From contig CAXWPJ010000009.1 in assembly GCA_963664115.2 (NCBI GenBank), forward strand, positions 256,001 through 320,000: a stretch of DNA of 64,000 bases, in the 5' to 3' direction. A model generated the notes under the pieces. The model did no database searches and was not told the origin of the DNA. It was given only the letters and a program-made list of their open reading frames with translations. This document shows, one piece after another, positions 1-64,000 of this stretch (position 1 is the stretch's first letter; every line of letters begins with the position of its first letter). The position numbers were made by a program, and so were the translations under genes. Source of the stretch: Terriglobia bacterium (lineage in GTDB: Bacteria; Acidobacteriota; Terriglobia; 20CM-2-55-15).

Positions 1-508
1 TATATGTCCCCAGACCCCCGGCCCCTATAGCGGCTGCGATCGTAGCCAATCCGACTGAGATAACAGTGGCTACTCGGATTCCCGCAAAGATCACACCCAT
101 GGCCAGGGGGATTTCGACTCGCCACAAAAGCTGCCAGTCCGTCATACCCATGCCCAGGGCCGATTCACGAACGGCGGGATCCACATGTGTGATGCCCGTG
201 TACGTGTTGCGGATGATAGGCAACAAGGAGTACAGCAGCAGGGCGACAATGGCAGTTCGCGCACCGATGCCGCCGATGAACGGAATCGGTATGAGAAAAC
301 CGAAAAGTGCCAAGCTCGGTATGGTTTGCATGATGTTGGCAAACGCCAAGATTGGCCGACTCAGCCAATCGCGGCGCGTCATCACCACCCCCAGCGGAAA
401 ACCAATCGAGATTGCCAGCGAGATCGAAATTCCGACGAGTACAATATGTTCCAGGGTCAGCCCGGCAACTTCAGCCCAATTCAGGATCATGTACTCGAAC
501 ACGTTCAT
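1..508 (-). CDS. Osmoprotectant (glycine betaine/choline/carnitine) ABC transporter permease, OpuCB/ProW-like; runs off the window edge
   Basis: Manual translation from ATG 508 (ATGA overlap with the ATPase stop): MNVFEYMILNWAEVAGLTLEHIVLV...NIMQTIPSLALFGFLIP...LYSLLPIIRNTYTGITHVDPAVRESALGMGMTDWQLLWRVEIPLA...AAAIGAGGLG; EAA-type motif present. Confidence 0.9.
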   Translation of the reverse strand, partial: MNVFEYMILNWAEVAGLTLEHIVLVGISISLAISIGFPLGVVMTRRDWLSRPILAFANIMQTIPSLALFGFLIPIPFIGGIGARTAIVALLLYSLLPIIRNTYTGITHVDPAVRESALGMGMTDWQLLWRVEIPLAMGVIFAGIRVATVISVGLATIAAAIGAGGLGTY

Positions 509-1254
509 GCCCAGGATCCTAGGAATTTTAGCGCCTCGGGGTCGTCAAGCTTCTTAAAATCCTCGGGCGGCACCAACGCAATTAGTCGTCCTTCTTTCAT
601 CAGCCCAATGAGGTCGGCCAGGAGAAAAGCTTCACCGACATCATGGGTCACAAAGACCATTGTCTTTTTCAAACGGACTTGTAAACTACGAAACTCCTGC
701 CGGATCTCCGCACGGGTGATCGGATCGAGCGCCCCGAAAGGTTCGTCGAGAAGAAGGAGCGCCGGATCGATCGCCAGGGCACGCGCCACGCCAACCCGCT
801 GCCGTTGCCCACCCGACAATTCGTGGGGATAACGGTGGCCGAATTCATCCGGGTCAAGACCCACCAGGACCAGCATCTCTCTAACGCGCTCTCTGGTTTC
901 GTCGAGGGTCCAATCCTCCAACGACGGAACAAGAGCTACATTCTCAGAAACTGTGAAATGCGGAAAGAGTCCGACTTCCTGAATCACGTACCCGATGTGA
1001 CGGCGCAAACGGATCGGATCCCATTCGAGTGTTGAGAGGCCGTCCACAATAATCCGGCCGCTTGAAGGATCAAGTAAGCGGTTCACAAGCTTCAAGGTCG
1101 TGGTTTTACCCGAACCGCTACGGCCGAGCAGTACGACAGACGTACCCTGGGGAATTCGCAGGTTGAGTCCTTCGATGATGGGCTTTCCGGAATCTAAGCG
1201 GTAGTCCACGTTCTCGAATTCGATGCTGGCAGGCGGATTGTGACCCTGAGACAT
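505..1254 (-). CDS. Osmoprotectant ABC transporter ATP-binding subunit (OpuCA/ProV-like)
   Basis: Walker A GRSGSGKTT, YVIQEVGLFPHFTV, LSGGQRQRVGVARALA, LLLDEPFGALDP; start taken at ATG 1254 (MSQGHN). Confidence 0.92.
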   Translation of the reverse strand: MSQGHNPPASIEFENVDYRLDSGKPIIEGLNLRIPQGTSVVLLGRSGSGKTTTLKLVNRLLDPSSGRIIVDGLSTLEWDPIRLRRHIGYVIQEVGLFPHFTVSENVALVPSLEDWTLDETRERVREMLVLVGLDPDEFGHRYPHELSGGQRQRVGVARALAIDPALLLLDEPFGALDPITRAEIRQEFRSLQVRLKKTMVFVTHDVGEAFLLADLIGLMKEGRLIALVPPEDFKKLDDPEALKFLGSWA

Positions 1255-1335
1255 TGGGTTTCTAAGCATACCGTATAATTGACCCGCTTCAGGTTGAGGG
1301 AAGAGTGCGTCGGGACCCACCGCGCACTACTTAAG

Positions 1336-2481
1336 ATGGAGTGCCCTTTGAGTTTGAACTTATCCTGGATCGAAATTAGCGGCAGCCGGCTCCAGAACAA
1401 CCTGCAATCATTCCGCGGTATCCTCTCGCCAGGTACGCTGCTGATGGTCGTGGTCAAGTCCAATGCCTACGGTCATGGCTTGAGTGTCGTCTCAGACGTC
1501 CTCCGAGACCATGTCGACTGGTTCGGCGTCGACTCGCTGACCGAAGCGCTCGAAGTCGAATATGTCGCCCCTGGAAAACCCGTATTGATTTTGGGATATT
1601 CCAGAGTCGAGGACGGGGCCGAAATCGTCGGTCGGGAATTCCGTCAGGTCATCTATCGTCAAGACATGGCTCACGCCCTTTCTGAGGCGGGCACACGAAC
1701 CGGAAAGACGGCAAGAGTCCATCTAAAGATCGAAACCGGCACGAACCGTCAGGGCATCCCGTTAGACGAGGTCGCCGCTTTCAGCCAGTTCGTCTCCCGG
1801 CTCCCGGGGATAGAGATCGAAGGCGTGTACACCCACTTCGCCAACATCGAGGACACTCTCGATCCCTCGTTTGCAAAGCTGCAGGTTGAGCGCTTTGGGG
1901 AAGCGATTAAGCGGATCGAGGAAACGGGTGTTCGGCCAGCCCAGGTCCACGCCCATGCGACAGCAGGAATCCTCCTCTATCCGGAAACGCATTTCACGAT
2001 GGTCCGTCTGGGAATCGGTGCTTACGGCACATGGCCTTCACGAGAGACTCGGCTCGCGGCAAGAGAGCGTGGCCGGGAGGTAAACCTTGAACCCGCCCTG
2101 ACGTGGAAGACACGCATCGTACAATTAAAAAACATTGAAGCGGGCGAATACGTCGGATATGGATTGTCGTTTCGGGCCAACCGGGTGACGACACTCGCCG
2201 TTATTCCCGTCGGTTATTACGAAGGCTACGATCGGGCGCTTTCTAACGCCGGCCAGGCGCTGGTCGGAGGCGTTAGGGTCCCCATCGTCGGTCGGGTGGC
2301 CATGAACATGACGGTGCTGGATGTGACAGACGTCGCTCCCCTCCTGGATGACGAGGTGGTCCTGATCGGACGTCAGGGAGAGAGCGAAGTTACTGCGGAC
2401 GCATTGGCGGACAAATCAGATACGATCGCCTACGAGGTTTTCGCACGTATCAATCCCTTGTTGGAACGCAGGCTTGTCTGA
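1336..2481 (+). CDS. alr: Alanine racemase
   Basis: PLP lysine motif VVKSNAYGHG, HLKIETGTNRQG, YTHFA, VGYG, GRVAMN; start is 1336 (ATG) or 1348 (TTG). Confidence 0.95.
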   Translation: MECPLSLNLSWIEISGSRLQNNLQSFRGILSPGTLLMVVVKSNAYGHGLSVVSDVLRDHVDWFGVDSLTEALEVEYVAPGKPVLILGYSRVEDGAEIVGREFRQVIYRQDMAHALSEAGTRTGKTARVHLKIETGTNRQGIPLDEVAAFSQFVSRLPGIEIEGVYTHFANIEDTLDPSFAKLQVERFGEAIKRIEETGVRPAQVHAHATAGILLYPETHFTMVRLGIGAYGTWPSRETRLAARERGREVNLEPALTWKTRIVQLKNIEAGEYVGYGLSFRANRVTTLAVIPVGYYEGYDRALSNAGQALVGGVRVPIVGRVAMNMTVLDVTDVAPLLDDEVVLIGRQGESEVTADALADKSDTIAYEVFARINPLLERRLV

Positions 2482-2548
2482 GGGTCGGACACGGGCCAGC
2501 ATCGTTCTGTTAACGCACGGCTAGTTTCTCAGTTAATCTAACGCAGCA

Positions 2549-3298
2549 ATGCCACGCATCAAAATCATCGCGCTGCTGGTCAGCGTTTCCATCCTTACCG
2601 GCTCTCTGTTCGTTTATGGTCAGCGATTCGGGCGGTTCGGGAGAACGTACATCGATCAGAACGACCCGCCGGCCACCGAGTTGATCATCGCGCGCTGGAA
2701 ATTCGGCGGCAACGGCCGATTTGGGAATATGGGCTGGTCCCACAATTATCCATACTCGGAACAACACATCGCCCAGTTGATTTCTGAGGCAACGGCAGTC
2801 GACGTCAATTACATGTCCTACCGGATCGTCGAACTGGGCACCGATGATGTCTTCGACTACCCTTTTGCCTACGTTTCCGAGCCGGGAGAAATGGCGCTCA
2901 CCCGGGTGGAAGTCGAAAACCTCCGCCAATTCATTGATCGGGGCGGCTTCCTCCTGATCGATGATTTCGATGGACCCGACCAGTTCGCAACGATGCGCGA
3001 TCAATTCCGCCGGGCTTTTCCCGACAGGGAATTCGTATCGCTGACCATCAGCCATCCGATCTTCCACGCGTTCTTCGACCTTGAGGACTTGAATGTCATG
3101 GCTCCGTACGTCCCCGGAGGCAACTCCGCCTATCTGGGGATGCTCAACGACCAGGGCGACGTCGCCGTCATCGCGTGCTACAACAACGACCTCGCGAATT
3201 TCTGGGACTGGATCGACGAAGCGCGCTATCCTCTCCGCCCTTCGACTGAAGCTTTCCGGATGGGAATCAATTTTGTCATCTATTCAATGACGCACTGA
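2549..3298 (+). CDS. DUF4159-family exported protein
   Basis: Signal peptide; W..NYP, FDYPFAYVSEPG, LRQFIDRGGFLLIDDF, HPIFHAFF, AFRMGINFVIYSMTH. Confidence 0.75.
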   Translation: MPRIKIIALLVSVSILTGSLFVYGQRFGRFGRTYIDQNDPPATELIIARWKFGGNGRFGNMGWSHNYPYSEQHIAQLISEATAVDVNYMSYRIVELGTDDVFDYPFAYVSEPGEMALTRVEVENLRQFIDRGGFLLIDDFDGPDQFATMRDQFRRAFPDREFVSLTISHPIFHAFFDLEDLNVMAPYVPGGNSAYLGMLNDQGDVAVIACYNNDLANFWDWIDEARYPLRPSTEAFRMGINFVIYSMTH

Positions 3299-3308
3299 TG
3301 ATCTATTA

Positions 3309-4310
3309 ATGGTAGCCAAACTCAAGTTAACGCTTTCGATTCCAGCCATCCTGATGCCGCTCATAGTCTTCGCGCCGATGGCAGCAACGGGGCAGAACAC
3401 GCTACGAGTCGACGTGGAGCTTGTGAACGTCGTGGTGACGGTCACGGACGGAGAAGGGCGTTACGTTGCAGGACTGAATCTGGATGACTTCATTATCACA
3501 GATGAAGGAATCCCTCAGAACCCCGCCCACTTTGCCCGGGACAACGACGTCCCTCTGAGTATCGGCATTGTTCTCGACACCAGTGCCAGCATGCTGAAAC
3601 GGATCGACACCGCTCTGGCCGCCGTCGATCGCTTTGTAGCGACACTTCACGCCGATGACGACGTGTTTTTCATGACGTTTGCTGATCGTGTCTCCCTGGT
3701 CCAGGACCTGACTCGTGATCGCATAAGACTCTCGAGGGCTTTGCTGGAAGCCCGTCCTTGGGGTGGAACCTCCCTTTACGATGCCCTGGTCCGAAGCCTC
3801 GAAACGGTGGTCCGTGGGCGTCATGACAAGCAGGCGATTCTGGTGCTGACCGACGGAACCGATACATCCAGTGAGTTCGGTCTAGGCGATGCCCTCGACG
3901 CTGTCGAGGCTACGGAAGTTCTTATCTATGGGCTCGGTATCGATGCCATGCGATTCGGGAATCCGGTCGAACATGTCCGTTTCGACTGGCCGGGAACGGT
4001 TTCGCCCAACGCCCTCAACCTTCTTCAGAGGCCCTTCAGAGAGGGGCCCGTGGACATGGACGTACTCGAAGATTTTGCCGCAGCCAGTGGGGGGCAGGCG
4101 TTCCGAGTCACCCGGACCTGGGAGGGAGGTAGAGCCGACGACATCGACCGGGTACTCGATGAGGTGTCTGCAGAGCTTCGAAACCAATACTCACTCGGAT
4201 ACTATCCCTCCAATTCCGGGGACGGACGTTTCCACAAAATTCAGGTCCAAATCCGGGATCACGACGAATACTCGGTCCGTACGCGCGCCGGCTACACGGC
4301 TGCCCCCTAA
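3309..4310 (+). CDS. VWA-domain protein (Acidobacterial VWFA type)
   Basis: RVDVELVNVVVTVTD, MIDAS DTSAS, TSLYDAL, LTDGTD, ELRNQYSLGYYP...RTRAGY. Confidence 0.85.
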   Translation: MVAKLKLTLSIPAILMPLIVFAPMAATGQNTLRVDVELVNVVVTVTDGEGRYVAGLNLDDFIITDEGIPQNPAHFARDNDVPLSIGIVLDTSASMLKRIDTALAAVDRFVATLHADDDVFFMTFADRVSLVQDLTRDRIRLSRALLEARPWGGTSLYDALVRSLETVVRGRHDKQAILVLTDGTDTSSEFGLGDALDAVEATEVLIYGLGIDAMRFGNPVEHVRFDWPGTVSPNALNLLQRPFREGPVDMDVLEDFAAASGGQAFRVTRTWEGGRADDIDRVLDEVSAELRNQYSLGYYPSNSGDGRFHKIQVQIRDHDEYSVRTRAGYTAAP

Positions 4311-5305
4311 GCTTGAGCGATCGGGACTTCCCGCAAGAACCTCGCCGTATCCTCTGGGATGGACGGATTGATAAACATTCCCGAACCCATTTCGAACCCG
4401 GCCACTCTCGAAACATGCGGAATGATCGAAAGGTACCAATGGTAGCTCCGGGGATCGGTCCGGCCGGCGAAGACAGAACGAATGACAAAGTTAAAATCGG
4501 GACCCAGCAATGCAAGTTCGATTTTGGACAGAACGGACCGAATATGCTCCGCCAGATCCGCGATACCCGTTTCCGATAGCTTCCCGAAATCCGGAGAGTG
4601 TTCGGCGGGAAACACCATGATGTGAAACGGTGAAAGGGCCGCGTACGGGATGAAGCTGACAAATCCGCGGGTCTTGTGAACCACTCGCTCACCGAACTCA
4701 CACTCGTCTTCAATTACGGAACAGAACAGACATTGGGAGTTCTCGTCGAAATACCGGACCGCGTCCCAAACGCGGCGCCGGACATCTGCGGGCATGACAG
4801 GTGTGCCCACCACCTGGGAATGCGGATGCAATATGGAAGTCCCCGACGATCGGCCATGGTTCTTAAACGGCACCACGAGCTCGATGCGGGGATCCTTGCT
4901 GAGTTCTTCATAACGGCTTCGAATCATCTCGAACACTTCAGCAATGCCACTCACCGGCTGCCTCCAGAGCCAGCGATTGTGTTCCGGATGCTCGATCACC
5001 ACATCGTGGTGGCCAAAGCCTGTCATGGATCTCCGCCTGGCACTGCCACTCTTTCGCTTGATTTCGGACGGCGACAGAGCCGGAAATTTGTTGCGAACCA
5101 GCCGAACGCCCCAGGATCCGCCCCGGTCCGTTTGGGCCAGCGTTTCTGAGCTGTCTTCGTTGCCGGGACAGAAAGGACAGTCGTCGACTCTGGCAGGGGG
5201 GTCCGATGGATCCTGCTCGGTGATGAACTCTTCGGGTCTATGGGACCGCTCGGTGGCGATAATCACCCAGTCCCCAGTGATTCGATTGAAGCGCAGTTCA
5301 GACAT
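4307..5305 (-). CDS. galT: Galactose-1-phosphate uridylyltransferase
   Basis: MSELRFNRITGDWVIIATERSHRP, CPFCPGNE, NKFPAL, catalytic HPHSQ. Confidence 0.9.
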   Translation of the reverse strand: MSELRFNRITGDWVIIATERSHRPEEFITEQDPSDPPARVDDCPFCPGNEDSSETLAQTDRGGSWGVRLVRNKFPALSPSEIKRKSGSARRRSMTGFGHHDVVIEHPEHNRWLWRQPVSGIAEVFEMIRSRYEELSKDPRIELVVPFKNHGRSSGTSILHPHSQVVGTPVMPADVRRRVWDAVRYFDENSQCLFCSVIEDECEFGERVVHKTRGFVSFIPYAALSPFHIMVFPAEHSPDFGKLSETGIADLAEHIRSVLSKIELALLGPDFNFVIRSVFAGRTDPRSYHWYLSIIPHVSRVAGFEMGSGMFINPSIPEDTARFLREVPIAQA

Positions 5306-5394
5306 GGCCGCTCCTTGGAAGAAGCGTTCCCCACACATGTCTCAAACGGAAATTATACAGCGGAGCCGGATTTGTAAACAGAAACTTATGCCGC

Positions 5395-6063
5395 TTAAAA
5401 CAGCATTCGGGGACGCAGGTAAAGCTCGTAGGCGAGGAGTTTCTGGAACTCGATAAGAAACGTACGGACGTGGCGCACTTCCCGCCACCATCCATTAGGC
5501 CGGAACTCGCTGTAGCGGGAACCGATTACCGCAATCTGCCACTCGGCGTCGAAAACAAAGTCCGTGATGAGAAGCGCCCGGCGCGAGTGATAGTTGGATG
5601 TCACTACGATCAATCGACGCCAATCCCGATCAGCGGCGAATCGACGTACTCCAAGCAGTTCGCCCATGGACTCGCTGCTGCTGTCCTCAATGCGAAAGAT
5701 GTCTTCCTCCGCCACTCCAAACCCGTTCAGGACGCGAAGGTAGTTCTCATACGGCAGGACGAGTTCGATACCCAACTCGGCCAGTTCTCGATAGTTATCG
5801 GGCGCTTCTTCCGTCGTAATCAACACGCGGGGCGCGAGACCATCGTTGAAAAGGTCTGCCGCCTCCCGGGCACGGTCAGGGCCCCCACCTCCCAGGATCA
5901 CAATTGCGTCGGCTGGAAAGGGCTCGACCTCAGCAATCAACAGTGTGCCTGACCAAACCAGGAATTCCGGAACGAAGAGATAGGCGAGGCCTGCAGCCGC
6001 TACGAAGGTCACGAATCCGGCTAATAGAATGCGCCGGGTGAAGCGGATACGTGGCCTCTTCAT
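5395..6063 (-). CDS. YdcF/DUF218-family membrane-anchored protein
   Basis: N-terminal TM helix, ADAIVILGGG, IVVTSNYHSRRA. Confidence 0.8.
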   Translation of the reverse strand: MKRPRIRFTRRILLAGFVTFVAAAGLAYLFVPEFLVWSGTLLIAEVEPFPADAIVILGGGGPDRAREAADLFNDGLAPRVLITTEEAPDNYRELAELGIELVLPYENYLRVLNGFGVAEEDIFRIEDSSSESMGELLGVRRFAADRDWRRLIVVTSNYHSRRALLITDFVFDAEWQIAVIGSRYSEFRPNGWWREVRHVRTFLIEFQKLLAYELYLRPRMLF

Positions 6064-6207
6064 CTGTCCCCTCCCCGCACATCGGGCCGCAGCCGCCCCC
6101 AACCGCCACAGGCAGGTGTCGGAAGCGATTCTCGGTCATGAGGGCCATCGTCTCTTCGACCCTCAACCGGGCCTGGCGCCGATCACCGGATGGAACACCA
6201 ACTTCAT
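6064..6207 (-). pseudogene. Degraded CBS-domain fragment
   Basis: MKLVFHPVIGARPG / (frameshift) LRVEETMALMTENRFRHLPV matches the CBS pattern 'V...P...VEE.M.LM...RIRHLPV'. Confidence 0.55.
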
Positions 6208-6295
6208 GGAGAGCCCTCGTTAATTTTGGGCCAGATTAGCATTGTCAATCGCGTCAGTCATAGGAAAAAGGGTGGGGTCGGAATTCGCAACATCG

Positions 6296-6367
6296 GGGAC
6301 GGAGGCAGATTTCGGAACGTCCTGTAATTGTCGGAACTTGCATCCGGAAGAAATCTGCCTCCGTCCC
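6296..6367. repeat. Perfect 18-bp inverted repeat (REP/MITE-like hairpin)
   Basis: GGGACGGAGGCAGATTTC (6296-6313) and GAAATCTGCCTCCGTCCC (6350-6367). Confidence 0.9.
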
Positions 6368-6583
6368 GGAAAGCCGGTTTGGACTTTGACTACCACTCGT
6401 GTGAAAAAGAAGTGTAAACTACCGGCGGTCCGCTCCAAAAACAGACTCCGCTGGACTGACCGGAAGAGATCGATCAGAACCATGAACAGGTTATCGCTCG
6501 ACGACGTTATCGACAGGAATCCCGCCGAGGACCTCACGATCAGCGACTTTGAGAATAAAGAAATCGAGTAGTTACGACGGCGA

Positions 6584-7105
6584 ATGACCTTGCTCACCGC
6601 AACCTTCTACTACATGGCGACCGCCTCGGTGGTGAGCGCCCTACTGGCCGTGACACGGAGGAATCCCCTGCATAGCCTGCTCTGGGTGCTGGCGCTCTTC
6701 GGTCACGTCGCAGGCATCTTCCTGTTGCTGGAGGCTGAGTTTCTGGCGGTCGTGCAGGTCGTCGTGTATGCCGGGGCAATCTTGATCTTCTACCTCTTCG
6801 TCATGATGCTGCTCGACCTGTCGGACGAGGACACCCGGCCGCGGTTCGGCAATCATTGGCCCTTCGCTGCGGGTGCGGGACTCCTCTTTGTTGCCATAGC
6901 GTTTATCGCCCAACTCGAGCGGTCGAACATGGTCGGAATCAGGGGCACACCCTCGGGGGAAGGCCCGCTTCAAGGAAGCCTGGAAGGGATTGGTTTGGCG
7001 CTTTTCGGCCCATTTGCGTTGCCATTCGAAATGGTATCCCTGGTGCTGCTGGCCGCAATCGTCGGGGCTGTCGTTCTTGCACAGAGGAGGGTGCCCCGGC
7101 CATGA
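6584..7105 (+). CDS. nuoJ: NADH-quinone oxidoreductase subunit J
   Basis: RRNPLHSLL, AEFLAVVQVVVYAGAILIFYLFVMML, PFEMVSLVLLAAIVGAVVLA. Confidence 0.95.
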   Translation: MTLLTATFYYMATASVVSALLAVTRRNPLHSLLWVLALFGHVAGIFLLLEAEFLAVVQVVVYAGAILIFYLFVMMLLDLSDEDTRPRFGNHWPFAAGAGLLFVAIAFIAQLERSNMVGIRGTPSGEGPLQGSLEGIGLALFGPFALPFEMVSLVLLAAIVGAVVLAQRRVPRP

Positions 7106-7407
7106 TTGTGCCGACGAACGTGGTTCTGGGATTGAGCGCCATCCTGTTTGGAATTGGAGTATTCGGATTCCTGGCCCGTCGCAACGTTATCCTCATGCTC
7201 GTCTCGATTGAGGTCATGCTCAACGCAATTAACGTCAGTCTGGTCGGATTCAGCCAACACTTCGAAAATCCGCACGGCCAGATCATGGCCCTTTTCGTGA
7301 TCGCGGTGGCAGCCGCCGAAGCAGGGATCGGTCTGGGGCTTGTGATCGCCTTGAACCGGAACAAACCCGGGGTCCGCGTAGGAGACCTTACCGAACTCAA
7401 ATGGTAA
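7102..7407 (+). CDS. nuoK: NADH-quinone oxidoreductase subunit K
   Basis: ATG 7102; LFGIGVFG..RRNVILMLVSIEVMLNAIN, GQIMALFVIAVAAAEAGIGL. Confidence 0.95.
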   Translation: MIVPTNVVLGLSAILFGIGVFGFLARRNVILMLVSIEVMLNAINVSLVGFSQHFENPHGQIMALFVIAVAAAEAGIGLGLVIALNRNKPGVRVGDLTELKW

Positions 7408-8867
7408 CGTTTTCGGTTATGCCGCTGCTTGCGGTGCTCGTCTCGGCGGTGGGTGCGCTCCTGATCGCATGCACCGGCGAGCGTCGTGCCAATTTAAGGG
7501 AGTTCTGGTCGATTGCGGCGGGTGTCGGGCTGTTCGCTCTCGTCGCGAGCATGATCCCGAAGATATTAGCCGGTGGAACGGTGGAATTTGTGCTGTTCCG
7601 GATCCTCCCGGGCATCGATCTCGCCTTTAGAGCGGATGCCTTCGGCCTACTTTTTGCCTCCGGGGCGGCACTGCTCTGGATCTTGACCTCGTTCTATTCG
7701 ATCGGTTACATGCGTTCTCTCAAGGAGCACGCACAGACCCGTTACTATTCGTGCTTCGCACTGGCGCTCACCACGACGATTGGAGTGGCCTTCTCTGCCA
7801 ACCTCTTCACGCTGTTTGTATTTTACGAGGGCTTGACGCTGGTCACCTATCCACTCGTAGGGCACAACGAAACGGCCGAAGCCCGAGCGGGAGCCCGTAA
7901 ATATGTAATTTATCTGCTGGGTGCGGCCAAGGTCTTCCTGGTAGCCGCCATTGTGCTGACCTATAACGTCGCCGGGACCCTGGACTTCCGCAGTGGCGGA
8001 ATAATGCCGGCTGAACTGGTGAGCGAGCAGCCCACGCTTCTTTTTATGATCTTCGCCCTGTTCCTGTTTGGATTCGCCAAGAACGCACTGATGCCGCTAC
8101 ATAGCTGGTTACCGGCTGCAATGGTTGCGCCGACGCCGGTGAGCGCGCTTCTGCATGCGGTGGCTGTCGTCAAGACGGGTGTGTTCTCCACGCTCCGGGT
8201 CTTTCTCTTCATCTTCGGTCCCGAGGCCATGAGGGAACTCGGCGCCGACCAGCTGGCACTGGGCTTTGCAGCGGTAACGATTGTGGTCGGATCGCTTCTA
8301 GCGCTCAGCCAGGATAACCTCAAAGCCAGGCTGGCGTTCTCCACGGTCAGCCAGCTTTCCTACATCATCCTGGGCGCAGCACTCTTGAACTCCAGCGGAG
8401 TGATGGGCGGAGTCGCCCATATCACCAACCACGCCGTATCGAAGATCACGCTGTTCTTCTGCGCCGGTTCGATTTATGTATCCGCACACAAAACCGAAAT
8501 CAGCCAGATGTCCGGCCTGGCAAAACGCATGCCATGGACCATGGCTGCGTTTGCGCTGGCGTCCTTGAGCGTGGTGGGTATACCCATTACCAGCGGGTTC
8601 GTTTCCAAGTGGTACCTCGCCATCGGCGCGGTAGAGGGTCAGAGCTTTATCTTGTTGGGTGTACTTTTAGTCAGCTCGCTTCTAAACGCGGTCTACCTCG
8701 GCTCGATTGTGTACAAGGCCTACTTCGAAAAGGAGTCATCGCCGAACGAAGAAATCCGCGAAGTAGGGTGGATCGTTGCACCGTTGACAATTAGCGCAGC
8801 CCTAAGCCTGCTACTGGGACTCTACTCTGACCCTGTACTGGCACTGGCGGGAAGGGTCCTTCAGTGA
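7401..8867 (+). CDS. MrpD-like antiporter-type membrane subunit (extra proton-pumping module)
   Basis: FYEGLTLVTYPLV, KNALMPLHSWLPAAMVAPTPVSALLHAVAVVK, LKARLAFSTVSQL, GFVSKW; no transverse helix. Confidence 0.88.
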   Translation: MVTFSVMPLLAVLVSAVGALLIACTGERRANLREFWSIAAGVGLFALVASMIPKILAGGTVEFVLFRILPGIDLAFRADAFGLLFASGAALLWILTSFYSIGYMRSLKEHAQTRYYSCFALALTTTIGVAFSANLFTLFVFYEGLTLVTYPLVGHNETAEARAGARKYVIYLLGAAKVFLVAAIVLTYNVAGTLDFRSGGIMPAELVSEQPTLLFMIFALFLFGFAKNALMPLHSWLPAAMVAPTPVSALLHAVAVVKTGVFSTLRVFLFIFGPEAMRELGADQLALGFAAVTIVVGSLLALSQDNLKARLAFSTVSQLSYIILGAALLNSSGVMGGVAHITNHAVSKITLFFCAGSIYVSAHKTEISQMSGLAKRMPWTMAAFALASLSVVGIPITSGFVSKWYLAIGAVEGQSFILLGVLLVSSLLNAVYLGSIVYKAYFEKESSPNEEIREVGWIVAPLTISAALSLLLGLYSDPVLALAGRVLQ

Positions 8868-9127
8868 ATTTCTTGGAGCGACAGCTGGAAGATAAGGTTC
8901 GTTTCGCCCGGATCAAGCGCCTCTTTTACGTCGTCCTGGGCGTAATAGCCGTTGCCGAAATCGTTCTGCCGCTCGTCTTCGAAGGAGAGGAACACCACTT
9001 CGGATTCGAGGGCTTCCCAGCCTGGGGCTCGCTCTATGGGCTGATCTCCTGCGTGGCGATCATCGTCGTATCGAAACTCATCGGAAAGGCGTGGCTCATG
9101 CGCCGTGAGAACTACTATGACTCTTGA
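8864..9127 (+). CDS. Small two-TM membrane protein between the two MrpD-like genes
   Basis: 87 aa, two hydrophobic segments, FEGFPAWGSLYGL..C and C-terminal LMRRENYYD; overlaps both neighbouring genes. Confidence 0.8.
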   Translation: MNFLERQLEDKVRFARIKRLFYVVLGVIAVAEIVLPLVFEGEEHHFGFEGFPAWGSLYGLISCVAIIVVSKLIGKAWLMRRENYYDS

Positions 9128-10883
9128 GTGGGTACACCCGGGGCTCCTGCTCATCCTGGGCGCATGGCTCCTGGTTTTCCTCAAAGGTCCGATAAAACGC
9201 ATAGCAATGCTGGTCCTGCCAGGGGCGGCGCTGGTCGATTGCTTGTTGATGTCGCCTGGAACCTATGGTGCCGTGACGTTCATGGGCCAGGACCTCGTGC
9301 TTGGCCGCGTGGACAGTCTGAGCCTGGTATTTTCCTACATCTTCTCGCTCATGGCCTTCGTGGGCATGGTCTACGCCCTCCATGTAAAGGACGACTTCCA
9401 GCACGTCAGCGCCTTGATTTATGTGGGCGGCGCGCTCGGAGTCACGTTTGCCGGCGATTTCCTCTCCCTTTACCTCTTTTGGGAGCTCATGGCGATCTCG
9501 TCGGTGCTCCTGGTGTGGCTGCGACGGGAACCGTCAGCAGTAGCGGCCGGCTTCCGCTATCTTCTGATGCACATAGTCGGAGGACTCGTCCTCCTGGCAG
9601 GGATCGTAGTGCACTGGTCCCAGACCGGATCGCTTGCCTTCGAAGATATGGGCGTTTTTTCCGGCGGCCTGGCCTGGACCCTGATTCTCGTGGCCTTCCT
9701 TCTCAACGCGGCCGTTCCGCCTTTGGGGGCATGGCTTCCGGACGCCTACCCCGAGGCCACTGTTACAGGGGCGGTCTTCATGACGGCCTTTACAACCAAG
9801 TCCGCGGTCTATGTCTTGATCCGCGGCTTTGCGGGGACGGAACTCCTGATCTGGTTGGGAGGGGCGATGGCAGTCTATGGCGTGGTCTACGCCGTATTGG
9901 AAAACGACGCGCGACGCTTATTGGCCTACCACATCATCAGCCAGGTCGGCTACATGGTGTGTGGTGTAGGCGTCGGCACAGCGCTGGCCATAAACGGCGC
10001 CACGGCGCACGCGTTTGCTCACATCCTGTATAAGGCGCTTCTCTTTATGGGAGCCGGCGCCGTTATCCAGATGACAGGCGTGAGAAAGCTGAGCGAGATG
10101 GGGGGGCTCTACAAGACGATGCCGATCACGCTCGGGCTCTATATGATCGGCGCCTTTGCGATATCGGCCGTCCCGCTGTTCAGCGGTTTCGTAAGCAAGT
10201 CCATGGTGATTTCCGCAGCCGGCGAGGAACACCTGACGACGATCTTTCTGATGCTGACACTGGCCTCGGCCGGCACCTTCCTGCACACCGGCCTCAAGCT
10301 ACCGTATTACATGTTCTTTGCCAAGGACTCGGGCCTGCGCCCCAAGGAAGCGCCCACGAACATGCTCGTGGCCATGGGCCTGGCTGCCCTCGGATGTGTT
10401 CTGATCGGAGTGTTGCCCGGACTTCTGTACGCGCACCTTCCGAACCCGGTGGACTTCATTCCATATACGCTGACGCACGTGATGAGCACACTCGGAATGT
10501 TAGGCTTTACGGCCCTGGGATTTTTCCTGCTCCTCAAGCACCTCGATCCGGAACCCAAGGTCAGCCTCGACACGGATTGGTTCTACCGCCGTCCTTCGCT
10601 CAGGTTGGTGAGTCTGGTCCAGGGCCCACTGGCGCGTCTTGAGTACGGCTTTGTTGGAGAGATCTATGAGCGTCTGGTTCGCGGCCCTGTGTTGGGAGTA
10701 GCGAATCTGTTTCGCAAACTCGACAGCCTCGTCGTCGATTCCGCAATCGTAGGCGTGGGTCGTTCCACCCAGAGCTTGAGTCAGGTCCTGAAGACGATGG
10801 AGAACGGCCAGGTCCAGTATTACGGGCTGATCATGGCCGCAGGAATTCTCGCACTTTTGGCTCTGGCAGTGTTCTTTTCATGA
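9117..10883 (+). CDS. MrpD-like antiporter subunit carrying a NuoL-type C-terminal amphipathic helix plus a terminal TM (probable NuoL substitute)
   Basis: FWELMAISS, WLPDAYPEATVTGAVFMTAFTTK, RRLLAYHIISQVG, HILYKALLFM; C-terminus ...LDSLVVDSAIVGVG...MENGQVQYYGLIMAAG resembles NuoL helix HL and TM16. Confidence 0.85.
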   Translation: MTLEWVHPGLLLILGAWLLVFLKGPIKRIAMLVLPGAALVDCLLMSPGTYGAVTFMGQDLVLGRVDSLSLVFSYIFSLMAFVGMVYALHVKDDFQHVSALIYVGGALGVTFAGDFLSLYLFWELMAISSVLLVWLRREPSAVAAGFRYLLMHIVGGLVLLAGIVVHWSQTGSLAFEDMGVFSGGLAWTLILVAFLLNAAVPPLGAWLPDAYPEATVTGAVFMTAFTTKSAVYVLIRGFAGTELLIWLGGAMAVYGVVYAVLENDARRLLAYHIISQVGYMVCGVGVGTALAINGATAHAFAHILYKALLFMGAGAVIQMTGVRKLSEMGGLYKTMPITLGLYMIGAFAISAVPLFSGFVSKSMVISAAGEEHLTTIFLMLTLASAGTFLHTGLKLPYYMFFAKDSGLRPKEAPTNMLVAMGLAALGCVLIGVLPGLLYAHLPNPVDFIPYTLTHVMSTLGMLGFTALGFFLLLKHLDPEPKVSLDTDWFYRRPSLRLVSLVQGPLARLEYGFVGEIYERLVRGPVLGVANLFRKLDSLVVDSAIVGVGRSTQSLSQVLKTMENGQVQYYGLIMAAGILALLALAVFFS

Positions 10884-12346
10884 GTTATCCGGTCCTGACA
10901 GTTACGACGTTTCTGCCCCTCGCGGGGGGTGTTCTGATCCTGCTCCTGGGCAGCGAGCGACTCGCTCGCTGGGTCGCCCTCATCACCACTCTGGCCACCG
11001 TAGCCGTTTCGGTCCCGCTTTACAGGGGATTCGACAAGACATCGAGCACACTGCAATTCGTGGAGTCGCGGGACTGGATCCCGAATTGGAACATCGCTTA
11101 CGGCATGGGCGTGGACGGAATCAGCCTTCCATTCATCTTCCTTGCCTCGCTGCTCGGCGTCCTGTGCATCGGCGCCTCATGGTCCGCGATCCAAACTCGA
11201 ACGCGAGAGTTCTATGCGGCGCTCCTGGTGGCGGAAACCGCGATGATCGGCCTTTTCGCGGCCTCGAACCTTTTTCTCTTCTATATTTTCTGGGAACTCA
11301 TCCTGGTTCCGGTCTTTCTCCTGATCGGCGTCTGGGGAGGTCCGGGGCGTGTCTACGCGTCGATCAAGTTTTTGCTCTTCACTCTCGCCGGGAGCGTTTT
11401 CATGCTTGTGGGCATGATCGCTCTCTACCAGGCATTGGGCACATTGGACTTCAGGGCCCTGGCCCTGGCCCGGGACAGCCTCGATTCGAGCCAGCAAGCC
11501 TGGCTCTTCGCGGCCTTTCTGGCCGCTTTCGCAGTCAAGGTGCCCATGTTTCCGGTACATACCTGGCTCCCGGACGCTCACACGGAAGCTCCAACGGCGG
11601 GGAGCGTGATCCTGGCCGGAATTCTTCTCAAAATGGGCGCATACGGGTTCCTGCGTGTCTCGATTCCGGTTCTTCCCGACGCCGTGCAACTCTTCTTGAC
11701 GCCGATGCTGGTCGTCTCCGTGGTGGCTATTGTCTATGGCGCATATGTGACCCTTGTCCAGACGGACGTAAAACGTCTCATCGCGTTCTCGAGCATCAGC
11801 CACATGGGTTTCGTCACGCTGGGTATTTTCACACTCGACCAGGGCGGGGTCGAAGGAGCGGTCCTGCAGATGATCAACCACGGGATCATTTCGGCGGCAC
11901 TATTCTTGTGCGTCGGCATGATCTACGAGCGCACTCACACGCGGGAAATCAACGATTACGGGGGAGTTGCCAAAGCCGCACCGGTCTATTCGACCTTGCT
12001 CGGCCTGTTTTGTCTGGCAGGAACGGGATTCCCAGGTCTGAATTCATTCGTAGGGGAGTTTCTGATCATCGGTGGCGCTTTCAGAACTCACGCCTTGCTG
12101 GGGGCGATGGCGGTCTGGGGTGTAGTCCTTGGAACGGCGTACCTCGTCTGGCTCTACTACCGCGTTGTTATGGGCCAGATCAACCCCGGGCTCGAGGGGC
12201 TCAAGCTAGAGCTCAATATTCGTGAGGTGGCGACGCTTGCCCCTCTGGTCTTATTCGCGGTGTGTCTCGGCCTCTACCCTGATCTCGTCCTCTCTTATTT
12301 GCGAGCTCCCGTGGCCGCGCTACTTGCCGGGGGGGTCACCCCGTGA
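10880..12346 (+). CDS. nuoM: NADH-quinone oxidoreductase subunit M
   Basis: GVDGISL, FYIFWELILVP, KVPMFPVHTWLPDAHTEAPT, KRLIAFSSISHMG, MINHG. Confidence 0.95.
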   Translation: MSYPVLTVTTFLPLAGGVLILLLGSERLARWVALITTLATVAVSVPLYRGFDKTSSTLQFVESRDWIPNWNIAYGMGVDGISLPFIFLASLLGVLCIGASWSAIQTRTREFYAALLVAETAMIGLFAASNLFLFYIFWELILVPVFLLIGVWGGPGRVYASIKFLLFTLAGSVFMLVGMIALYQALGTLDFRALALARDSLDSSQQAWLFAAFLAAFAVKVPMFPVHTWLPDAHTEAPTAGSVILAGILLKMGAYGFLRVSIPVLPDAVQLFLTPMLVVSVVAIVYGAYVTLVQTDVKRLIAFSSISHMGFVTLGIFTLDQGGVEGAVLQMINHGIISAALFLCVGMIYERTHTREINDYGGVAKAAPVYSTLLGLFCLAGTGFPGLNSFVGEFLIIGGAFRTHALLGAMAVWGVVLGTAYLVWLYYRVVMGQINPGLEGLKLELNIREVATLAPLVLFAVCLGLYPDLVLSYLRAPVAALLAGGVTP

Positions 12347-13764
12347 ACGGCGCCACTCTTTCTGACGTCGCCCTGCTGGTCCCGGAACTGATTCTGGTCG
12401 GGATGTCCGTCGCATTGATCGTTCTCGCACGACGTATAAAGAACACGCCGATTGCGGCAACAGGGACAGTCCTTGCTGCATTGGGCGCTGGCATGTACTC
12501 CTTCTGGGCGGTGTCAGAAGGCACTCAAGTCGGCTTTGGCGGCATGCTCATTCTGGACGGCTACTCCCAATTCTTCAAGGTGCTCATTGCCGCCACTCTG
12601 GCTCTGGTCGCGCTTCTGTCGGTGAGAAGCCACGATCTGGAAGAGGTGCCCCGCGGCGAGTACCATGCCCTGCTCCTGTTGGCTTCGACGGGGATGATGC
12701 TTGCAGTTTCATCACTGGATCTGCTGACCCTCTACTTGGGCCTAGAGCTTATGACGCTGTGCTCCTACATCCTGGTCGGGATCGCGGTGGACAGACCGAC
12801 GTCAAACGAGGCCGCGATCAAGTATTTCCTTTTGGGGTCATTCGCCTCAGCCCTGCTTCTCTACGGGATCGCCCTGACCTACGGCCTCACCGGCGCTACC
12901 AACTATCAGGCCGTTGCCTCGGTAATTACGGGTCAGGGGCTCACGGAGAACCCGCTTCTGCTAGTGGCCATCGGACTGGTAGCGGCCGGGCTCGCATTCA
13001 AGATTGCGGTGGTGCCGTTTCACGCCTGGGCGCCGGACGCTTACCAGGGTGCAGGTGCACCTGTCGCGGGCTTCCTGGCGGCCGGTTCCAAGGCCGTCGG
13101 CCTGGCCGCTCTGGGAAGGGTTTCCCTGACCGCGTTCGGCGAGGAAACCTACGTCTTGTCCCTGGTTCTTGCGGGACTCGCAGCCCTTTCGATTGTCGTC
13201 GGCAGCATCGTGGCCCTGGCCCAGACCGACATGAAACGTTTGCTGGCCTATTCTGCAATCGCGCACGCGGGTTACGCACTGATGGGCCTCATGGCCGGTA
13301 CGAGGGAGGGGATTTCTGCAACCATGACCTACGCCTTCTTCTACGTCTTTATGACGCTCGGAACATTCGGCGTGGTCATCGCTCTGGGCGAGCGTGGTCG
13401 AACTCTGGATGGATACAAGGGCCTGGCTCGGCAGCGACCCGGAACAGCCGCCCTCATGTTACTTTTTCTCTTGTCTCTGACCGGCATCCCTCCAACGGGG
13501 GGCTTCGTCGCCAAGTTTGTCGTTATCCTGAGCGCTGTGCGCGCAGGCTACGTGGGACTGGCTGTACTTGCGGTGGCCTGCAGCGTAATTTCAGCATTCG
13601 TGTACATGCGGGTAGCCGTCTTCATGTACATGAGAGAGCCCGAGGAGCCGGCGCCTTCGAGCTTCCCGGTGGCGGTGTCCGCCGCTCTCGCCGTGGCAGC
13701 GCTGGTCACTTTAATTGGTGGGATCTCCCCGGGCATTTTGACGGTCTGGGCGGTGTCTCCGTGA
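12343..13764 (+). CDS. nuoN: NADH-quinone oxidoreductase subunit N
   Basis: YLGLELM, EAAIKYFLLG, FKIAVVPFHAWAPDAYQGA, KRLLAYSAIAHAGY, GIPPTGGFVAK. Confidence 0.95.
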   Translation: MNGATLSDVALLVPELILVGMSVALIVLARRIKNTPIAATGTVLAALGAGMYSFWAVSEGTQVGFGGMLILDGYSQFFKVLIAATLALVALLSVRSHDLEEVPRGEYHALLLLASTGMMLAVSSLDLLTLYLGLELMTLCSYILVGIAVDRPTSNEAAIKYFLLGSFASALLLYGIALTYGLTGATNYQAVASVITGQGLTENPLLLVAIGLVAAGLAFKIAVVPFHAWAPDAYQGAGAPVAGFLAAGSKAVGLAALGRVSLTAFGEETYVLSLVLAGLAALSIVVGSIVALAQTDMKRLLAYSAIAHAGYALMGLMAGTREGISATMTYAFFYVFMTLGTFGVVIALGERGRTLDGYKGLARQRPGTAALMLLFLLSLTGIPPTGGFVAKFVVILSAVRAGYVGLAVLAVACSVISAFVYMRVAVFMYMREPEEPAPSSFPVAVSAALAVAALVTLIGGISPGILTVWAVSP

Positions 13765-13792
13765 TGTCCACGATAATGTACACTAATGACTT

Positions 13793-14146
13793 ATGAACGC
13801 ATACATCGGGATAGCGGTCAGTTTCGTTCTGGCTGCAGGGATCACGGGCTTGATGGTCATCCTGGCCTCCACGCTGGGAAAGAAGAATTCCACGCCTGTA
13901 AAGTTGTCGCCGTTCGAATGTGGGGTGGATCCGTTTTCGCTCCCTATCGGCAAGTTGGCAATCAAGTTTTACCTGACTGCTATTCTGTTCATCCCCTTCG
14001 ATGTCGAGCTGGTGTTCCTCTATCCCTGGGCCGTGCTTTACCGCCAGCTGGGGACCTTGGGACTGGTTGAAATGGGACTCTTTCTGGGCATCCTGATGGC
14101 AGGTTATGTCTACGCCTGGGACAATGGCGCTCTTGACTGGCAATGA
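13793..14146 (+). CDS. nuoA: NADH-quinone oxidoreductase subunit A
   Basis: KLSPFECG, FYLTAILFIPFDVELVFLYPWA, GALDW. Confidence 0.95.
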   Translation: MNAYIGIAVSFVLAAGITGLMVILASTLGKKNSTPVKLSPFECGVDPFSLPIGKLAIKFYLTAILFIPFDVELVFLYPWAVLYRQLGTLGLVEMGLFLGILMAGYVYAWDNGALDWQ

Positions 14147-14196
14147 CTGGAAATGACTGGCAATGACTGGAAATGACTGGCAATGCAGGACAATGA
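14134..14196 (+). repeat. Tandem 10-bp repeat TGACTGG(C/A)AA x5 plus one degenerate unit, spanning the nuoA stop
   Basis: TGACTGGCAA TGACTGGAAA TGACTGGCAA TGACTGGAAA TGACTGGCAA TGCAGGACAA TGA. Confidence 0.92.
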
Positions 14197-14219
14197 TCCC
14201 GCAATTCTGTAAATAAATC

Positions 14220-14723
14220 ATGTTCAACGACACATCGTTTCTAACGAGCCGGCTCGACGACGCGGTTGGCTGGGCACGAAAGTATTCAATCTTCCAGTAT
14301 CCGTTCGTGACTGCGTGCTGCGGGATGGAGTACATGGCGACGGCCTGCTCTCATTACGACGTGGACCGTTTCGGAGCGGGCTTCCCAAGATTTTCTCCTC
14401 GCCAGGCCGACGTACTTTTCGTCGTCGGCACGATCAGTCACAAGATGGCGCCTGTCCTCCTACGCATCCATGAGCAGATGGCGGATCCCAAGTGGGTGGT
14501 CGCTTTCGGCGTGTGCGTGTGCACGGGCGGTTTTTATGACAACTACGCCACAGTGATGGGCATCGATACCATCATGCCGGTGGATGTTTATATACCTGGA
14601 TGCCCACCGCGGCCGGAGATGGTCCTCGACGGCCTGATGAAGCTGCAGGACAAGATCCAGGACCATGGAGTAAGCGGCAAGCGCGTCGCGCCTGAACCTC
14701 GTCCGGACCTCTTCGAAGCATGA
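14220..14723 (+). CDS. nuoB: NADH-quinone oxidoreductase subunit B
   Basis: TACCGMEYM, SPRQAD, PVDVYIPGCPPRPE (N2 ligands). Confidence 0.95.
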   Translation: MFNDTSFLTSRLDDAVGWARKYSIFQYPFVTACCGMEYMATACSHYDVDRFGAGFPRFSPRQADVLFVVGTISHKMAPVLLRIHEQMADPKWVVAFGVCVCTGGFYDNYATVMGIDTIMPVDVYIPGCPPRPEMVLDGLMKLQDKIQDHGVSGKRVAPEPRPDLFEA

Positions 14724-15301
14724 ATACCACATCTTTGATCGAATCCCTCACGGACCGCTTTCCCGCTGCGGTGACCTCGTCCCATGCCTACCGGGGTGAC
14801 GCAACACTTATTGTTCGTCCGAAGAGCCTCGTCGACGTGGCGCGGTTTCTCAAGGAGGACCCGGCCTTAAAAATGAATTACCTCATGGACCTGACTGCCG
14901 TCGACTACTCCGCATTCGGGAAACACCCCACGCCGGCCTTTTTCACTTCTTCGGGAGTGACGGTGAAGCCGTCTTCCGAGATTCCGGATGAAGAACCGTG
15001 GCCCGGCCCTCCGGACGAAGGGCGGTTTGCGGTCGTGTACCACTTCTTCTCGACCACCCACAAACATCGGCTACGACTGGTTGTCCCGGTAGAGGAGAGT
15101 GTGGCTCAGGTGGATTCGCTGACCGCGTTGTGGCCGGGCGCCGACTGGCTTGAACGCGAGGTCTGGGACATGTTCGGGATCGGTTTTACGGGACATCCCG
15201 ACTTGAAGCGGATTCTCATGTACGAAGGGTTCGAGGGTCACCCGCTACGGAAGGACTATCCCGTCAAAAAGCGTCAGCCGCTGATCGGACCGACCAACTA
15301 A
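14720..15301 (+). CDS. nuoC: NADH-quinone oxidoreductase subunit C
   Basis: DLTAVDY, WLEREVWDMFGIGFTGHPDLKRILMYEGFEGHPLRKDYP. Confidence 0.95.
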   Translation: MNTTSLIESLTDRFPAAVTSSHAYRGDATLIVRPKSLVDVARFLKEDPALKMNYLMDLTAVDYSAFGKHPTPAFFTSSGVTVKPSSEIPDEEPWPGPPDEGRFAVVYHFFSTTHKHRLRLVVPVEESVAQVDSLTALWPGADWLEREVWDMFGIGFTGHPDLKRILMYEGFEGHPLRKDYPVKKRQPLIGPTN

Positions 15302-15310
15302 CAGCGTTCT

Positions 15311-16693
15311 ATGGAAAAGAACAGCCCATCGCCGGAGACGGCGCCGACACCCCGGGGCGACCCGGCAGAACTCGAAACGCGGGACATGCTCATCAACGTG
15401 GGTCCCGCTCATCCCGCCATGCACGGGATCATCCGGATCGTAGCTAAGCTCGACGGGGAACAGATCGAGGATGCCGAAGTAGAGATCGGCTACCTTCACC
15501 GTGGTTTTGAAAAGATGGCTGAAACGGTCGACTATAACGGCGTCATGCCTTACACCGACCGGCTCAACTATGTCTCGCCGCTCATCAACAATATGGGCTA
15601 TTGCATGGCTGTGGAAAAGCTCCTTGGGATCTCGGTCCCGGAGCGCTGCCACTACGTTCGGGTCATTCTCTCCGAGATCTCGAGGCTCTCGGATCACCTG
15701 ACCTGCGTCGGTGCAACCGCCATGGAGTTGGGGGCCTTCAGCGTGTTTCTGTACATGATCAAGGCCCGGGAGTACCTGTGGGAGTTGGTGGAGAAGGTCA
15801 CCGGAGCCCGGTTGACAGTCAGCTATTGCCGCGTGGGCGGTGTCAAAGCGGACCTTCCCGATGACTTCGCCGAACCTTGCCGCAAGGCCTTTGAGGAAAC
15901 CCGCAAGGTCCTCGCTGAGGCGGATGGGCTCCTCACCCGCAATCGCATTTTCACCGACCGTATGACAGGGACAGGAGTGCTCTCCGTCGACGACGCCATA
16001 GGCTACGGAATCACCGGCCCCTTCCTTCGTGCGAGCGGCGCGGACTACGACGTGCGCAAAGACTGCCCCTACGCCGTCTACGACCGGATACCATTCGACG
16101 TGCCAGTGGGTAGCAAAGGCGACAACATGGATCGCTATCTGGTACGCATGGAGGAAATGCAACAGTCCATGCGGATCGTGGAAACAGCGCTTGCCGACAT
16201 ACCGCCCGGCCCCGTCATGGTCAATCCTGAGACGGGGCGCCCCATCCCGGCCGCCGATATGGTAGACCTGGCCAAAGTGGGCGACATCAGAGCCATTTCA
16301 GGCAGGCCCGCCGTCGTCGATCCGACACTCGAGGGGGCCAGTCGGGCCGAATATCCGTCTATTGCTGCGGATGAGAAACGCGTTTTTCTACCTGCTAAAG
16401 AGGATACTTACGGCAACATCGAAGGGCTCATGAACCACTTCAAGCTGGTCATGTTGGGCCACGGCCTGCGCCCCCCAAAAGGGGAAGTCTATTTCCCGGT
16501 GGAAGGCGCCAACGGAGAACTCGGGTTCTACGTAGTGAGCGACGGAGAGGGACGTCCCTACCGGGTCCGGGTCCGCCCGCCCTGCTTCGCTATCATGTCG
16601 GCCCTGCCCCATCTCCTTGTCGGGGGCATGATGGCCGATATGGTCCCCACCTTTGGGTCCGTGAACATGATAGGCGGGGAACTCGACCGGTGA
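15311..16693 (+). CDS. nuoD: NADH-quinone oxidoreductase subunit D
   Basis: NVGPAHPAMHG, GYLHRGFEK, DRLNY, C-terminal GELDR; no NiFe CxxC motifs. Confidence 0.95.
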   Translation: MEKNSPSPETAPTPRGDPAELETRDMLINVGPAHPAMHGIIRIVAKLDGEQIEDAEVEIGYLHRGFEKMAETVDYNGVMPYTDRLNYVSPLINNMGYCMAVEKLLGISVPERCHYVRVILSEISRLSDHLTCVGATAMELGAFSVFLYMIKAREYLWELVEKVTGARLTVSYCRVGGVKADLPDDFAEPCRKAFEETRKVLAEADGLLTRNRIFTDRMTGTGVLSVDDAIGYGITGPFLRASGADYDVRKDCPYAVYDRIPFDVPVGSKGDNMDRYLVRMEEMQQSMRIVETALADIPPGPVMVNPETGRPIPAADMVDLAKVGDIRAISGRPAVVDPTLEGASRAEYPSIAADEKRVFLPAKEDTYGNIEGLMNHFKLVMLGHGLRPPKGEVYFPVEGANGELGFYVVSDGEGRPYRVRVRPPCFAIMSALPHLLVGGMMADMVPTFGSVNMIGGELDR

Positions 16694-18486
16694 CGCTCAA
16701 GGAAATGGAAGACGCGGCGGAGGAAATCCTCCGACGCTATGAGTACCCGAAGGCGGCGATGCTGCCTGTCCTGTGGCTCGTACAGCAGAACCAGGGCTAC
16801 ATCTCACCTGAGGCAGAAGCTTGGGTGGGCCACCTTCTTGGAGTGTCTATCGCCCACGTGCGCGAGGTAGTCTCCTTTTACAATATGTTCCATACCCAGC
16901 CCGTCGGACGGCGGGAACTTCGGGTCTGCACGAGTCTGCCATGCCGCCTCCGCGGAGGGCACGATGTGTTGGAACGCATCAAGGACGGATTAAAGATCAG
17001 CCCGGGTGAGACCACGCCCGGCCAGGAGGTGACGCTCACCGAGGTCGAATGCTTGTGTGCTTGCGAGATGGCGCCCATGGCCCAGCTCGACGAACGCTTT
17101 GTCGGCCCTCTTGACGGTGGGGCCGTAGCCACCCTCATCGAGGACGCTTTGAGCGAACCCGGGAGCGGGGAGTCGACCCCGGAGCCCGACCCCTACATTT
17201 GCACGGATGGGCCGGTTCTCTCCACGCGCTTCAACGATCCGGAGGGGACCTGGTTCGAAACTTACGTCGCCGATGACGGATACGCCGCCTCCCGGCGAGT
17301 GCTCACCTCGATGACGCCGAGGGAGGTGATCGACGAGGTCGCCAAGGCCAAGCTCCGCGGTCTCGGCGGGGCGGGTTTTCCGGCCAGCCGAAAGTGGTCC
17401 TTCATACCCAAGGATTCGACCGAGCCCAAGTACCTCGTAGTCAACGCAGACGAGGGCGAACCCGGGACTTTCAAGGACCGTTACATTCTGGAAAGGGACC
17501 CGCACGCCCTGATCGAGGGCATGATCATCGCAGCCTATGCGATCGGCAGTCATAAGGCCTACGTCTACATTCGGGGCGAGTATTTCAGGTCCGCCAAACG
17601 TTTACAACGCGCCCTGGACGAGGCCTATAACACGAATTGGCTGGGCAAGAACATTCAGGGGACAGGCTTTGACCTGGACGTGGTCATCCACCGGGGCGCC
17701 GGCGCCTACATTTGTGGAGAAGAGACTGCGCTCCTGACGTCGCTCGAGGGCGGCAAAGGCTTTCCCAAGATCAAACCCCCTTTTCCGGCTATTTCGGGCC
17801 TCTTCAAATGCCCCACGATCGTCAACAATGTGGAAACCCTGGCCTGTGTCCCTTTTATCCTGCGCAACGGAGCCGAGCGCTTTGCCGAAATAGGTTCCGA
17901 GACCCAGGGTGGAACACGCCTCTTCTGTGTGAGCGGGCACGTGGTCCGGCCCGGCGTTTACGAGACGTCGGTCAGCATCACCCTGCGGGAACTGATCGAG
18001 CAGCATGCCGGGGGCGTACGCGATGGCAAGAAGCTTAAGGCTGTCATTCCCGGGGGGATCTCAGCCAAGATTCTCAGGGCTGACGAGATCGATGTGGGCA
18101 TGGATTTCGACTCGCTCAGGGGGGCCGGAACCATGGCTGGATCCGGGGGCGTAATCGTCATGGATGAAACCACCTCCATGGTCGAGGCGCTCGAGTCCGC
18201 GGCCCGGTTCTTCGCTGACGAGTCCTGCGGACAGTGTTCCCCCTGCCGGGAGGGGACAGGCTGGGTGCATCGCATCGTCGACCGCATCACCGAAGGGCAG
18301 GGACGTGTCGAGGATCTGGACGACCTTCTCGCTATTGCCGGCGATATGGAAGGCAACACTATCTGCGTTTTCGCGGACGCGGCGGCCTGGCCAGTCCAGT
18401 CCTACATCATGAAATTCAGGGACGAGTTCGAGGATTACATCCGTACCGGCCAGCGGGTCGGGGGAAAGGAAGCTGCGCATGCCTAA
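16690..18486 (+). CDS. nuoEF: Fused NuoE-NuoF (2Fe-2S N1a domain plus FMN/NADH domain)
   Basis: CTSLPC...ECLCACEMAP followed by GLGGAGFP, NADEGEPGTFKDR, GAGAYICGEETALL, ESCGQCSPCREG, TICVFADAA. Confidence 0.92.
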   Translation: MTLKEMEDAAEEILRRYEYPKAAMLPVLWLVQQNQGYISPEAEAWVGHLLGVSIAHVREVVSFYNMFHTQPVGRRELRVCTSLPCRLRGGHDVLERIKDGLKISPGETTPGQEVTLTEVECLCACEMAPMAQLDERFVGPLDGGAVATLIEDALSEPGSGESTPEPDPYICTDGPVLSTRFNDPEGTWFETYVADDGYAASRRVLTSMTPREVIDEVAKAKLRGLGGAGFPASRKWSFIPKDSTEPKYLVVNADEGEPGTFKDRYILERDPHALIEGMIIAAYAIGSHKAYVYIRGEYFRSAKRLQRALDEAYNTNWLGKNIQGTGFDLDVVIHRGAGAYICGEETALLTSLEGGKGFPKIKPPFPAISGLFKCPTIVNNVETLACVPFILRNGAERFAEIGSETQGGTRLFCVSGHVVRPGVYETSVSITLRELIEQHAGGVRDGKKLKAVIPGGISAKILRADEIDVGMDFDSLRGAGTMAGSGGVIVMDETTSMVEALESAARFFADESCGQCSPCREGTGWVHRIVDRITEGQGRVEDLDDLLAIAGDMEGNTICVFADAAAWPVQSYIMKFRDEFEDYIRTGQRVGGKEAAHA

Positions 18487-20131
18487 GCTAAGCATTGACG
18501 GCCGCGAGGTGAGCGTCGATCAGGGAACCACGGTCATCCAGGCGGCGGAGACGCTGGGGATTTTCGTTCCGCGCTACTGCTACCACCCCGGGCTCTCTAT
18601 CGCGGGCAACTGCCGCATCTGCCTCGTGGAAGTGGAGAAATCCCCCAAGCTCCAGATCGCATGCAACACTCCTGCGACCGAGGGGATGGTTGTTCACACA
18701 AAGAGCGACACCGCCCAGGACGGACGTCGCTCGGTACTGGAGTTCCTCCTGGCCAATCACCCGCTCGACTGCCCGGTTTGCGACCAGTCCGGTGAGTGCG
18801 ACTTACAGAATTTCTACCTGGACTTCGGCCTCTACAATCCGCGCTTCAGGGAGCGTAAAGTCAAGAAAAAGAAAGCTGTGACGCTGGGCCCGTATGTGAT
18901 GCTGGACCAGGAGCGCTGCATCCTCTGTTCCCGGTGCGTGCGCTTCACGGACGAGATCACCGAGACCGGAGAGTTCGGCATCTTCAATCGCGGAGACCGC
19001 TCCGAGCTGGGGCTGTACCCTGGCAAGGAACTCGACAATCGGTATTCGACCAACGTGGTGGACATCTGCCCCGTCGGTGCGCTGACCGAGCGGAAGTTCC
19101 GTTTCAAGACGCGGGTCTGGTACCTCTCCAGCGCCCCGACCGTCTGCAACGGTTGCAGTCAGGGCTGCAACATGGATTTGCATTACGTTCTGGACCGCCC
19201 TCACCTGAACGACGGCGCGCGGCTGCTGCGTGTCAAGCCACGATACAACCCGGATGTAAACCAATGGTGGTTGTGCGATGAAGGGCGCTATGGCCTCGAT
19301 TGGATCGACCAGGCTCGGCTCCGGAAGGTACGCGGGCCGTCGGGGGACGGGGCCGAGGGCGCAGATGCTCAGAATGCCACAAATACAACGGATACGACAT
19401 GGGACACGGCCCTTCGAACAATCTCAGCAGCTCTCTCGGTCCTGCCCAAGGGACGGATCGGGGTAATTGCCTCAGCCCGACTCACGATCGAAGAGCTGTT
19501 TCTGATCCGGGAGATTTTCCAGCGCGGCCTCGGCGCCCAGGTCAGTGCCTCTGTTCCAGAAATGCCAGGCTCTTCCGACGATTTCCTCATTAAGGCGGAT
19601 AAGAACCCCAACACCATGGGGGCGGAGCTGCTGGGACTATCCGGTCCGAACGCGCCGGACGCAGGACAGATCCTGGACGAGGCACTCGCCGGGAACCTTG
19701 ACGCCCTGTGGGTTATGGGGCACGACCTTGTCGCACTCTTCGGTGAAGAGAAGGCCCGACAACTCCGAGACAAGGTGGGTCTCTTCGTCTTCTCCGGAAC
19801 GAACGAAAACCGAACGGTTCCCTTGGCCCATTGGGCCTTGCCGAGCGCGGCCTATGTGGAAAAAGACGGGACCTTCGTCAACTGCCACGGACGCGTCCAG
19901 CGAATCGGCCAGGCGTTTCCTCCGCTTGAGGACTCCCGTGAGGACTGGCGCATTCTCCTGGAATTGGCCCGGCTGCTAATGCTCGAACTCGACTGGCACG
20001 AACCCCAGGACATCTTCGCGGCAGTGGCCTCCACCGAGGCGCCTTTCGCGGGAATGAGCTACGAGACGATAGGAGATCAGGGGGCTGGGGTCCGGCCAAC
20101 CGAGCCCGCTGAAGAGGTATCCGTCACGTGA
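18479..20131 (+). CDS. nuoG: NADH-quinone oxidoreductase subunit G (short, 550 aa)
   Basis: CYHPGLSIAGNCRIC, HPLDCPVCDQSGECDLQ, RCILCSRCVRF, CNGCSQGC...CDEGR (N7-type cluster). Confidence 0.92.
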   Translation: MPKLSIDGREVSVDQGTTVIQAAETLGIFVPRYCYHPGLSIAGNCRICLVEVEKSPKLQIACNTPATEGMVVHTKSDTAQDGRRSVLEFLLANHPLDCPVCDQSGECDLQNFYLDFGLYNPRFRERKVKKKKAVTLGPYVMLDQERCILCSRCVRFTDEITETGEFGIFNRGDRSELGLYPGKELDNRYSTNVVDICPVGALTERKFRFKTRVWYLSSAPTVCNGCSQGCNMDLHYVLDRPHLNDGARLLRVKPRYNPDVNQWWLCDEGRYGLDWIDQARLRKVRGPSGDGAEGADAQNATNTTDTTWDTALRTISAALSVLPKGRIGVIASARLTIEELFLIREIFQRGLGAQVSASVPEMPGSSDDFLIKADKNPNTMGAELLGLSGPNAPDAGQILDEALAGNLDALWVMGHDLVALFGEEKARQLRDKVGLFVFSGTNENRTVPLAHWALPSAAYVEKDGTFVNCHGRVQRIGQAFPPLEDSREDWRILLELARLLMLELDWHEPQDIFAAVASTEAPFAGMSYETIGDQGAGVRPTEPAEEVSVT

Positions 20132-21219
20132 TAGAAGTTCTGATCATCAAAATTACACTGGCGGGAATCGTTTTCTTCACGGTCTTGAACTTCGCAGGGT
20201 TTCATACCTGGGCGGAGCGGAAACAGTCGGCTCTGATCCAGGATAGAATCGGGGCCAACCGTGCGGATATTCTCGGCTTTAGGATGCTGGGACTCTTTCA
20301 CGGCATCGCCGACGCGATCAAGTTGTTCACCAAGGAGGACATCGTCCCGACGGGAGCAGACAGGACACTCCATACGCTGGCCCCATTCTTTTCGGTGTTC
20401 TTCGCCCTCGTCGCGTTCGCAGTGATTCCCTTCGGGGACACATTGATTCTCGGGGACAGGGTCATTGAACTCCAGGTCGCAACGTTTGACGCCGCGCTCC
20501 TCTACGTTTTCGCCATGCTCTCCCTCGGAGTCTACGGCGTGATCCTCGCGGGCTTTGCCTCGCCCAACAACTACGCAATCATGGGAAGCCTCAGGGCCAC
20601 CGCACAGATGATCTCCTATGAAATCGCACTGGGAGTCTCTGTTGTTGGAGTGATCATGGTTTACGGGACCATGGATCTGTCGGAACTCGTGCGGGCTCAG
20701 GGGCAGATGATCGGCGGCTGGATTCCTTTCTGGGGCATCGTCGCCCAGCCCGTGGCCTTTGTCGTATTTGTGACCGCGGCACTGGCCGAAACCAAGCGGA
20801 TGCCCTTTGATATGCCGGAAGGGGAATCAGAGATCATCGGGTACTTTGTGGAGTACAGCGGCATGAAGTTCGGGATGTTCTTCCTCACGGACTTCCTAGA
20901 GACCATCATGGTGGCATGCTTGTCGACCACACTCTTTTTCGGCGGGTGGCAGGTACCCTTCCTGTTGCCGGACGGGTTCCACTTCCCCTGGGGAGCGGAG
21001 ATACTCATGCCCAATTGGCTCTACGCCCTGCTGGGTGTGGTGAGCTTTTCGACCAAGGTCGTGGTTTTCTGTTGGATCTTCATGCAGCTTCGCTGGACCC
21101 TGCCACGATTCCGTTATGATCAGCTCATGAAACTGGGCTGGCGAGGGCTGTTCCCGATCGCGGTGGCCAATATTGTGGTCACGGCCGGCGTGCTGATGTT
21201 TTTCGGAGAGGGGTTCTAA
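20128..21219 (+). CDS. nuoH: NADH-quinone oxidoreductase subunit H
   Basis: ERKQSALIQDRIGANR, ADAIKLFTKED, QMISYE, PFDMPEGESE, WTLPRFRYDQLM. Confidence 0.95.
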   Translation: MIEVLIIKITLAGIVFFTVLNFAGFHTWAERKQSALIQDRIGANRADILGFRMLGLFHGIADAIKLFTKEDIVPTGADRTLHTLAPFFSVFFALVAFAVIPFGDTLILGDRVIELQVATFDAALLYVFAMLSLGVYGVILAGFASPNNYAIMGSLRATAQMISYEIALGVSVVGVIMVYGTMDLSELVRAQGQMIGGWIPFWGIVAQPVAFVVFVTAALAETKRMPFDMPEGESEIIGYFVEYSGMKFGMFFLTDFLETIMVACLSTTLFFGGWQVPFLLPDGFHFPWGAEILMPNWLYALLGVVSFSTKVVVFCWIFMQLRWTLPRFRYDQLMKLGWRGLFPIAVANIVVTAGVLMFFGEGF

Positions 21220-21878
21220 TGGCCGTAAGAGTTGTCTCAAGGCCCGAGTTGACTTTCTGGGAGAAGCTCTACATCCCGCAGATCGTCTCCGGCTTCAGGA
21301 TCACGTCCAGACACTTCTTCCGAAACCTCTTTCTCCATACGGCCCACAAACTGGGCCTGTTCAAACACCTTGCTGCCTCCGCCACCATACAGTATCCCGA
21401 AGAACTCCGGCCGCTGATGTCACGCTACCGAAGCCGCCACCGGCTGACCGTGCGCGACGACAACACACCACGCTGCGTCGGATGTATGCTGTGTGAAACG
21501 GTCTGCCCGGCCCACTGCATTACGATCGTGGCCGGGGAACACCCCGACCCCAATGTCGAGAAATATCCGATCCGCTTCGACATCGATCTGGGGGTGTGCG
21601 TCTATTGTGGTTACTGCGTCGAGGTATGCCCTGAGGATGCGATCCGGATGGACACGGGAATTCTTGATCTGGCGGCTTACTCGAGGGAGGCCATGCAGTT
21701 GGACATCCACGAACTCATGGACCCAAAGCTGCACAAACCCATCCCCCAGTGCGACCTCGATTTCCCGCACAAGTGCGAGGTGAGCGGGGGCGAGATGAAG
21801 GGAAGCTGGGAGGGATTGGTGGAACATCGGCCAGCGGACTCACCACAGGTCCCGGCAGAGTCGGCAAAGCAGGGATAA
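21219..21878 (+). CDS. nuoI: NADH-quinone oxidoreductase subunit I
   Basis: TIQYPEE, CVGCMLCETVCP and CVYCGYCVEVCP (two 4Fe-4S motifs). Confidence 0.95.
   Translation: MAVRVVSRPELTFWEKLYIPQIVSGFRITSRHFFRNLFLHTAHKLGLFKHLAASATIQYPEELRPLMSRYRSRHRLTVRDDNTPRCVGCMLCETVCPAHCITIVAGEHPDPNVEKYPIRFDIDLGVCVYCGYCVEVCPEDAIRMDTGILDLAAYSREAMQLDIHELMDPKLHKPIPQCDLDFPHKCEVSGGEMKGSWEGLVEHRPADSPQVPAESAKQG
21306..21811 (+). repeat. Direct repeat copy 1 (~506 bp of nuoI)
   Basis: Aligns ungapped to 28037-28542 (offset 6731) with about 6 substitutions by eye. Confidence 0.95.
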
Positions 21879-22116
21879 AGGCCACCCCAGTATTCGTTTG
21901 ACACCCCGGACTTTTCGGCCGTTCGATCCCGGACCTCGCTCGGCCAACGCTGGCGGCTTCAGTTTACGCCGCGCGCTCGTATTCCCCCGTTATGGTTCCG
22001 GAAATTCCCAGACATCTACCTCATCTTCATGGCGACGGACTTCTTATTTCGCTTATCCGCCTATCTCTCCTACCTCGCAGAGATTGCTTATTTCGCCTAT
22101 ACTCACAATTTCGCGT

Positions 22117-24594
22117 ATGAAATCACTACATTTTAAATTGCACATCTTTTCTCTCTGCGCTCTGGCAATAGCTCAACCCTTGCTCGAAGTGATTTCCAGG
22201 AATGCCGAACTGTTGGTAGCTCGCCAAGCCGGCGTAGTTGACTTGGCAATTCTTGTCTTTGCGCTTTCGATTCTCGTTCCGTTGCTATTGGTGTTGCCCG
22301 GTCAAATAGCTCGAGTTTACGGAACATTACTCAGTGATAGATTTTTCCTTGGCACAATCGTTTTTCTTGTCAGTTTGCTGGCCCTTTTAAGCTTGAAAGA
22401 AATTACTGATGGTTCAAGTGCATATTTGGTTTTGATGGCCTTGTTGCTCGGGGTTCTCTTCGCGTCTATGTATACCCGATTCGAAGCCCTGCCTATGATT
22501 TGTGATTTCCTTGCTCCGGCAATTCTATTAGTACCGATACTGTTTGTGTTCAATTCAAACATCTCTAGAGTTGTCGCAAATTCTGATGGGACACAGTTTT
22601 CTTTTTCGGGTGCTCGAAACAATATACCTGTTGTCATGGTTGTCTTTGATGAACTGCCATTGTTGTCTCTGCTTGATGAAACTGCCAATATTGACAGCGT
22701 CAGATACCCAAATTTCGCTACCCTGGCGTCTGAAAGCCACTGGTTTCGCAATGCGAGATCCTTGAGCGGATCGACCACAATTGCAATTCCTGCGATTGTA
22801 AGTGGTGAGACCAAGCCGGACGCACTGCCTATCGCCGTAGACTATCCGAGGAATTTATTCACGCTGCTAAATGCAAGTCACCAACTTAATGTAACGGAAC
22901 AGGTCACCTCGCTGTGTCCTCAGTCTGTTTGTGACAGTACCGCTATCGGGACTCCACAGGCTTTGCAACAAAGGCTAGAAGGGTTTTTTACCGATCTGGC
23001 CGTGGTCTATCTTCATGTTCTATTACCTGAGGATTTGACGGCTAGTCTTCCGACCATATCCCAATCATGGGGAAACTTCGTCAACAGGGGCGTCAGCGAA
23101 ACAGGCCCGTCGACTGAGACCGACAATTCTGAATCTCGAGATGAAAAATACGCGAGTTTTCTGAATGGGATAGTGGCGTCTGAGAAACCGAGCCTAAATT
23201 TTCACCACACTCTCTTACCGCATGTTGCCTGGGAATATCTGCCTTCGGGCAAATTCTATTCTATTTATGGGAGTGATGTGCCTGGACTGAATTTTGTCAA
23301 TGAAATATGGGGAGACGATCCCGCTCTTGTTGAACAGGGCTATCAACGACATTTGCTGCAAGTTGGCTTTGTGGACAAATTGTTAGGAGATCTGATAGCG
23401 AAATTAAAGTCTGAGAATCTCTACGATGAGTCTCTGATCGTAATTGTTTCAGACCATGGCGTTAATTTCTGGCCAGGAGAATCCCGTCGCGATCTATTTG
23501 ATCCGAGATTTACCCTGGACACATTGGGCATCACTTTGCTGATCAAACAGCCCCGGCAATCGGTCGGGATTGTGCATGACGGCGAGGTGTCGTCGCTAGA
23601 TATCCTGCCGACTATAGCGAATAGTTTGGGAATTCAGACTGATGATCAATTTCAAGGGCGCGATCTTTTCGGTTCAGATGCTCAGTCTACAACCAGCGCT
23701 GATAATCCCTATTTGAATTACGCGAGTTTGCAGCGCAAATTGAAGCTTTTCGGTTCAGGAGAGCTTTCTACTCTTTACGGTCTGGGCGATTTTTCTCAGT
23801 TGTTGAACTTGAGAAAAAGTGATTTCGATTTGGAAGTATCAAACAGCTTAACTTATACAATCGATCAACAAAGCAATTTGTCTGATGTCAGCTTGAGCGA
23901 TTTGATGATACCCGCGCGCGTAACTGGCGAACTTATGGGTGCTTTGATTGACGAAACCGATATGGATCTCGCCGTAATGTTGAATCGCAAACTAATCGCC
24001 GTAAGCAAACCTTACTTCAGTGGCTCTGAGTTCAGATTTTCAATAATGCTGCCTGAAAATGAGATTGAAAACGGGTTTAACGAATTTGAGTTATTTAGAA
24101 TTCATGCTGAGGCCAATGAAACTTTCCGGCTGGAGCAAGTTCGAAACCTGAGAGGGGATTTCTATCGATATACCACCGAAGGTAACTTGGAGAGTCTTTC
24201 TTCTGTCGACAATGAAAGTAGCGAAATTGCGTTGATACCAGGACGGGTCAGAGGTTTCGTAGACAGCATTAGCTTAAAGCAAGGATTTCTGGAAATAATC
24301 GGTTGGGCTGCAAATATTCAAAACGATGAACCCGCAGAATTTTTGATTATCGATATTAACGGCCAGTTGGTCTATTTGGGCACGCCAGTACTTCAACGCA
24401 GCGATGTCGCTACGGCATTCGATGCGCCTTCAATTGAAGAGTCCGGCTATCTGCTCGATGTTCGGGCGACGAGGTTTGCTGACTTAGAACCATTGAGCGT
24501 GAAGGTAATCGGAGTCAGTGGAAATGAAGCAAGTTTATTAGAGTCAAATTTCGATATTAGCGAAAGAATCGAAGAGCTGGCTAGGAGCCAATGA
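22117..24594 (+). CDS. Membrane-anchored sulfatase-like/alkaline-phosphatase-superfamily hydrolase or transferase (NoeB-like)
   Basis: Several N-terminal TM helices, VVMVVFDELP, YPNFATLA, HHTLLPHVAW, IVIVSDHG, SSLDILPTI; start taken at ATG 22117. Confidence 0.75.
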   Translation: MKSLHFKLHIFSLCALAIAQPLLEVISRNAELLVARQAGVVDLAILVFALSILVPLLLVLPGQIARVYGTLLSDRFFLGTIVFLVSLLALLSLKEITDGSSAYLVLMALLLGVLFASMYTRFEALPMICDFLAPAILLVPILFVFNSNISRVVANSDGTQFSFSGARNNIPVVMVVFDELPLLSLLDETANIDSVRYPNFATLASESHWFRNARSLSGSTTIAIPAIVSGETKPDALPIAVDYPRNLFTLLNASHQLNVTEQVTSLCPQSVCDSTAIGTPQALQQRLEGFFTDLAVVYLHVLLPEDLTASLPTISQSWGNFVNRGVSETGPSTETDNSESRDEKYASFLNGIVASEKPSLNFHHTLLPHVAWEYLPSGKFYSIYGSDVPGLNFVNEIWGDDPALVEQGYQRHLLQVGFVDKLLGDLIAKLKSENLYDESLIVIVSDHGVNFWPGESRRDLFDPRFTLDTLGITLLIKQPRQSVGIVHDGEVSSLDILPTIANSLGIQTDDQFQGRDLFGSDAQSTTSADNPYLNYASLQRKLKLFGSGELSTLYGLGDFSQLLNLRKSDFDLEVSNSLTYTIDQQSNLSDVSLSDLMIPARVTGELMGALIDETDMDLAVMLNRKLIAVSKPYFSGSEFRFSIMLPENEIENGFNEFELFRIHAEANETFRLEQVRNLRGDFYRYTTEGNLESLSSVDNESSEIALIPGRVRGFVDSISLKQGFLEIIGWAANIQNDEPAEFLIIDINGQLVYLGTPVLQRSDVATAFDAPSIEESGYLLDVRATRFADLEPLSVKVIGVSGNEASLLESNFDISERIEELARSQ

Positions 24595-24933
24595 GTTCGG
24601 CTCAACGAAGGTTTTAAAAATAGCTACTTAGAAAGTTTTGCATTCGAATGCTGGACGCAGGAATAGACGCCTCCGTCGAATGTGAATGTGGTCGCCCCTC
24701 CCCGGTGATCACAAGTAGGGACTTCCCGACAGCGCAGTCCCAATCTTCATGACCGCGAACATCGAAGAGTTTTAACTTATGGATTCCCTAAGAATGGACT
24801 ATGCTTTATTCCAGATCGGGCGGATTTGGAAGGAGTGTATCGTGAAGCGCTTTGGGTCGGGCATAGAAGTGGCCCCCAAAATTAGGACAGCGTTATAAGG
24901 TGGACTCTGCATAGATGAGAGGACCTAACGACG

Positions 24934-25215
24934 ATGGCGAAACGACGGAATTTTTCAGCAGATTTCAAAGCGAAGGTAGCGCTGGCCGCGATGCGTGGCG
25001 ACGGCACGATGGCCGAATTGGCGGCGCGGTACAAGATCCATCCGAACATGATCACGAAGTGGAAGCGTGATGCGCTTGATAGCGTTAAAGAAGCATTCCA
25101 GCGAGGCCGGGATCCATCGGCCCGGAACCACGAGGACGAGATCAAAGACCTGCAGGCCAAGATCGGTGAACTGGTCGTGGAACGGGATTTTTTAGCACGA
25201 GCCTTCAATCGATGA
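24934..25215 (+). CDS. IS3 transposase OrfA (HTH)
   Basis: RRNFSADFKAKVALAA...ELAARYKIHPNMITKWK...LQAKIGELVVERDFL. Confidence 0.92.
   Translation: MAKRRNFSADFKAKVALAAMRGDGTMAELAARYKIHPNMITKWKRDALDSVKEAFQRGRDPSARNHEDEIKDLQAKIGELVVERDFLARAFNR
25188..25194 (+). other. -1 programmed frameshift slippery site T TTT TTA
   Basis: In the OrfA frame GAT TTT TTA; a -1 shift enters the OrfB frame. Confidence 0.7.
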
Positions 25216-26060
25216 GCTTGGGTCGAAGGCGCGAGGTGGTCGAACCGGGCCATGAGCAGCTCAGTGTGGTCCGGCAATGCGACTTGATCGGGTTGAGCCG
25301 TTCGAGTTGGTACTATCGGCCACGGGGTGAGAGTGATCGCAATCTGGACCTGATGCGCGTGATCGACGAGGCGTATCTGAAGATGCCCTGGTATGGGTCC
25401 AGGCAGATGACGCGTCATCTGAAACGTCTCGGCTACGATGTGGGCCGGAAGCGGGTACGCCGACTAATGCGGTTGATGGGGCTGCGCTCGGTGGCACCGC
25501 AGACGTCCCGGAGAAACCCGGCTCATCCGGTGTACCCATATCTACTCAACGACATTGCCGTGGAGCGGGCGAATCAAGCGTGGTCTACCGACGTGACGTA
25601 TATCCCGATGGCGCACGGATTCTTATATCTGGTCGCGATCATGGACTGGCATACGCGGAAGGTGTTGTCCTGGCGGCTGTCCAACACCCAGGACACGACG
25701 TTTTGCCTTGAAGCCCTCGACGAGGCGATCGAGGAATACGGCAGTCCGGAAATCTTCAACACCGATCAGGGCAGCCAGTTCACCAGCAAGGCCTGGACGG
25801 ACCGACTTAAAGAACGAGGTATCCGGATCTCCATGGACGGCAAGGGGCAATGGATCGACAACGTTTTCATCGAACGCCTATGGCGCTCGATCAAATACGA
25901 ATGCGTTTATCTAAACGCCTTCAGTGACTTCAAAGATGCCCGGCACCACATAGGTGTCTGGATGAACTATTACAATAACGACCGCCCGCATTCCAAACTC
26001 GACGATCTCACGCCGAGCGAAGCCTACGCGGGAACACGGCCACTGACCTCGGCAGCATAA
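25212..26060 (+). CDS. IS3 transposase OrfB (DDE integrase core)
   Basis: WSTDVTY, FNTDQGSQFT, DNVFIERLWRSIKYE, YNNDRPH. Confidence 0.95.
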   Translation: MSLGRRREVVEPGHEQLSVVRQCDLIGLSRSSWYYRPRGESDRNLDLMRVIDEAYLKMPWYGSRQMTRHLKRLGYDVGRKRVRRLMRLMGLRSVAPQTSRRNPAHPVYPYLLNDIAVERANQAWSTDVTYIPMAHGFLYLVAIMDWHTRKVLSWRLSNTQDTTFCLEALDEAIEEYGSPEIFNTDQGSQFTSKAWTDRLKERGIRISMDGKGQWIDNVFIERLWRSIKYECVYLNAFSDFKDARHHIGVWMNYYNNDRPHSKLDDLTPSEAYAGTRPLTSAA

Positions 26061-26326
26061 ACATGAACCGCGGAATCCACCTTAAATTGGCTGCCAAGCT
26101 GTCCAACGTATGGGGTCCACCTCTCATCGCAACCCTGACAGGCATCGCCTTTCAATTGTAAGTTGGGAGCAGCCCGCACACGCCTATCTTGATCCGGGAG
26201 CCGGCAGTCTCCTTCTCCAGGTGCTGATGGGAGGCTTGGCCGGGGCGGCCGTTGTGGTCAAGGTGTATTGGAACAGCCTGATGGCGAGATTTGGACGCGG
26301 TGGAGACACCCGGAGAGCCGATCCGG

Positions 26327-27750
26327 GTGAGTCAGACACCTAGATTGGAACCCACACGAATAGAAGGCTCCTTCCGAGATCCCGCTGGACAGATCTTCCA
26401 AAAAGACGGCCACATTTACCGGACCATTAACGCCGTTGCCGTGGATGACTTTGTCTTCGTTCAGAACACCAATTTCTACCCGAAAGCCGTCAGCGAAAAG
26501 CGTCTCATCTCTGCTGAACAAGTTCCGCCCGAAATCCTGAACAGCCGCCAGCCAGAGGCCTCCCATGTGATCGAGCACCCACGCCTGCCTTTCGTGTCCT
26601 ATCCCTATGAGTGGACGTTCCAAATGCTCAAAACTGCCGCACTGTTCCACCTCGATTTCCATCTTGATGCCCTGAGAGACGGCATAACGCTTATCGATGC
26701 CTCTGCATACAACGTGCAATTCATAGGTGCCTCGCCAATCTTTATCGACACGCTGTCCTTACGGAAATATAAACCGGGCTCCCTCTGGGCTGGTTACAAA
26801 CAGTTCTGCGACCAGTTTCTCAATCCCCTCCTCCTGAGGTCCTACGTTGGACTGCACCACAACGCCTGGTATCGGGGAAACCAGGAAGGCATCAACGCCG
26901 GGGAGATCCGGAAATTATTGCCCGCCCGGCGTAAGCTGTCTCGAAGGGTGCTCACACACGTCACGCTCCAGGATTCGCTTCAGAAAACCACGCGTAAAGG
27001 TTCCGGCCCGAATCTGGGAGCCTTGCAGGAGGTGGAACTCCCACTGGCAACATTCAGAAAGACGCTCACTGACCTGAAGGATTGGATTAAGGGACTCGAA
27101 CCGAAAGAGGCGGGACGCACCGTATGGAGCGACTACGCAAACTTCAACAGTTATGCGCCACAAGAAGAAGCCCTCAAGCACGAATTCGTAAACGACTTCG
27201 TCCGACGCAGGAAACTCGTACAGGTCTGGGACCTTGGCTGCAATAGTGGCGAATATGCAGCAGTCGCTCTCAATGCCGGGGCAGACTATGTCGTCGGGTT
27301 CGATGCGGATCACGGCGCGTTGGATTTGGCATTCCGCCGTTCCCAAGAGGAACGGTTACGCTTTCTTCCTCTCTTTCTCGACATCGCGAATCCTCCGCCC
27401 TCTCAGGGGTGGGCGCAACAGGAACGGTACGGACTCAGGGAACGCACCAGCGCGGACGGCGTGATCGCCCTGGCGCTGATCCATCACATATCGATCGGAG
27501 GCACAACGTACCTCTTGGCGATGCGCTTGCCTGGTTGGTCGGCCTGGGACCCAGAGGCGTAATCGAATTCGTGCCCAAAGAGGATCCCATGGTCCAGGAG
27601 TTACTTCGGTTCCGGGAGGATATCTTTCCGAATTACACACTCGAAAACTTTCTTAGAAAGCTTCAAACACTTGCATCCGTCGAACGGACGGAACCGAGTT
27701 CATCGACCGGTCGTTTGCTGGTGGAGTATTCGCGCAAGCCACAAGCGTAA
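26327..27750 (+). pseudogene. NoeA-like class I SAM-dependent methyltransferase, frameshifted near 27497-27502
   Basis: GSFRDP, SYPYEW, DASAYNVQF, QFCDQFLNPL, WDLGCNSGEY, LALIHHISIG, then in the other frame HNVPLG...IEFVPKEDPMVQ. Confidence 0.8.
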
Positions 27751-27871
27751 ACGGCAAACGAGATGGAACCGCGCTGTAAATCGTCCATCGCTACGCCGAC
27801 GGCTTCTCAAAAGACCTGGAGCCTGCAAAACATAACCCACAAATCATCGTTTATCACTGGCAGCCTGCACG

Positions 27872-28036
27872 TGTACGTCGTCAGAGTAATTCGGACAGAA
27901 GGGCTGTCTCTCCAAGAGACGGCTTTTAAGTTATACCACTTCAGTCCTCAAGTTTGCGATCCGACGCTCGGCCAGCGTTCGCTGCTTGATTCTCTCCCGA
28001 CGGGAGAGGATTTCCTCCTGATGGCCAAAGAACACT
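27872..28036 (-). mobile_element. Remnant of a second IS: transposase C-terminus plus right terminal IR
   Basis: Minus strand EVFFGHQEEILSRRERIKQRTLAERRIANLRTEVV* resembles IS3/IS481-type transposase tails; followed by ...CTGTCCGAATTACTCTGACGACGTACA end. Confidence 0.65.
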
Positions 28037-28573
28037 TCCAGACACTTCTTCCGAAACCTCTTTCTCCATACGGCCCACAAGCTGGGCCTGTTCAAATACC
28101 TTGCTGCCTCCGCCACCATCCAGTATCCCGAAGAACTCCGGCCGCTGATGTCACGCTACCGAAGCCGCCACCGGCTGACCGTGCGCGACGACAACACACC
28201 ACGCTGCGTCGGATGTATGCTGTGTGAAACGGTCTGCCCGGCCCACTGCATTACGATCGTGGCCGGGGAACACCCCGACCCCAATGTCGAGAAATATCCG
28301 ATCCGCTTCGACATCGATCTGGGGATGTGCGTCTATTGTGGTTACTGCGTCGAGGTATGCCCTGAGGATGCGATCCGGATGGACACGGGAATTCTCGATC
28401 TGGCGGCTTACTCGAGGGAGGCCATGCAGTTGGACATCCACGAACTCATGGACCCGAAGCTGCACAAACCCATCCCCCAGTGCGACCTCGATTTCCCGCA
28501 CAAGTGCGAGGTGAGCGGGGGCGAGATGAAGGGAAGCTGGGAAGAGGTCGACAAATCACAGACAGCGAACTGA
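28037..28573 (+). pseudogene. nuoI: 5'-truncated second copy of nuoI (direct repeat copy 2) with an alternative C-terminus
   Basis: Homology starts at 28037, in-frame TGA at 28019; both 4Fe-4S motifs kept; ends WEEVDKSQTAN*. Confidence 0.9.
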
Positions 28574-28775
28574 CCACCCCCGCTCAGCAGACTCGCCAAA
28601 GCTGAGATAAAGCTCACCCGTCATATCCACTGTGATTCTGTTTATCTGTGCGGTTGTTGACTCGTGCCAAGAACTCAATCTTCTGACAGGCGAATGGACT
28701 CACTCACGCAGAAATCTGGCAATAGGCGGCGTGTTGGTGCAGTATGCAGGTATTACGAACTTGGAGGATAGATCA

Positions 28776-29735
28776 GTGATTCGTCTAATTCGAGTATCCC
28801 GGCCAGCGGTTCGTCACGCAGTGTGGGTCGCGCTTTGCGCTTCGGCCCTCTTCGCCACGTTTTCATCTTTCGGAAATGCCAGCCAGATTCAATCCCTATC
28901 AGACGGTGTTTACTCCACCCCGCAGGCGGAGCGGGCGCAGCTGATTTACCAGGCCCAGTGCGCGATGTGTCATGGCAATGCGCTCCAAGGCGCCAGCGAG
29001 GGATCGCCGCTGACGGGGGAGGGTTTCCTCTCGAACTGGAGTGGACAACCGTTATCGGATCTCGTCGACAAGATCGAGAACACGATGCCCTTCGGCGCGC
29101 CCGGAAGCCTTAGCCGGCAGCAAGCAACCGACCTCACGGCTTACATTCTCCAGGCCGGTGAATTCCCGGCCGGTCAAGCGGATCTCGCCGAAGATGCACT
29201 GACCCGAATCGCGCTTCCCACGGTTAGCCCATCTCCGGGAAACGACACGCGTTTGTCTGGCACGTCTCTCCCTCCGCCCGAAGGAAACCTCGCCGAGTTG
29301 ATGCGGGGCATCGCGTTCCCCAATTCAAATATCATATTTAACCTTCAGGTCAAGAATCCCGATGACGAGCCGGCTAAGGCGATGCCGATACCTTTTGACT
29401 ACGTCGAATGGGGGACCACTATTTATCCCGGGTGGCTGCAGATCGATCAGGCCGCGGTTGCTCTCACCGAAACGGCACCGCTCCTCTTAACACCAGGACG
29501 ACAGTGTCAGAACGGCAGGCCGGTTCCGGTGGATCGCGCTGATTGGCAGCAGTACGTGGCGGACTTGGTGGAAGTCGGGCAGGTCCTTTATCAGGCGTCG
29601 AAAGCGAGAGACTATCAAGCGCTGGTGGACTTGAGCGAGGACCTCAACGATGCGTGCGGGAACTGCCACGCGGTTTATCGCGATATGGGCGGCAGCGAGG
29701 GCAGTGGAGCAAACCGCTGCATCGTTGAACCATGA
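28776..29735 (+). CDS. Exported di-heme c-type cytochrome
   Basis: GGAGGA RBS plus GTG 28776, signal peptide, GVYSTPQAERA..YQAQCAMCHG and C-terminal CGNCH. Confidence 0.85.
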   Translation: MIRLIRVSRPAVRHAVWVALCASALFATFSSFGNASQIQSLSDGVYSTPQAERAQLIYQAQCAMCHGNALQGASEGSPLTGEGFLSNWSGQPLSDLVDKIENTMPFGAPGSLSRQQATDLTAYILQAGEFPAGQADLAEDALTRIALPTVSPSPGNDTRLSGTSLPPPEGNLAELMRGIAFPNSNIIFNLQVKNPDDEPAKAMPIPFDYVEWGTTIYPGWLQIDQAAVALTETAPLLLTPGRQCQNGRPVPVDRADWQQYVADLVEVGQVLYQASKARDYQALVDLSEDLNDACGNCHAVYRDMGGSEGSGANRCIVEP

Positions 29736-29784
29736 GTCGCAATCGGGGCGACCAGCCGTGGCATGATCGGGCGTGACTTTCCGT

Positions 29785-31191
29785 TCAGGGAATATCGGCG
29801 ATCCACTCCCCGGCTTGCATCACCTTGAAGATTTTCTGCGTGTTTCGGATATCGAGGGTCGGATCGGCGTCGAGGAGCACGAGATCGGCGGCCTTGCCTT
29901 TCTCCAGAGTTCCCGTCTCTCGACTTCTCCCCATGACCGCGGCAGCGTTTTGCGTGGCGGCGACGAGAACATCCAGAGGCCGCATGCCCGCTTCAGCCAT
30001 GAGCTCCATCTCTCTGTGGAGCGCGGGACCGTGGAGCGTCCCGATGTTGCCGGCGTCGCTACCTGCAGCGATCCGGACACCGGCGGCGTAAAGACGTTGC
30101 AGATTGAGAAATTCAGTCGGACGCATGCTGAGTAGCGTGGCCGGGGGCACACCCCCGGCGATCGAATCGGGAGAAATTCTCGACAGCTCTTCCCATGACC
30201 CGATGGCTTCCGGATCTCCCAGACGCTGTTCGATCTCGCTGAGACTCACCGCCTGCCCGAAGACTTCGTCGTAACCTTCGGTCACCAGCAGCGTGGGAAT
30301 GTAGATGAGGTCGCGCGCCTTCAGCAGAGTAATGAACGCGTCATCCACCGGCTGGTCCTCGACGCTGTGTACGAGAATGTCGGCGCCTGACTCGACCCCG
30401 GCTCTCGCTGTCGCTAACTCGGTGGCATGCACCGCAACTCGAAGCCCCAATCTGTGACTCTCAGCAATGGTGGCTTCAACCAAGGCCGCATAGTGGTCAA
30501 AATCGTCAAAGGGATGGTAGAGGAACAGGATCTTGATCAGGTCTGATCCGCGTTCTACGATCCGTTGTACGGTCTGACGGGCATCAGAAGCAGTCTCGAC
30601 AGCGATAACGGGAGGATCCGCGCTCTCCAGCTGGGGATCGGGTTCGGTCGATATCAGCGGACCGGTCACGACTATACTCGGCGCGTCCGGGGAAGCACGG
30701 TTCGCGTCCCGAAGGTCGAAAGTCCACATCGGGCCGCCCATGTCCACCACACCCGTCACACCCGACCAGAGGTAGCGGAGCAGGGTCTGGGGCAGTCGCT
30801 GCCGGGTCCTCGCAACTTCGGCGGCATAGCTTCGGACGCTTCGCAAATCCAAGAGGTCGGGCCGGGTGAACAGGCCGGCCGACTGGTCGAAATGGACGTG
30901 AGCGTCGATCAGACCAGGAATCGCGAACTTTCCCGTGGCATCAACGACAGTTGCGCCGGGGACAACCGGGATCGTTTCTCTTCGACCGATATCGCGAATA
31001 CGCCCGTCTTCGACGACGATGGCGCCATTCTCCAATACGGGCGTTCCGGTTCCGTCGATGATCGTGACCCGATCAATCACCGTAACCGGTACTGGTAGTT
31101 GCGGGGTGGCACCGAGAGACAGGAAGAGCAACAGCGCTACCCAGCTGCGGCCGAGCAATTTCCGGCCAGTCATCATCCGGTATATCGGCAT
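29785..31191 (-). CDS. Exported amidohydrolase-family protein
   Basis: PGLIDAHVHF, VAVHAT, LVHSV, AGSDAGN, GTLEKGKAADLVLLDADP; start uncertain (31191/31176/31173). Confidence 0.88.
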   Translation of the reverse strand: MPIYRMMTGRKLLGRSWVALLLFLSLGATPQLPVPVTVIDRVTIIDGTGTPVLENGAIVVEDGRIRDIGRRETIPVVPGATVVDATGKFAIPGLIDAHVHFDQSAGLFTRPDLLDLRSVRSYAAEVARTRQRLPQTLLRYLWSGVTGVVDMGGPMWTFDLRDANRASPDAPSIVVTGPLISTEPDPQLESADPPVIAVETASDARQTVQRIVERGSDLIKILFLYHPFDDFDHYAALVEATIAESHRLGLRVAVHATELATARAGVESGADILVHSVEDQPVDDAFITLLKARDLIYIPTLLVTEGYDEVFGQAVSLSEIEQRLGDPEAIGSWEELSRISPDSIAGGVPPATLLSMRPTEFLNLQRLYAAGVRIAAGSDAGNIGTLHGPALHREMELMAEAGMRPLDVLVAATQNAAAVMGRSRETGTLEKGKAADLVLLDADPTLDIRNTQKIFKVMQAGEWIADIP

Positions 31192-31225
31192 GCTCGGATA
31201 GTATGCAGGAGCCGGTCCGTAACCC

Positions 31226-31253
31226 AACAAAAAAGGCCGCCTTTGGGCGACCC
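31226..31253 (-). terminator. Intrinsic terminator
   Basis: Minus strand GGTCGCC-CAAA-GGCGGCC-TTTTTTGTT. Confidence 0.75.
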
Positions 31254-31355
31254 TGCCGCACTCTCTGACAGGCTGACGTTATTGAATGAGTTCGAGGCTC
31301 TGGTCCCGAGCGACTCGGTTCTTCCGTCAGCTCTAGCCGATCGATGCCGTGTGAC
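31226..31355 (-). ncRNA. Candidate structured small RNA or attenuator leader
   Basis: TTGACG (31383-31378) upstream, GCTGACG/CGTCAGC stem enclosing a CCGAG/CTCGG hairpin, then the terminator. Confidence 0.35.
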
Positions 31356-31412
31356 GCTTACTAAACCGCCCGCCTCTCGTCAAAAACTGGGTAACTTCAA
31401 GGAGGACCCGCT

Positions 31413-32009
31413 ATGACACGAAGTCTGCTTTCAGTCATGTTGTTTGTCGTACTTCTCGGCCCCAACGCGGGGGTTCGGGCGCTCGATGCGGCACCGATGG
31501 ATTCAACTTCCGCAGCTCGTCCCGACGTTGATGCCGGAACGGCAATCGCGGCAGCCGACTCTGATCAAGCCCTGGCGGACGCCGCCGCCGGCGCAATGCG
31601 ACGATACGCGTTTTACGATGTCTTCGGTTGGGTCACGGCGACAGCCGAGAATGGTGTCGTGACATTGGACGGCGTCGTCCGTGAACCTTTCCAGAAGCGC
31701 GGGCACGAAACTCTGGTCGCACGCCTCTCCGGGGCCGAGACCGTGGTCAACAACATCGAGGCGCTGCCCCTGTCCGCGTTCGATGACCAGATCCGTAGAG
31801 CGGCCATCCGCGCAATAGACCGCGAGACAACGCTCGCACCCCTCATGCGACAGCCTAGACCTGCGATCCACATTGTTGTCGCCAACGGCAGGGTTCGTCT
31901 CGAAGGTGTGGTCCGAACCGAGCTGGACCGGATGCTGGCTGAATCCGGCATTCGAAAAAGTACAACAGCTTTCGAGATCATCAACAACTTGCAGGTCAAG
32001 TCCAGCTGA
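31413..32009 (+). CDS. BON-domain exported protein (two BON domains)
   Basis: AAGGAGG RBS; ENGVVTLDGVV...VVNNIEALP and IHIVVANGRVRLEGVV...INNLQV. Confidence 0.88.
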   Translation: MTRSLLSVMLFVVLLGPNAGVRALDAAPMDSTSAARPDVDAGTAIAAADSDQALADAAAGAMRRYAFYDVFGWVTATAENGVVTLDGVVREPFQKRGHETLVARLSGAETVVNNIEALPLSAFDDQIRRAAIRAIDRETTLAPLMRQPRPAIHIVVANGRVRLEGVVRTELDRMLAESGIRKSTTAFEIINNLQVKSS

Positions 32010-32010
32010 T

Positions 32011-33618
32011 TCAGCTGCTATCCGGCGCACTGGCGCGCGAAGCGGACCGCGGGGTCCGCTTTCGCCCCCAACCCCCGCCGCCGGGCGTCTCTATCGAGAG
32101 CACATCTCCAGCCTCTGCACGGAGCGTAAACTTCGAGGGAAGTTCTTCGACCGATCCATTCTGACGCCGTATACGGTTTCGACCCGCGCGACCCGGCTTG
32201 CCTCCTCTCAAACCGTACGGAACCGAGAGGCGTCGGTCAGAGAGAACGGTCAGTTGTGTCGGCGCCAGAAAGCGAATCTCGCGAACGATGCCGTCGCCTC
32301 CGCGCCATCGGCCTTCTCCGCCTGAATCCGGGCGCAAGCCGTATTGTTCGATCCGAACCGGATAGGCGAATTCGATCGCTTCGATCGGCGTGTTCATTGA
32401 ATTCGTCATGTGCGTGTGGACGCCGGATATCCCGTCCAAACCCGGTCGCGCACCCATCCCGCCGGCAATCGTCTCGTAGTAAGCGAACGGGTGCCCAGTG
32501 ACGGCGTCCGTACCACCGAACGTCACGTTGTTCATCGTCCCCTGGCTGGCGGCCGGTATCCTGTCGGGCAATGCTTCGGCCAGGCATCGGTACAGGACGT
32601 CCGCGATCCGCTGCGAAGTTTCTACGTTGCCGCCGGAAACGGCGGCAGGTGGACGGGCGTTGACGACGGTTCCTTCGGGCGCGACGATTTCCAGCGGACG
32701 CATACCGCCCTCGGTCGAAGGGATAGAGACGGGAACGAGAGTCCGAAAAACATAGAACACAACGGACGCAGTGATCGCGTACACGGCATTGACGCTGCCG
32801 GCAACCTGGGGATCGGTTCCGGAAAAATCGACGCGTGCCTTGCTCCCACGGATGTCGATCCGAACCCGTATCCTAATCGGATCCTCCGAGATGCCGTCGT
32901 TGTCGAGTACGTCCTCCGCCCGGTACGTGCCGTTCGGGATCTGAGAGATCAGGTGTCGCGTCATCCGTTCGGTGTAGTTGAGGAGTTCTGAAATATAATT
33001 TTCGACTTCCTTCCAACCGTATTTCCCGACAACGTCCGACAGGCGCCTCTCTCCGGTACGATTCGCAGCCAGCATTGCCGCCATGTCACCCTCGCGCTCC
33101 CCCGGCGTACGGACGTTCGCCAGGACGATGTCCCACACGTCCCGGTTGATCTCGCCTCCAGTCATGAGCTTGACCGGAGGTATGCGCAGTCCTTCCTGAT
33201 AGATCTCCTCGGCCAGCGGCATCGAACCTGGGGACATCCCCCCAATATCGGAATGATGGGCACGGCACGCGACATAGAACAGCAGTTTTCGTTTTCGATA
33301 CACACCGGACACAAGAGTGATATCCGGAAGATGGGTGCCTCCTTCGTAAGGATCATTCAGAACGATCATGTCACCCGGACCGAGTGCCCGTTTCCTGATT
33401 GCCGCGGCAACGGAGAGCGGCATCGATCCCAGGTGGACCGGCATGTGGTCTCCCTGCGCAACCATCCGCCCGCGGTTATCGAAGACAGCGCAGGAATAAT
33501 CGCGCCTTTCTTTGATGTTGGGAGAGTACGCAGTCCGCCTGAGAGTCGCACCCATTTCCTCAGCGATCGAATGGAAGAGGCTCTTGAATATTTCCAGTTT
33601 TACCGGGTCAACCTTCAT
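32011..33618 (-). CDS. Hydantoinase B/5-oxoprolinase family protein
   Basis: RTAYSPNIKERRDYSCA, PVHLGSM, NDPYEGGTHLPD, HHSDIGG, TPGGGGWG. Confidence 0.93.
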   Translation of the reverse strand: MKVDPVKLEIFKSLFHSIAEEMGATLRRTAYSPNIKERRDYSCAVFDNRGRMVAQGDHMPVHLGSMPLSVAAAIRKRALGPGDMIVLNDPYEGGTHLPDITLVSGVYRKRKLLFYVACRAHHSDIGGMSPGSMPLAEEIYQEGLRIPPVKLMTGGEINRDVWDIVLANVRTPGEREGDMAAMLAANRTGERRLSDVVGKYGWKEVENYISELLNYTERMTRHLISQIPNGTYRAEDVLDNDGISEDPIRIRVRIDIRGSKARVDFSGTDPQVAGSVNAVYAITASVVFYVFRTLVPVSIPSTEGGMRPLEIVAPEGTVVNARPPAAVSGGNVETSQRIADVLYRCLAEALPDRIPAASQGTMNNVTFGGTDAVTGHPFAYYETIAGGMGARPGLDGISGVHTHMTNSMNTPIEAIEFAYPVRIEQYGLRPDSGGEGRWRGGDGIVREIRFLAPTQLTVLSDRRLSVPYGLRGGKPGRAGRNRIRRQNGSVEELPSKFTLRAEAGDVLSIETPGGGGWGRKRTPRSASRASAPDSS

Positions 33619-33631
33619 AGTCGTTTTTTTT

Positions 33632-33710
33632 CAACGCAGAGACGCAGAGGACGCAATGTATATATTTCCTGCTCTCATTTCTTTCTTTGCGCCATTGCGC
33701 CTTTGCGGTT
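33632..33710. repeat. Imperfect palindromic element built from CGCA(A/G)AG units
   Basis: CAACGCAGAGACGCAGAGGACGCAA ... CTTTGCGCCATTGCGCCTTTGCGGTT. Confidence 0.7.
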
Positions 33711-35687
33711 CATTCCCTTCTTCATAAGTACCAGGTTCCCAAATTTATCGACATCGCACTGGAATCTCGGGGGCACGAACGTAGTCGAGCTGTACTCGCC
33801 TATGATGGCGGGTCCCTTGATTACGTCTCCGTATGTCAACGACTGCCGGTCATGCACCTCGGCCTTCAGTCGGCCGCGCGCGAACCACAGAGGGGCGGTT
33901 TCGAGTGGAACCGGGTGGCGCCGAGAGCGGCGAAACGACGGCATTGCCGGCTTCGCGGTTTTTCCCGTAAGGGTCGACCGGACGCTGACGACTTCGAGAG
34001 TGCTGTCCGGATCGAAATGTCCATAACGCTTTTCATGCGTTCGGTGAAATTCGTCTTCCCATTTTTCGTCATAACGAATACTCAGTTCATACGATTGGCC
34101 GACGTAACGCACGTCCATAAAGTCCATCATCACGATGTCCTTCCGGCGGAAACCTTCTTCCTTCAAGTCCGCCAATCCCTCCCGATGCAATCCGGACAGG
34201 GCCTTCCGGATGTTCGACCGAGTCGGTCGGGTCCCGAGCAGAGTTTTCGAGTAGTCCTTGCGCGCATCGGCCAGAAGAAGTCCCAGGGCCGACAGGGCGC
34301 CCGGGTGCGGGGGAACGACGACACGGGGAATGCCGAGGCCCTCGGCCAATGTTGCAGCATGGAGTGCGCCTCCACCGCCGAAACACACCAATGTGAACTC
34401 GCGCACGTCGTGACCCCGCTCGATGGAAATCAGGCGGATGGCCTGCTCCATGTTGTTGTTGACGACGTCGATAACCCCGGCGGCCAAACTCTCGACATTC
34501 TTCCACTGACCGGTCGCCGTCATCCGTCGAAGAGCGGGTCCGATCCGTTCCGGTGCCAGCCGCATGCTGCCCCCGAGAAAAAAGCGCGGCAACAAACGCC
34601 CGAGGATGACGTTGGCATCGGTCACCGTAAAAGCGGTTCCCGTCCCGTAGCATATCGGTCCGGGTTCCGCACCTGCGCTTTCAGGACCCACGCGGAGCGC
34701 CCCACCAGCGTCGACTTCCGCAATCGAACCGCCGCCCGCCCCAACGGTATGGATGTCCATCATCGGAATACCGATGGGCATGCCTCCGACTTCGCCTTCG
34801 TGGCTGACCCGTATCGCGCCATCGAACAAAGCCACGTCCGTTGAAGTCCCGCCCATATCGAAAGTAATGATCTTCGAATACCCTGCCCGCTGAGCGAGGG
34901 AAAGGGCCCCGACTACACCACCCGCCGGTCCGGACAGAATCGTCCGGACGGGCTCTGCCACGGCTGTCTCCGTCTTGACCGTTCCTCCGTTCGACTGCAT
35001 GACGCGCAACCTCGTAGGGGAAAGCTCTCCTTCGAGGCGGCCCAGGTAGCGGCTCATGACGGGTGCGAGATAGGCGTTGATCAATGTCGTCGAAGTCCGT
35101 TCGTATTCACGGTACTCAGGAAGAATTACCGAAGACAAAGAAATCGGCACTTTGAGTTTTTCCAGGGCGTCCCGGAGCTGCAGTTCGTGAGATGGATTCT
35201 GAAACGAAAACAACAGCGATACCGCGATCGACTCGACCTTTGCCCTTCGAAGTCGCGATACCAGGTCCCGGAGTTCGGTCTGGCTCAACTCGACCGCATT
35301 CGTGCCGTCATGGAAGGTTCGCTGGCGAACACCGACACGAAGAGAGTCGTCAATCAAAGGCGGCAGACGGCTTGTAAAGATGTCGTAGAGATCCGGACGG
35401 GTCTGGCGTCCGATGATCAAGACGTCTTCAAAACCGGCCGTCGTCACCAGAGCGGTTCGAGCGCCTTTGCGTTCCAGCAAGGCGTTGGTGGCTACGGTGG
35501 ATCCGTGAACGATCTCAGCAATGGATTCGATATCAGAGTGCCCGGAAGTCTTGACCCGATCCAGACCCTTCAGGATGGCCTGTTCCGGAGCCTGCGGAGT
35601 GGACGGCTCCTTAAGAATTTCGATTCGGCCTTCTCGGATCGACACGAAATCCGTGAAGGTCCCCCCGGTATCGATACCGATTCGCAT
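33675..35687 (-). CDS. Hydantoinase A/5-oxoprolinase family protein
   Basis: IGIDTGGTFTD, HGSTVATNALLER, SGPAGGV, DMGGTSTDV, GAGGGS, TVTDAN. Confidence 0.93.
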   Translation of the reverse strand: MRIGIDTGGTFTDFVSIREGRIEILKEPSTPQAPEQAILKGLDRVKTSGHSDIESIAEIVHGSTVATNALLERKGARTALVTTAGFEDVLIIGRQTRPDLYDIFTSRLPPLIDDSLRVGVRQRTFHDGTNAVELSQTELRDLVSRLRRAKVESIAVSLLFSFQNPSHELQLRDALEKLKVPISLSSVILPEYREYERTSTTLINAYLAPVMSRYLGRLEGELSPTRLRVMQSNGGTVKTETAVAEPVRTILSGPAGGVVGALSLAQRAGYSKIITFDMGGTSTDVALFDGAIRVSHEGEVGGMPIGIPMMDIHTVGAGGGSIAEVDAGGALRVGPESAGAEPGPICYGTGTAFTVTDANVILGRLLPRFFLGGSMRLAPERIGPALRRMTATGQWKNVESLAAGVIDVVNNNMEQAIRLISIERGHDVREFTLVCFGGGGALHAATLAEGLGIPRVVVPPHPGALSALGLLLADARKDYSKTLLGTRPTRSNIRKALSGLHREGLADLKEEGFRRKDIVMMDFMDVRYVGQSYELSIRYDEKWEDEFHRTHEKRYGHFDPDSTLEVVSVRSTLTGKTAKPAMPSFRRSRRHPVPLETAPLWFARGRLKAEVHDRQSLTYGDVIKGPAIIGEYSSTTFVPPRFQCDVDKFGNLVLMKKGMNRKGAMAQRKK

Positions 35688-35986
35688 CGCGATCCATAGT
35701 AATGGATAAGGGGGCTAAGTGATCTCTTGAAAAGCCGCGCAAATTGTCACAGCCATCGGCAAGGCCCGTTCCTTCCGAATTATCTTCGCTTATCGTACGG
35801 TTTTTCACGTCTCGGTCCAGGTGCTGGATCTCAGTTTCCCCAGGCATAATTGGGAATCGAAGGCTGCGGTAGCCAGCGTGACGCGCTGGGGCGGGAACTT
35901 ACGCGTCGGGAAGCCCCCGTAAAGCAGTCGGAGGGCTGACAATTTCCCTAGGCCTTGGCTTCACGTCGACGTACACTCCCCGAATC

Positions 35987-36607
35987 ATGATGGTTTTCTG
36001 CAAGCGTTGCGGTGCGTACTCGAAAGAGGGTACGGCGCAATGCCCCAAGTGCGAGGCCGATCTATCCCAATTCGGACATGTCTCTTTTGGTGGCGGTGGA
36101 AGGGGCTCCTTCCAAGCCTCACAGGCGTCCCCTTCTCCCTCAAGCATTACGACTGATGAAGGCGCGTTGGCTTACGCGGGTTTCGGAAACCGGCTGCTGG
36201 CTTACTTGCTCGACGGCCTTATCGTTACCGTGGCCGAGAGCCTCTTTGTGGGTCTGGTCGCGGTCATCGTGGTCTTTGGGGTGGGCATGTCCGCAGTCGA
36301 TCCCTCCAATGTCATATTCCTTCTCTTTGCCGCGATAATTGCGATAGTCGTAACCTTGGGACCCCTGGCCTACGAAACAGTCATGATTTCACAGCAGGGC
36401 GCAACCTACGGCAAGGCGTTCCGGAAAGCAAAGGTCGTACGGACCAACGGTGATGCGGTTTCCTGGCAGCGCGCTCTGAGTCGGACGCTGCCGAAGGTGT
36501 TTCTGTCAGGCTTTCTCCTTGTGGGATTTTTGATGGCGCTGTTCACAGCCAAGAAGCAGACGCTTCATGACCTGATCGCCGACACGCTCGTAATTCAGCT
36601 TAATTGA
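35987..36607 (+). CDS. RDD-family membrane protein with N-terminal zinc ribbon
   Basis: CKRCG...CPKC; YAGFGNRLLAYLLD, TYGK, KQTLHDLIADTLV. Confidence 0.85.
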   Translation: MMVFCKRCGAYSKEGTAQCPKCEADLSQFGHVSFGGGGRGSFQASQASPSPSSITTDEGALAYAGFGNRLLAYLLDGLIVTVAESLFVGLVAVIVVFGVGMSAVDPSNVIFLLFAAIIAIVVTLGPLAYETVMISQQGATYGKAFRKAKVVRTNGDAVSWQRALSRTLPKVFLSGFLLVGFLMALFTAKKQTLHDLIADTLVIQLN

Positions 36608-36751
36608 GAGCGGCGCTTCCCTTTCTTTCAGGCTGTCAATAATGGCTTCTGGAGGAACCGATCGGGAAGGTCGTAGAAACTCTCGAACCATCGTGCCCGC
36701 CGCAGGTGTAACACGGTACCTTAGTCACCCGAGGTTGAGCCAGGAGGTCAG

Positions 36752-37303
36752 ATGGGTACTACCGATCTCGTAGTTGAGTTGATGGTGATTGGAGTGGGTG
36801 CGGTTTTAGCCGTACTGCTCTCAGCGTTGGCGGTATTCGGAATTCCAAGTGTTCCTTTCGAGAACTTTCTGGCTGTTCAGACCGTCGTCCCGATACTGGC
36901 AATCAATTACGTGCTGGGAATCCTCATAGATCGTTTAGCTGATAAAGCTTTCGAAAGGTGGAGCACTGAGATCCGCAAGAACTACTTCCCGGGACCCGTG
37001 GAGTACCATGCCGCTCGTCGTACGATCCTGACGAAGTCTGAACCAATCGCCGCAGTCATGCGGTACGGGCGAAGCCGAATACGAGTCGTACGTGGATGGA
37101 CCTTGAACGGAGTACTGTTGGCGTTGTCGGGTACAGCGTTCATCGCTGTCCGGGTGGACGACATTGCACTTCTGTTGACCATCTATGTATTGTCCACCGC
37201 CGCACTGACCGGTGGGTGCCTGATGGCTTGGTACCGACTAAGCGACAATGAATATCTCAAAATCAGGGAAGCAGCCGCGTTCCTCAACGAAAACTCTTCG
37301 TGA
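36752..37303 (+). CDS. Hypothetical four-TM membrane protein
   Basis: AGGAGG RBS, four hydrophobic segments. Confidence 0.7.
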   Translation: MGTTDLVVELMVIGVGAVLAVLLSALAVFGIPSVPFENFLAVQTVVPILAINYVLGILIDRLADKAFERWSTEIRKNYFPGPVEYHAARRTILTKSEPIAAVMRYGRSRIRVVRGWTLNGVLLALSGTAFIAVRVDDIALLLTIYVLSTAALTGGCLMAWYRLSDNEYLKIREAAAFLNENSS

Positions 37304-37397
37304 GTCGCAAACGCTCTAACGCGCCGATGGATAGACGCTGGCATGCCGGCCGCTCTTCGCCGATCCCTTATGCCTCCAGATCACGGTAACGAACACC

Positions 37398-38207
37398 ATG
37401 GATGTTGAAACCGATGACCTTCAAGCTCTCAAAGACGCGGTCGACATCCTTGAGAGTCCCAGTTTCGCAATTGAGCTGACGAACCTTATCGGAAAGCCAA
37501 TCGAGCGTGCCGTGGACAAACTCCCCGATGCCGTCTCCCGACGCATCGATGACGCTACACGGAACGCCCTGCAATCTTCCCTGCGCGTGGCCCTGTCCAC
37601 TATGAGCAATGAGCGTCATCTCAGACCGTCCAACACGACGCACAAGATCCTCACTACGCTCAGCGGTGCCGTTGGTGGTGCCTTTGGCCTTCCCGCATTG
37701 GCGATTGAGCTGCCCGTGTCAACAACCATCATGCTCCGTTCGATAGCGGATATTGCCCGTGGCGAAGGCGAGAATATTCGTGTCGCGGAAACTCAGCTCG
37801 CGTGCATCGAAGTGTTCGCACTTGGAGGGCACTCGGAATCCGACGACGGTGCGGAAACCGGGTACTACGCTACACGCGCCGCGCTGGCTCGAGCTGTTTC
37901 TGAAGCCGCGAAATACATAGCCAAAAAAGGGCTTGCAGCGGAGGGCGCGCCTGCGATTGTTCGTCTCATTACGAAGGTTGCCGCCCGGTTCAGTGTGCCG
38001 GTGTCCGAAAAGTTCGCTGCGCAGGCCGTACCCGCAATCGGCGGGGCCGGAGGTGCGGCGATCAATCTCGTATTCATCAATCATTTTCAAGATATGGCAC
38101 GTGGTCATTTCACCGTCAGGCGCTTGGAGCGGAAATACGGCGCAGAGATCATTCAGCGGAAATATGAAGAAATCTGTCGCGGTGACGCGAGTTCAGGTGG
38201 TGAATAG
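37398..38207 (+). CDS. EcsC-family protein
   Basis: GAVGGAFGLPALAIELPVSTTIMLRSIADIARGEGE, KFAAQAVPAIGG, HFTVRRLERKYG. Confidence 0.85.
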   Translation: MDVETDDLQALKDAVDILESPSFAIELTNLIGKPIERAVDKLPDAVSRRIDDATRNALQSSLRVALSTMSNERHLRPSNTTHKILTTLSGAVGGAFGLPALAIELPVSTTIMLRSIADIARGEGENIRVAETQLACIEVFALGGHSESDDGAETGYYATRAALARAVSEAAKYIAKKGLAAEGAPAIVRLITKVAARFSVPVSEKFAAQAVPAIGGAGGAAINLVFINHFQDMARGHFTVRRLERKYGAEIIQRKYEEICRGDASSGGE

Positions 38208-38264
38208 CACGGCAATGAAGCTGGCAGTCCGAAAACGCGGTAGTTGGAGCGGCGAGATGCCCAG

Positions 38265-38699
38265 CTAAGCGGGGGGCTTCATGTCCTCTGGCGCCACGTC
38301 ACGCACATGCTGCGCAAAGTACCAGTGGTGCCCGTCCGGGTCTTCGGTCCCGTAGCGTCGGTCACCGCAAAACTGGTCCTCCGGTTCCTCGAGAATCCTC
38401 GCCCCGGACTCTTTCGCTTGTCGAAAATGCACGTCCACGTCGTCCACGAAAACGTAGAGGCTCTGGGTCGCCTGGCCGAGTTCGGTCGGATTCCGGTAGT
38501 CCGGTGTCGGGCACCCGAGCATGATTACGCCGTCTGCACACTCCATCTCTGCGTGCATGATCCCTCCGTCGGGACCCGGCATTCGTATTCGTTCCTCAAA
38601 TCCGAAAGCTCGTGCGAGCCATTCCAGCGCCGTAGCCACGTCCTTGTAGTACAGGTAGGGAGTGATGCGGGACATGTGCTCCGGGGGGTTTGCGGGCAT
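38265..38699 (-). CDS. VOC/glyoxalase (bleomycin-resistance-like) protein
   Basis: ITPYLYYKDVATALEWLARAFGF, IMHAEM, EPEDQFCGDRRY..EDPDGHHW. Confidence 0.88.
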   Translation of the reverse strand: MPANPPEHMSRITPYLYYKDVATALEWLARAFGFEERIRMPGPDGGIMHAEMECADGVIMLGCPTPDYRNPTELGQATQSLYVFVDDVDVHFRQAKESGARILEEPEDQFCGDRRYGTEDPDGHHWYFAQHVRDVAPEDMKPPA

Positions 38700-38958
38700 T
38701 GAGGATCCTCCTATTCGTTTGGGGCAGCATACCACCAGGCTCCGAGAGTCAGCTGAGTCTTCGGGAGCAGAACCTGCAGGGCTCCAGGTCATGGGTCAAT
38801 AGAACTGGACGGGGACTTGTTGACAAACCCAGCAAAGCCTTGTGAAATGCGTTAGGCGGATGTTCAAAAGCACCCACCGCCCTCTCAGAAAATTCCGGGA
38901 GATTGTCATGTGCTCATCTTGATTGATGAGCCCTTCAGCATTTGTCTGGAGACTAGAG

Positions 38959-39459
38959 ATGGAATTTCAGTTCAAGCCTTTATCCGGAGAAACCATACCC
39001 CGGGATCTCCAACGAGCAAAAGAATACCGCCTTTTGAACGAACCCGAGCAGGCCGAGAGTATCTGCCTGGACGTTCTCGCTATCGATCCCGAAAACCAGG
39101 AGGCGCTCGTCTTACTCCTGCTGGCACTCACGGACGAGTTCTCTCATGCGGAACGCGAAACCTATAGACGGGCCCAAGACCTGATTCCCAAGATTCGAGA
39201 TGCGTATCAAAAAACCTATTATTCAGGCCTCATCTTTGAGAGACGGGGCCGAGCGCATCTCAAGCAGGGATCCCACGGGTCCGGATACGTCGCCTACGAT
39301 TGGCTCCAGAAGGCCATGGACTGGTACGAGAAATCGGAGACGAGCCGCCCCCCAGGTAACGACGACGCGCTGTTGAGGTGGAACGCCTGCGCCCGCACCA
39401 TCATCGAGCATGAGCTCGAAGCCGCAATCGAAGACACGATCCAGCCATTTCTGGAATAG
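38959..39459 (+). CDS. Hypothetical helical (TPR-like) protein directly upstream of sdhC
   Basis: YRLLNEPEQAESICLDVL..DPENQEA, YYSGLIFERR, NDDALLRWNACAR; 8 nt before sdhC. Confidence 0.7.
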   Translation: MEFQFKPLSGETIPRDLQRAKEYRLLNEPEQAESICLDVLAIDPENQEALVLLLLALTDEFSHAERETYRRAQDLIPKIRDAYQKTYYSGLIFERRGRAHLKQGSHGSGYVAYDWLQKAMDWYEKSETSRPPGNDDALLRWNACARTIIEHELEAAIEDTIQPFLE

Positions 39460-39467
39460 AAAGCGCT

Positions 39468-40130
39468 ATGTGGATTCTCCGCTTCTATCGTTCATCGCTC
39501 GGCAAAAAGGTCGTGATGGTCGCGACAGGCATCGCCCTTTTCGGGTTCATCGTTGGGCACCTGGCCGGAAATCTCCAGATCTTTGCGGGACCGGAGACGC
39601 TCGATGCTTACGCAAAGCTGCTGAAGGAAACACCAAAGTTACTCTGGACCACTCGACTCGCCCTTGCCGGCGCGGTCGGCTTGCACTTTCTGGCCGCAGC
39701 GCAACTTGCGATAAGGAACCGATCCGCCCGGCCGGTGCGTTACAGACGTCACAAGTACCGAGACGCGAGTTACGCATCCCGCACGATGGTTTGGAGCGGA
39801 CCCATCATTGCGCTTTTCGTCGTTTACCACCTCTTGCATTTTACGGTCGGCTCAGTGCATCCATCGTACCCAAACTTCAACCCGGAAACCGTGTATCAGA
39901 ATGTAATCACCGGGTTCCAGCAGTGGCCGGTAGCACTGTTCTACGTCGCTGCCGTGTTGAGCCTCGGACTGCACATGGGCCATGGGATCTGGAGCATGTT
40001 TCAATCCATCGGTCTGAATCACTCCAAATATGATCCGCTCGTGCGGCGCGGATCCATCATCATCAGCTCTTTCATCGTCGTCGGCTACTTGTCCATTCCG
40101 TTGGCCGTGCTGATCGGCGTCGTGAGCTGA
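39468..40130 (+). CDS. sdhC: Succinate dehydrogenase/fumarate reductase cytochrome b subunit (single anchor)
   Basis: [19 protein letters not shown], four heme-ligand-type His, [14 protein letters not shown]. Confidence 0.9.
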
Positions 40131-40135
40131 CTCAG

Positions 40136-42052
40136 ATGATAAAACTCGATACGAAAATTCCGTCGGGCCCTCTCGAAAAGAAGTGGGATCGCCGACAGTT
40201 TCGGCTGAGGCTCGTCAATCCTGCAAACAAACGCCGGTACAACGTTGTTGTCGTCGGCTCTGGGCTGGCGGGTGCGTCAGCGGCGGCGTCCCTGGCCGAA
40301 CTCGGTTACAACGTAAAGTGCTTCTGTTACCAGGACAGCCCCCGTCGGGCACACAGTATCGCGGCCCAAGGCGGAATCAACGCCGCCAAGAACTACCAGA
40401 ACGACGGCGACAGCGTATTTCGTCTTTTCTACGACACGATCAAAGGTGGAGATTACCGGTCCCGTGAGGCAAACGTCTATCGTCTGGCTCAGATCAGCCG
40501 CAGCATCATCGACCAATGTGTCGCCCAAGGTGTTCCTTTTGCGCGCGAGTACGGCGGCGGTCTGTCGAACCGTTCTTTCGGCGGGGCCCAGGTTTCTCGG
40601 ACGTTCTACGCCCGAGGCCAGACCGGACAACAGTTGCTGCTGGGTGCCTATCAGGCTCTCTCAAGACAGATAGGGGCGGGGCGTGTCCAGATGAACTCGC
40701 GTACGGAGATGCTCGATCTGGTCGTCGTGGACGGTCACGCTCGCGGCATAGTTACCCGGGATATGGTCACCGGGAAGATCGAATCACATGCGGCTGACGC
40801 CGTTGTCCTCTGTACTGGCGGCTACGGCAACGTGTTTTACCTTTCGACCAACGCTAAAGGATGCAACGCGACGGCCATCTGGCGTGCCTACAAACGCGGC
40901 GCGGCTCTGGCCAACCCATGCCTTACTCAAATCCATCCGACCTGCATCCCCGTATCCGGAAAGCATCAGTCGAAACTCACGCTGATGAGTGAATCCCTTC
41001 GTAACGATGGCCGTATCTGGGTGCCGCTGAAAAAAGGGGACACACGGTCTCCCGCGAACATTCCCGGGGCAGAGCGCGACTACTATTTAGAGCGCAGGTA
41101 TCCCAGCTTCGGAAACCTCGTTCCGCGCGACGTGGCTTCTCGTGCAGCGAAAGCAGTCTGTGACGACGGCCGTGGTGTGGGTTCGACGGGCCTGGGCGTG
41201 TACCTCGATTTCGCCGACGCTATCGGACGTCTTGGCGAGGAAACAATCCGGGAACGCTATGGCAACCTTTTCCACATGTATGCCCGCATCACCGATGAGG
41301 ATCCCTACAAATCGCCGATGCGGATCTATCCCGCCGTTCATTACGTCATGGGCGGCCTCTGGGTCGATTACAACTTGATGAGTACGATCCCGGGCCTGTT
41401 CGTTGCCGGAGAGGCGAACTTTTCCGATCACGGAGCCAACCGACTCGGAGCCAGCGCACTGATGCAGGGTTTGGCCGACGGCTACTTCATCATTCCATAT
41501 ACGATTGGCGACTATTTGGCACGATCCGGGAGCGATCGAATCGAAACTGACCACGACGAGTTCAAGCGCGTCGGACAAGAGGTGAACGAGCGAACCCGAA
41601 AGTTTCTGGCGATCCGTGGAACGCGTACCGTCGACAGCTTCCACCGTGAACTGGGCGATCTCATGTGGAATTGTTGCGGGATGTCCCGGAACGCGAAAGG
41701 TCTTCAACATGCGCTTGAGAAGATACCTTCCCTGCGCCAGGAATACTGGGAAAATGTCCGCGTGCTCGGAACCCACGAGGAACTCAACCACTCACTGGAA
41801 CGCGCGGGGCGTGTCGCTGACTTCCTGGAATTGGCGGAGCTGATGTGCCGCGATGCGCTGGAAAGGAACGAGTCGGCCGGTTGCCACTTCCGCGAAGAAC
41901 ACCAAACGCCAGACGGGGAAGCGCTGCGAAATGACGAGGCCTTTTCCCATGTTGCTGCCTGGGAGTACAAGGGAGACAGCGTAATTCCCGTACTGCATAA
42001 AGAGTCCCTTGCGTTTGATTTTGTCACTCCAACACAGAGGAGCTACCGGTAG
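40136..42052 (+). CDS. sdhA: Succinate dehydrogenase/fumarate reductase flavoprotein
   Basis: [35 protein letters not shown]. Confidence 0.93.
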
Positions 42053-42807
42053 TGAATTTAACACTCCAGGTGTGGCGCCAGAAAAACGCGGAGTACCCGG
42101 GAGCATTTGTGACATACCCGGCCCGCAACGTCAGCCCGGATATGTCGTTCCTGGAGATGTTGGATGTCGTCAATGAGGACTTGATCCGGGAAGGAGAAGG
42201 CCCGATCGCCTTCGACTACGACTGCCGTGAAGGAATCTGTGGAACGTGTGGAGTCGTCATTAACGGACGACCCCACGGACCGTCACCTGCGACAACGACC
42301 TGTCAACTCCATATGCGGCTGTTCAATGACGGCGATACGATCACAATTGAACCCTGGAGGGCCAGGGCCTTTCCTGTCATCAAGGACCTTGTTGTTGATC
42401 GGCAAGCATTTGATCGGATCATTCAATCCGGAGGCTACATCTCAATTTCGGCCGGGAGCGCGCCCGAAGCCAACGCCATTCCGATACCAAAGGAAACGGC
42501 CGAACTGGCGATGGACGCGGCTTCCTGCATCGGTTGCGGGGCCTGCGTCGCAGCCTGTCCCAATGCATCCGCGATGCTGTTCACGGCGGCGAAAATATCC
42601 CATCTTGGCCTGCTGCCCCAAGGTCAATCCGAGCGCTATGGACGTGCACTGAAGATGGTTGCGACGATGGACCAGGAGCTGTTCGGCGCTTGCACAAACA
42701 CTGGCGAGTGTGAGGCTGCCTGTCCGAAAGAGATATCAATCGAGTGGATCGCACGTATGAACAAGGATTATTTAAAGGCTTCCATCACATCGCGCTCCGA
42801 GACATAA
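42052..42807 (+). CDS. sdhB: Succinate dehydrogenase/fumarate reductase Fe-S subunit
   Basis: [33 protein letters not shown]. Confidence 0.93.
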
Positions 42808-42881
42808 CAGGAGTCGGATACGACTTCATTGAAAAGACCAAAGCTCAACATTCCGCAATTCATCACTTTGCAGCCGGCCTC

Positions 42882-42911
42882 TTGACAAGCGCGCGTAACA
42901 ACGTGTAGATT
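42882..42911 (+). promoter_or_regulatory. Putative sigma70 promoter for the frd operon
   Basis: TTGACA-N18-TAGATT about 60 nt upstream of frdA. Confidence 0.55.
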
Positions 42912-42973
42912 CTCGACGGTTTACTGATCGAAAAAGCCGTTTTACGATTTCTTTTATAGGGCGCGGAGGGGTA

Positions 42974-44719
42974 GTGGACGTCTCTTCATACGATGTTCTT
43001 TTGGTTGGTGGTGGTGGAGCCGGTCTGCGTGCGGCCATAGCTGTTGCGGAGTTCGATCCAAAGCTCAGAGTTGCCGTTGTTTCGAAGGTCTACCCGATGC
43101 GGAGCCATACGGTGTCCGCGGAGGGCGGAGCTGCGGGCGTTATCGCCGACGACGACAGCCTGGATGAACATGCTTACGATACGGTCTCAGGAAGCGATTG
43201 GCTCGGTGATCAGGACGCCATCGAACTGTTCGTCGATCAAGCCCCGAAAGAGTTGCTGCAACTGGAACATTGGGGCTGCCCCTGGAGCCGGACAGACGAC
43301 GGCCGGGTCGCCGTGCGGCCGTTTGGAGGTATGAAAAACAAGCGAACCTGGTTCGCCGCCGACAAGACGGGTTTTCATATGCTCCACACTCTCTTCCAGA
43401 CGTCGTTAAAATACGACCCCATCGTCCGCTACGACGAGTGGTTCGTCACGAAGTTGCTGGTTGACGACGGCCGGGTTCAGGGAGTCGTGGCCTTGGAGCT
43501 GATGTCGGGGAAGATCCAGGCTATCACTGCGAAAGCAGTGATTCTCTGCACCGGCGGGTGCGGCAAAGTGTTTCCGTTCACCACGAACGCCAACATCAAG
43601 AACGGCGACGGGATGGCGATGGCTTACCGGGCGGGCGTCCCTTTAAAGGACATGGAATTTGTCCAGTACCATCCGACGGGGCTTCCTTTTACCGGAATCC
43701 TGATCACCGAGGCCACCCGGGCCGAGGGCGGGTATCTGGTAAATAAGGACGGCTACCGGTACCTGCAGGATTACGATTTGGGGACCCCAGAGCCCAAACC
43801 CGTGCTGCGCTCGATGGAACTGGGTCCTCGCGACCGGCTCTCCCAGGCGTTTGTCAAAGAGCAGGAGAAAGGACGAACTATGGAGGGTCCTTACGGGCAC
43901 TACGTGCACCTCGATCTCCGCCATCTCGGAGAAAAGCACATCGACTCCAGAATTCCCTTTGTCCGGGAGCTGTGTCTCAAGTACGAAAACATCGATCCGG
44001 TTCGGGAAAAAATACCCGTGCGGCCCGTCATTCACTACGTGATGGGTGGAGTGCATACCGACAACGACGGCGCGACTCCGCTGGACGGATTGTTTGCAGC
44101 GGGAGAGGTCGCGTGTGTCAGCATCAACGGCGCCAACCGGCTCGGCTCGAATTCTCTGACCGAACTACTCGTTTTCGGCGGCCGAGCGGGAAAGGCAGCC
44201 GCATCTCTCGCTTCCACTCGGAAGGCGCCCGGGAATCACATTATTGCTCAGGCGAACGATGAGAAGAGACGCCTGGAAGAGAAGTTTCTTCGAAAGACGG
44301 GCGGGCGGGAACCGATCGCCACGATCCGGAAGGAAATGCAGGCAGCGATGGAGGATGGCGCGGGCATTTACCGTAACGGTGAAGCTCTTGAACGGTCTTC
44401 GGAGAAACTTCGGGAATTACAGGATCGGTTCAATGACATCGCGATCCAGGACCACAGTCGCACGTTTAACACCGAACTGGTTTCAGCGCTTGAGTTGGCT
44501 TACATGCTCGACGTTGCCGAATCGATCGTGCAATGTGCCGCCAACCGCACCGAATCCCGTGGAGCGCATCAGAGGACGGACTTTCCCGCCCGGGACGACG
44601 AAAACTTTCTCGCACATTCTCTGGTGTTTCGAAACGAAGACGGCTCCTCTCGAATGGAGTATCTGCCGGTTAACATCACGCGATGGCCACCGGCCGAACG
44701 CGTTTACGGAAGAAAGTAG
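42974..44719 (+). CDS. frdA: Fumarate reductase flavoprotein
   Basis: [56 protein letters not shown] (E. coli FrdA-like). Confidence 0.92.
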
Positions 44720-44725
44720 GTACGG

Positions 44726-45469
44726 ATGACTGACACAATCGTCCTCGAAGTCACACGCTATAGACCGGAACAGGAAACAGAACCGACCGTTCAGGAGTAC
44801 GAGGTGCCGATCACCCCGGACTGGGTGATCCTCGATGCCTTGAACTACATCAAAGACGACGTCGACGGATCGCTGTCATACCGATGGTCTTGCCGGATGG
44901 GGATCTGCGGGAGTTGCGGGATGATGGTCAACGGCAAACCCAAGCTCACGTGCGCCACGTTTCTTGCCGACTATGCGCCCGGACCGGTACGAATCGAGCC
45001 GCTCAAGAATTTTCCGATCATACGAGATTTAACGATAGAAATGTCGGACTTCATGACGAAACTGAAGGACGTCAAGCCATGGATCATCCGGGAAGACGAG
45101 AAGCCCATCGAGGAAGGAGAATATCTCCAGACTCCAGCCGAACTTGACACATACAAACAGTTCAGTATGTGCATCAACTGTATGTTGTGCTATTCCGCCT
45201 GCCCCGTGTACGGCCTGGATGACGCTTTTGCGGGCCCGGCGGTGATCGCGTTGGCACAGCGCTACAACATGGACTCACGCGATCAGGGGGCCTCCGAACG
45301 CCTCGGCATCCTGTCGGAGCATGAAGGGATATGGGCTTGTACTTTTGTAGGCGAGTGCACCAAGGTCTGCCCCAAGCACGTAGATCCGGCGGGAGCGATT
45401 CAGCAGTACAAGGTGACTGCGACAACGGAATGGTTCAAGTCCCTGCTCATGCCACGGGGAAGCAAATGA
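44726..45469 (+). CDS. frdB: Fumarate reductase Fe-S subunit
   Basis: [44 protein letters not shown]. Confidence 0.92.
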
Positions 45470-45882
45470 CCGAAAGGTCCGCGTACACGGAGTTTCGTCC
45501 AAAGTGGTACCGCGCTCGCGTTTCCACTTACTGGTGGCTTTCTCAATGGTCATACACGAAGTTCATTTTGAGGGAGTTGAGCAGCGTATTCGTCGGATAT
45601 TTCATCGTGATTACACTCCTGCAGGTTCGGGCACTGACCCTCGGGGCATCCAGTTACGCCGAGTTGCAGCTTTGGTTGGGTAATCCTCTCGTCATACTGT
45701 TGAACACCGTCGGTTTTCTGTTCCTACTCCTCCACACCATAACCTGGTTCAACCTAACGCCACGAGCGATCGTTCTCCGTCTCGGCGGAAAACGCGTTCC
45801 CGACATTCTGATCATCGCCCCAAACTACGTCGCGTGGGTGGTGATATCAGGTGTCTTAGCCTGGGTTATCGTAGGAAGCTAG
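45466..45882 (+). CDS. frdC: Fumarate reductase membrane anchor C
   Basis: ATG 45466; YWWL...[21 protein letters not shown]. Confidence 0.88.
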
Positions 45883-45883
45883 A

Positions 45884-46237
45884 ATGGCCAACAAATCAAA
45901 TGTCGCTTTCTTTTGGGCACTGTTCAGCGCTGGGGGTGTTGTCTCCGCTTTTCTGTTGCCCGTGCACGTGTTTTTGTTCGGGCTAGCGTTCCCGCTGGGT
46001 TGGATTGCCTCTCCCAGCCACGAGAGCCTGCTCGCTTTACTCCAATCGCCTGTGACCCGAATTTACCTGCTCGTCCTCTGCGTACTGTCGCTTTTTCACT
46101 GGGCGCACCGGTTTCGCTACACACTCTACGACGGTGCACAAATGAAACACCTCAATGAAGTGATTGTTGTTCTGACTTACGGGGGTGCCACGCTGGGGTC
46201 CGTTGTGGCCATTTACCTGCTCTTGAACGTGGGGTGA
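45884..46237 (+). CDS. frdD: Fumarate reductase membrane anchor D
   Basis: FFWALFSAGGVVSAFLLP, FHWAHRFR. Confidence 0.88.
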   Translation: MANKSNVAFFWALFSAGGVVSAFLLPVHVFLFGLAFPLGWIASPSHESLLALLQSPVTRIYLLVLCVLSLFHWAHRFRYTLYDGAQMKHLNEVIVVLTYGGATLGSVVAIYLLLNVG

Positions 46238-46327
46238 ACAGGACCGAACACTGCCGCACAGAGGCATAGAGAGCGCTAAACCTATCCCTTGTAACCCTGC
46301 CCTACACTCCGCGACACGAAATCGAGA

Positions 46328-48391
46328 TCAGAAATAGATTCGAGCAACATCCCGTAAGCGCCTTTGGTTGACCGTTGTCGGGAGGCGGATTGTTCCTTGG
46401 GGATTTCTCTGCCACAACAGGATTTGAAGTTCCCGCCGGATGCGGTTGAAATAACCAAGGGCGGCGCTCCGTACTCGGAGAAATTCTCCCTCTTCAAGCC
46501 CCATCTCCTCGACTTCCTGAATCCAGCCCCGGACCACGGCATCCTGTTCAGCATCCGCATCGACAATCAGGCGCGAACCTTCGATGCCCTCGATACGCAG
46601 ATCGACCTGCCCCCACCAACCCGCTTCGACTATTTTGGCATCGAGCCACGTCATCAGCACCAGGAGGCCCGGAAGGTCTCCGGTAGCAACCCGCCCCGCG
46701 GAAAGGCTCGGCGTGGAATCCTGGTCCCCGCTCGTCCAGGCGCTGAGCCTCCGTCGAAGGTTTGGAAGGTCCGCACCCGGAGCAAAGACGAGGAGGCGGT
46801 CAGGGCGAACTTCTCCAAGCTGGTCGAACACTGCGTCGTTTGGAGGATCTGAAAACGACCATAAGCTTCCGTTGTTCCCAACCTGTGCTTCACCGCCCGG
46901 TAGCGCGCCTTCGAATCGACCGGCGACGAATATGCCGTAAGCAGGATCCTCTGCCAGTGTGACGCCCGACGCGAGGCGCTCCACCTGGACGGGCGATGAA
47001 TCCGGAAAAGCGACGGTGTCGAAAGCAGGCACCGGAACACGGCCGGGAGCCAGACCCAAAGGAGGGGGAAGGGGCTGAACCGGCACGATCGCTTCGCTGA
47101 GACTTTCGACGCTCACCTGCGGCTGCTCGAAAGCGGGTGGCCACGTCGCAACCACACGCCCAAGGGCGTCAAAATCCCGAACGGCCGAGCGGAAACTCTC
47201 CGCGGTCAAGCTGATGAGCGCAGCCCGACCGGCTTCTAACGAATCCCAGAGGTCATGTGCCCCAAACCATTCGAGCGAGCTTCGTTGCCCGAGGTAAGCT
47301 CTGGCTGAATCCACCGCACGTCGCAGTTCACCCGGATCCGGGTTGCGGTACTGCATTCCGGTGATCTGATCCAATAGCTCGTCCCTCACATCTTCGGAAT
47401 AGGTCGGAATCTCCACAGGAATCTCGATCCAATGTAAGACCGGATCCACGCCAAGCCCGAAGCGAAACCGGGCGGACGGATCCGCGACCTGCTGCAATGC
47501 GCGATCGACAACCAGCGCCCGGAACCAGCCTTCAAAGTGAACGCTCGGAACCGCCCGCGCAAGAACCACGCCGCCCTTGACACGTGAAGGAAAATCCAGC
47601 ACCGTCTCGACGGACTCCGGCAACACGTTGGTAGCCGGGTTGTGGCTGGCCTCGCGATAATCGATGTCTGCAAGAACGCTTAGGGCCGATTGCGGCAGCC
47701 TTTCGGAGGTGATGACGTAGGCTCGGTTGGTCCCGAAATTTTCATCAAAGTATGTCTCCAGATCGTCAATCCGCAAGCGATCGATTTGATCCGCGCTCGC
47801 AGGATCAGACCAAAGATAGGGGTAATCCCGGAGCAGGGCTGCACCAACTTCTCTGTCCAACTCATCACTAAACGCGTCTGTCTCCGCCCCAACAGCAAGC
47901 CGAAGTTGCCGGCGTGCATACTCGAACATTTCAGGTTCGAAGGCAGGTTCAGCAAAATACGAACCGACCTGCGTCAACACCGCTCCAACCAGGTTATTGG
48001 GTACACGCACGCGCATCCCGATCCGATCCGGCTCTGTGATGAACTCGAACTCCCCGCCACCCAGATGCGCCACCAGTGCCACAGAACGCGCGGCCACGGA
48101 AGCGGAAAGATAGAATCCAGCGAGGTCTGCGACACCGGCCGGATAGCCGGGCTCGTTTCGGAAACCGACTGTGTAACCGAATGCGATTTCCGTGTTGTTT
48201 CCGTCGTCCCCCTCATCTAAAGAATGAGGCAGATAAATCGCGCGCACGCCGTTTGTGAACCGTTCTGCATCAATGGAAGGGAAATCGACCAGCGGTGTCG
48301 GGCTTGGGGCCTGTGCGGCCCCCTGGACCTCGAACCCAGCCCACAGTGCACCCCACATCAGCCAGAGCATGAGACTTCTAGACGCAGACAC
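46328..48391 (-). CDS. Exported M16 (insulinase)-fold protein, probably non-catalytic
   Basis: Signal peptide; FTNGVRAIY, VGFRNEPGYPAGVADL (HxxEH absent), YPY...IDRLRIDDLETYF, second lobe LASGVTL. Confidence 0.6.
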   Translation of the reverse strand: MSASRSLMLWLMWGALWAGFEVQGAAQAPSPTPLVDFPSIDAERFTNGVRAIYLPHSLDEGDDGNNTEIAFGYTVGFRNEPGYPAGVADLAGFYLSASVAARSVALVAHLGGGEFEFITEPDRIGMRVRVPNNLVGAVLTQVGSYFAEPAFEPEMFEYARRQLRLAVGAETDAFSDELDREVGAALLRDYPYLWSDPASADQIDRLRIDDLETYFDENFGTNRAYVITSERLPQSALSVLADIDYREASHNPATNVLPESVETVLDFPSRVKGGVVLARAVPSVHFEGWFRALVVDRALQQVADPSARFRFGLGVDPVLHWIEIPVEIPTYSEDVRDELLDQITGMQYRNPDPGELRRAVDSARAYLGQRSSLEWFGAHDLWDSLEAGRAALISLTAESFRSAVRDFDALGRVVATWPPAFEQPQVSVESLSEAIVPVQPLPPPLGLAPGRVPVPAFDTVAFPDSSPVQVERLASGVTLAEDPAYGIFVAGRFEGALPGGEAQVGNNGSLWSFSDPPNDAVFDQLGEVRPDRLLVFAPGADLPNLRRRLSAWTSGDQDSTPSLSAGRVATGDLPGLLVLMTWLDAKIVEAGWWGQVDLRIEGIEGSRLIVDADAEQDAVVRGWIQEVEEMGLEEGEFLRVRSAALGYFNRIRRELQILLWQRNPQGTIRLPTTVNQRRLRDVARIYF

Positions 48392-48604
48392 CGGTTGAGA
48401 CTAGCCCTTGTAGGGCAGTATTTTCAAGGACGATCGATTGTGCTAGTGTGGGCAATTCGATTCTACGTAAAGGCTCGCAAGGCTCTTCCCGCTCTGGGGC
48501 GACCTGCCCCCATACGACTTGAGCGTGGGACAACTGGCCGACCGCTTGTCGACCTTCAACCGTTCTGTGCGGACCGAACGAGCCAACCGAAGAAGGAGTT
48601 CTGA

Positions 48605-50704
48605 GTGAAAGTCTATGAGGGCAAGTCCATTCGCAATGTTTGTTTCGTCGGGCATGGAGGTACGGGAAAAACCTCGCTGATTTCAGCGGCTTTGTTCACG
48701 AGTGGAGCGACCAACAGGCTCGGTAGCGTCGACGACGGAAACGCACCCACCGACTATGACGAGGAAGAAATCGAACGCAAAATGACCATTTCGACGAAGA
48801 TGGCATTCTGCGAGTGGAAGAAGCACAAGATCAACATGCTGGACACGCCGGGCTTCGGAAACATGATCCAGGAAGCACGTGCGGCGATGCGCGTAGCAGA
48901 CACAGCCATCGTAGTCGTCGATTGTATTTCCGGCGTTCAGGTGCAGACGGAGAAGGTATGGCAATTTGCGGAAGAGTTCGACGTGCCTCGGTTCGTTCTG
49001 ATCAATCGTGTGGATCGGGAACGGGCCAGTTTCGAACAATCCCTGGCCTCAGTTCAGAGCGGGCTTGGCCGGACATGTGTGCCCGTCCAGATTCCACTGG
49101 GCACTGAGGGGGACTTTCGTGGGGTCGCGGACCTGGTTCGAATGAAAGCGCATCTCTACGAAGCCGATGCCAGCGGAACATTTTCCGAGGCCGACATACC
49201 GGAAAAATACGCGGCGCTTGCTAACGAACACCGCGAAAAGCTGATCGAACTCGTCGCCGAAAGTGACGACGCCCTGATGGAAAAGTTCTTCGATGAAGGC
49301 AGCTTATCCGATGAAGAATTGATCGCGGGATTGAAAGCGCAGGTGCGCAACCGTGCCATCTATCCGGTTCTGTTCTCGTCGGGAATAGGCAACATCGGCG
49401 TGTCCTCACTGCTGAACGCGATCGTTGATGTCGCGCCCGACCCGACATATGTGGAGCAGGTCCAGGGAAAGGATCCGGACGGTGGTGAAACGGAAAGATT
49501 AATTTCTGATGACGAGCCGTATTCAGCCTACGTGTTCAAAACAATCTCGGACCCGTTCACCGGCCGGATCTCGATCTTCAAAATGTACTCGGGAACCTTG
49601 ACGGCCGAAGTGCAACCGTACAACGTCAACAGAGAATCGACGGAGCGAATCGGCCACATCATCCTCCTTCAAGGCAAGGAGCCGGTCCAGGTGCCTCGCA
49701 TACATGCGGGGGACATTGCGGCCGTTGCGAAATTCAAAGACACTCATACCGGCAATACCCTGGCTGACATAACCAAACCTGTCATTTATCCAGCTGTGGT
49801 GTGGCCCGAACCGATGATTTCGTTTGCTGTCGAACCCAAGTCGAGAGGCGACGAGGAGAAAATCAGCACTGCAATTCAGAAGATCATCGAGGAAGATCCC
49901 GGTCTCCGCTACGCACGCCAACCGCAGACCGGGCAATTCCTGCTTTCAGGCCAGGGGCAGATGCACGTCGAGATTGGGGTTTCACGCCTCAAGAAGCGCT
50001 ATGGAGTCGAAGTGAAGTTGCACCCTCCCAAAGTCCCTTACCTGGAAACGATCCGGGGGAAGGCCGACGTCCAGGGAAGGCACAAGAAGCAGTCGGGCGG
50101 TCACGGCCAGTTCGGCGATTGCAAGATCCGCGTCGAACCGCTTCCGCGCGGCGGGGATTTCGAATTTGTCGTCGAAATCTTTGGAGGCTCCATTCCGAAG
50201 CAGTATATTCCCGCCGTTGAAAAAGGAATTCAGGAAGCCCGCCTCAAAGGCATGCTCGCAGGATTTCCGACCGTCGATTTCAGGGTCACGCTCTACGATG
50301 GCTCCTTCCATGCGGTTGACTCCTCGGAAATGGCATTCAAGATCGCAGGACGGCTTGCCTTCCGGAAAGCCATCGAGCAGGCCAGACCCGTCCTGCTCGA
50401 ACCCGTGATGAACGTCGTCATCGACACACCTGAAGATTACGCTGGCGATCTAATGGGAGATCTCAACAGCCGGCGGGGGCGCGTTCAGGGTATGGAAGTG
50501 AAAGGAAACACCACCGTGATCAAGGCCCAGGTGCCGCTCGTTGAGATGCTGACATATGCCTCAGACCTGACGTCCAAAACGGGCGGCCATGGAAATTACA
50601 CCATGGCCTTCGATCACTACGATGAGGTCCCGGCCCAGTTGGTTGAAAAGGTGATAGCCCATGCCAAGGCAGAGGCCGCGGGCGAGGAAGAGGAGGACGA
50701 GTAG
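48605..50704 (+). CDS. fusA: Elongation factor G paralog (EF-G2/FusA2 type)
   Basis: GHGGTGKT, DTPG, NRVD, HKKQSGGHGQF, DGSFHAVDSSEMAF. Confidence 0.9.
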   Translation: MKVYEGKSIRNVCFVGHGGTGKTSLISAALFTSGATNRLGSVDDGNAPTDYDEEEIERKMTISTKMAFCEWKKHKINMLDTPGFGNMIQEARAAMRVADTAIVVVDCISGVQVQTEKVWQFAEEFDVPRFVLINRVDRERASFEQSLASVQSGLGRTCVPVQIPLGTEGDFRGVADLVRMKAHLYEADASGTFSEADIPEKYAALANEHREKLIELVAESDDALMEKFFDEGSLSDEELIAGLKAQVRNRAIYPVLFSSGIGNIGVSSLLNAIVDVAPDPTYVEQVQGKDPDGGETERLISDDEPYSAYVFKTISDPFTGRISIFKMYSGTLTAEVQPYNVNRESTERIGHIILLQGKEPVQVPRIHAGDIAAVAKFKDTHTGNTLADITKPVIYPAVVWPEPMISFAVEPKSRGDEEKISTAIQKIIEEDPGLRYARQPQTGQFLLSGQGQMHVEIGVSRLKKRYGVEVKLHPPKVPYLETIRGKADVQGRHKKQSGGHGQFGDCKIRVEPLPRGGDFEFVVEIFGGSIPKQYIPAVEKGIQEARLKGMLAGFPTVDFRVTLYDGSFHAVDSSEMAFKIAGRLAFRKAIEQARPVLLEPVMNVVIDTPEDYAGDLMGDLNSRRGRVQGMEVKGNTTVIKAQVPLVEMLTYASDLTSKTGGHGNYTMAFDHYDEVPAQLVEKVIAHAKAEAAGEEEEDE

Positions 50705-50719
50705 GAAACTCTGGTCGTA

Positions 50720-51820
50720 CTACAGCGGCGGCCCCGAGGCCATCGCGGCCGCGGTGCCGTAAATCTCCCAAGCCGCGACAGGCTGATCCGACATCAGACG
50801 GATATAGCCCCCGCTCTGATTCCCGAATCCCGGGATCAACTCGTTCAGAAGACGGGCCACATGGCCGTTCGCGGGAATCGACACCGTTCCGCTTCCCGAT
50901 TGCATTCCCGAAGCGTCGAATACTTCGATCGTCACCTCGGCCGCCGAACCTACTGCCGCGATCGCAATTCCGGTAAAGAATCCCTTTTCGTTCGCGACAT
51001 GAGGGAAAACGATCTCGGTCGCTGCCTCAACCGCTGCAATCGTAACCACGGATTGATCGGTTTCGATGTCGATAACCGCCGCGACATTCCCACCGCTGAA
51101 GAATCCCGTTACATCCACTCGAACCGCATCCGTTTCGATCTCCGTTGCAGAGACCGGAAATAATTCCCCGAGTGAAACGCGCGTCGCGGCCCGCCCTCCA
51201 AGCGGGACTGACGAAGTTCTTGACCCGAATGTGATCGATGCGCTTGACGGCGCAGCGCTCGCATTGGCCAGGCTGATCCATGAGCGATACCCTCCACCCA
51301 CAACTGCGTGGGGAAAGATCAGGGACGTTCCGGGATCGGAAACCGACTCGCCAAGCCCCAGGTTGCCATCGGTACCGAAGCGCTCAACACCCGCAATTGG
51401 AGTTGGCGCCGTTATCCGGACCGGACCCGCCAACGGCGTGGTTCTCCGCGATCGTGGCGGAATGTCTAACGGCGAACTTTGCTGGGTGTTCAGATCTGTG
51501 ATCGTGGCTGTCACCGACTGGGTAGACGGGTTTATGAGTATCGCGTTCGCACCGCTATGAAAGAAAAAGAAGTCCGTCGCGGGCACCGCAGGCGAGGCTC
51601 CGTCGAATTCACTGAGATCATTGGCGCCGGTAGCTGTGTAGGAGCGCAGATTATTTTCGGACGCTTCCAACTCGATCCAGCCATCGAAATCGGACAGCCC
51701 GAAGATCTCCGATACGAGCCTCGCCCACTGCTGTCCCGGCTCGAGTTGGATCGTAGTCGGATTCCGGACACCGAGACCCATCGGAAGAGAACCATCCGTG
51801 TTTACGGCCCGGAGGACGAC
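50720..51820 (-). pseudogene. Probably 5'-truncated beta-rich repeat protein of an Acidobacterial secreted-protein type
   Basis: Frame opens right after TAA as VVLRAVNTDGSLPMGLGVRNP...QQWARLVSEIFG; repeated motifs IFPHAVVGGGY and VFPHVANEKGFFTGIAI...HVARLLNELI; no signal peptide. Confidence 0.55.
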
Positions 51821-51905
51821 TTAAAGATCAGACTGGATGAACCCGAAAAGCTTACCGAATGAAGAAGATTCGGAACATACCCGTCTATTAAGAATACTGT
51901 TTCGA

Positions 51906-51964
51906 CACGAAGAAACGAAGGCCACCAAACAGCCCATAAATCTTTGTTGTCTTCGCACCTTCGT
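51906..51964. repeat. Degenerate palindromic element of CACGAAG/CTTCG units
   Basis: CACGAAGAAACGAAGGCCACCAAAC ... CTTTGTTGTCTTCGCACCTTCGT. Confidence 0.5.
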
Positions 51965-52024
51965 TTTCAAAAACCGCCCAGTCAGCAGGGTCGGAAGGAC
52001 GGAGCATGGTAACATCGACGCATA

Positions 52025-52198
52025 ATGGCGGTGAATCCAGAGCTGCTGAAGATTCTAGTCTGCCCGCTTTGCAAGGCTGAGTTGTCGTTGGTACATGACG
52101 ACGAAGGACTCAAGTGCAGCCAATGCAAGCGTGTCTACCCGATCCGCGACGACATACCGGTAATGCTGGTCAGCGAAGCACAAATAGAGGACGGTTAA
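52025..52198 (+). CDS. Trm112-like (YcaR/UPF0434) protein, missing from the ORF track
   Basis: [57 protein letters not shown]. Confidence 0.92.
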
Positions 52199-52202
52199 CC
52201 GC

Positions 52203-53243
52203 GTGTCTCGTCCGATCCGAGACGTCTTCCAAACTCTGCCTCCAAACGCACGAATATTACTGGTCCGTCTCCGTTCCATGGGCGACTGTCTGCTCCTCAC
52301 AAGCCCCCTGCGAGCACTCAAGCAGGAGTTCCCCGGCTTCAAAATTTCAGTCCTTGTGGATCCCGGGTTTTCGGCGTGCTTCGACTTCAGCCCCGACGTC
52401 GATGAAATCCTCGTCACGAGCAATGAGAAATACCAGACGATAGGCCGCCTTCTAATCCGAAGATTCCATGTGATCGTTAATCTGCACGGGGGTCCGACCA
52501 GCCTGTCATATTCCTGTGCGGCCTGGGGCCGTCGAATCGGTGTCGAAGGCTATCAATATGACCGACTGTATTCCGGACTCATCCCTCGACCTGCGCCCAA
52601 TCTGCACACTGTCGAGGCAAGTATGGAGCTGTTTCGGTGGTTAGGGCTGCGGGCAGACATTCCACCCCCTCTTCACTACGCGCCGCATCCGGAAGAGGCC
52701 CAATGGGTGCGGGAAACGCTCCGGAATCGACCGTACGTCGTGATCCACCCAGCGACGCGAATGGAAACGAAGCAGTGGTCCGCTGGCGGCTTCGCATCCG
52801 TCGGTACCCTGCTGGCCCAAGCCGGTTGGCGCACGGTGCTGACCTCCGGTCCCGGGGAGGAATCTGTCGTCGGTCAAACTGCCCGGGACCTGCCAGATAG
52901 CGTGATTTTGTTTGGTCTGACGATTCCCAAACTCGCAGAACTGATCCGGGGGGCGCGCCTCTACGTCGGAAACGACTCTGGTCCGATGCATCTGGCGGCC
53001 GCTGTCGGCACTCCCACGCTGGCCGTATGGGGCTCCTCGGACTCCCGGCGGTGGCGACCGTGGGGCGTCGCCCACCGCGTCGTCCAAAACCCCTTCGACT
53101 GTAATCCCTGCCCGGGTTACCGCTGCGACGTTGCTGAAACGCCGCTTTGCATCGAGTCCGTCACAACCCGGCAGGTGAAGGATGCCGTCCAATCATTGCT
53201 CCAGGAGACGGGAAGACATACTCCAGCCTTGGCGACACAATAA
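52203..53243 (+). CDS. Glycosyltransferase family 9 (LPS heptosyltransferase-like)
   Basis: ILLVRLRSMGDCLL, VIHP..KQW, GNDSGPMHLAAAVGTP. Confidence 0.9.
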   Translation: MSRPIRDVFQTLPPNARILLVRLRSMGDCLLLTSPLRALKQEFPGFKISVLVDPGFSACFDFSPDVDEILVTSNEKYQTIGRLLIRRFHVIVNLHGGPTSLSYSCAAWGRRIGVEGYQYDRLYSGLIPRPAPNLHTVEASMELFRWLGLRADIPPPLHYAPHPEEAQWVRETLRNRPYVVIHPATRMETKQWSAGGFASVGTLLAQAGWRTVLTSGPGEESVVGQTARDLPDSVILFGLTIPKLAELIRGARLYVGNDSGPMHLAAAVGTPTLAVWGSSDSRRWRPWGVAHRVVQNPFDCNPCPGYRCDVAETPLCIESVTTRQVKDAVQSLLQETGRHTPALATQ

Positions 53244-53269
53244 AACGGAAACCAGGAACCGAGCAAGCC

Positions 53270-54253
53270 ATGGAACGTGAACGCCTCGAACAATTACTGC
53301 AGGACTTCCCGAACAAGAAGATCGTAGTCGTGGGTGACATCATGCTCGACGAGTTCACCTGGGGGGAGGTCAAGAGAATCTCTCCGGAGGCGCCCGTACC
53401 CGTGGTCGAAGTCATCAAAGAAACCCAACAGTTGGGAGGCTCGGCCAACGTCGTGGCGAACATAAAGGCACTCGGCGGTCACCCGATTACGATCGCCGTC
53501 ACAGGTCGGGACGCTGCGGCCGAACGCCTGCAGGTGTTGTATCGCGGTCTTGAGATCGATTCGAGTTATCTGGTCGCCGACAATCGGCGGACGACGATCA
53601 AAACTCGCATCATTGCCCACAACCAGCAGGTTGTCAGGACGGACCGCGAGGACCGGACACCGCTGCCTTCAACGATCAGTCAAGAGCTTGCGAAACATTT
53701 CCTGGACGTCCTGCCTCGATGTGACGCAGTCATCGTTTCCGACTACGACAAAGGAGTCGTCAACCCGGAACTGCTCGCTGCGATCCTACCGGAGGCCGAG
53801 CGGGCCGGCGTTCCGGTCTTTCTCGACCCCAAGGTTCATCATGCCGACTACTACAAGCCGACGACTTTGGTCACTCCGAACCAGAGGGAGGCCGAGCTTC
53901 TATGCGGCAAGCGAATTTTCGACACAGCAAGCCTTGAGGAAGCCGGCCGCCTGCTGCTCGACCGATTCGAATGCCCGTACATCCTGATCACCCGTGGGTG
54001 GGAAGGCATGTCACTGTTTGAGGAGAAGGCGATCCATCATTTACCGGCGGCTGCTCGGGAAGTCTTTGACGTCAGTGGCGCGGGCGACACGGTCATAGCC
54101 GCCCTGACAATGGCGGCTTCGTGCGGAGCTTCAATGGACGATGCCGCTCGTATTGCGAACGCGGCGGGCGGCATCGTCGTCGGTAAAGTCGGCACGGCAA
54201 CGTTGACTCCACGAGAGCTCATCGAGCGCGTCCATTCCGACACCGCGAATTAA
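53270..54253 (+). CDS. rfaE1: D-glycero-D-manno-heptose-7-phosphate kinase (stand-alone RfaE/HldE domain I)
   Basis: VGDIMLD, RISPEAPVPVV, GGSANV, SDYDKG, DVSGAGDTV. Confidence 0.92.
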   Translation: MERERLEQLLQDFPNKKIVVVGDIMLDEFTWGEVKRISPEAPVPVVEVIKETQQLGGSANVVANIKALGGHPITIAVTGRDAAAERLQVLYRGLEIDSSYLVADNRRTTIKTRIIAHNQQVVRTDREDRTPLPSTISQELAKHFLDVLPRCDAVIVSDYDKGVVNPELLAAILPEAERAGVPVFLDPKVHHADYYKPTTLVTPNQREAELLCGKRIFDTASLEEAGRLLLDRFECPYILITRGWEGMSLFEEKAIHHLPAAAREVFDVSGAGDTVIAALTMAASCGASMDDAARIANAAGGIVVGKVGTATLTPRELIERVHSDTAN

Positions 54254-55012
54254 CTACAGCCCTTCGACCCCGTGTCTTCTGGCAAGTCTGTACTTCAATC
54301 GAACTTCGTGCGCGGTGATTTGCGCAATCCGGTAGCCTGCAGCACCGTCGAGAAATCCCAACTTCCAGAGGTACATCTTTAGGAAACGCAGTCCTGGGCT
54401 GAACCTGGAACGCCACCACAGTCCCGACTGAGAGGCGCTGCGGATTTTTTCCGCGCCGAGTCTCGCGTATGTCTCTGCACGGTCTCTATGTTCCTGAACT
54501 GTGTAGTAGGAATAGTGGTGTATATCGCCCCTCAACCAGGTCACCCCAGGATCGCCTTGGAACTTCAACCCTTCGTGGACAGGGTCATCCGTCCAAGTCG
54601 TGATCGCCGCGGGAAAGAGACGGATTTTCCGGTTGGGATACCATCCCCCGTGCCGAATCCACTGCCCACAATAACTTGCTAGACGGGAAAACTCGTAGAC
54701 GCCATCGAGACCTGCATCTCGTCTCTCGACGATCGAAGCCCGAAGTTCATCCGACAAAGCTTCGTCGGCATCCAGTGACAAAATATGGCTATGAGTCGCC
54801 TGAGAAATACCGAAATTCTTCTGGCCGCCATATCCTTCCCAGGTGTGGGTAATCACCCTCGCTCCTTTTGCTTCCGCAATCTCACAGGTCCTGTCATGGG
54901 AGCCCGCGTCGATGACCATTACCTCGGCTGCAACGCCAACGAGAGAATCCAGGCAACGCCCGATGTTTTTTTCTTCGTTGAGTGTTATGACGACGGCAGT
55001 GATGGGTGTCAT
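54254..55012 (-). CDS. GT2 glycosyltransferase (WaaE/KdtX-like beta-1,4-glucosyltransferase)
   Basis: ITLNEEKNI, GYGGQKNF, LDADE, IRHGGWYP, VHE, GFLDG. Confidence 0.88.
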   Translation of the reverse strand: MTPITAVVITLNEEKNIGRCLDSLVGVAAEVMVIDAGSHDRTCEIAEAKGARVITHTWEGYGGQKNFGISQATHSHILSLDADEALSDELRASIVERRDAGLDGVYEFSRLASYCGQWIRHGGWYPNRKIRLFPAAITTWTDDPVHEGLKFQGDPGVTWLRGDIHHYSYYTVQEHRDRAETYARLGAEKIRSASQSGLWWRSRFSPGLRFLKMYLWKLGFLDGAAGYRIAQITAHEVRLKYRLARRHGVEGL

Positions 55013-55082
55013 GGATTGTTAAGCGACAGGATGCTTGCGGGACGGACACTAATTTGTGGAATTCCCTGGTCTCGTAGATCGA

Positions 55083-55535
55083 TTATCTTCTGCCAGAGTA
55101 CTTATTTTCGGGAGCAAACGAGAGCAGGAGGGTTTCTTTATCTACAAGGATAGCAATGGGAAACCCACTGTTGACGGTTGCATAAACAGTAACCGAGGAG
55201 CCCCTGTTGTTGGAATCGATCACATCGAAATTTTCCAGCCCCGTTGTATAGAAACCATCGTCGCCCCAGTCTTCGAGGAAGTCTTCCAAATCATAGCGCT
55301 CGTCGCCATCCCACATGGCGTAGGCATCCTCAAACTGATCGGCCTCAATGGCTTTAAGAAAGGCCGAGACCCTCGATTCCTCTCGGTAGTTGATAAACCT
55401 GTACAGGCCTCCACCAATCACCAAAAGCGTCAGGAGCAGTGCGACGGGAACCTTGAGTCTATCCTTGAGCGCGCGTGCTTTCCGAGGTTCCGGGTGATCG
55501 TCATAGAGGAGACTGCCGATGAGTTTTTCAGCCAT
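55083..55535 (-). CDS. Hypothetical single-TM protein
   Basis: TM helix then FINYREESRVSAFL...EDAYAMW...FLEDWG; same strand as the GT genes. Confidence 0.7.
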   Translation of the reverse strand: MAEKLIGSLLYDDHPEPRKARALKDRLKVPVALLLTLLVIGGGLYRFINYREESRVSAFLKAIEADQFEDAYAMWDGDERYDLEDFLEDWGDDGFYTTGLENFDVIDSNNRGSSVTVYATVNSGFPIAILVDKETLLLSFAPENKYSGRR

Positions 55536-55544
55536 GTCTGTACG

Positions 55545-56489
55545 TTATTCTACCGGAAACCATTGCTCCAATTCGGCGGGACTCACCCGAACACGGGACT
55601 GAATGATTCGTCGCTTTTCCCAGAGTCGGGGAAACTGTCCTATCACGTACAGCAATCCGGGAATCGACGACCACTCGTTCAGCAACACATATCCCACGAC
55701 TGCGAGATCACGAGCCGTGATTGACCAGAAGTACTTCCGGTACAGGCCGGGCGTCATGTTGTTGATCCTGAGGATGAATCTGTTCTTCACCGAGTGCATG
55801 TTGATGGTCGGCGAAAGATGGGACCGCGCCTCAGGCGTCACACGGCGTCGATGACGGGCGATCGCCCTGGGAACGTACTGCGATTCCCAGCCCATCAAAC
55901 AGCAGCGCCAAGCCAGATCGGCGTCTTCCCGATAGGCGAAAAAGTCTTCGTCAAAAAAATCTCCTTCGATCGCAACATCTTCCAGACATGCATACCGGTA
56001 CATTGCGGCCGCGCCGCTGGCTCCGAAGACAGGGCCGGGGCTCTCATACTGCCCCGTGTCCGACTCCCCCGCACCGCGGTCCAGATGCCTTTGGTTCGCA
56101 GTCATCGTGATACCCGTCGAGTCCAGGGTGACACCATCCATCCGGAGAAGCTTTCCGGTCGCCGATCCCACTCGCGGCGCGTTTTCCAGTGCCCGAACCA
56201 GTTCCTCTACGAAAGTCGGTTCCAGAATCGTATCGGGATTGAGAAACAGGACGTAAGGTGCAGGAAAATCGCGGGCCAAGCGGTTGTGTCCGGCGGCAAA
56301 ACCCACGTTCGTTTCCGAACGAACGATGTCGACATCGAAGTCTTTCAGCAAGTCGATGGAATCGTCTTCAGAGGCATTGTCGAGGGCTCGCACGCGGATA
56401 TCTCCGTAAGTCTGACGTGCCACGCTCTCGAGACATTGCCCGATGTCAGACGCGCTATTGAAAGTAACAATTTGAACGGAGACGTTCAT
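55545..56489 (-). CDS. GT2 glycosyltransferase
   Basis: DNASED, NVGFAAGHN, LNPD, FDEDFFAYREDADL. Confidence 0.9.
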   Translation of the reverse strand: MNVSVQIVTFNSASDIGQCLESVARQTYGDIRVRALDNASEDDSIDLLKDFDVDIVRSETNVGFAAGHNRLARDFPAPYVLFLNPDTILEPTFVEELVRALENAPRVGSATGKLLRMDGVTLDSTGITMTANQRHLDRGAGESDTGQYESPGPVFGASGAAAMYRYACLEDVAIEGDFFDEDFFAYREDADLAWRCCLMGWESQYVPRAIARHRRRVTPEARSHLSPTINMHSVKNRFILRINNMTPGLYRKYFWSITARDLAVVGYVLLNEWSSIPGLLYVIGQFPRLWEKRRIIQSRVRVSPAELEQWFPVE

Positions 56490-56680
56490 CGCTCGGAAGG
56501 AATCACCCCTTCACCTGACAGGCGGGTCGCCCAGATTCGTTGATTCGACGAAATGGAACGTAGGTGTCGAGGGACACAGGGCACGGCACCCGATTTGATT
56601 CGAACTGATTGAATCTATTTCCGCATGTCTAACTTTCCGGGAAAAAGCCGACGCTTCGGAACCGGTCATTCCAGTCATCT

Positions 56681-57733
56681 TCATCCCTCGCCGGAGACGA
56701 ACGTGCGATCGCGGTTCGTGTAGTGGGTGTTGTAGTACGCCAGATAGGACTCGTCTTTCACCTCCCGAAGCCAGTCCTGATGGGATCGGTACCATTCGAT
56801 TGTAGCCGCGATTCCCGATCTAAAATCGGTCTCGGCGGACCAACCCCACTCGGCTTCGATTTTTGAACAATCGATGGAGTATCGATGATCGTGGGCTGGA
56901 CGGTCTGTGACGAATTCAATTAGAGACTCGGGACGCCCCATCACTCCAAGCACCTGTCGTACCAGGTCGATATTGGCAACTTCTTCACCGCCGCCAATGT
57001 TATACACCTCTCCATCCCTGCCGCGGGTGATCGCTGCCCAAACACCCCGGGAATGATCGTCGACGTAAATCCATTCGCGGCGATTCAGCCCTTCGCCATA
57101 AACTGGAATTGGCGTTTCATCCATTGCGTTGGTAATCATCAACGGAATGAATTTTTCCGGAAATTGATAAGGCCCGTAGTTGTTGGAACACCGGGTGACA
57201 ATAGCCGGAAACCCGTGCGTCCTGGCCTGGCTTAATACGATGAGGTCCGCAGCTGCCTTCGTCGCCGAATAGGGGTTGGTCGGATTGATCGGGGTGTCTT
57301 CTCGAAAGCGGCCTGCGGGCCCGAGGCTGCCGTAAACTTCGTCCGTCGATATCTGAACGTAACGCGACACGCCGTATTTGCGTGAGGTATCGATCAGGCA
57401 CTGGGTCCCGACAACATTCGATCGTACGAATGGAGCCGCGTCTAGAATCGACCGGTCCACATGCGTTTCCGCGGCGAAATTCACAACAACGTCAACCCTG
57501 TTCTGATCGAAGACTCTCCGGAGTTGCTCTTCGCCGGCAATATCTCCGCGCACGAACGCGTAACGATCGTCGGAGGCCACTTCCTCGTTGTTTCTGAGAT
57601 TACCGGCGTAGGTCAAGAGGTCGTAGTTGATAACCCGGACATCGGTTTCGGCGCCGAGGACATAACGAATGAAGTTCGATCCGATGAATCCGGATCCGCC
57701 CGTCACGAGAATTGTCTGAGGGCTGTCTCCCAT
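56681..57733 (-). CDS. rfbB: dTDP-glucose 4,6-dehydratase
   Basis: GGSGFIGSNF, AAETHVDRSI, STDEVYG, YSATK, NNYGPYQFPEK. Confidence 0.95.
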   Translation of the reverse strand: MGDSPQTILVTGGSGFIGSNFIRYVLGAETDVRVINYDLLTYAGNLRNNEEVASDDRYAFVRGDIAGEEQLRRVFDQNRVDVVVNFAAETHVDRSILDAAPFVRSNVVGTQCLIDTSRKYGVSRYVQISTDEVYGSLGPAGRFREDTPINPTNPYSATKAAADLIVLSQARTHGFPAIVTRCSNNYGPYQFPEKFIPLMITNAMDETPIPVYGEGLNRREWIYVDDHSRGVWAAITRGRDGEVYNIGGGEEVANIDLVRQVLGVMGRPESLIEFVTDRPAHDHRYSIDCSKIEAEWGWSAETDFRSGIAATIEWYRSHQDWLREVKDESYLAYYNTHYTNRDRTFVSGEG

Positions 57734-57743
57734 CTCTCTTGAA

Positions 57744-58526
57744 CTATCTCTCTATGAGCGCCAACGCCGATTTGCGTATGGTCTCCATGGAAATCTCGGT
57801 AGAAGAACCACCCCGCTGACCCGCTACAAGGATGTTCGTTCTCAGCAAGGAATCGAATGTCCCGGCGTCGGACCACCAGCCATCGACAATTTCGAAGCTC
57901 ATCTGGCCGGACTCGATATAGGCGTTATTGACGTCCGTGATCTCGAGCTCGCCCCGGCCGGATGGTTTGAGCGTCTTGATGATCTCAAAGACCCGGGCGT
58001 CATACATATAGATACCGGTGACGGCATAATTGGACTTTGGATCTGCAGGTTTCTCCTCGATGTTGACCACGCGGTCCCCTTCAAGAACCGCAACTCCGAA
58101 GCGCTGAGGGTTATCGACTTCCTTCAGGTGAACTCTCGCCCCACCGCCCAGGGCTGCGTACGCCTCGGCCGACTGTTTGAGACTCTTCTCGTATACGTTG
58201 TCTCCGAGAATGACGCAGACTGAATCTTTGTCCGCAAAATGCTCTGCGAGGGACAGCGCATCGGCGATGCCGCCCTCTCCCTCCTGGTAGGTATAATCCA
58301 GATGTTTGAGACCGAAGCCCTTGCCGTTACCCAACAGTTTGAGGAAATCTCCCGCGTTGTTGCCTCCGGTCACGATAAGGATTTCGTAGATACCGGCATC
58401 GACCAGGCTCTCGATGGGGTAATAGATCATCGGCCGATCGTAGATCGGTAGCAGGTGTTTGTTCGTAATCTTCGTTAGAGGATGGAGCCGGGTGCCGAGC
58501 CCACCCGCCAATACGATTCCCTTCAT
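57744..58526 (-). CDS. rfbA: Glucose-1-phosphate thymidylyltransferase-like (RmlA/SpsI type)
   Basis: LAGGLGTRLHPLT, KHLLPIYDRPMIYYP, EEKP, PSGRGELEITD. Confidence 0.9.
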   Translation of the reverse strand: MKGIVLAGGLGTRLHPLTKITNKHLLPIYDRPMIYYPIESLVDAGIYEILIVTGGNNAGDFLKLLGNGKGFGLKHLDYTYQEGEGGIADALSLAEHFADKDSVCVILGDNVYEKSLKQSAEAYAALGGGARVHLKEVDNPQRFGVAVLEGDRVVNIEEKPADPKSNYAVTGIYMYDARVFEIIKTLKPSGRGELEITDVNNAYIESGQMSFEIVDGWWSDAGTFDSLLRTNILVAGQRGGSSTEISMETIRKSALALIER

Positions 58527-58621
58527 ATGACCTTCCGTTTCAGCTGCCCGTGGCGGCGAAGAATCGGGATTTTTGCTCTTTTCATACTCGTGGCGCTACC
58601 ACGTCTGCACAACCTTGCTCT

Positions 58622-60040
58622 TCACTGATTGAAAAAGCTTTGGAAACCTTTGTGCAACTCCCAAAGGTCCACCTTGGAAGACACTTCCAGGGGAGAGTGC
58701 ATGCTGACGATGCCAATGCCAACGTCGATGACATCCATGTTCTGACCCGCAAACCAGGCCGCAATCGTCCCGCCGCCGTAACCGGCATCATAGGAGTGAG
58801 TTTGCCACCGAACGCCGGACCCGTCGAGCACCCCTCGAATCTTGGCGAAGAACTCTGAGTTGGCTTCCCGTCCTGCGCCGTACTCCTTCACCACCAGACC
58901 GTAGCCCAGCCGGGACGTTAACTCTTCGTTCTGGGGGCCAGGAAACAAGGGATTCAACGCGGTCGTGGTGTCGCTGACCATCACCTCGGTGTTGGCGTAG
59001 GCGTGACGCAACAGCAGATCGTTGAACTCTCCCGACTGCGAAGCGATTATCTCGGAAACAAGTGTCGTAAACCACGCGGAATTGACTCCCGTATTCCAGG
59101 ACGCGGTCTCTTCGTTGTTTACCGCGTATGCAACCACCGTGTAGCGTGGTGTCCCGATTTCAGCAATCGACCGCAGGCTGACATATGCGGTCGCTCGATC
59201 GTCCTGTCCGTACGCGGCAACCAGCGCCCGGTCGAGTCCGACGTCTCTCGGCACCGTTGCGGGGACGATCTGAATGTCGGCTGAGAGGAAATCTCTGGCG
59301 TCGATCCCGTAATCGTCCGCAAGCAGGGCAAGCAGACGGGCCGTCGCATCTTCGTGGCCACTATCCGGGTCAGGAGGCAGAGAAGCAATGATGGGCTCCA
59401 GTTCTTCACTACGGAGCACCTCGCGCTGCGTCCTGTCCCGGTAGTCCGCATCAACGTGGGGGGCGAGATCTGTTATCAGGAGAATAGGGTCATCCGCTTG
59501 CGTTCCCACCTCGATCCAGAGGGTCGTTCCGTCTGGCTTGTCCACCCGCCCGATCATGGCCAGTGGAACGTTCGCCCACTGGTAGTTCTTGATTCCACCA
59601 TGCACCTGAGTATCGACGGTAACGATTCCACTCCGCTCACGCAGTGGGCGGGTCTTGAACTCGATCCTCGGCGAATCAATATGCGTGTTGACGATTCGCA
59701 GCCCTTGATCCAGCGGTTCTGAACCGATAACAAACAACACCAACGTGCGGTCTCGATTCACCGCGTACCACCGGGAACCGGGAATCAAAGCAGCAGCGGT
59801 GACGTTTCCAGACCAGGCCCTGAAATCTTCCGATTCCGCAAACTCGACACCCTCACGGACAAACCACATCTCGCTCTTCGCTCGACCTATAAAGTCCTTG
59901 AAGTCTTCCCCGAAGGCCATAACGTCGGACCGCTCCTGCGCGTTCAGTTCGGGCCATACAGGGCCGAATCCGAAATCCTGGCCGCTGGCGGGAACCGTAA
60001 ACAGAAGCGCCATTGCAAAACCGATCAACTGGGATTTCAT
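58622..60040 (-). CDS. M18-family aminopeptidase with a signal peptide
   Basis: HIDSP, GGIKNYQW, YGQDDR, EE, GGGTIA, SMHSP; N-terminus MKSQLIGFAMALLFTVPASG. Confidence 0.85.
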   Translation of the reverse strand: MKSQLIGFAMALLFTVPASGQDFGFGPVWPELNAQERSDVMAFGEDFKDFIGRAKSEMWFVREGVEFAESEDFRAWSGNVTAAALIPGSRWYAVNRDRTLVLFVIGSEPLDQGLRIVNTHIDSPRIEFKTRPLRERSGIVTVDTQVHGGIKNYQWANVPLAMIGRVDKPDGTTLWIEVGTQADDPILLITDLAPHVDADYRDRTQREVLRSEELEPIIASLPPDPDSGHEDATARLLALLADDYGIDARDFLSADIQIVPATVPRDVGLDRALVAAYGQDDRATAYVSLRSIAEIGTPRYTVVAYAVNNEETASWNTGVNSAWFTTLVSEIIASQSGEFNDLLLRHAYANTEVMVSDTTTALNPLFPGPQNEELTSRLGYGLVVKEYGAGREANSEFFAKIRGVLDGSGVRWQTHSYDAGYGGGTIAAWFAGQNMDVIDVGIGIVSMHSPLEVSSKVDLWELHKGFQSFFNQ

Positions 60041-60120
60041 AGTTTTACTCCGCAGTTTCCAGTGGTAGGTAAAGTGGAAGCAAATTGTATCGCACTATCA
60101 AAAATGGCTGTCCCCTTTTG

Positions 60121-61227
60121 CTATGCGTTCCGGATACCCGTTGCCATCATCTCTTCAAACAGATCTTCGTATTGACGGGTGACTTTTCCCCACGAATACT
60201 GCGTCTGAACTCGCGACCGCGTTCGCCTGCGGTAACGGGCGACGCAGTCCGGATCTGCCAACACCTGTTGTAGCAACTCCGTGAGGTCTGTTGCATCGTT
60301 GAAATAGAGACCCGTGGAATCGAGAACTTCACGATGTTCGGGATTGTCCTTGGCCAGAACGCAGTTACCGGCTCCCATCGCTTCGAGGAGGGCCGGATGG
60401 GTACCACCCACTTCAGTCGCCTGGAAATACAGGTACGCATGAGACCTCAATTCCAGGCAGCCGTCTCCGTATATGGCTCCGGTAAACTCCACACGGGAGT
60501 CGGCCATCGACTTCAATTGCCGGATATAGCCCGCGGCATATGGGGCGTCGCCGACGATAACGAGGGGCATCGAAGTCTCCACCCTCCCGTAAGCTTCGAT
60601 AACCAGGTGGGCGTTGTTCTCTAGTTCCAATCGGCTCACGTAGAGGAGGAAGTTCCGGCTTTTGAGGCCGAGAGCTTCGATGAACTCCGTACTCTCTTGT
60701 CGGCGGCAATCCGCTCCGTAGGCGATCATCACCGACGGCGTATCGTGGCGGTCCAGGAAGTAGTCCGCGATGATCCCGGCATCCGTAACGGCAACGGTGG
60801 GAAGCAAACTGGCCAGGTGCTCTGAGATTCTGTAAAATGTCCGGCCGGCGACGCCCCACTTTCCGCGTTTTCTCTCAATGCCGTCAACGTTGAGCGCTAC
60901 GGGAATTCCGCCCAGGCGGGGAACGATTGAGAAAACGGCGTTGGCGGCGTTACACATCAAAATGATGTCATAGTCGGCAAATAGGGCGTGGAAGACAGAG
61001 AGAAACGTGTGGGCCACGGTATCCAGATGCTTCGTGGGGATCGTTGGAAGAATCACGAGCCGGACGCCACGGTACACCCGGGACGTATGTCTCACGTTGT
61101 TGCTACGGCCATACACGGTGACTTGATGGCCCCGCTCGACCAGGCGTGTGGACAACTCTTCGGCGAAGGTTTCGAAACCCCCGTAGTTGGCTGGAATACC
61201 TCGGGTGCCGACTATAGCTATTTTCAT
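60121..61227 (-). CDS. GT4 glycosyltransferase (DUF1972 type)
   Basis: GTRGIPANYGGFETF, NVDGIE, EVGGTHPALLEAM. Confidence 0.9.
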   Translation of the reverse strand: MKIAIVGTRGIPANYGGFETFAEELSTRLVERGHQVTVYGRSNNVRHTSRVYRGVRLVILPTIPTKHLDTVAHTFLSVFHALFADYDIILMCNAANAVFSIVPRLGGIPVALNVDGIERKRGKWGVAGRTFYRISEHLASLLPTVAVTDAGIIADYFLDRHDTPSVMIAYGADCRRQESTEFIEALGLKSRNFLLYVSRLELENNAHLVIEAYGRVETSMPLVIVGDAPYAAGYIRQLKSMADSRVEFTGAIYGDGCLELRSHAYLYFQATEVGGTHPALLEAMGAGNCVLAKDNPEHREVLDSTGLYFNDATDLTELLQQVLADPDCVARYRRRTRSRVQTQYSWGKVTRQYEDLFEEMMATGIRNA

Positions 61228-61431
61228 TAAGAGTCAGCGATTTCGATATGAAACTTTCCCCAGACCGCTTTCTTCAAGTCACCGAGACTTCTGCCACGGG
61301 CTGTTAGGGCCAGAAGCGGACGTTTGCTTGCATCTGACTACTTCAAAGATCTTTGGATAGCGCTACTCTGAGCGTGCCATTATAGCCGCAGCCCCACATC
61401 GGGCAAAAAGCGGGCAAGAAACGGATCAACA

Positions 61432-62583
61432 ATGAAGGACATCCTCCAGGAACTCGAAACGATCCTGCCGGACGGCGTTCGGCTTCTCGAACGCATAGTC
61501 AATCTGGAATCACCCAGCTACGACCGGGCACTGGTCAATCGACTCGTTCAGTTGCTGGCCGACGAATTCGGAAAGCTCGGCGCCGCAACCACTCGCATGC
61601 CCGAAGAAGATCGAGGCGACCACATGTTGATTCGTTTCCCAGGCGAAAGCGATACGCCAATCATGCTTCTGGGACATACCGACACGGTCTGGCCGAAAGG
61701 CACGCTGGTCGAACGTCCGTTCACGATAGACGGTGACATCGCGACCGGCCCCGGAGTATTCGACATGAAGGCCGGAATCGTAATGATGTGGATGGCCATG
61801 CGCACGCTCCTTCAAGTTCGGGGAAAGTTGACACATCCCATATCGATTCTCCTTATCAGCAATGAGGAAGTCGGGAGTCCAGGCTCCAGAGCGCTCGTCC
61901 GGAGTCAGGCCGCCGGGGTCGGTGCCGTGCTGGTGCTGGAGCCGCCATTGCCGGGCGGCACTCTGAAAACGACCCGCAATGGGATGGGACGTTTCGTCGT
62001 GAAGGCGGTGGGAAAGGCGGCTCATACCGGCATCAATCCTGAGGACGGAGTTAACGCTGTTGAAGAGATTGCCCACCAGATATTGCGTATCCGGGAACTC
62101 GGCGATGTCGGGAAAAAGACGACCGTAACAGTCGCCGTCGTCGAAGGTGGCACCCGTCCCAACGTCGTTCCCGAGGAATGCTTTGTGCAAGTTGATGCAC
62201 GCACCCCTAGCCAGGAGGAGGCAGAGCGGATCACCACAGCGATAAACTCACTCAAACCCGTTCTTGAGGGGGCACGGCTGGAAGTAGACGGTGCGTTTCG
62301 GCGGCCACCGCTCGAGCCTACGCCCGGGAATACGAAGCTTTTCGACTGTGCCCGAGAAATAGCTGGCGAGTTGGGTCGCGAACTCACAGGAGGTGCGACC
62401 GGGGGCACGTCCGACGGTAACTTGACCTCGGCCATGGGAGTGCCAACCCTCGATGGCCTGGGGGCCCTCGGACTGGGAGCGCATCAGCTCGAAGAGCGAG
62501 TTGAATTATCGTCCCTCCCCTGGCGAGCGGCATTAGTCGCCGGGCTGATCGAACGAATCGGGAAATACCGCGGCCTCCGGTAG
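61432..62583 (+). CDS. M20 metallopeptidase (carboxypeptidase G2-like)
   Basis: GHTDTVWP, GPGVFDMKAG, NEEVGS, GGTSDGN, GAH. Confidence 0.9.
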   Translation: MKDILQELETILPDGVRLLERIVNLESPSYDRALVNRLVQLLADEFGKLGAATTRMPEEDRGDHMLIRFPGESDTPIMLLGHTDTVWPKGTLVERPFTIDGDIATGPGVFDMKAGIVMMWMAMRTLLQVRGKLTHPISILLISNEEVGSPGSRALVRSQAAGVGAVLVLEPPLPGGTLKTTRNGMGRFVVKAVGKAAHTGINPEDGVNAVEEIAHQILRIRELGDVGKKTTVTVAVVEGGTRPNVVPEECFVQVDARTPSQEEAERITTAINSLKPVLEGARLEVDGAFRRPPLEPTPGNTKLFDCAREIAGELGRELTGGATGGTSDGNLTSAMGVPTLDGLGALGLGAHQLEERVELSSLPWRAALVAGLIERIGKYRGLR

Positions 62584-62618
62584 TGTCCTAATAGTGGGTG
62601 GGTTTTGAATTTCGCTTC

Positions 62619-62978
62619 TTAGGATGCCGGTTTCGCGTTTTCTTCTTTAGGGGCGGCCGATTCTGTTTTGGCGGCATCAATAGCATCGATCTGTCTCTGA
62701 AGATAGCCGATTAGATTACGCGCCATTTGGTGTGGCATTGATACACCGACAAGAGGCCTAACTATAACGATGTCTTTATCTGATGGGTTGGGAACGAACT
62801 CGCCGAAGACTATTCTAAATTCTAAAGGATCATGCATCAGTCGCAAAACGCTGGCATGCTTATACTCAACGCTAGTGAACAGCTGATTTATGAGGCGGAA
62901 GTTACCCTCGGCTTCTTCCTTGCTCACCTCTTCCCTCGAAAAACGAATATCATTATCTGGCATGTAATATCGTTCCAT
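62619..62978 (-). CDS. DUF3467-like small protein, third gene of the TA module
   Basis: EFRIVFG...VRPLVGVSMPHQMARNLIGYLQRQI pattern; overlaps the antitoxin 3' end; start 62978 or 62963. Confidence 0.55.
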   Translation of the reverse strand: MERYYMPDNDIRFSREEVSKEEAEGNFRLINQLFTSVEYKHASVLRLMHDPLEFRIVFGEFVPNPSDKDIVIVRPLVGVSMPHQMARNLIGYLQRQIDAIDAAKTESAAPKEENAKPAS

Positions 62979-63588
62979 CCGTACCTGTCTCTTTGCCCCA
63001 GAGCGAAGATTTCGATGAACCTCCATGTGGCTCGTTCTGTGTCACAGAATCGGCGAGAAAAGTAATCTCTCCCGTCTGCTGAAATTCTTGAAGCACTGGT
63101 TCCTTTCCCGAACCTACAGCCACAGAAAGATGCGGAACCGCTTCCAGTGCGCCGCTAGTTCCAGCGGACGGCGCACCGGCGCTATTGGCAGCATATTCTT
63201 GCGACTCCTCAAGTCCTTGCCTATGAAATTCTGGATCTTCCGAGAAAGAAACTCTCTCAAAGCTAGCTGATCCCTGAACGCCAAGATCTGATTCAAGAGA
63301 GCCGAAATCTTCGAATGATACCCTCAGCCGTAAATCGAAAGCCTTAGCCAGCCTTTTCAGCGTGTTAATGCTCCAAGCTGAATAGTTGACGTCTTCAAGA
63401 ACGGAAATTCTGGGCTGCGCCATAGCCGAGAGATCTCCAAGCGCGGCCTGGGACAGATTCCTTTGCTCTCTTAAAACCTTAATCTGCATGGCGATCATTG
63501 AGTTTAAGTGTGCTTCTGCAAAGGCATGGCGATATTCATGGTCTTTCATATCGCTGTCGTGTCGCAATTCTTCAAAAATTTCATTCAT
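62953..63588 (-). CDS. XRE/HigA-type HTH antitoxin with a long C-terminal extension
   Basis: IAMQIKVLREQRNLSQAALG...QPRISVLED...SINTLKRLAKAFD; about 110-aa low-complexity tail. Confidence 0.82.
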   Translation of the reverse strand: MNEIFEELRHDSDMKDHEYRHAFAEAHLNSMIAMQIKVLREQRNLSQAALGDLSAMAQPRISVLEDVNYSAWSINTLKRLAKAFDLRLRVSFEDFGSLESDLGVQGSASFERVSFSEDPEFHRQGLEESQEYAANSAGAPSAGTSGALEAVPHLSVAVGSGKEPVLQEFQQTGEITFLADSVTQNEPHGGSSKSSLWGKETGTDGTILHAR

Positions 63589-63971
63589 CGAAAACGTCTC
63601 CTCTTCATATTTCGGAGAAGTATCAGTCTGTTCTCGTCGGCGATATTGGGAGCGTTTACCGGATCTAGCTCGCCGTCTCGTTCAACTGCTCCGAATAGAA
63701 ATGTGAATTCAGCGTCATTATCGATTGGTCCAACGCAAATCATTGGTCGTAACGCTCTTGTTGGCGTGTTCACCCTAAACTTTCGGATATGCCGAAAAAG
63801 AGGACCGGTAAGCAGCCCGGCTGGAAGGTCCGGACCATACTGCTTCAAAAGCAGGACTTTTTGCTTAAAAGCAGCGATGTCACTCGGTTGTAGATCTACA
63901 GAACGTATCCAAACGCCAATGACACTTGTCACGCAATCCGCTTCCGTAAAGTCGTAAACACGCCACGCCAC
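63585..63971 (-). CDS. RelE/HigB (Gp49)-like toxin
   Basis: W.V..F...I..W, LLKQYGPDL, IRKFRV...ALRP, FTFLFGAVERD; ATGA overlap with the HTH gene. Confidence 0.65.
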   Translation of the reverse strand: MAWRVYDFTEADCVTSVIGVWIRSVDLQPSDIAAFKQKVLLLKQYGPDLPAGLLTGPLFRHIRKFRVNTPTRALRPMICVGPIDNDAEFTFLFGAVERDGELDPVNAPNIADENRLILLRNMKRRRFR

Positions 63972-63972
63972 A

Positions 63973-64000
63973 GTAATTATATAGAAAATATTATAATTAC
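63973..64000. promoter_or_regulatory. Palindromic operator/-10 region of the TA module
   Basis: GTAATTATA-N10-TATAATTAC; TATAAT boxes on the minus strand just upstream of the GTG start. Confidence 0.7.

Follow-up and report, generated by a model that had tools for sequence, protein, structure and literature searches.

Complex I variants with additional antiporter-like subunits

The green type of complex I is known from rhizobia (PMC9040806, in the excerpts consulted). On plasmids of S. meliloti and Phyllobacterium, its genes run J-K-D1-orf-D2-M-N-A-B-C-D-E-F-G, with two MrpD-like subunits and a small ORF in place of nuoL. According to the same excerpts, 2M complex I (Chadwick et al. 2018) combines canonical NuoL with a second NuoM and a strap that is 26 aa longer, and Complex_I_3 of Ca. 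Manganitrophaceae, compared here by its description, has two MrpD-like subunits akin to those of green complex I along with two NuoM, which makes five modules, and its strap helix HL carries a further insertion of 26 aa. The parts of PMC4758237, PMC12361115, and PMC4453560 consulted do not describe the green variant, save for a rhizobial second enzyme placed under clade 'other', and the literature searched yielded neither a structure nor a stoichiometry for a green complex I. Related genes also occur in Mrp operons with three MrpD genes, ordered E-F-G-B-B-C-D0-D1-[orf]-D2, on a Haloterrigena plasmid and at 16 acidobacterial loci.

A green-type complex I operon

The window, which is the whole 64,000-nucleotide stretch analyzed, carries an entire complex I operon that belongs to the published green type. 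The gene order is nuoJ-K-D1-orf87-D2-nuoM-N-A-B-C-D-EF-G-H-I, canonical nuoL is absent, and all four large ORFs (D1, D2, nuoM, and nuoN) match PF00361. The features are listed below.

6584..7105, + strand: nuoJ (PF00499), overlapping the nuoK start
7102..7407, + strand: nuoK (NF004320, above cut-off); NuoK-type, matching the MrpC model only at E 8e-4
7401..8867, + strand: D1, MrpD-family antiporter-like subunit, 488 aa, with an MrpA/ND5-type gate and without a strap helix
8864..9127, + strand: orf87, conserved small membrane protein, 87 aa, two helices, no Pfam/NCBIfam family
9117..10883, + strand: D2, PRK12668-family subunit, 588 aa, with TM15, strap helix HL, and TM16
10575..10796, + strand: predicted amphipathic strap helix HL of D2, residues 487-560 (AlphaFold model; hydrophobic moments 0.28-0.46)
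10656..10880, + strand: NuoL-type last 75 residues of D2 (canonical HL segment and TM16; NuoL/NdhF model matches)
10880..12346, + strand: nuoM (TIGR01972 passed), uptake triad K298-S242-H234 intact, terminal E393
12343..13764, + strand: nuoN (TIGR01770 passed), junction Tyr234
13793..14146, + strand: nuoA (PF00507)
14220..14723, + strand: nuoB (TIGR01957, above cut-off)
14720..15301, + strand: nuoC (TIGR01961, above cut-off)
15311..16693, + strand: nuoD (TIGR01962, above cut-off)
16690..18486, + strand: nuoEF, fused, the sole NuoF found in the genome
18479..20131, + strand: nuoG, short, 550 aa (domain/family profile match)
20128..21219, + strand: nuoH (NF004740)
21219..21878, + strand: nuoI (TIGR01971)

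The first-pass annotation had placed four antiporter-like modules in one complex I operon without canonical nuoL, and the ORFs at these coordinates and their family profiles agree with it. It also described all of these genes as translationally coupled. The pairs J/K, K/D1, D2/M, and M/N do overlap, but D1 and D2 are not coupled directly: orf87 lies between them, with a 4-nt overlap at the D1 stop and an 11-nt overlap at the D2 start.

The absence of canonical nuoL alongside two MrpD-like subunits, the J-N block ahead of A-G, and the orthologous D1 and D2 place the operon in the green type. Its D1 and D2 are 54-55% and 58-59% identical to the rhizobial proteins, and in quick trees each forms one clade with its S. 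meliloti orthologue (D1, support 91 in one tree and 96 in another; D2, 98, and 93 for the D2 core). The D2 proteins also share a TM7 Asn. The window operon differs in its menaquinone-type, Acidobacteriota-related host, its fused nuoEF, a short NuoG (550 versus ~850 aa), and nuoH-I downstream on the same strand rather than inverted. NuoA-D and G are only 34-46% identical to their rhizobial counterparts and, unlike the rhizobial green type, this is the only NuoF-bearing operon of its genome.

The precedent invoked by the first-pass annotation, 2M complex I, did not hold. Both systems have four antiporter-like subunits and a strap extended by about one module (26 versus ~27 residues), but the 2M enzyme has canonical NuoL and two NuoM, whereas the window operon has a single nuoM passing TIGR01972 and no canonical NuoL. 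The HL extension sits instead on a PRK12668-type subunit, and an AU test rejects a clade of the D2 core with canonical NuoL (p 6e-10). Complex_I_3, as described in the excerpts, shares the two MrpD-like subunits; its second NuoM, fifth module, and 26-aa HL insertion are absent here.

Distribution of the D1-orf87-D2 cassette

D1-orf-D2-M was intact in 78 of 80 related loci, both exceptions being contig ends. The 78 carriers comprised 53 loci from Acidobacteriota, 20 from Planctomycetota, and five from Nitrospirota. The literature searched, a set without the two founding papers, yielded no carriers from Acidobacteriota, and so did not contradict the suggestion of the first-pass annotation that the occurrence there may be unreported. 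As a genome finding, the operon is unremarkable: the variant is published, and both Acidobacteriota and Planctomycetota commonly carry it.

The small ORF was found in 79 of the 80 loci, in rhizobia, and in the bacterial three-MrpD Mrp operons. The recurrence of the D1-orf87-D2-M order in 78 of the 80 loci shows that orf87 is not a chance ORF, and it is likely an extra subunit. Its relatives in atlas clusters are hypothetical proteins. The orf87 profile matched none of 21 large reference subunits, including a longer haloarchaeal D1 orthologue, and no fusion was found among them.

Gate residues of the antiporter-like subunits

The best profile for D1 was the MrpD model PRK08375 (634 bits, below the cut-off of 663), and D2 passed the MrpD model PRK12668 (746 bits, cut-off 564). 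Both fell far under the cut-off of 407.5 for the NuoL model TIGR01974, at 187 and 152 bits, respectively. Modules were classed as active or silent in proton uptake by the rules of bioRxiv 10.64898/2026.10.08.757549, a single preprint covering two species, in which an intact-looking triad alone is insufficient for activity, the central axis must also be confined so as to engage the junction His, and all three P. denitrificans modules depend on the ion-pair Lys.

By these rules, D1 is of the active type, with the uptake Lys, Ser/Thr, junction His, and Glu-Lys ion pair; its K-S-H triad is present in 79/79 nuo-context homologues, in which E143, K227, S248, H252, K258, K308, H340, H344, K348, K403, and W404 are invariant. 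W404 occupies the site where the distal subunits NuoL and MrpA carry D/E. NuoM is likewise of the active type (K-S-H triad in 83-84 of 84 homologues), and NuoN is not (junction Tyr in 78/78). D2 is of the inactive type: its triad is Arg266/Ala219/Tyr211, with Tyr211 at the junction, and Asn197 replaces the TM7 Lys; Asn197, Tyr211, and Arg266 occur in all 85 nuo-context homologues. The same 85 homologues retain E123, K228, H298, H302, K306, K361, and the TM6 residue His152. S362 stands in place of a D400-type exit-path acid. The first-pass annotation would have been refuted if one MrpD-like gene lacked the key charged residues, and this applies in part: D2 keeps E123, K228, and K361 but has lost the TM7 Lys.

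Among D2 rows outside the nuo context, TM7 Asn was paired with TM6 His in 13/13, and TM7 Lys with TM6 Gln in 7/8. To judge from these alignments, His152 may stand in for the lost Lys of D2.

Strap helix of D2 and order of the modules

The body of D2 is of the Mrp type and its strap helix of the NuoL type, the latter exceeding the canonical length by about 27 residues. Tails were measured as residues from the D-W-x-Y motif to the C-terminus. In nuo-context D2 proteins they span 99-105 residues (median 102, n=85), and both the window and S. meliloti tails are 102 aa, compared with 72 in E. coli NuoL, 75 in canonical acidobacterial NuoL (2/2), and 77-80 in compact Mrp-type D2. The ruler is noisy, as 10 of 16 Mrp-context D2 tails span 88-103 (mostly proline-rich) and the other six lie at 77-78. 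The last 75 aa of D2 match NuoL/NdhF models at E 2e-6 to 2e-5, and such NuoL-model matches were obtained for 3/3 nuo D2 tails versus 0/4 Mrp D2 tails. The same segment aligns gap-free with residues 577-651 of 6hum_F (E 0.016). In an alignment-based AlphaFold model, HL starts at D487 and forms helices 487-536 and 545-560 at low pLDDT (41-57); a single-sequence version (pLDDT 44) was set aside.

Because the D2 strap reaches some 27 residues beyond the canonical length, four modules in line (N-M-D1-D2) are favored. Strap length is no proof of an extra module, since a second nuo operon in the same genome contains a single nuoM, yet the tail of its NuoL measures 100 residues. The order NuoN-NuoM-D2-D1, with D2 in the place of NuoL under a canonical strap and the ND5-like gated D1 added at the tip, is improbable in our judgment. 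The last 75 residues of D2 by themselves make up a canonical NuoL strap, and the junction His of D1 is of the ND5 type and normally a feature of distal subunits. However, HL begins 27 residues earlier, D1 lacks the acid following the TM12 Lys, and placing D2 internally would route the central axis through a subunit that lacks the ion-pair Lys.

Relationship to Mrp antiporters and Na+

The three-MrpD Mrp operons share with the window orthologous D1, orf, and D2 genes (~47-55% identity) and the same D1 gate residues, and 12 of their 17 D2 proteins have the TM7 Asn. They differ in having D0 and the small Na+ subunits, in lacking a redox module, and in their D2 tails, which are not NuoL-type and are usually shorter. 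The NuoL-type tail of nuo-context D2 is the sole indication of a transfer from Mrp to complex I, as monophyly of Mrp D1 (p 0.196) and of Mrp D2 (p 0.60) was not rejected.

Such kinship could suggest Na+ translocation, as the first-pass annotation had proposed. We regard this as very unlikely: the Mrp structure (PMC7419157, in the part consulted) leads its authors to propose that Na+ moves via MrpBCEFG and the MrpA C-terminal domain rather than the antiporter-like modules, and MrpB, C, E, F, and G gave no matches in the 97% complete genome. Still less credible is that D1 and D2 form a separate Mrp antiporter merely sited in the operon, with complex I borrowing its NuoL from elsewhere. A canonical-family NuoL is indeed encoded in the second nuo operon (contig C2, one nuoM, without nuoEFG), the existence of which the first-pass annotation had left to be checked. 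Against a separate antiporter, on which that annotation would have been abandoned, the genome search turned up none of the small Mrp subunits, the NuoL-type tail is absent from Mrp D2, and canonical nuoL or Mrp genes lay near the cassette in 0/80 loci; we rejected it.

Proton stoichiometry and direction

The reading that we favor, by a little over even confidence, is a complex I in which NuoL is split, with NuoN-NuoM-D1-D2 in line and about four H+ (not five, and not Na+) moved per NADH. The jobs of NuoL would be divided between D1, an ND5-type gated proton-uptake module in an internal position, and D2, the distal end, the strap of which would clamp D1, M, and N. D2, itself silent in uptake, would probably provide the exit route; with NuoM as the second active uptake module and NuoN silent, the pattern would be [D2-, D1+, M+, N-]. 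More tentatively, with confidence short of even, green complex I may be a natural NuoL split in the full sense: an internal D1 with the ND5 master-switch His; a distal D2 with His152 instead of the ion-pair Lys, contributing strap and exit only, under a NuoL tail spanning three modules; and orf87 as an unrecognised 15th-type subunit.

Alternatively, all extra modules of the same architecture pump, giving five or six H+/NADH, chiefly for reverse electron transport, as proposed in a figure legend of PMC9040806 (in the excerpts consulted). The four modules are strongly conserved, D2 has most central-axis residues, the Asn/His and Lys/Gln pairing hints at compensation, the genome encodes a second complex I, and with menaquinone five to six H+ put equilibrium at 104-87 mV, which favors reverse running. 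We nevertheless consider it rather unlikely. The D2 triad is of the inactive type and its ion-pair Lys is absent; the sampled Lys/Gln rows form one clade, so that the co-variation amounts to about one event; neither RuBisCO nor NiFe hydrogenase turned up in the genome (rTCA lay outside the search); and this operon, holding the only NuoF of the genome, is likely the forward NADH oxidizer. Of the higher stoichiometry put forward in the first-pass annotation, the four modules thus stand, but the extra proton is doubtful given the Asn at the TM7 Lys position of D2.

In the split-NuoL reading, the enzyme would likely couple NADH oxidation to menaquinone reduction via H+. The genome encodes the Mqn pathway, and a proteobacterial UbiA match fell below cut-off. 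About four H+ would place equilibrium near 130 mV, so that either direction is possible, and reverse running with menaquinone is thermodynamically plausible. If the split-NuoL reading is correct, an enzyme with four modules would move no more than four protons while working close to equilibrium with menaquinone. The variant bears on how the number of subunits relates to the number of protons pumped: with the ND5-type gate on D1 and, in this reading, the strap and the distal position on D2, it would directly test whether the stoichiometry of complex I follows from the count of modules or from their gate residues. The four-versus-five-proton prediction is measurable in S. meliloti, which is cultured and tractable and has the same design.

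A second metatranscriptome run was uninformative; one library gave five short contigs (99-100% identical, depth ~3, DNA carry-over possible) covering D1, orf87/D2, D2, nuoD, and nuoEF/G.

Gene content of the nuo cluster

The plus strand of the window carries a 15-gene cluster, nuoJ-K-D1-orf87-D2-nuoM-N-A-B-C-D-EF-G-H-I, in which nuoE and nuoF are fused and nuoG is short. Two MrpD-family antiporter-like subunits, D1 (488 amino acids) and D2 (588 amino acids), are encoded between nuoK and nuoM.

6584-7105, plus strand: nuoJ
7102-7407, plus strand: nuoK
7401-8867, plus strand: D1, PF00361
8864-9127, plus strand: orf87, an 87-amino-acid ORF
9117-10883, plus strand: D2, PF00361

PF00361 was matched by D1, D2, NuoM, and NuoN. 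The model nearest to D1 was MrpD PRK08375 (634 bits, slightly below the cut-off of 663), and D2 exceeded the PRK12668 cut-off (746 bits, cut-off 564). Both were far under the NuoL model cut-off; NuoM and NuoN exceeded their Nuo models. Every junction from nuoJ through nuoN overlaps by 4-11 nt, although D1 and D2 are joined via orf87, which the first-pass annotation omitted.

The operon encodes a green complex I

The first-pass annotation had taken 2M complex I, which has a canonical NuoL and a second NuoM, as the precedent for this operon. Green complex I is a rhizobial variant in which two MrpD-like subunits and a small ORF replace nuoL; its gene order is rearranged and it is up-regulated in symbiosis (PMC7415380). 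In quick trees, M and N of the window fell with NuoM and NuoN, respectively, and D1 and D2 clustered with rhizobial and other nuo-context copies, nested in MrpD families that are also used by three-MrpD Mrp operons. A single clade of D2 cores and canonical NuoL was rejected (p-AU 6e-10). Tree placement and the rejected clade, together with gene order, identify the operon as green complex I, a real, conserved, and previously described variant, and 2M complex I was dropped. Monophyly of Mrp D1 (p 0.196) and of Mrp D2 (p 0.60) was not rejected, and the trees leave the direction of recruitment unsettled. The literature searched on green complex I, 2M complex I, and MrpD/nuoL combinations, which did not extend to the founding papers or most subscription journals, contained no report of Acidobacteriota carriers, nor did it analyse the loss of lysine from D2 described below.

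Distribution of the D1-orf-D2 cassette

Among the best 80 of 186 D2 relatives confirmed in the genome collection, a sample biased to close matches, 53 were from Acidobacteriota, 20 from Planctomycetota, 5 from Nitrospirota, and 1 from Myxococcota, with 1 unassigned. D1-orf87-D2 was kept in 79 of these 80 loci, and nuoM accompanied it in 78; none had canonical nuoL or Mrp genes in its flanks. A D2 match at E<=1e-40 was found in 24 of 61 relatives, with at least 80% identity in 16 of them, including the genome studied here and all four same-genus members. Five matches of ~50% identity were opened, and all lay in three-MrpD Mrp operons. The PRK12668 cut-off was passed in 33 of the 301 genomes of a phylum sample; the 20 regions opened comprised 6 nuo, 11 Mrp, and 3 with neither. 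Plasmid matches (101 records) were rhizobial in 99 cases, and the S. meliloti and Phyllobacterium plasmids carry J-K-D1-hypothetical-D2-M-N-A-B-C-D-E-F-G with H-I inverted. Three Nitrospirota loci (L068, L070, and L078) have the cassette inside an operon of canonical order with separate nuoE and nuoF, and locus L082 has it in permuted order, also with E and F separate. Since these arrangements differ, the cassette seems to have been joined to a different soluble arm on more than one occasion.

Other nuo genes in the genome

The 15 cluster products were used as tblastn queries against the genome (4.89 Mb, 97% complete). One further nuo operon was found, with a NuoL of the canonical family and no nuoE, nuoF, or nuoG. 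The only NuoF found is that of the window.

L001:4919-16822 (G000:C2:484.9-496.8 kb), minus strand: nuo operon of contig C2, A-B-unrelated gene-C-D-H-I-J-K-L-M-N
L002:8029-10349 (G000:C9:526-528 kb), minus strand: nuoG-like gene in pieces in several frames, adjacent to an intact nuoI-like gene

The second locus lies downstream of a rhodanese-like ORF, distant from both operons, and may be the decayed remains of a locus that partnered the C2 operon. The C2 NuoL strap exceeds the canonical one by 25 residues (tail of 100 vs 75), like that of a 2M NuoL, yet the operon has a single nuoM. In all 5 relatives checked, the orthologous NuoL likewise has a 100-residue tail beside one nuoM; two of the 5 encode, in addition, a 75-residue NuoL close by. 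PMC9040806 describes a comparable case.

The D2 tail and module order

In the alignment-based model of D2 (96 sequences, mean pLDDT 86), the antiporter core is followed by TM15 (452-471), a loop, an extended helix of low confidence that runs from D487 to ~560, and TM16; the best fold matches of the model were MrpA, NdhF, and NuoL chains. Tails were measured from the D-W-x-Y motif through the C-terminus. Those of nuo-context D2 span 99-105 residues (median 102, n=85, leaving out two duplicates, one truncated and one frameshifted piece, and a motif-less haloarchaeal row), compared with 72 in E. coli NuoL and 75 in two canonical acidobacterial NuoL. Mrp-context D2 tails span 77-103 residues (median 89, n=16), six at 77-78 and ten at 88-103, with six prolines in 9 of the 10 long ones. 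NuoL/NdhF models matched the last 75 residues of all three nuo D2 compared but of none of the four Mrp D2. Tail lengths and these matches together indicate that D2 is an Mrp-type body followed by 27 helix residues and an entire NuoL-type strap. The additional 27 residues are close in number to a 26-residue insertion that is tied to one additional module in PMC9040806. The simplest reading is an in-line order N-M-D1-D2, against which stand the variable tail length of Mrp-context D2 and the long C2 tail beside one nuoM.

Uptake residues, proton count, and direction

Residues were aligned with E. coli NuoL/M/N and two MrpA/MrpD pairs. E. coli reference positions E144, K229/K234, H334, K342, K399, D400, and E407 were confirmed in retrieved sequences; K305, H254, K312, D258, H248, and K295 were taken from a preprint (bioRxiv 10.64898/2026.10.08.757549). 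In counts over kin, which are non-independent, D1 has E143, K227, an MrpA/ND5-type S248-H252 with K258, uptake K308, H340, H344, K348, and K403, all invariant in 79/79 nuo and 17/17 Mrp homologues, and W404 replaces the exit acid. NuoM has a complete K-S-H triad (83-84/84). D2 retains E123, K228, H298, H302, K306, and K361 but has Asn197 at the TM7 Lys site, junction Tyr211, and uptake-site Arg266 (each 85/85), with Ala219 in 79/85, and NuoN has a junction Tyr (78/78). TM6 His152 of D2 is likewise present in 85/85. Among 21 non-nuo D2 rows, TM7 Asn occurs with TM6 His in 13/13 and Lys with Gln in 7/8, the Lys rows sampled being one clade. D2, which has no ion-pair Lys, would be best accommodated as the last module of the row.

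According to the preprint, proton uptake is confined to modules whose Lys-Ser-His path is functional, namely both ND5 and ND4 in the four-proton Paracoccus enzyme and ND5 alone in a two-proton E. coli enzyme (bioRxiv 10.64898/2026.10.08.757549). Applied to the four modules, these rules predict two active modules (D1 and NuoM), two silent ones (D2 and NuoN), and ~4 H+ pumped per NADH, which speaks against the higher stoichiometry first suggested. This residue-based prediction is the part worth testing. The alternative suggestion of Na+ coupling is unlikely because the Mrp small subunits, the proposed Na+ route (PMC7419157), were not found in the genome: MrpE and MrpG families gave 0 matches (controls positive in 7 of 14 genomes each), and 11 small-subunit queries had no tblastn match.

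With 0.26 V for NADH to menaquinone (same preprint: bioRxiv 10.64898/2026.10.08.757549), the computed equilibrium is 130 mV at four H+ and 104 mV at five. Reverse running would therefore be possible even at four H+, but the operon also carries the only NADH-binding subunit found in the genome. The futalosine menaquinone family had two matches there, proteobacterial UbiA was below cut-off, and one heme-copper oxidase is present; neither RuBisCO nor NiFe hydrogenase was found in this genome.

Other features of the window

An ~10-bp unit is repeated in tandem (~4.5 copies) in the nuoA-nuoB spacer (~14141-14186), beginning at the nuoA stop. The 3' part of nuoI is duplicated as a 513-bp direct repeat (21299-21811 and 28030-28542, 98.4% identical). 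The ~6.2 kb between the copies, which looks like an insertion at nuoI, contains a low-GC (0.46) sulfatase-like ORF (21898-24594) and an ORF that we take to be transposase-like (25212-26060). Two adjacent, differing gene clusters on the plus strand (39468-45882) are presumably of the succinate dehydrogenase/fumarate reductase type.

Follow-up and report, generated by a model that had tools for sequence, protein, structure and literature searches.

A NuoL-type helix of extended length on an MrpD-like subunit in a green-type complex I operon, and its possible role in clamping a four-subunit arm

The locus raises the question of whether the length of a C-terminal helix reports how many antiporter-like subunits a complex I holds, and whether each of them pumps. 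For the window (the whole stretch of 64,000 nucleotides of Terriglobia bacterium DNA), the original prediction was that an MrpD core bears a grafted NuoL-type transverse helix (HL), apparently lengthened by one unit of about 27 residues, and that this helix is the structural ruler showing that an extra pump is physically incorporated. The gene bearing the helix, mrpD2, lies in an operon with the order J K mrpD1 small mrpD2 M N A B C D EF G H I. The features used below are as follows, with MrpD2 residues counted from the ATG at 9117 (the 588-aa form on record).

6584..7407, + strand: nuoJ (6584-7105) and nuoK (7102-7407), by NCBIfam/Pfam
7401..8867, + strand: mrpD1, antiporter-like core without HL, putative functional NuoL, by profile match and residue alignments
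8864..9127, + strand: membrane protein of 87 aa containing two hydrophobic segments, encoded between mrpD1 and mrpD2, by locus comparison
9117..10883, + strand: mrpD2, 588-aa antiporter-like subunit bearing TM15, HL and TM16, by PRK12668 (NCBIfam, 746 bits, cut-off 564) and AlphaFold2 models
9705..9707, + strand: Asn197 of MrpD2, replacing the TM7 ion-pair lysine, by alignments
10470..10529, + strand: TM15 of MrpD2 (residues 452-471), by AlphaFold2, pLDDT 93-97
10575..10655, + strand: HL unit 1 (D487-V513), with D-W-F-Y-R at its start, putatively derived from Mrp D2, by VIA, hhalign and conservation
10656..10883, + strand: NuoL-type tail (G514-S588) with G-E-I-Y, D536..D541, G564 and TM16 (566-587), by hhalign and PDB profile search
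10880..12346, + strand: nuoM, single copy, with active-type triad K298-S242-H234, by profile match and alignments
12343..13764, + strand: nuoN, with junction Tyr234 (inactive type), by profile match and alignments
13793..21878, + strand: nuoA, B, C, D, fused EF, G, H and I, by NCBIfam/Pfam

MrpD1 is PRK08375-like (634 bits, cut-off 663), and the NuoL model TIGR01974 gave 187 for MrpD1 and 152 for MrpD2 against a cut-off of 407.5. Green complex I has two MrpD-like subunits in place of NuoL (PMC9040806), and its 2016 description is summarised in PMC7415380. The same replacement was found here, together with J K ... M N ahead of A-G, one nuoM and a small gene between the two MrpD genes. Judged by gene content and order, the operon encodes a green-type complex I. 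The 87-aa gene is conserved and lies between mrpD1 and mrpD2 wherever it was seen, in green and Mrp operons alike; its product had no Pfam match at E 0.1. In 80 related genome loci, one nuoM was followed by nuoN in 75 and the sequence ended before nuoN in five; two nuoM genes were found in none of the 80, and the query operon has one. Complete tails of 99-105 residues were present in 78 of these loci. The closest named relatives are Acidobacteriota, and of 401 genomes from this phylum the family model matched in 50. Within the operon (window 14720-20131), NuoC (193 aa) and NuoD (460 aa) gave split matches and apparently exceed their models in length, NuoE and NuoF are fused, and NuoG, at 550 aa, is short. 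An IS3-family transposase is encoded downstream, at window 25212-26060. The genome has a second nuo locus (C2) with A B C D H I J K L M N and no E F G, and a single nuoEF overall. Between nuoB and nuoC of C2 lies a gene for a SAM methyltransferase (PF02636; L008:16728-17783, - strand), the family of the complex I assembly factor NDUFAF7/MidA.

The C-terminal peptide quoted in the original prediction matched the open reading frame 9105/9117-10883 (+) letter for letter, window position 10569 being the codon of D485 and 10883 the last base of the stop codon. The TM15-HL-TM16 extension that is the hallmark of NuoL/ND5 is present on MrpD2, according to profile searches and AlphaFold2 models, and its HL is amphipathic. 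A [DE]xxY motif was said to occur twice, with the tyrosines 27 residues apart. The spacing (Y490, Y517) and the first site (D487-W-F-Y490) were found as described, but the second site reads G514-E-I-Y517, which resembles the E-[LI]-Y portion of NuoL D-E-L-Y. D487, Y490 and R491 are invariant in 77/77 green-type rows, and Y517 is present in 70/77. By sequence comparison, the two-motif pattern in the tail is not a chance occurrence. In a family profile search, MrpD2 514-588 gave a gap-free alignment with NuoL/NdhF chains in solved structures that begins at the DxxY of those chains (6hum_F, E 6e-8; 8qby_L, E 1.4e-4).

Helix length was taken from the motif Asp to the Gly preceding TM16. It is 77 in the query, 47 in E. 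coli NuoL and 49 in Thermus NuoL. All 81 green MrpD2 proteins (78 genome loci and three rhizobial) fell at 75-77, a length that co-occurs with mrpD1 across green proteins. Canonical Acidobacteriota NuoL proteins measured 50-52 in 16/16, four of the 20 having been dropped with the pattern not matched. Taken instead to the start of TM16, medians were 57 for canonical NuoL, 58 for Mrp-type D2, 82 for green MrpD2 and 82 for long NuoL, with 83 in the query; Mrp-type D2 was variable (19/20 measured, 11 at 55-59 and 8 at 66-84). The HL of MrpD2 is thus predicted to be about 26 residues (~39 Å) longer than that of canonical NuoL, a distance calculated from ~26 residues at 1.5 Å per residue rather than measured. 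About 40 Å beyond canonical NuoL had been anticipated, which agrees with 77 vs 47-52 residues (~39 Å) once the register is fixed by predicted structure; the contrary outcome, a helix of canonical length, was not what we found. The stretch from G514 to G564 spans 50 residues, the canonical NuoL length.

The register of the motifs against NuoL was ambiguous by sequence. MAFFT aligned the NuoL DxxY with the first motif and HMMER with the second, and structure was used because the two disagreed. Two AlphaFold2 models of MrpD2 were built from alignments of 91 and 144 sequences. Both place TM15 at 452-471, followed by a loop, a helix starting at 488 and TM16 at 566-587; the predicted helix extends over 488-560 in model 1 and over 488-539 and 545-564 in model 2. 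The pLDDT of residues 481-500 rose from 53-63 with the shallower alignment to 82 with the deeper one, and was 45-52 in the distal half of the helix (model 2). VIA superpositions yield range ends of predicted models and no residue pairs. On E. coli NuoL, rigid range ends were 505/560, 506/561, 507/562 and 513/568 for model 1 (rmsd 2.6-3.2 Å), and 502/557, 503/558, 505/560, 506/561 and 508/563 for model 2 (rmsd 2.4-2.7 Å). The offset was mostly +55 in both models, with a few rows at +52 or +56, and D487 therefore corresponds to E. coli NuoL D542, and Y490 to Y545. With Thermus NuoL, an offset of 48-49 puts D487 on D535. In looser rows, model residue 542 already falls on E. coli 592-596, where TM16 begins, and about 25 helix residues are left over. 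The first motif is accordingly placed by both models, as a prediction, on MrpD2's own core at the NuoL D542/Y545 site. A shared MrpD loop had been considered for this motif; the motif is indeed common to the MrpD2 of Mrp antiporters, yet it opens the helix.

From position 28 onward, the green tail matched canonical NuoL tails from their DxxY (hhalign, P 99.06, E 1.5e-17, 78 columns), and its first 27 residues matched the start of Mrp-type D2 helices. The Mrp-type D2 tail itself gave no hhalign match to the NuoL tail (P 2.2). These matches bear out the idea of a NuoL-type helix grafted onto an MrpD core. Since the tail matches the Mrp start and then NuoL, HL is a graft that keeps both docking motifs. 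Of the lengthening by one unit of ~27 residues, the extra length stands and a 2M-type internal duplication does not, since the unit is what MrpD2 has kept of the beginning of its Mrp helix. An origin of unit 1 by internal tandem duplication was rejected, as only 6/27 residues are identical to unit 2 and unit 1 matches the Mrp start. We infer that an Mrp-antiporter cassette (D1-small-D2) may have replaced nuoL, and that MrpD2 would have acquired the NuoL helix from its DxxY onward while retaining its own first 27 residues. In a quick tree, in which rhizobia were represented by L040-42 only, green MrpD2 came out as a single branch with a support of 95, next to Mrp-type D2 in an unresolved fork, so that this tree shows no direction of transfer. 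Twenty further loci of the family contained no green operon; 16 had a D0-D1-D2 trio and four had D2 alone, and Pfam confirmed Mrp antiporter genes in 5/5 loci scanned of those 20. Mrp antiporter operons at L043-L062 showed three MrpD-like genes and no MrpA. In the genome studied here, which is 97% complete, tblastn with one query gene set found no match to mrpE, F, G, B or C at 1e-8.

Such a long helix could be taken to show that a fourth subunit is incorporated, but equally long NuoLs were found without a fourth gene, and one 102-residue helix with a single nuoM. Among 20 long NuoL loci, chosen by a truncated model match, 19 measured 76-78 and one 85, and a second nuoM was seen in none (L-M-N visible in 17, N out of view in three). 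The second NuoL of this very genome (C2, L008:10108-12174, - strand) has a length of 76, an internal D..vVD repeat and one nuoM. The length of the MrpD2 helix thus fits incorporation without proving it, because operons with a single nuoM can also encode a long NuoL helix, as one does in this genome. NuoM may be used twice in the long-NuoL operons. NuoL insertions have been noted in operons similar to the canonical form, and a doubled nuoM with a longer helix is reported for Manganitrophaceae (PMC9040806, the latter in section 10). In our 80 metagenome loci, a length of 102 was reached six times, with nuoM present twice in two, once in one (L263) and three being uninformative; where nuoM is doubled, the helix is a further 25-26 residues longer. 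At L263:11848-13197, a gap of 1.35 kb separates the MrpD2 with the 102-residue helix from the single nuoM that comes after it, a second nuoM having possibly been lost; tblastn hits exceeding 33% identity and 60 bits included no remnant of one. At L213:1400-3593, a 102-residue MrpD2 directly follows nuoJ-K, with no mrpD1, small gene or following nuoM. One family member (P0212) has a 253-residue tail with several helix-unit repeats.

Whether the additional subunit pumps was then considered from its residues. A 2026 preprint states that proton uptake requires a Lys-Ser-His triad, that losing any ion-pair Lys halts catalysis and that the number of protons is not the same as the number of subunits (bioRxiv 10.64898/2026.10.08.757549); these pumping criteria rest on this one preprint and two species. 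MrpD1 has E143, K227 and a NuoL-type uptake triad, K308-S248-H252, each in 70/70 rows, and NuoM has an active-type triad in 72/76 (by pattern). The TM7 Lys and the Lys-Ser-His triad of NuoL/ND5 are missing from MrpD2 (N197, R266, A219, T223), the triad being on MrpD1. Asn197, Tyr211 at the junction, Thr223 at the TM8 His site and Arg266 at the uptake-Lys site are found in 77/77 green rows, and rhizobial MrpD2 likewise has Asn at TM7. The "extra pump" is therefore doubtful, and the residue patterns suggest that MrpD2 probably does not pump. Ions may nevertheless pass through MrpD2 along a different path, since it retains E123, K228, H298, H302, K306, K361, H390 and K394. MrpD1, for its part, is not a complete NuoL, because Trp replaces NuoL D400.

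We put at roughly 60% the reading in which an HL some 26 residues (~39 Å) longer clamps the row MrpD2-MrpD1-NuoM-NuoN, MrpD1 does NuoL's uptake and MrpD2 is a cap or exit module, with no extra pump. Operon identity, the chimeric tail and the residue patterns enter this reading from sequence and the docking of the first motif from the two models; the rest we infer. The first motif would dock on MrpD2's own core, and the second, NuoL-derived motif on MrpD1 as it does on NuoL. D536 would lie on NuoM and G564/TM16 at NuoN/J/K, so that the tail G514-S588 would cross MrpD1, NuoM and NuoN. MrpD2 would be the outermost module, and is better placed at the end of the row than between MrpD1 and NuoM because its TM7 lysine is absent. 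Uptake would take place in MrpD1 and NuoM, with a stoichiometry of four protons and not five. A more specific version, to which we give slightly less than an even chance, is that the jobs of NuoL are split: MrpD1 would be the uptake "master switch" beneath the strap, and MrpD2 the outermost bearer of the strap, without the universal Glu-Lys ion pair and serving as cap or as proton/Na+ exit. If true, green complex I would be a naturally occurring case in which a subunit lies farther out than the ND5-type switch, and the "fourth pump, fifth proton" view of this family would have to be given up.

Three other explanations have to be weighed. With the same geometry, MrpD2 could be a genuine additional H+ or Na+ pump, giving five ions per turnover, which we consider unlikely. 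Its TM5 Glu, TM8 Lys, TM11 His/His/Lys and TM12 Lys, together with an additional His/Lys pair in TM13, are each found in 77/77 and favor such a pump, as do the retention of the TM7 Lys by 8/14 Mrp-type relatives (Asn in 6/14) and the proposal that complexes with additional subunits would move 5-6 ions (PMC9040806, Fig. 4 legend). Against it stand the Asn at TM7 in every green row and the lack of junction His, uptake Ser and uptake Lys, the TM7 lysine being called absolutely conserved and essential (PMC7419157), as well as the preprint's separation of proton count from subunit count. In another explanation, the extra unit might span a second copy of NuoM (the same gene used twice, or the NuoM of C2) or be mere slack of the graft, and would then say nothing about MrpD1. 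Long NuoL helices with one nuoM are common in the phylum and point to another way of using or tolerating the length; however, the length is constant at 75-77 in 81/81 green proteins, accompanying mrpD1, and a doubled nuoM adds a further 25-26 residues, which makes this the least probable of the three.

Between these two in probability, and quite improbable itself, is an arrangement in which MrpD2 takes the NuoL position beside NuoM, with the second motif as the true docking site and MrpD1 further out; the helix would then be canonical and no ruler. Sequence searches do align just 514-588 to NuoL, from the second motif, mrpD2 adjoins nuoM in gene order, and the total helix of model 1 (73 residues) is similar to the whole NuoL helix, which is ~110 Å long. 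Yet the first motif docks at the NuoL site in both models and is invariant, which the second is not (S-D-V-S in rhizobia), and the Asn of the ion pair would break the charge chain to the subunit bearing the NuoL triad. The clamped row with MrpD2 outermost is of wider interest, as the proton number of complex I and the subunits responsible are under active revision. A natural four-subunit arm, with its order legible from the strap and an outermost member without the essential lysine, offers a ready test of the single-exit model and of whether pumping increases with the number of subunits. Green complex I is also found in the genetically tractable symbiont Sinorhizobium meliloti.

Among known systems, the closest is the rhizobial green complex I. 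Plasmids of S. meliloti and Phyllobacterium share the order J K mrpD1 small mrpD2 M N A-G, and their MrpD2 is 58-59% identical, with Asn at TM7 and the same tail length, 105 residues when counted from the L/I that precedes the motif. The long helix is hence not particular to this DNA; it is general to a published complex type, with the same length in rhizobia. The window differs in having nuoH/I after nuoG on the same strand, a fused nuoE/F and a distinct second motif (G-E-I-Y), which is blurred in rhizobia (S-D-V-S). The 2M complex I, as described in PMC9040806, likewise has four antiporter-like genes and a helix ~26 residues beyond canonical NuoL. Here, in contrast, there is one nuoM, and the helix is borne by an MrpD-type protein rather than by a NuoL carrying an internal insertion; its extra unit was kept from the Mrp start, whereas the long NuoLs examined have the internal D..vVD repeat, and none of the 20 long NuoL loci held a true 2M NuoL.

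Complex_I_3 of Ca. Manganitrophaceae shares the MrpD1/MrpD2 pair, and its MrpD2 is described with a 26-residue insertion absent from rhizobial MrpD2 (PMC9040806). With two nuoM and this further insertion, it differs from the query, which has neither and whose length of 77 is as in rhizobia; the two loci resembling Complex_I_3 (L217 and L219) measure 102. The three-MrpD Mrp operons (mrpE F G B B C D0 D1 small D2) have the D1-small-D2 cassette and the first motif in common with the window, and differ in their shorter helix (median 58), a tail unrelated by hhalign to that of NuoL and the lack of nuo genes. We found no paper on the lost lysine of MrpD2 or on the subunit order of green complex I, in a search that mostly did not extend to subscription journals. 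Both the complex type and the idea linking helix length to subunit number are already published, and to these the window adds a further member and a sharper hypothesis.

What the first reader, a model, noticed from the sequence alone, without database searches (positions are those of the whole stretch)
21306..28573. Cargo integrated into nuoI: ~506-bp direct repeats and two alternative NuoI C-termini
Seen: 21306-21811 and 28037-28542 align without gaps with about 6 substitutions (4 silent, H>Y, V>M), then diverge into tails GLVEHRPADSPQVPAESAKQG* and EVDKSQTAN*. Established: Campbell-type integration into a gene leaves a restored copy plus a displaced 3' fragment. Inference: a circular or foreign DNA carrying a nuoI fragment from a related strain recombined in without an integrase. 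RecA recombination between the repeats would excise 6.7 kb and swap the NuoI tail, making a respiratory gene a landing pad for surface-modification cargo.
Basis: partly seen in the sequence, partly recalled or inferred. Interest (0 to 1): 0.7.

Follow-up and report, generated by a model that had tools for sequence, protein, structure and literature searches.

The report
ISCR-like cargo insert anchored in nuoI
A respiratory gene in a sponge-associated bacterium carries a real 506-base partial duplicate around 6 kb of mostly broken cargo that begins exactly at the end of a rolling-circle jumping gene, so it likely arose the way resistance integrons collect genes, with the respiratory gene as the landing site, and it looks like a decaying relic, not a switch.

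Summary
The repeat is real: 506 bp, 6 mismatches. The junction and doubled depth recur in runs of three studies, so it is not a misassembly. Tail B (EVDKSQTAN) plus the cytochrome gene is the native arrangement (G002). Empty alleles with identical NuoI bodies exist in this lineage and a sister lineage. The cargo starts exactly at two stacked ori-side ends of an IS91/ISCR-type element, and tail A's extra 12 residues are read-through into that element's ter-side DNA. The right joint is a microhomology between an IS3-type stub and nuoI codon 29. The layout copies ISCR1 complex integrons, with nuoI in place of the 3'-CS. IS91 remnants also follow nuoI in G003, G004, G048 and one metagenome organism, but nowhere else in about 0.8 Mb of downstream DNA. 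The cargo is largely broken, holds no transposase, and copy 2 lacks its start. Circle versus linear entry is unresolved. The scan noted orphan IS91 ends in other marine bacteria, but not this anchor. Verdict: new variant of a known kind.

The parts
21219..21878 (+). Full nuoI (219 aa), last gene of a permuted, fused-nuoEF complex I operon; ends in tail A
21306..21811 (+). Repeat copy 1 (nuoI codons 30-198)
21812..21916 (+). Tail A and following DNA, 84-87% like G004. Codon 208 (21840-21842, TCA) is a stop in G001, G002, G003, G048 and tail B. The DNA after it is the ter-side/promoter part of an IS91/ISCR-type element (inferred through G004, where it runs into a transposase start). The 20-mer at 21856-21875 is identical in G004 and G048.
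22043..22060 (+). ori-side end of an IS91/ISCR-type element, subtype b
22060..22104 (+). 45-bp mini unit ending in the subtype-a ori end (22087-22104). The same unit is at C12:504784. It abuts the cargo 15 bp before the next ATG.
22120..24594 (+). Membrane-anchored alkaline-phosphatase-superfamily protein (Pfam Sulfatase; 5 predicted N-terminal helices; no CxPxR motif; best PDB match LTA primase, E 5e-6). GC 45%. Intact here, with a 1-base insertion in X8.
24842..26340 (+). Small AYLDPG membrane-peptide gene, split by the IS3 copy and frameshifted (approximate limits)
24865..26124 (+). IS3-family element (orfA 24934-25215, orfB 25212-26060), with 8 further copies at 99% or more in the genome
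26291..27750 (+). Methyltransferase gene frameshifted near 27502; 90% identical to the intact paralogue at C12:458.8-460.3 kb
27763..27871 (+). 5' stub of a second sulfatase-like gene, cut by the next IS (approximate start)
27872..28035 (-). Right-end stub of a second IS3/IS481-type element (a related 1,490-bp element is multi-copy in the genome)
28033..28035 (+). Microhomology joint (crossover inside CAC; 10 of 12 bases alike between IS parent and nuoI)
28036..28542 (+). Repeat copy 2: displaced nuoI part without promoter or start; only a 141-aa frame from Met67 (28148)
28543..28619 (+). Native tail B (stop at 28573), 84% like G002, and its decayed homologue of the tail A extension
28776..29735 (+). 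Cytochrome c gene, the native downstream neighbour of nuoI in G002 and in the empty alleles

Best explanation
The locus is a partial nuoI duplication around decayed cargo that begins at rolling-circle (IS91/ISCR-type) element ends, and it likely formed when a donor strain's nuoI-end-plus-cargo unit closed into a circle at a microhomology and recombined once, by RecA, into the nuoI of a strain with the native tail. Step 1 (shown: an IS91/ISCR-type remnant directly behind nuoI in several relatives; inferred: the same element here): the element sat just after the nuoI stop with its ter side toward the gene, and loss of the stop codon added 12 element-encoded residues (tail A). Step 2 (shown: ori end abutting cargo; inferred: transposase activity): rolling-circle activity attached the low-GC sulfatase-like gene and a paralogue of the peptide-methyltransferase-sulfatase module behind the ori end. 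Step 3 (shown: microhomology joint; inferred: circle): the cargo's far end, an IS3-type stub, joined nuoI codon 29. Step 4 (inferred): a single crossover in the 506-bp homology restored one full nuoI and pushed the native 3' part, tail B and the cytochrome gene 6.7 kb downstream. Step 5 (shown): the cargo decayed through an IS3 insertion and frameshifts, and no transposase remains. RecA could excise it again, but nothing indicates a regulated switch.
For: The ori-end motif lies 275 bp after an intact Y2/Zn transposase in this genome (best NCBIfam match ISCR clade Ia, below cut-off). It follows transposase 3' ends in 9 of 12 distinct elements examined: 4 by pattern, 5 by eye. The motif has 20 matches in 4 of 5 genus genomes and 0 in reversed controls. 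A profile from 9 elements not at nuoI aligns G004's DNA from a transposase start back into the last codons of tail A (76.5 bits). Remnants follow nuoI in G003 (15.1 bits), G048 (20-mer plus two transposase peptides, read by eye) and L167/L168 (one organism; 89.9 bits). In G002 an ori end is fused with no gap to codon 78 of a foreign nuoI fragment. A random joint would match 10 of 12 or better with P 4e-5 (post hoc). The empty-allele protein P0012 has copy-1 residues, as a circle crossing over near the 3' end predicts. No ComEC was found in G000. In E. coli, 56 of 60 comparable events gave 109-950-bp partial duplications through recircularised DNA (PMC3240628, passages). ISCR1 lies 24 bp behind sul1, between partial 3'-CS duplications (PMC6218425, PMC9376610, PMC7707992; passages).
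Against: No transposase is left in the unit, and the profile does not detect the window's own tail A; the link runs through G004. The 45-bp ori unit also sits alone at C12, so it can hop without carrying DNA. IS801 fragments were judged mostly products of rearrangement (PMC3189936, passages). No fixed tetranucleotide follows the ori ends, and the right joint is not an ori joint. Run X12 shows tail A with all six copy-1 alleles and no second copy (depth about 3.5), which fits a linear donor better. The circle model would confine the crossover to the last 86 bp if copy 1 is wholly recipient. All four congeners carry ComEC. No IS91 remnant behind nuoI and no second nuoI piece was found in the remaining GTDB loci (72 of 74 windows negative; 0 of 80 second copies). 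No circle was observed.
Confidence: 0.5

Rival explanations
1. Same donor unit, linear entry: homology-facilitated illegitimate recombination. A linear donor piece paired in the conserved nuo operon upstream and made its second joint at the microhomology inside nuoI, displacing the native 3' end, as in rhs and T6SS effector displacement.
For: The 3-base perfect core within a 10-of-12 match fits the 3-10-bp microhomology of such joints (PMC3240628, passages). X12 has tail A with copy-1 alleles only. A 15.6-kb conserved anchor lies upstream. DprA is present, and ComEC is present in 4 of 4 congeners. PMC5361080 (passages) describes the same displaced-3'-end outcome.
Against: The empty allele P0012 carries copy-1, not copy-2, residues. 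G000 has no ComEC match. The route is rare and usually leaves deletions. X12's depth is too low to show absence.
Confidence: 0.3
2. The IS91/ISCR ends are bystander scars. nuoI ends a long operon, so mobile debris collects there. One old insertion in the genus ancestor explains the remnants, and the duplication came from ordinary strain recombination alone.
For: The genome has about 20 such ends. G000, G003 and G004 are kin. The remnant is absent behind nuoI in more distant taxa. Short ori units occur without cargo.
Against: The ori end marks the exact GC and homology boundary of the cargo. The G002 ori|nuoI fusion and L167/L168 are separate lineages. G048's nuoI turns from own-genus-like to this genus-like near base 570-594 and carries the identical 20-mer (tree support low).
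Confidence: 0.13
3. A maintained, reversible module: excision swaps the NuoI tail and toggles surface-modifying genes under selection.
For: Filled and empty alleles with identical NuoI bodies exist in two lineages. The repeats are 98.8% identical, and the sulfatase-like gene is intact in G000.
Against: Three of four non-IS cargo genes are broken, and the fourth is frameshifted in X8. The tails lie beyond the conserved domain and vary freely among relatives. Depth shows no excess of tail B over the joint. The 4.1-kb empty-allele contig differs by 1.3% in neighbouring proteins, so it is another strain and not a fresh excision.
Confidence: 0.04
4. Misassembly of two strain variants.
For: No spanning read was seen. 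In X2 tail B has half the depth of tail A. X12 shows no second copy.
Against: The joint contig is in three studies, depth is doubled, and X9 has a 1:1 SNP bubble. The same protein pair or trio is on separate long contigs. The cargo is continuous with its C12 paralogue across the IS3.
Confidence: 0.03

Closest known systems
ISCR1-linked (complex) class 1 integrons
   Same: Conserved anchor gene, element directly behind its stop with the ter side toward it, ori end abutting a variable region, then a partial duplicate of the anchor. Proposed circle plus homologous recombination (PMC6218425, PMC9376610, PMC7707992; passages).
   Different: The anchor is the 3' part of a chromosomal respiratory gene, not qacEdelta1-sul1. 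There is no integron and no resistance gene, the transposase is missing, and the far joint is a microhomology in an IS3-type stub.
IS91/IS801/IS1294 one-ended transposition and ori-end minis
   Same: Y2 (HUH) transposase family in the genome, ori-side ends without inverted repeats, short ori-only units, and adjacent DNA attached (PMC13181058, PMC3189936; passages).
   Different: No fixed target tetranucleotide was found. The transposases score nearer ISCR clade Ia than IS91.
Homology-facilitated illegitimate recombination and C-terminal displacement (rhs, Vibrio T6SS arrays)
   Same: Homologous anchor on one side, microhomology joint on the other, orphan 3' end pushed downstream (PMC3240628, PMC5361080; passages).
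   Different: The displaced gene is a housekeeping subunit, and no toxin-immunity logic selects for the array.
Prophage integration into coding genes with a replacement 3' end (e14 and phage 21 in E. coli icd; recalled, not checked by a call)
   Same: A restored full gene plus a displaced 3' copy.
   Different: No integrase, no phage genes and no short att core; the repeat begins at a microhomology.

Membership tests
ISCR1-type unit | HUH Y2 transposase gene inside the unit | tested here: not met
   None in 21879-28036. An intact one is at C5, and starts or remnants follow nuoI in G003, G004, G048 and L167/L168.
ISCR1-type unit | ori end downstream of the transposase position, abutting the variable region | tested here: met
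   22087-22104 and 22043-22060; the same ends follow transposase 3' ends elsewhere. Likeness to the published ISCR oriIS consensus is recalled only.
ISCR1-type unit | ter side fused just behind the anchor gene's stop | tested here: inconclusive
   Shown for G004; for the window only through 84-87% identity to G004. The ter end itself was not delimited.
ISCR1-type unit | partial duplication of the anchor flanking the variable region | tested here: met
   506-bp nuoI repeat
ISCR1-type unit | link to a class 1 integron 3'-CS | tested here: not met
   The anchor is nuoI; no such genes among the ORFs scanned
IS91 family | target and termination tetranucleotide (CTTG/GTTC type) | tested here: not met
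   The 20 ends in G000 are followed by varied tetranucleotides; the cargo begins ACAA
IS91 family | circular intermediates with an ori-ter junction | not testable with these tools
   Only contigs were served
Homology-facilitated illegitimate recombination | 3-10-bp microhomology at the illegitimate joint | tested here: met
   CAC core within 10 of 12 bases
Homology-facilitated illegitimate recombination | left copy wholly donor, right copy wholly recipient | tested here: inconclusive
   X12 agrees weakly; P0012 disagrees
Homology-facilitated illegitimate recombination | a route for linear DNA (ComEC, DprA) | tested here: inconclusive
   DprA present; ComEC not found in G000, which is 97% complete, but present in 4 of 4 congeners
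Integrase-driven island with gene-end replacement | tyrosine or serine recombinase and a short att core | tested here: not met
   No such family among the cargo ORFs
Formylglycine sulfatases | C/S-x-P-x-R motif | tested here: not met
   Absent from the 824-aa protein; weak best PDB match to LTA primase

The most novel reading that the evidence does not exclude
In this family of Terriglobia an ISCR-type element uses the conserved 3' end of nuoI as a chromosomal counterpart of the integron 3'-CS. Units of nuoI end, element and cargo move between strains, species and at least once between genera, and home by RecA at the GxMKGSWE block, rewriting the NuoI tail and delivering different cargo each time.
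Probability: 0.3. Interest if true: 0.75.

Novelty: new variant of a known kind. Interest (0 to 1): 0.5.

Why it matters
ISCR elements are known mainly from resistance plasmids, and their transposition was still undemonstrated in the papers read (PMC6218425, PMC9376610; passages). A chromosomal, antibiotic-free case with the same layout, anchored on a core respiratory gene, would show that the complex-integron route is a general way to install cargo without an integrase and without breaking the target gene. It also warns that variable C-terminal tails of core proteins can be read-through into mobile DNA. The copy in this window is a relic with no evident function, which caps the score.

Tried and rejected
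A metagenome pattern scan for the repeat end found 0 matches. A protein scan of the same collection gave only relatives at 74-85% and none of the sister lineage. Rfam found nothing in 20000-31000, and no promoter or terminator was found at 21800-22200. My first idea, that the 27872-28036 repeat family was a dedicated att-like end, was rejected: it is an IS3/IS481-type right end. The idea that the right joint was made by the Y2 transposase was dropped, since there is no tetranucleotide rule and there is a microhomology. A genome-wide search found 25 low-copy direct repeats of 120 bp or more within 150 kb. I inspected 4; none was a second nuoI-like case, and 20 others were not examined. Second nuoI pieces: 0 of 80 metagenome loci (13 had 7 kb or more downstream) and 0 of 80 GTDB loci (49 had 7 kb or more). 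The profile missed both window copies and G048, and gave one opposite-strand 13.7-bit hit (L109) that I do not count. The genome-wide background run used filters, so it is not like for like. The NuoI protein tree and the split-gene trees had low support and are not used as proof of transfer. The BON query was translated from the wrong strand; synteny rests on the DNA alignments. Absence of cover in X12 and X14 is weak. Literature: none of the listings named nuoI as an insertion site in a title or abstract start, and (IS91 + Acidobacteria + sponge) returned 0 papers. PMC122325, PMC1489542 and PMC2944590 were not held. No supplements were read; they may hold the oriIS alignments.
Full report
Observation. 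The two stretches 21306-21811 and 28037-28542 are 506 bp with 6 mismatches: four silent, H50>Y and V126>M, plus a seventh silent difference one base upstream. Gapped similarity continues into the tails to 21887/28619. The window is G000:C9:256001-320000. Relatives are titled Terriglobia. One run laid with near-identical pieces is on record as a sponge metagenome (X14). nuoI is the last gene of a permuted complex I operon with two antiporter-like subunits up front and fused nuoEF; earlier scan notes call this the 'green' type (unchecked name).

Not a misassembly. Of four runs laid on the right junction, three from three studies (X4, X9, X10) hold a 187-base contig bridging the IS stub and copy 2 with no difference. 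The repeat collapses to one unitig at about the summed depth of its flanks in X2, X8, X4 and X10, and X9 shows both SNP sets at 3.6 and 3.9. Against: no spanning record was served, X2 has tail B at half depth, and X12 (depth about 3.5) shows tail A only.

Which tail is native. G002, the nearest congener by nuo identity (90%), has one nuoI ending EKVDESQTAN followed by the cytochrome, amidohydrolase and hydantoinase genes in the window's order. Tail B is 84% like G002 and tail A is 87% like G004, while both repeat copies are 91% like G002 and 85-86% like G004. In the protein collection, P0012 has the same residues 2-198 as copy 1 but tail B, on a 4,136-bp contig with the cytochrome and amidohydrolase (98.7% identical). 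In a sister lineage, P0011 (tail A) and P0010 (tail B type) also share a body, and a decayed 49-aa tail-B fragment (P0008) shares P0011's 1,576,508-bp contig. No member of the sulfatase or methyltransferase clusters is listed on that contig, so its cargo probably differs. This rests on proteins only, and short-read collapse of the repeat cannot be excluded for the empty alleles. Five of seven differences between the copies are silent (P 0.008-0.06 under neutral change), and both amino-acid variants occur in working orthologues. The copies therefore look like two strain alleles.

Cargo. An 824-aa membrane protein of the alkaline-phosphatase superfamily (GC 45%; no CxPxR; weak best match to LTA primase) has its nearest outside homologues at 61-63%; surface-polymer modification is a fair inference, not shown. 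It is followed by a 90%-identical paralogue of a peptide-methyltransferase-sulfatase module that is intact at C12 and present away from nuoI in G002, G006, G013 and G016. Here the peptide is split by an IS3 copy and frameshifted, the methyltransferase is frameshifted, and the sulfatase is cut after about 100 bp by a second IS3/IS481-type element, of which 164 bp remain. That stub joins nuoI inside CAC (28033-28035), within a 10-of-12 match; a random joint would do as well with P 4e-5, a post hoc figure.

The missed agent. The cargo's left edge is marked by two stacked 18-base ends (22043-22060, 22087-22104). The second lies 275 bp behind an intact Y2/Zn transposase at C5, whose best NCBIfam match is ISCR clade Ia, below cut-off. 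One or other end follows the transposase 3' end in 9 of 12 distinct elements (4 by pattern, 5 by eye), so these are ori-side ends. In G004 a transposase start lies about 115 bp behind tail A. A profile built from nine elements not at nuoI aligns from there back into the last codons of tail A. Codon 208 is a stop in G001, G002, G003, G048 and tail B, so the extra 12 residues are read-through into element DNA (shown for G004, inferred for the window). Remnants also follow nuoI in G003, in G048 of another genus, and in L167/L168, one organism at 81% NuoI identity. The 20-mer from tail A occurs exactly only behind nuoI in G000, G004 and G048 among 35 genomes; one 2-mismatch hit in G043 was not followed up. 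G048's nuoI is most like its congener G047 in 6 of 7 windows up to base 570 (one tied) and like this genus afterwards (low tree support). In G002 an ori end is fused to codon 78 of a foreign nuoI fragment. Background: no other transposase match (E 1e-4 or better) was found in 554 kb downstream of 80 GTDB loci, none at E 1e-5 or better in 625 kb of 80 metagenome loci, 242 kb of it downstream, and there was one profile hit in G000's genome. The pattern is narrow: only 2 of 74 GTDB windows were positive, both already known.

Mechanism. The order anchor end - element (ter to ori) - cargo - partial anchor is that of ISCR1 complex integrons, where ISCR1 lies 24 bp behind sul1 (PMC6218425, passages) between partial 3'-CS duplications (PMC9376610, passages), with a proposed circle rescued by homologous recombination (PMC7707992, passages). 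IS91-family termination fails in 1-14% of events and carries adjacent DNA (PMC13181058, passages). I commit to: element behind nuoI, cargo attached at ori, circle closed at the microhomology, single crossover in nuoI (0.5). For the circle: P0012 carries copy-1 residues, G000 shows no ComEC, and E. coli gave partial duplications via circles in 56 of 60 clones (PMC3240628, passages). For a linear route (0.3): X12, ComEC in all four congeners, and the T6SS precedent (PMC5361080, passages). For bystander scars (0.13): the 45-bp unit occurs alone at C12, there is no tetranucleotide rule, and IS801 fragments were mostly ascribed to rearrangement (PMC3189936, passages). I also read passages of PMC13393415, bioRxiv 2025.01.22.634252, PMC3575428 and PMC5737581 for general features only.

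Function. Copy 2 has no start before Met67. Tails vary freely beyond the conserved domain. Joint and tail-B depths match in three runs. A regulated tail switch is unlikely (0.04).

Novelty and score. It works like an ISCR1 unit but is not a member: no transposase in the unit, no integron. The searches listed under Tried and rejected showed no report of nuoI as such an anchor. Earlier scan notes describe orphan IS91 ori ends at junctions in other marine and sponge bacteria, without a homology anchor. New variant of a known kind; interest 0.5. The homing-platform reading has probability 0.3 and interest 0.75 if true.

Noticed in passing
G000:C5:257780-281905 (L174, L175): A 24-kb block runs between tRNA-Arg(TCT) and a 42-base copy of its 3' half. 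It holds an intact ISCR-like transposase and two near-identical 141-bp ori ends 22 kb apart; the second ori end abuts the tRNA copy at the anticodon loop.
   Followed up: partly
G002:C1:1672421-1672800 (L032:8421-8837): An ori end is fused without a gap to codon 78 of a foreign nuoI 3' fragment (79-83% to known copies), followed by ankyrin-repeat and other genes, far from the nuo operon.
   Followed up: partly
window 6584-21878: Permuted complex I operon (nuoJ, K, two antiporter-like subunits, M, N, A-D, fused EF, G, H, I). A second, divergent nuoG/nuoI pair is at C9:526-528 kb, with nuoG in two pieces by tblastn.
   Followed up: partly
G000 whole genome: No ComEC match by Pfam or by tblastn with G002's protein, and G002's surrounding genes are not matched either, although all four congeners have it and DprA is kept.
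   Followed up: partly
G000:C12:458.6-462.9 kb (L034): A conserved three-gene module (AY[LI]DPG membrane peptide, methyltransferase, sulfatase-like protein) lies beside cysNDH and sulfite reductase genes; it is also in G002 (same neighbours, methyltransferase split by IS), G006, G013 and G016.
   Followed up: partly
G000:C6:342343-342566 and 344322-344545: A 224-bp direct repeat (99%) duplicates the 5' end and upstream DNA of a LysR-like regulator around 2 kb of DNA.
   Followed up: no
G000, many contigs: About 40 matches to the right end of the IS3/IS481-type element, many of them stubs next to kinase C-terminal fragments (ELKERVPVP-like), and about 20 orphan ori ends.
   Followed up: no
L239 / L031 (G021 nuoI): nuoI appears frameshifted near codon 110-120 in G021; an assembly error or a pseudogene.
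   Followed up: no
window 22983 in run X8: A one-base insertion breaks the sulfatase-like gene in that strain; split proteins P0257 and P0258 agree.
   Followed up: partly

Follow-up and report, generated by a model that had tools for sequence, protein, structure and literature searches.

A toxin-antitoxin operon with a variable antitoxin tail and a DUF3467-like third gene inside an IS1-family transposon: a candidate TAC-like system with a non-SecB partner

A 64,000-nucleotide stretch of DNA from a Terriglobia bacterium (Acidobacteriota), here called the window, carries on its minus strand three overlapping genes that make up one operon inside a 4.1-kb IS1-family transposon and that encode, in order, a predicted toxin, a helix-turn-helix (HTH) protein with a long and variable C-terminal tail, and a remote member of the DUF3467 family. 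By sequence, this module lies outside the TAC family as defined by SecB, and yet it is built like a TAC system. We consider it somewhat better supported than not (a probability of about 0.55) that the module follows the logic of chaperone addiction with a non-SecB partner, a DUF3467 protein replacing SecB. An earlier note on the window had put the module forward as a candidate non-SecB TAC system; the gene order, the tracking of the third gene by tail length, the presence of DUF3467 in the SecB slot of one MqsRA-type locus and the lack of sequence kinship between gene 3 and SecB speak for that proposal.

Calling of open reading frames in the window returned the three genes as described in that note, with the start of gene 2 overlapping the end of gene 1 by 4 nt (ATGA) and gene 3 overlapping gene 2 by 11 nt, and the lower GC content also mentioned there is apparent as well (0.48 for the module versus 0.568 for the window). 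This patch of low GC makes up the left part, one half, of the transposon, a context absent from the earlier note. The possibility that the tail of gene 2 is an assembly frameshift was ruled out because DNA contigs from two separate sequencing studies span the genes gaplessly, with 1 and 3 differing letters.

The transposon encloses the three genes between inverted ends. The left terminal inverted repeat of 23 nt (62579..62601) is 91% complementary to the right repeat, which lies beyond the end of the window (genome contig C9 322632-322654; L001 10632-10654), and, by sequence comparison, the 8-nt target-site duplication (CGGCCTCC, 62571..62578, plus strand) is repeated just past the right end. 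A divergent DDE transposase that is interrupted by an IS256 (C9 320301-322642, plus strand) matches the Pfam family DDE_Tnp_IS1 (PF03400) with an E-value of 6.6e-7, above the Pfam cut-off, so all features of the IS1 family, namely, the DDE transposase, the 23-nt inverted repeats and the 8-nt duplication, are present; the subgroup is presumably ISMhu11. The sequencing contigs also contain weak evidence of an empty site, a joint at which 8 letters agree with both flanks. The element inserted into a peptidase-like gene (window 61432-62583), which we take to be of the M20 type, within its final codons; a TAG in the left repeat is the present stop codon of this gene, and only its last few residues are altered. 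Five more loci of the genome have an IS1-like transposase of this kind, and the IS256 is present in dozens of near-identical copies.

Gene 1 (63585..63971, minus strand; 128 aa, GTG start), delineated from its open reading frame, its kin upstream of the HTH gene at related loci and a weak profile match, is predicted to encode a toxin of the Gp49/RelE-like (HigB) type, although this assignment is weak. The position of a TATAAT box, 4 nt ahead of the GTG, suggests that the transcript may lack a leader. What remains of the RelE/HigB likeness claimed in the earlier note is a profile match: gene 1 itself had no matches in Pfam, NCBIfam, PADLOC, PHROGs or PDB, whereas hhalign matched the profile of its family to Gp49 proteins along 99 columns (probability 49%, E 1.7e-4), and 4 of 56 family members weakly matched Pfam Gp49 (best E 0.001). 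Kin of the toxin precede the HTH gene in 134 of the 143 dereplicated related loci in the best-match set described below. The part of the source consulted presents Gp49 toxins as mRNases that depend on the ribosome (PMC11980606).

Gene 2 (62953-63588, minus strand, an open reading frame of 211 aa) consists of two sharply different parts. The conserved core, residues 1-121 (63226..63588, minus strand), contains an XRE-type HTH domain (Pfam HTH_37, E 8e-8) and an extension that ends in SF..DP.F, and is predicted to be a HigA-like antitoxin. Across 120 homologues, conservation extends up to F121 and divergence is complete thereafter, which sets the variable tail at 90 aa, residues 122-211 (62953..63225 with the stop codon, minus strand), rich in serine, glycine and alanine. 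The tail of about 110 aa given in the earlier note has to be shortened because residues 95-121 form a conserved family motif, with F95, L110, F115, D118 and F121, and its low complexity turns out to be only modest (entropy of 3.1-3.3 bits for residues 121-165 versus 3.4-3.7 bits for residues 1-105, and 3.15 bits over residues 91-120); both hydrophobic patches that it listed, VPHLSVAV and EITFLAD, are found within the tail. The dN/dS ratio is 0.08 in the core and 0.35 in the tail, the latter being an underestimate, given that pairs which could not be aligned were left out. A tail-only search retrieved a single sequence, a 98% twin. If stops were as frequent as in the other frames, only 13% of stretches would be expected to stay open for 40 codons. 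The aromatic residues of the tail are Y132, F169, F177 and W197, of which F169 and W197 are retained, as judged by eye, in both alignable kin; across the family, the aromatic fraction of the tails is 0.05-0.06 versus 0.107 in the core. Visual inspection also suggests that certain features of the tails go with the clade of the toxin-antitoxin pair, whichever of the two partner families follows. We regard the tail as a candidate chaperone-addiction-like element.

Gene 3 (62619..62963, minus strand) encodes a protein of 114 aa that starts at the third methionine of the frame (MPDNDI, 62963), as do 11 of 12 homologues. A longer start, which would give 135 aa, was considered and rejected in favor of the third methionine on the basis of the homologue starts. 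Taken alone, gene 3 matches Pfam DUF3467 (PF11950) below the cut-off (16.2 bits, E 0.011); a hidden Markov model of 28 other third genes, built without gene 3 or its close kin, gave it 33.2 bits, with reversed controls at or below -0.4 bits, and the hhalign comparison of gene 3 with DUF3467 reached 96.7%. PF11950 was matched by 27 of these 28 short third genes, 22 of them above the cut-off. The suggestion of a DUF3467-like protein thus holds in the form of remote membership detected by profile, and so does the suggestion that, by sequence, it is not a SecB: the profile-profile probability for SecB was 0.1%, Pfam SecB matched none of the 28 third genes, and a 40-sequence profile of the gene 3 type found no SecB in the PDB at E<=5, the positive control being a 3-sequence profile of MqsRA-linked genes that found Rv1957 at 9e-7. 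The structural model of gene 3 predicts three beta strands and a long C-terminal helix with a pLDDT of 62. Foldseek found nothing significant for this model (best E 0.28), and VIA-align gave a best Z of 4.4, to other folds, with no structural match reaching Z 5; SecB was not among the fold-search rows, an observation that, with a shallow model of this confidence, does not exclude a SecB fold. A complex prediction for two copies of gene 3 with tail residues 122-211 scored 0.00, carrying no weight either way. The search of a representative library with gene 3 gave one match and that of PADLOC gave none; the top Atlas match is a DUF3467 cluster (0.85), which is a lead only.

The antitoxin profile was used to collect 164 related loci (the best 80 of 125 from genomes, the best 80 of 388 from metagenomes and 4 from viral contigs), mostly from Acidobacteriota and deltaproteobacteria-type genomes, which, together with the window's own locus, were dereplicated at 90% core identity to 143; the profiles that classify third genes as DUF3467 or as a 220-aa family, denoted F220, were built from the first 80 loci. 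Directly downstream of the tail, this best-match set shows F220 at 78 loci, DUF3467 at 38, another gene at 14 and a contig edge at 13, and the two families never occur at the same locus. When the 14 other cases were inspected by hand, two turned out to have DUF6941-like genes, one a further F220 and one a DUF3467 gene interrupted by an insertion. The linkage of gene 3 in other genomes, which the earlier note had named as a check, is indeed found, the order of toxin, antitoxin and third gene being conserved in 116 of the 143 loci. Measured from the stop codon of the antitoxin, the closest ATG of the third gene is no more than 40 nt away at 31 of 36 loci with DUF3467 and at 66 of 76 with F220. 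On a quick tree of toxin and core that has 121 rows and leaves out edge loci and loci without a toxin, DUF3467 accounts for 21 changes, at least 15 of which are forced by well-supported branches, and comparison of the DUF3467 and F220 profiles indicates no kinship (0.2%). To judge from these sequences, the slot has undergone exchange between unrelated families rather than loss. A third type of partner, weakly similar to DUF6941 (E 0.004 in L059), is found at L059:5464-5913 and in L080, behind tails of 37-53 aa. In the order to which the host belongs, all five loci with toxin kin, among 35 genomes, have a tailed HTH gene and a third gene, four times DUF3467 and once F220. Only 4 related loci come from viral contigs, a scan of viral contigs for F220 found none, and no kin of the antitoxin were found in plasmids. 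An IS1-like transposase is seen at 45 of the 143 dereplicated loci, a lower bound given the limited flanks, and before dereplication it was divergent and upstream in 50 of 51 matching loci.

Ordinary two-gene Gp49(HigB)-HTH(HigA) pairs (PF05973), as far as the portion of PMC11980606 consulted describes them, share with the present module the toxin-first order, the overlapping genes, the XRE-type HTH domain of the antitoxin and, by a weak profile match, the toxin. They differ in that the antitoxins are short, ending right after the domain (in the 27 of 30 control loci that were readable, the following open reading frames comprise about 92-127 codons, with one of 143 that is unclear), and in that neither DUF3467 nor F220 occurs within 1.5 kb of any of these 27 pairs; in addition, the toxin family described here falls below the Pfam threshold. 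In the best-match set, only 2 of the 116 loci that have one of the two families, compared with 7 of the 13 that have neither, possess tails shorter than 40 aa, and the family tails have a median of 68-76 aa when a third gene follows. The corresponding Fisher p of 6e-7 is overstated because it ignores kinship: the seven short-tail loci include two sisters, two without toxin kin and one with a DUF6941-like third gene, and when these are removed, about three independent events are left. At L056, the sequence passes directly from the core to what corresponds to the final helix of a DUF3467 protein (E 2.4e-4), which implies that the tail and the third gene were deleted together whereas the toxin gene was kept; this natural deletion is consistent with the notion that deletion of the tail removes the need for the partner.

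An alternative explanation, which we consider unlikely, is that the module is an ordinary two-gene pair with independent cargo. The tail would then be either a spacer that is translated or what is left of an exchange of cassettes, and would stay open only to couple translation of the gene at the end of the transposon. Such a spacer would fit the positions of the tail stop, which abuts the start of the third gene, and of the third gene itself, which adjoins the end of the element, as well as the loss of alignability, which is rapid even between closely related tails, and the long tails of L049 (69 aa) and L071 (55 aa), where no third gene is in view. Genome G033, in which the distal tail and gene 3 (77% DNA identity; 70% identity between the gene 3 proteins) are attached to a different toxin and HTH core, illustrates the portability of the two and in this respect counts for the non-SecB partner, yet it can be read in favor of a spacer as well. 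The DNA identity starts abruptly at tail codon 168 and extends to the end of the element; the last 44 codons of gene 2 (62956-63087) are common to the window and G033 and are about neutral (pN 0.37, pS 0.30), and only the first 13 of them look conserved (9 of 13 identical). Given that pN is about equal to pS, the co-transfer may be due to DNA linkage alone, that is, the distal tail may have travelled with gene 3 only as linked DNA. Motif searches point partly in the same direction: no common motif was found family-wide in tails of the DUF3467 type, and a hydrophobic motif, (N/K/D/G/Q/R)-hydrophobic-hydrophobic-x-(F/Y/M/I), is overrepresented in the tails that go with F220 (present in 18 of 79, against a shuffle mean of 4.9) and shows no such enrichment in those of the DUF3467 type (4 of 39, against 3.3). 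Translational coupling, however, needs no spacer of 50-100 codons, as the ordinary pairs that stop right after the domain illustrate, and an unconstrained cargo position would be expected to accept diverse genes, whereas only two families fill 116 of the 130 non-edge loci. Furthermore, the same two families are found behind tails on altogether different heads.

Such different heads came to light in two kinds of searches. Among the best 30 MqsA loci in 301 genomes of the class, three consist of an MqsR-like gene (called so, here and below, by position only), a tailed MqsA and a SecB-like gene (L304, L306 and L316); the latter genes are not recognized as SecB by Pfam, and their profile matches the M. 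tuberculosis SecB Rv1957 with an E-value of 9e-7. At a further locus, L310 (G376 C1 208524-209622), an MqsR-like gene and an MqsA with a 107-aa, aromatic-rich tail are followed by DUF3467, which here occupies exactly the slot that SecB holds in the three kin. This MqsA-DUF3467 locus is the best second candidate after the module in the window. When the search started from the third gene instead, F220 (18 loci) was found behind a tailed HTH gene in 10 cases (three of them already in the set, with two further weak matches left out), behind a small tailed membrane-type protein in four and behind a tailed HicB in one (L220), three cases being unclear or broken. The small protein that precedes F220 in L211, L213, L218 and L221 has a hydrophobic N-terminal stretch and a low-complexity tail, and in L211 and L221 it is itself preceded by a second small membrane-type gene; these loci possibly represent a membrane toxin-antitoxin pair that uses the same cassette. 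The 30 best loci from the corresponding search with DUF3467 include 6 behind the HTH family of the window, one behind a tailed MqsA, one at a contig edge and 22 stand-alone genes, a result that is partly circular inasmuch as 5 of the 6 HTH-linked loci came from the query alignment.

Most DUF3467 genes of this phylum stand alone. A match to DUF3467 was detected in 91 of 151 sampled genomes of the phylum, mostly as a single copy, and also in three well-known control genomes, and the HTH core or toxin was located within 1.5 kb of none of the 30 best canonical loci of the phylum (both phylum counts take in genome G058). Canonical members of PF11950 in this phylum are mostly single-copy and stand-alone, whereas gene 3 is divergent and linked to a toxin-antitoxin pair; it is the only DUF3467-type copy detected in its genome, with no canonical one above the threshold there. 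In a prophage-like stretch on an Anoxybacillus plasmid (L207; NZ_CP015439.1 218767-221904), DUF3467 adjoins one more putative toxin-antitoxin pair, the genes being arranged otherwise than here, namely, a LexA-like repressor, DUF3467, a PBECR2-like nuclease, DUF2283 and a recombinase. Several of the stand-alone DUF3467 proteins across the phylum (L177-L206) have VGF/IGF-like C-terminal tips, which, we assume, resemble ClpP-docking loops. These tips raise the prospect that gene 3 does bind the tail, although with the opposite sign, as an adaptor or trigger that hands the tailed antitoxin, or else the toxin, to a protease, and the A/G-rich tips in which many tails end could be seen in the same light. 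We find this scenario quite improbable: gene 3 and its aligned toxin-antitoxin-linked kin lack VGF/IGF-like tips, the A/G-rich tips may instead reflect an overlapping ribosome-binding site, and a protein that destroys the antitoxin and is always translated along with it would be expected to be lethal unless further controlled.

F220, represented by L023:5567-6229 and 77 other dereplicated loci, is the commonest partner in the slot. The model of this family is confident (pLDDT 93.5) and two-lobed and resembles TBP (Z 8.8, rmsd 4.8, 166 aligned) as well as the RNA-binding domains of KA1/METTL16, and its Atlas matches are limited to unnamed clusters and a weak DUF2113. This resemblance brings up another possibility, namely, that the third gene encodes a nucleic-acid-binding factor that acts on the DNA of the element, on a tRNA-like RNA or on phage nucleic acid, its tie to the toxin-antitoxin pair being regulation only. 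PC4 is among the best, non-significant Foldseek rows for the gene 3 model (E 0.29), and a tRNA-like gene is indeed part of the element. This gene, identified by Rfam alignment beyond the end of the window (C9 320103-320177; L001 8103-8177; plus strand), is located between gene 1 and the transposase, reads GCU at the anticodon, forms a 7/5 cloverleaf of class I whose variable loop is short, and lacks CCA; it is not an 8/4 or 9/3 allo-tRNA. Among the 116 loci with enough flank, a tRNA occupies the same slot in 31, versus 0.53 expected, with many anticodons, the kin having UAU, UUA and others. We nevertheless consider this possibility about as improbable as that of a protease adaptor: no tRNA was detected, at the default threshold, at 66 of 93 loci with a third gene, the likeness to PC4 rests on a low-confidence model whose best Z is to other folds, and the tails would be left unexplained.

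Odd tRNAs have been associated with toxin-antitoxin genes and transposons, according to the sections consulted of two reports (PMC5389517; PMC7609411). The irregular or allo-tRNA loci of Acidobacteria described by Mukai et al. are similar to the locus analyzed here in that an odd tRNA lies beside a toxin-antitoxin pair and a transposase, and differ in that those allo-tRNAs are 8/4 or 9/3; the portions consulted of the text and supplement name no third gene or tail at these loci (PMC5389517). A short variable loop and a serine anticodon (GCU or ACU) are seen in 14 of the 31 slot tRNAs (the window's locus, L015, L022-L024, L030, L031, L033, L047, L073, L078, L107, L108 and L142), which, judging by length, or by Rfam alignment in the case of the copy next to gene 1 only, do not belong to the 8/4 or 9/3 type. 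This copy is spanned by one RNA-library contig; the RNA-library contigs, which provide a hint only, cover it at a depth of 28 and part of gene 1 at a depth of 3, and leave genes 2 and 3 uncovered.

The known TAC systems (M. tuberculosis HigBA1-Rv1957, E. coli HigBAC, MqsRAC and CmdTAC) share with the present module the order of toxin, antitoxin and third gene, the combination of a RelE-family toxin with an HTH antitoxin, the long and highly variable antitoxin tail and the mobile location. As described in the parts consulted of the respective sources, they use a SecB-like chaperone, which is the sensor in phage defence (PMC5105189; bioRxiv 2024.02.24.581848), their antitoxins belong to the HigA, MqsA and HicB families with equally variable tails (PMC5105189), and, in HigBAC, aromatic residues of the tail anchor SecB (bioRxiv 2024.02.24.581848). 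The wider family described here has the same antitoxin heads, HigA-type, MqsA and HicB. It differs from the known systems in the third gene, which is DUF3467, the TBP-fold F220 or a DUF6941-like gene, with no detectable sequence kinship to SecB; in the tails, which are not aromatic-rich on average; and in the carrier, an IS1-type transposon rather than a prophage. In the literature covered, to which subscription journals and bioRxiv supplements did not belong, we found no description of a DUF3467, TAC-like or IS1-passenger module of this kind.

We return to chaperone addiction with a DUF3467 partner, for which toxicity, neutralization, binding of the tail, the sense of the control and a possible part in defence are inferred. 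Gene 1 would be an mRNA-cutting toxin of the Gp49/RelE type, and the core of gene 2 would neutralize it and repress the operon, whereas the 90-aa tail would destabilize the antitoxin unless bound by gene 3. Should gene 3 be removed or occupied, be it by a phage protein, as in HigBAC, or through loss of the element, the toxin would be freed. Against this scheme stand the lack of a motif in the DUF3467-type tails and the paucity, on average, of aromatic residues in the tails overall, the near-neutral evolution of the distal tail shared with G033, the small number of independent short-tail events, the long tails of L049 and L071, the tail features that go with the clade, the weak assignment of the toxin, the few viral loci and the lack of PADLOC matches for genes 1 and 3, and the fact that the fold of neither partner matches a known chaperone, with the caveat of the pLDDT of 62 for gene 3.

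A broader version of this idea, which we put forward tentatively and with the odds somewhat against it, is that chaperone addiction is a general plug-in, in which a disordered tail and a dedicated tail-binding protein form a portable cassette for control and sensing. At least three unrelated folds, namely, DUF3467, the TBP-like 220-aa family and the DUF6941-like proteins, would then be interchangeable with SecB and would have been grafted onto antitoxins of the HigA, MqsA and HicB types and onto small membrane proteins. If this is the case, DUF3467 would be a widespread, unrecognized holdase chaperone, the housekeeping form of which was co-opted as SecB was. The swapping of unrelated proteins in a single slot would widen the TAC class and point to new phage-sensing or protein-stabilizing folds, and it would provide the first testable function for DUF3467 and for the unnamed, TBP-like family F220.
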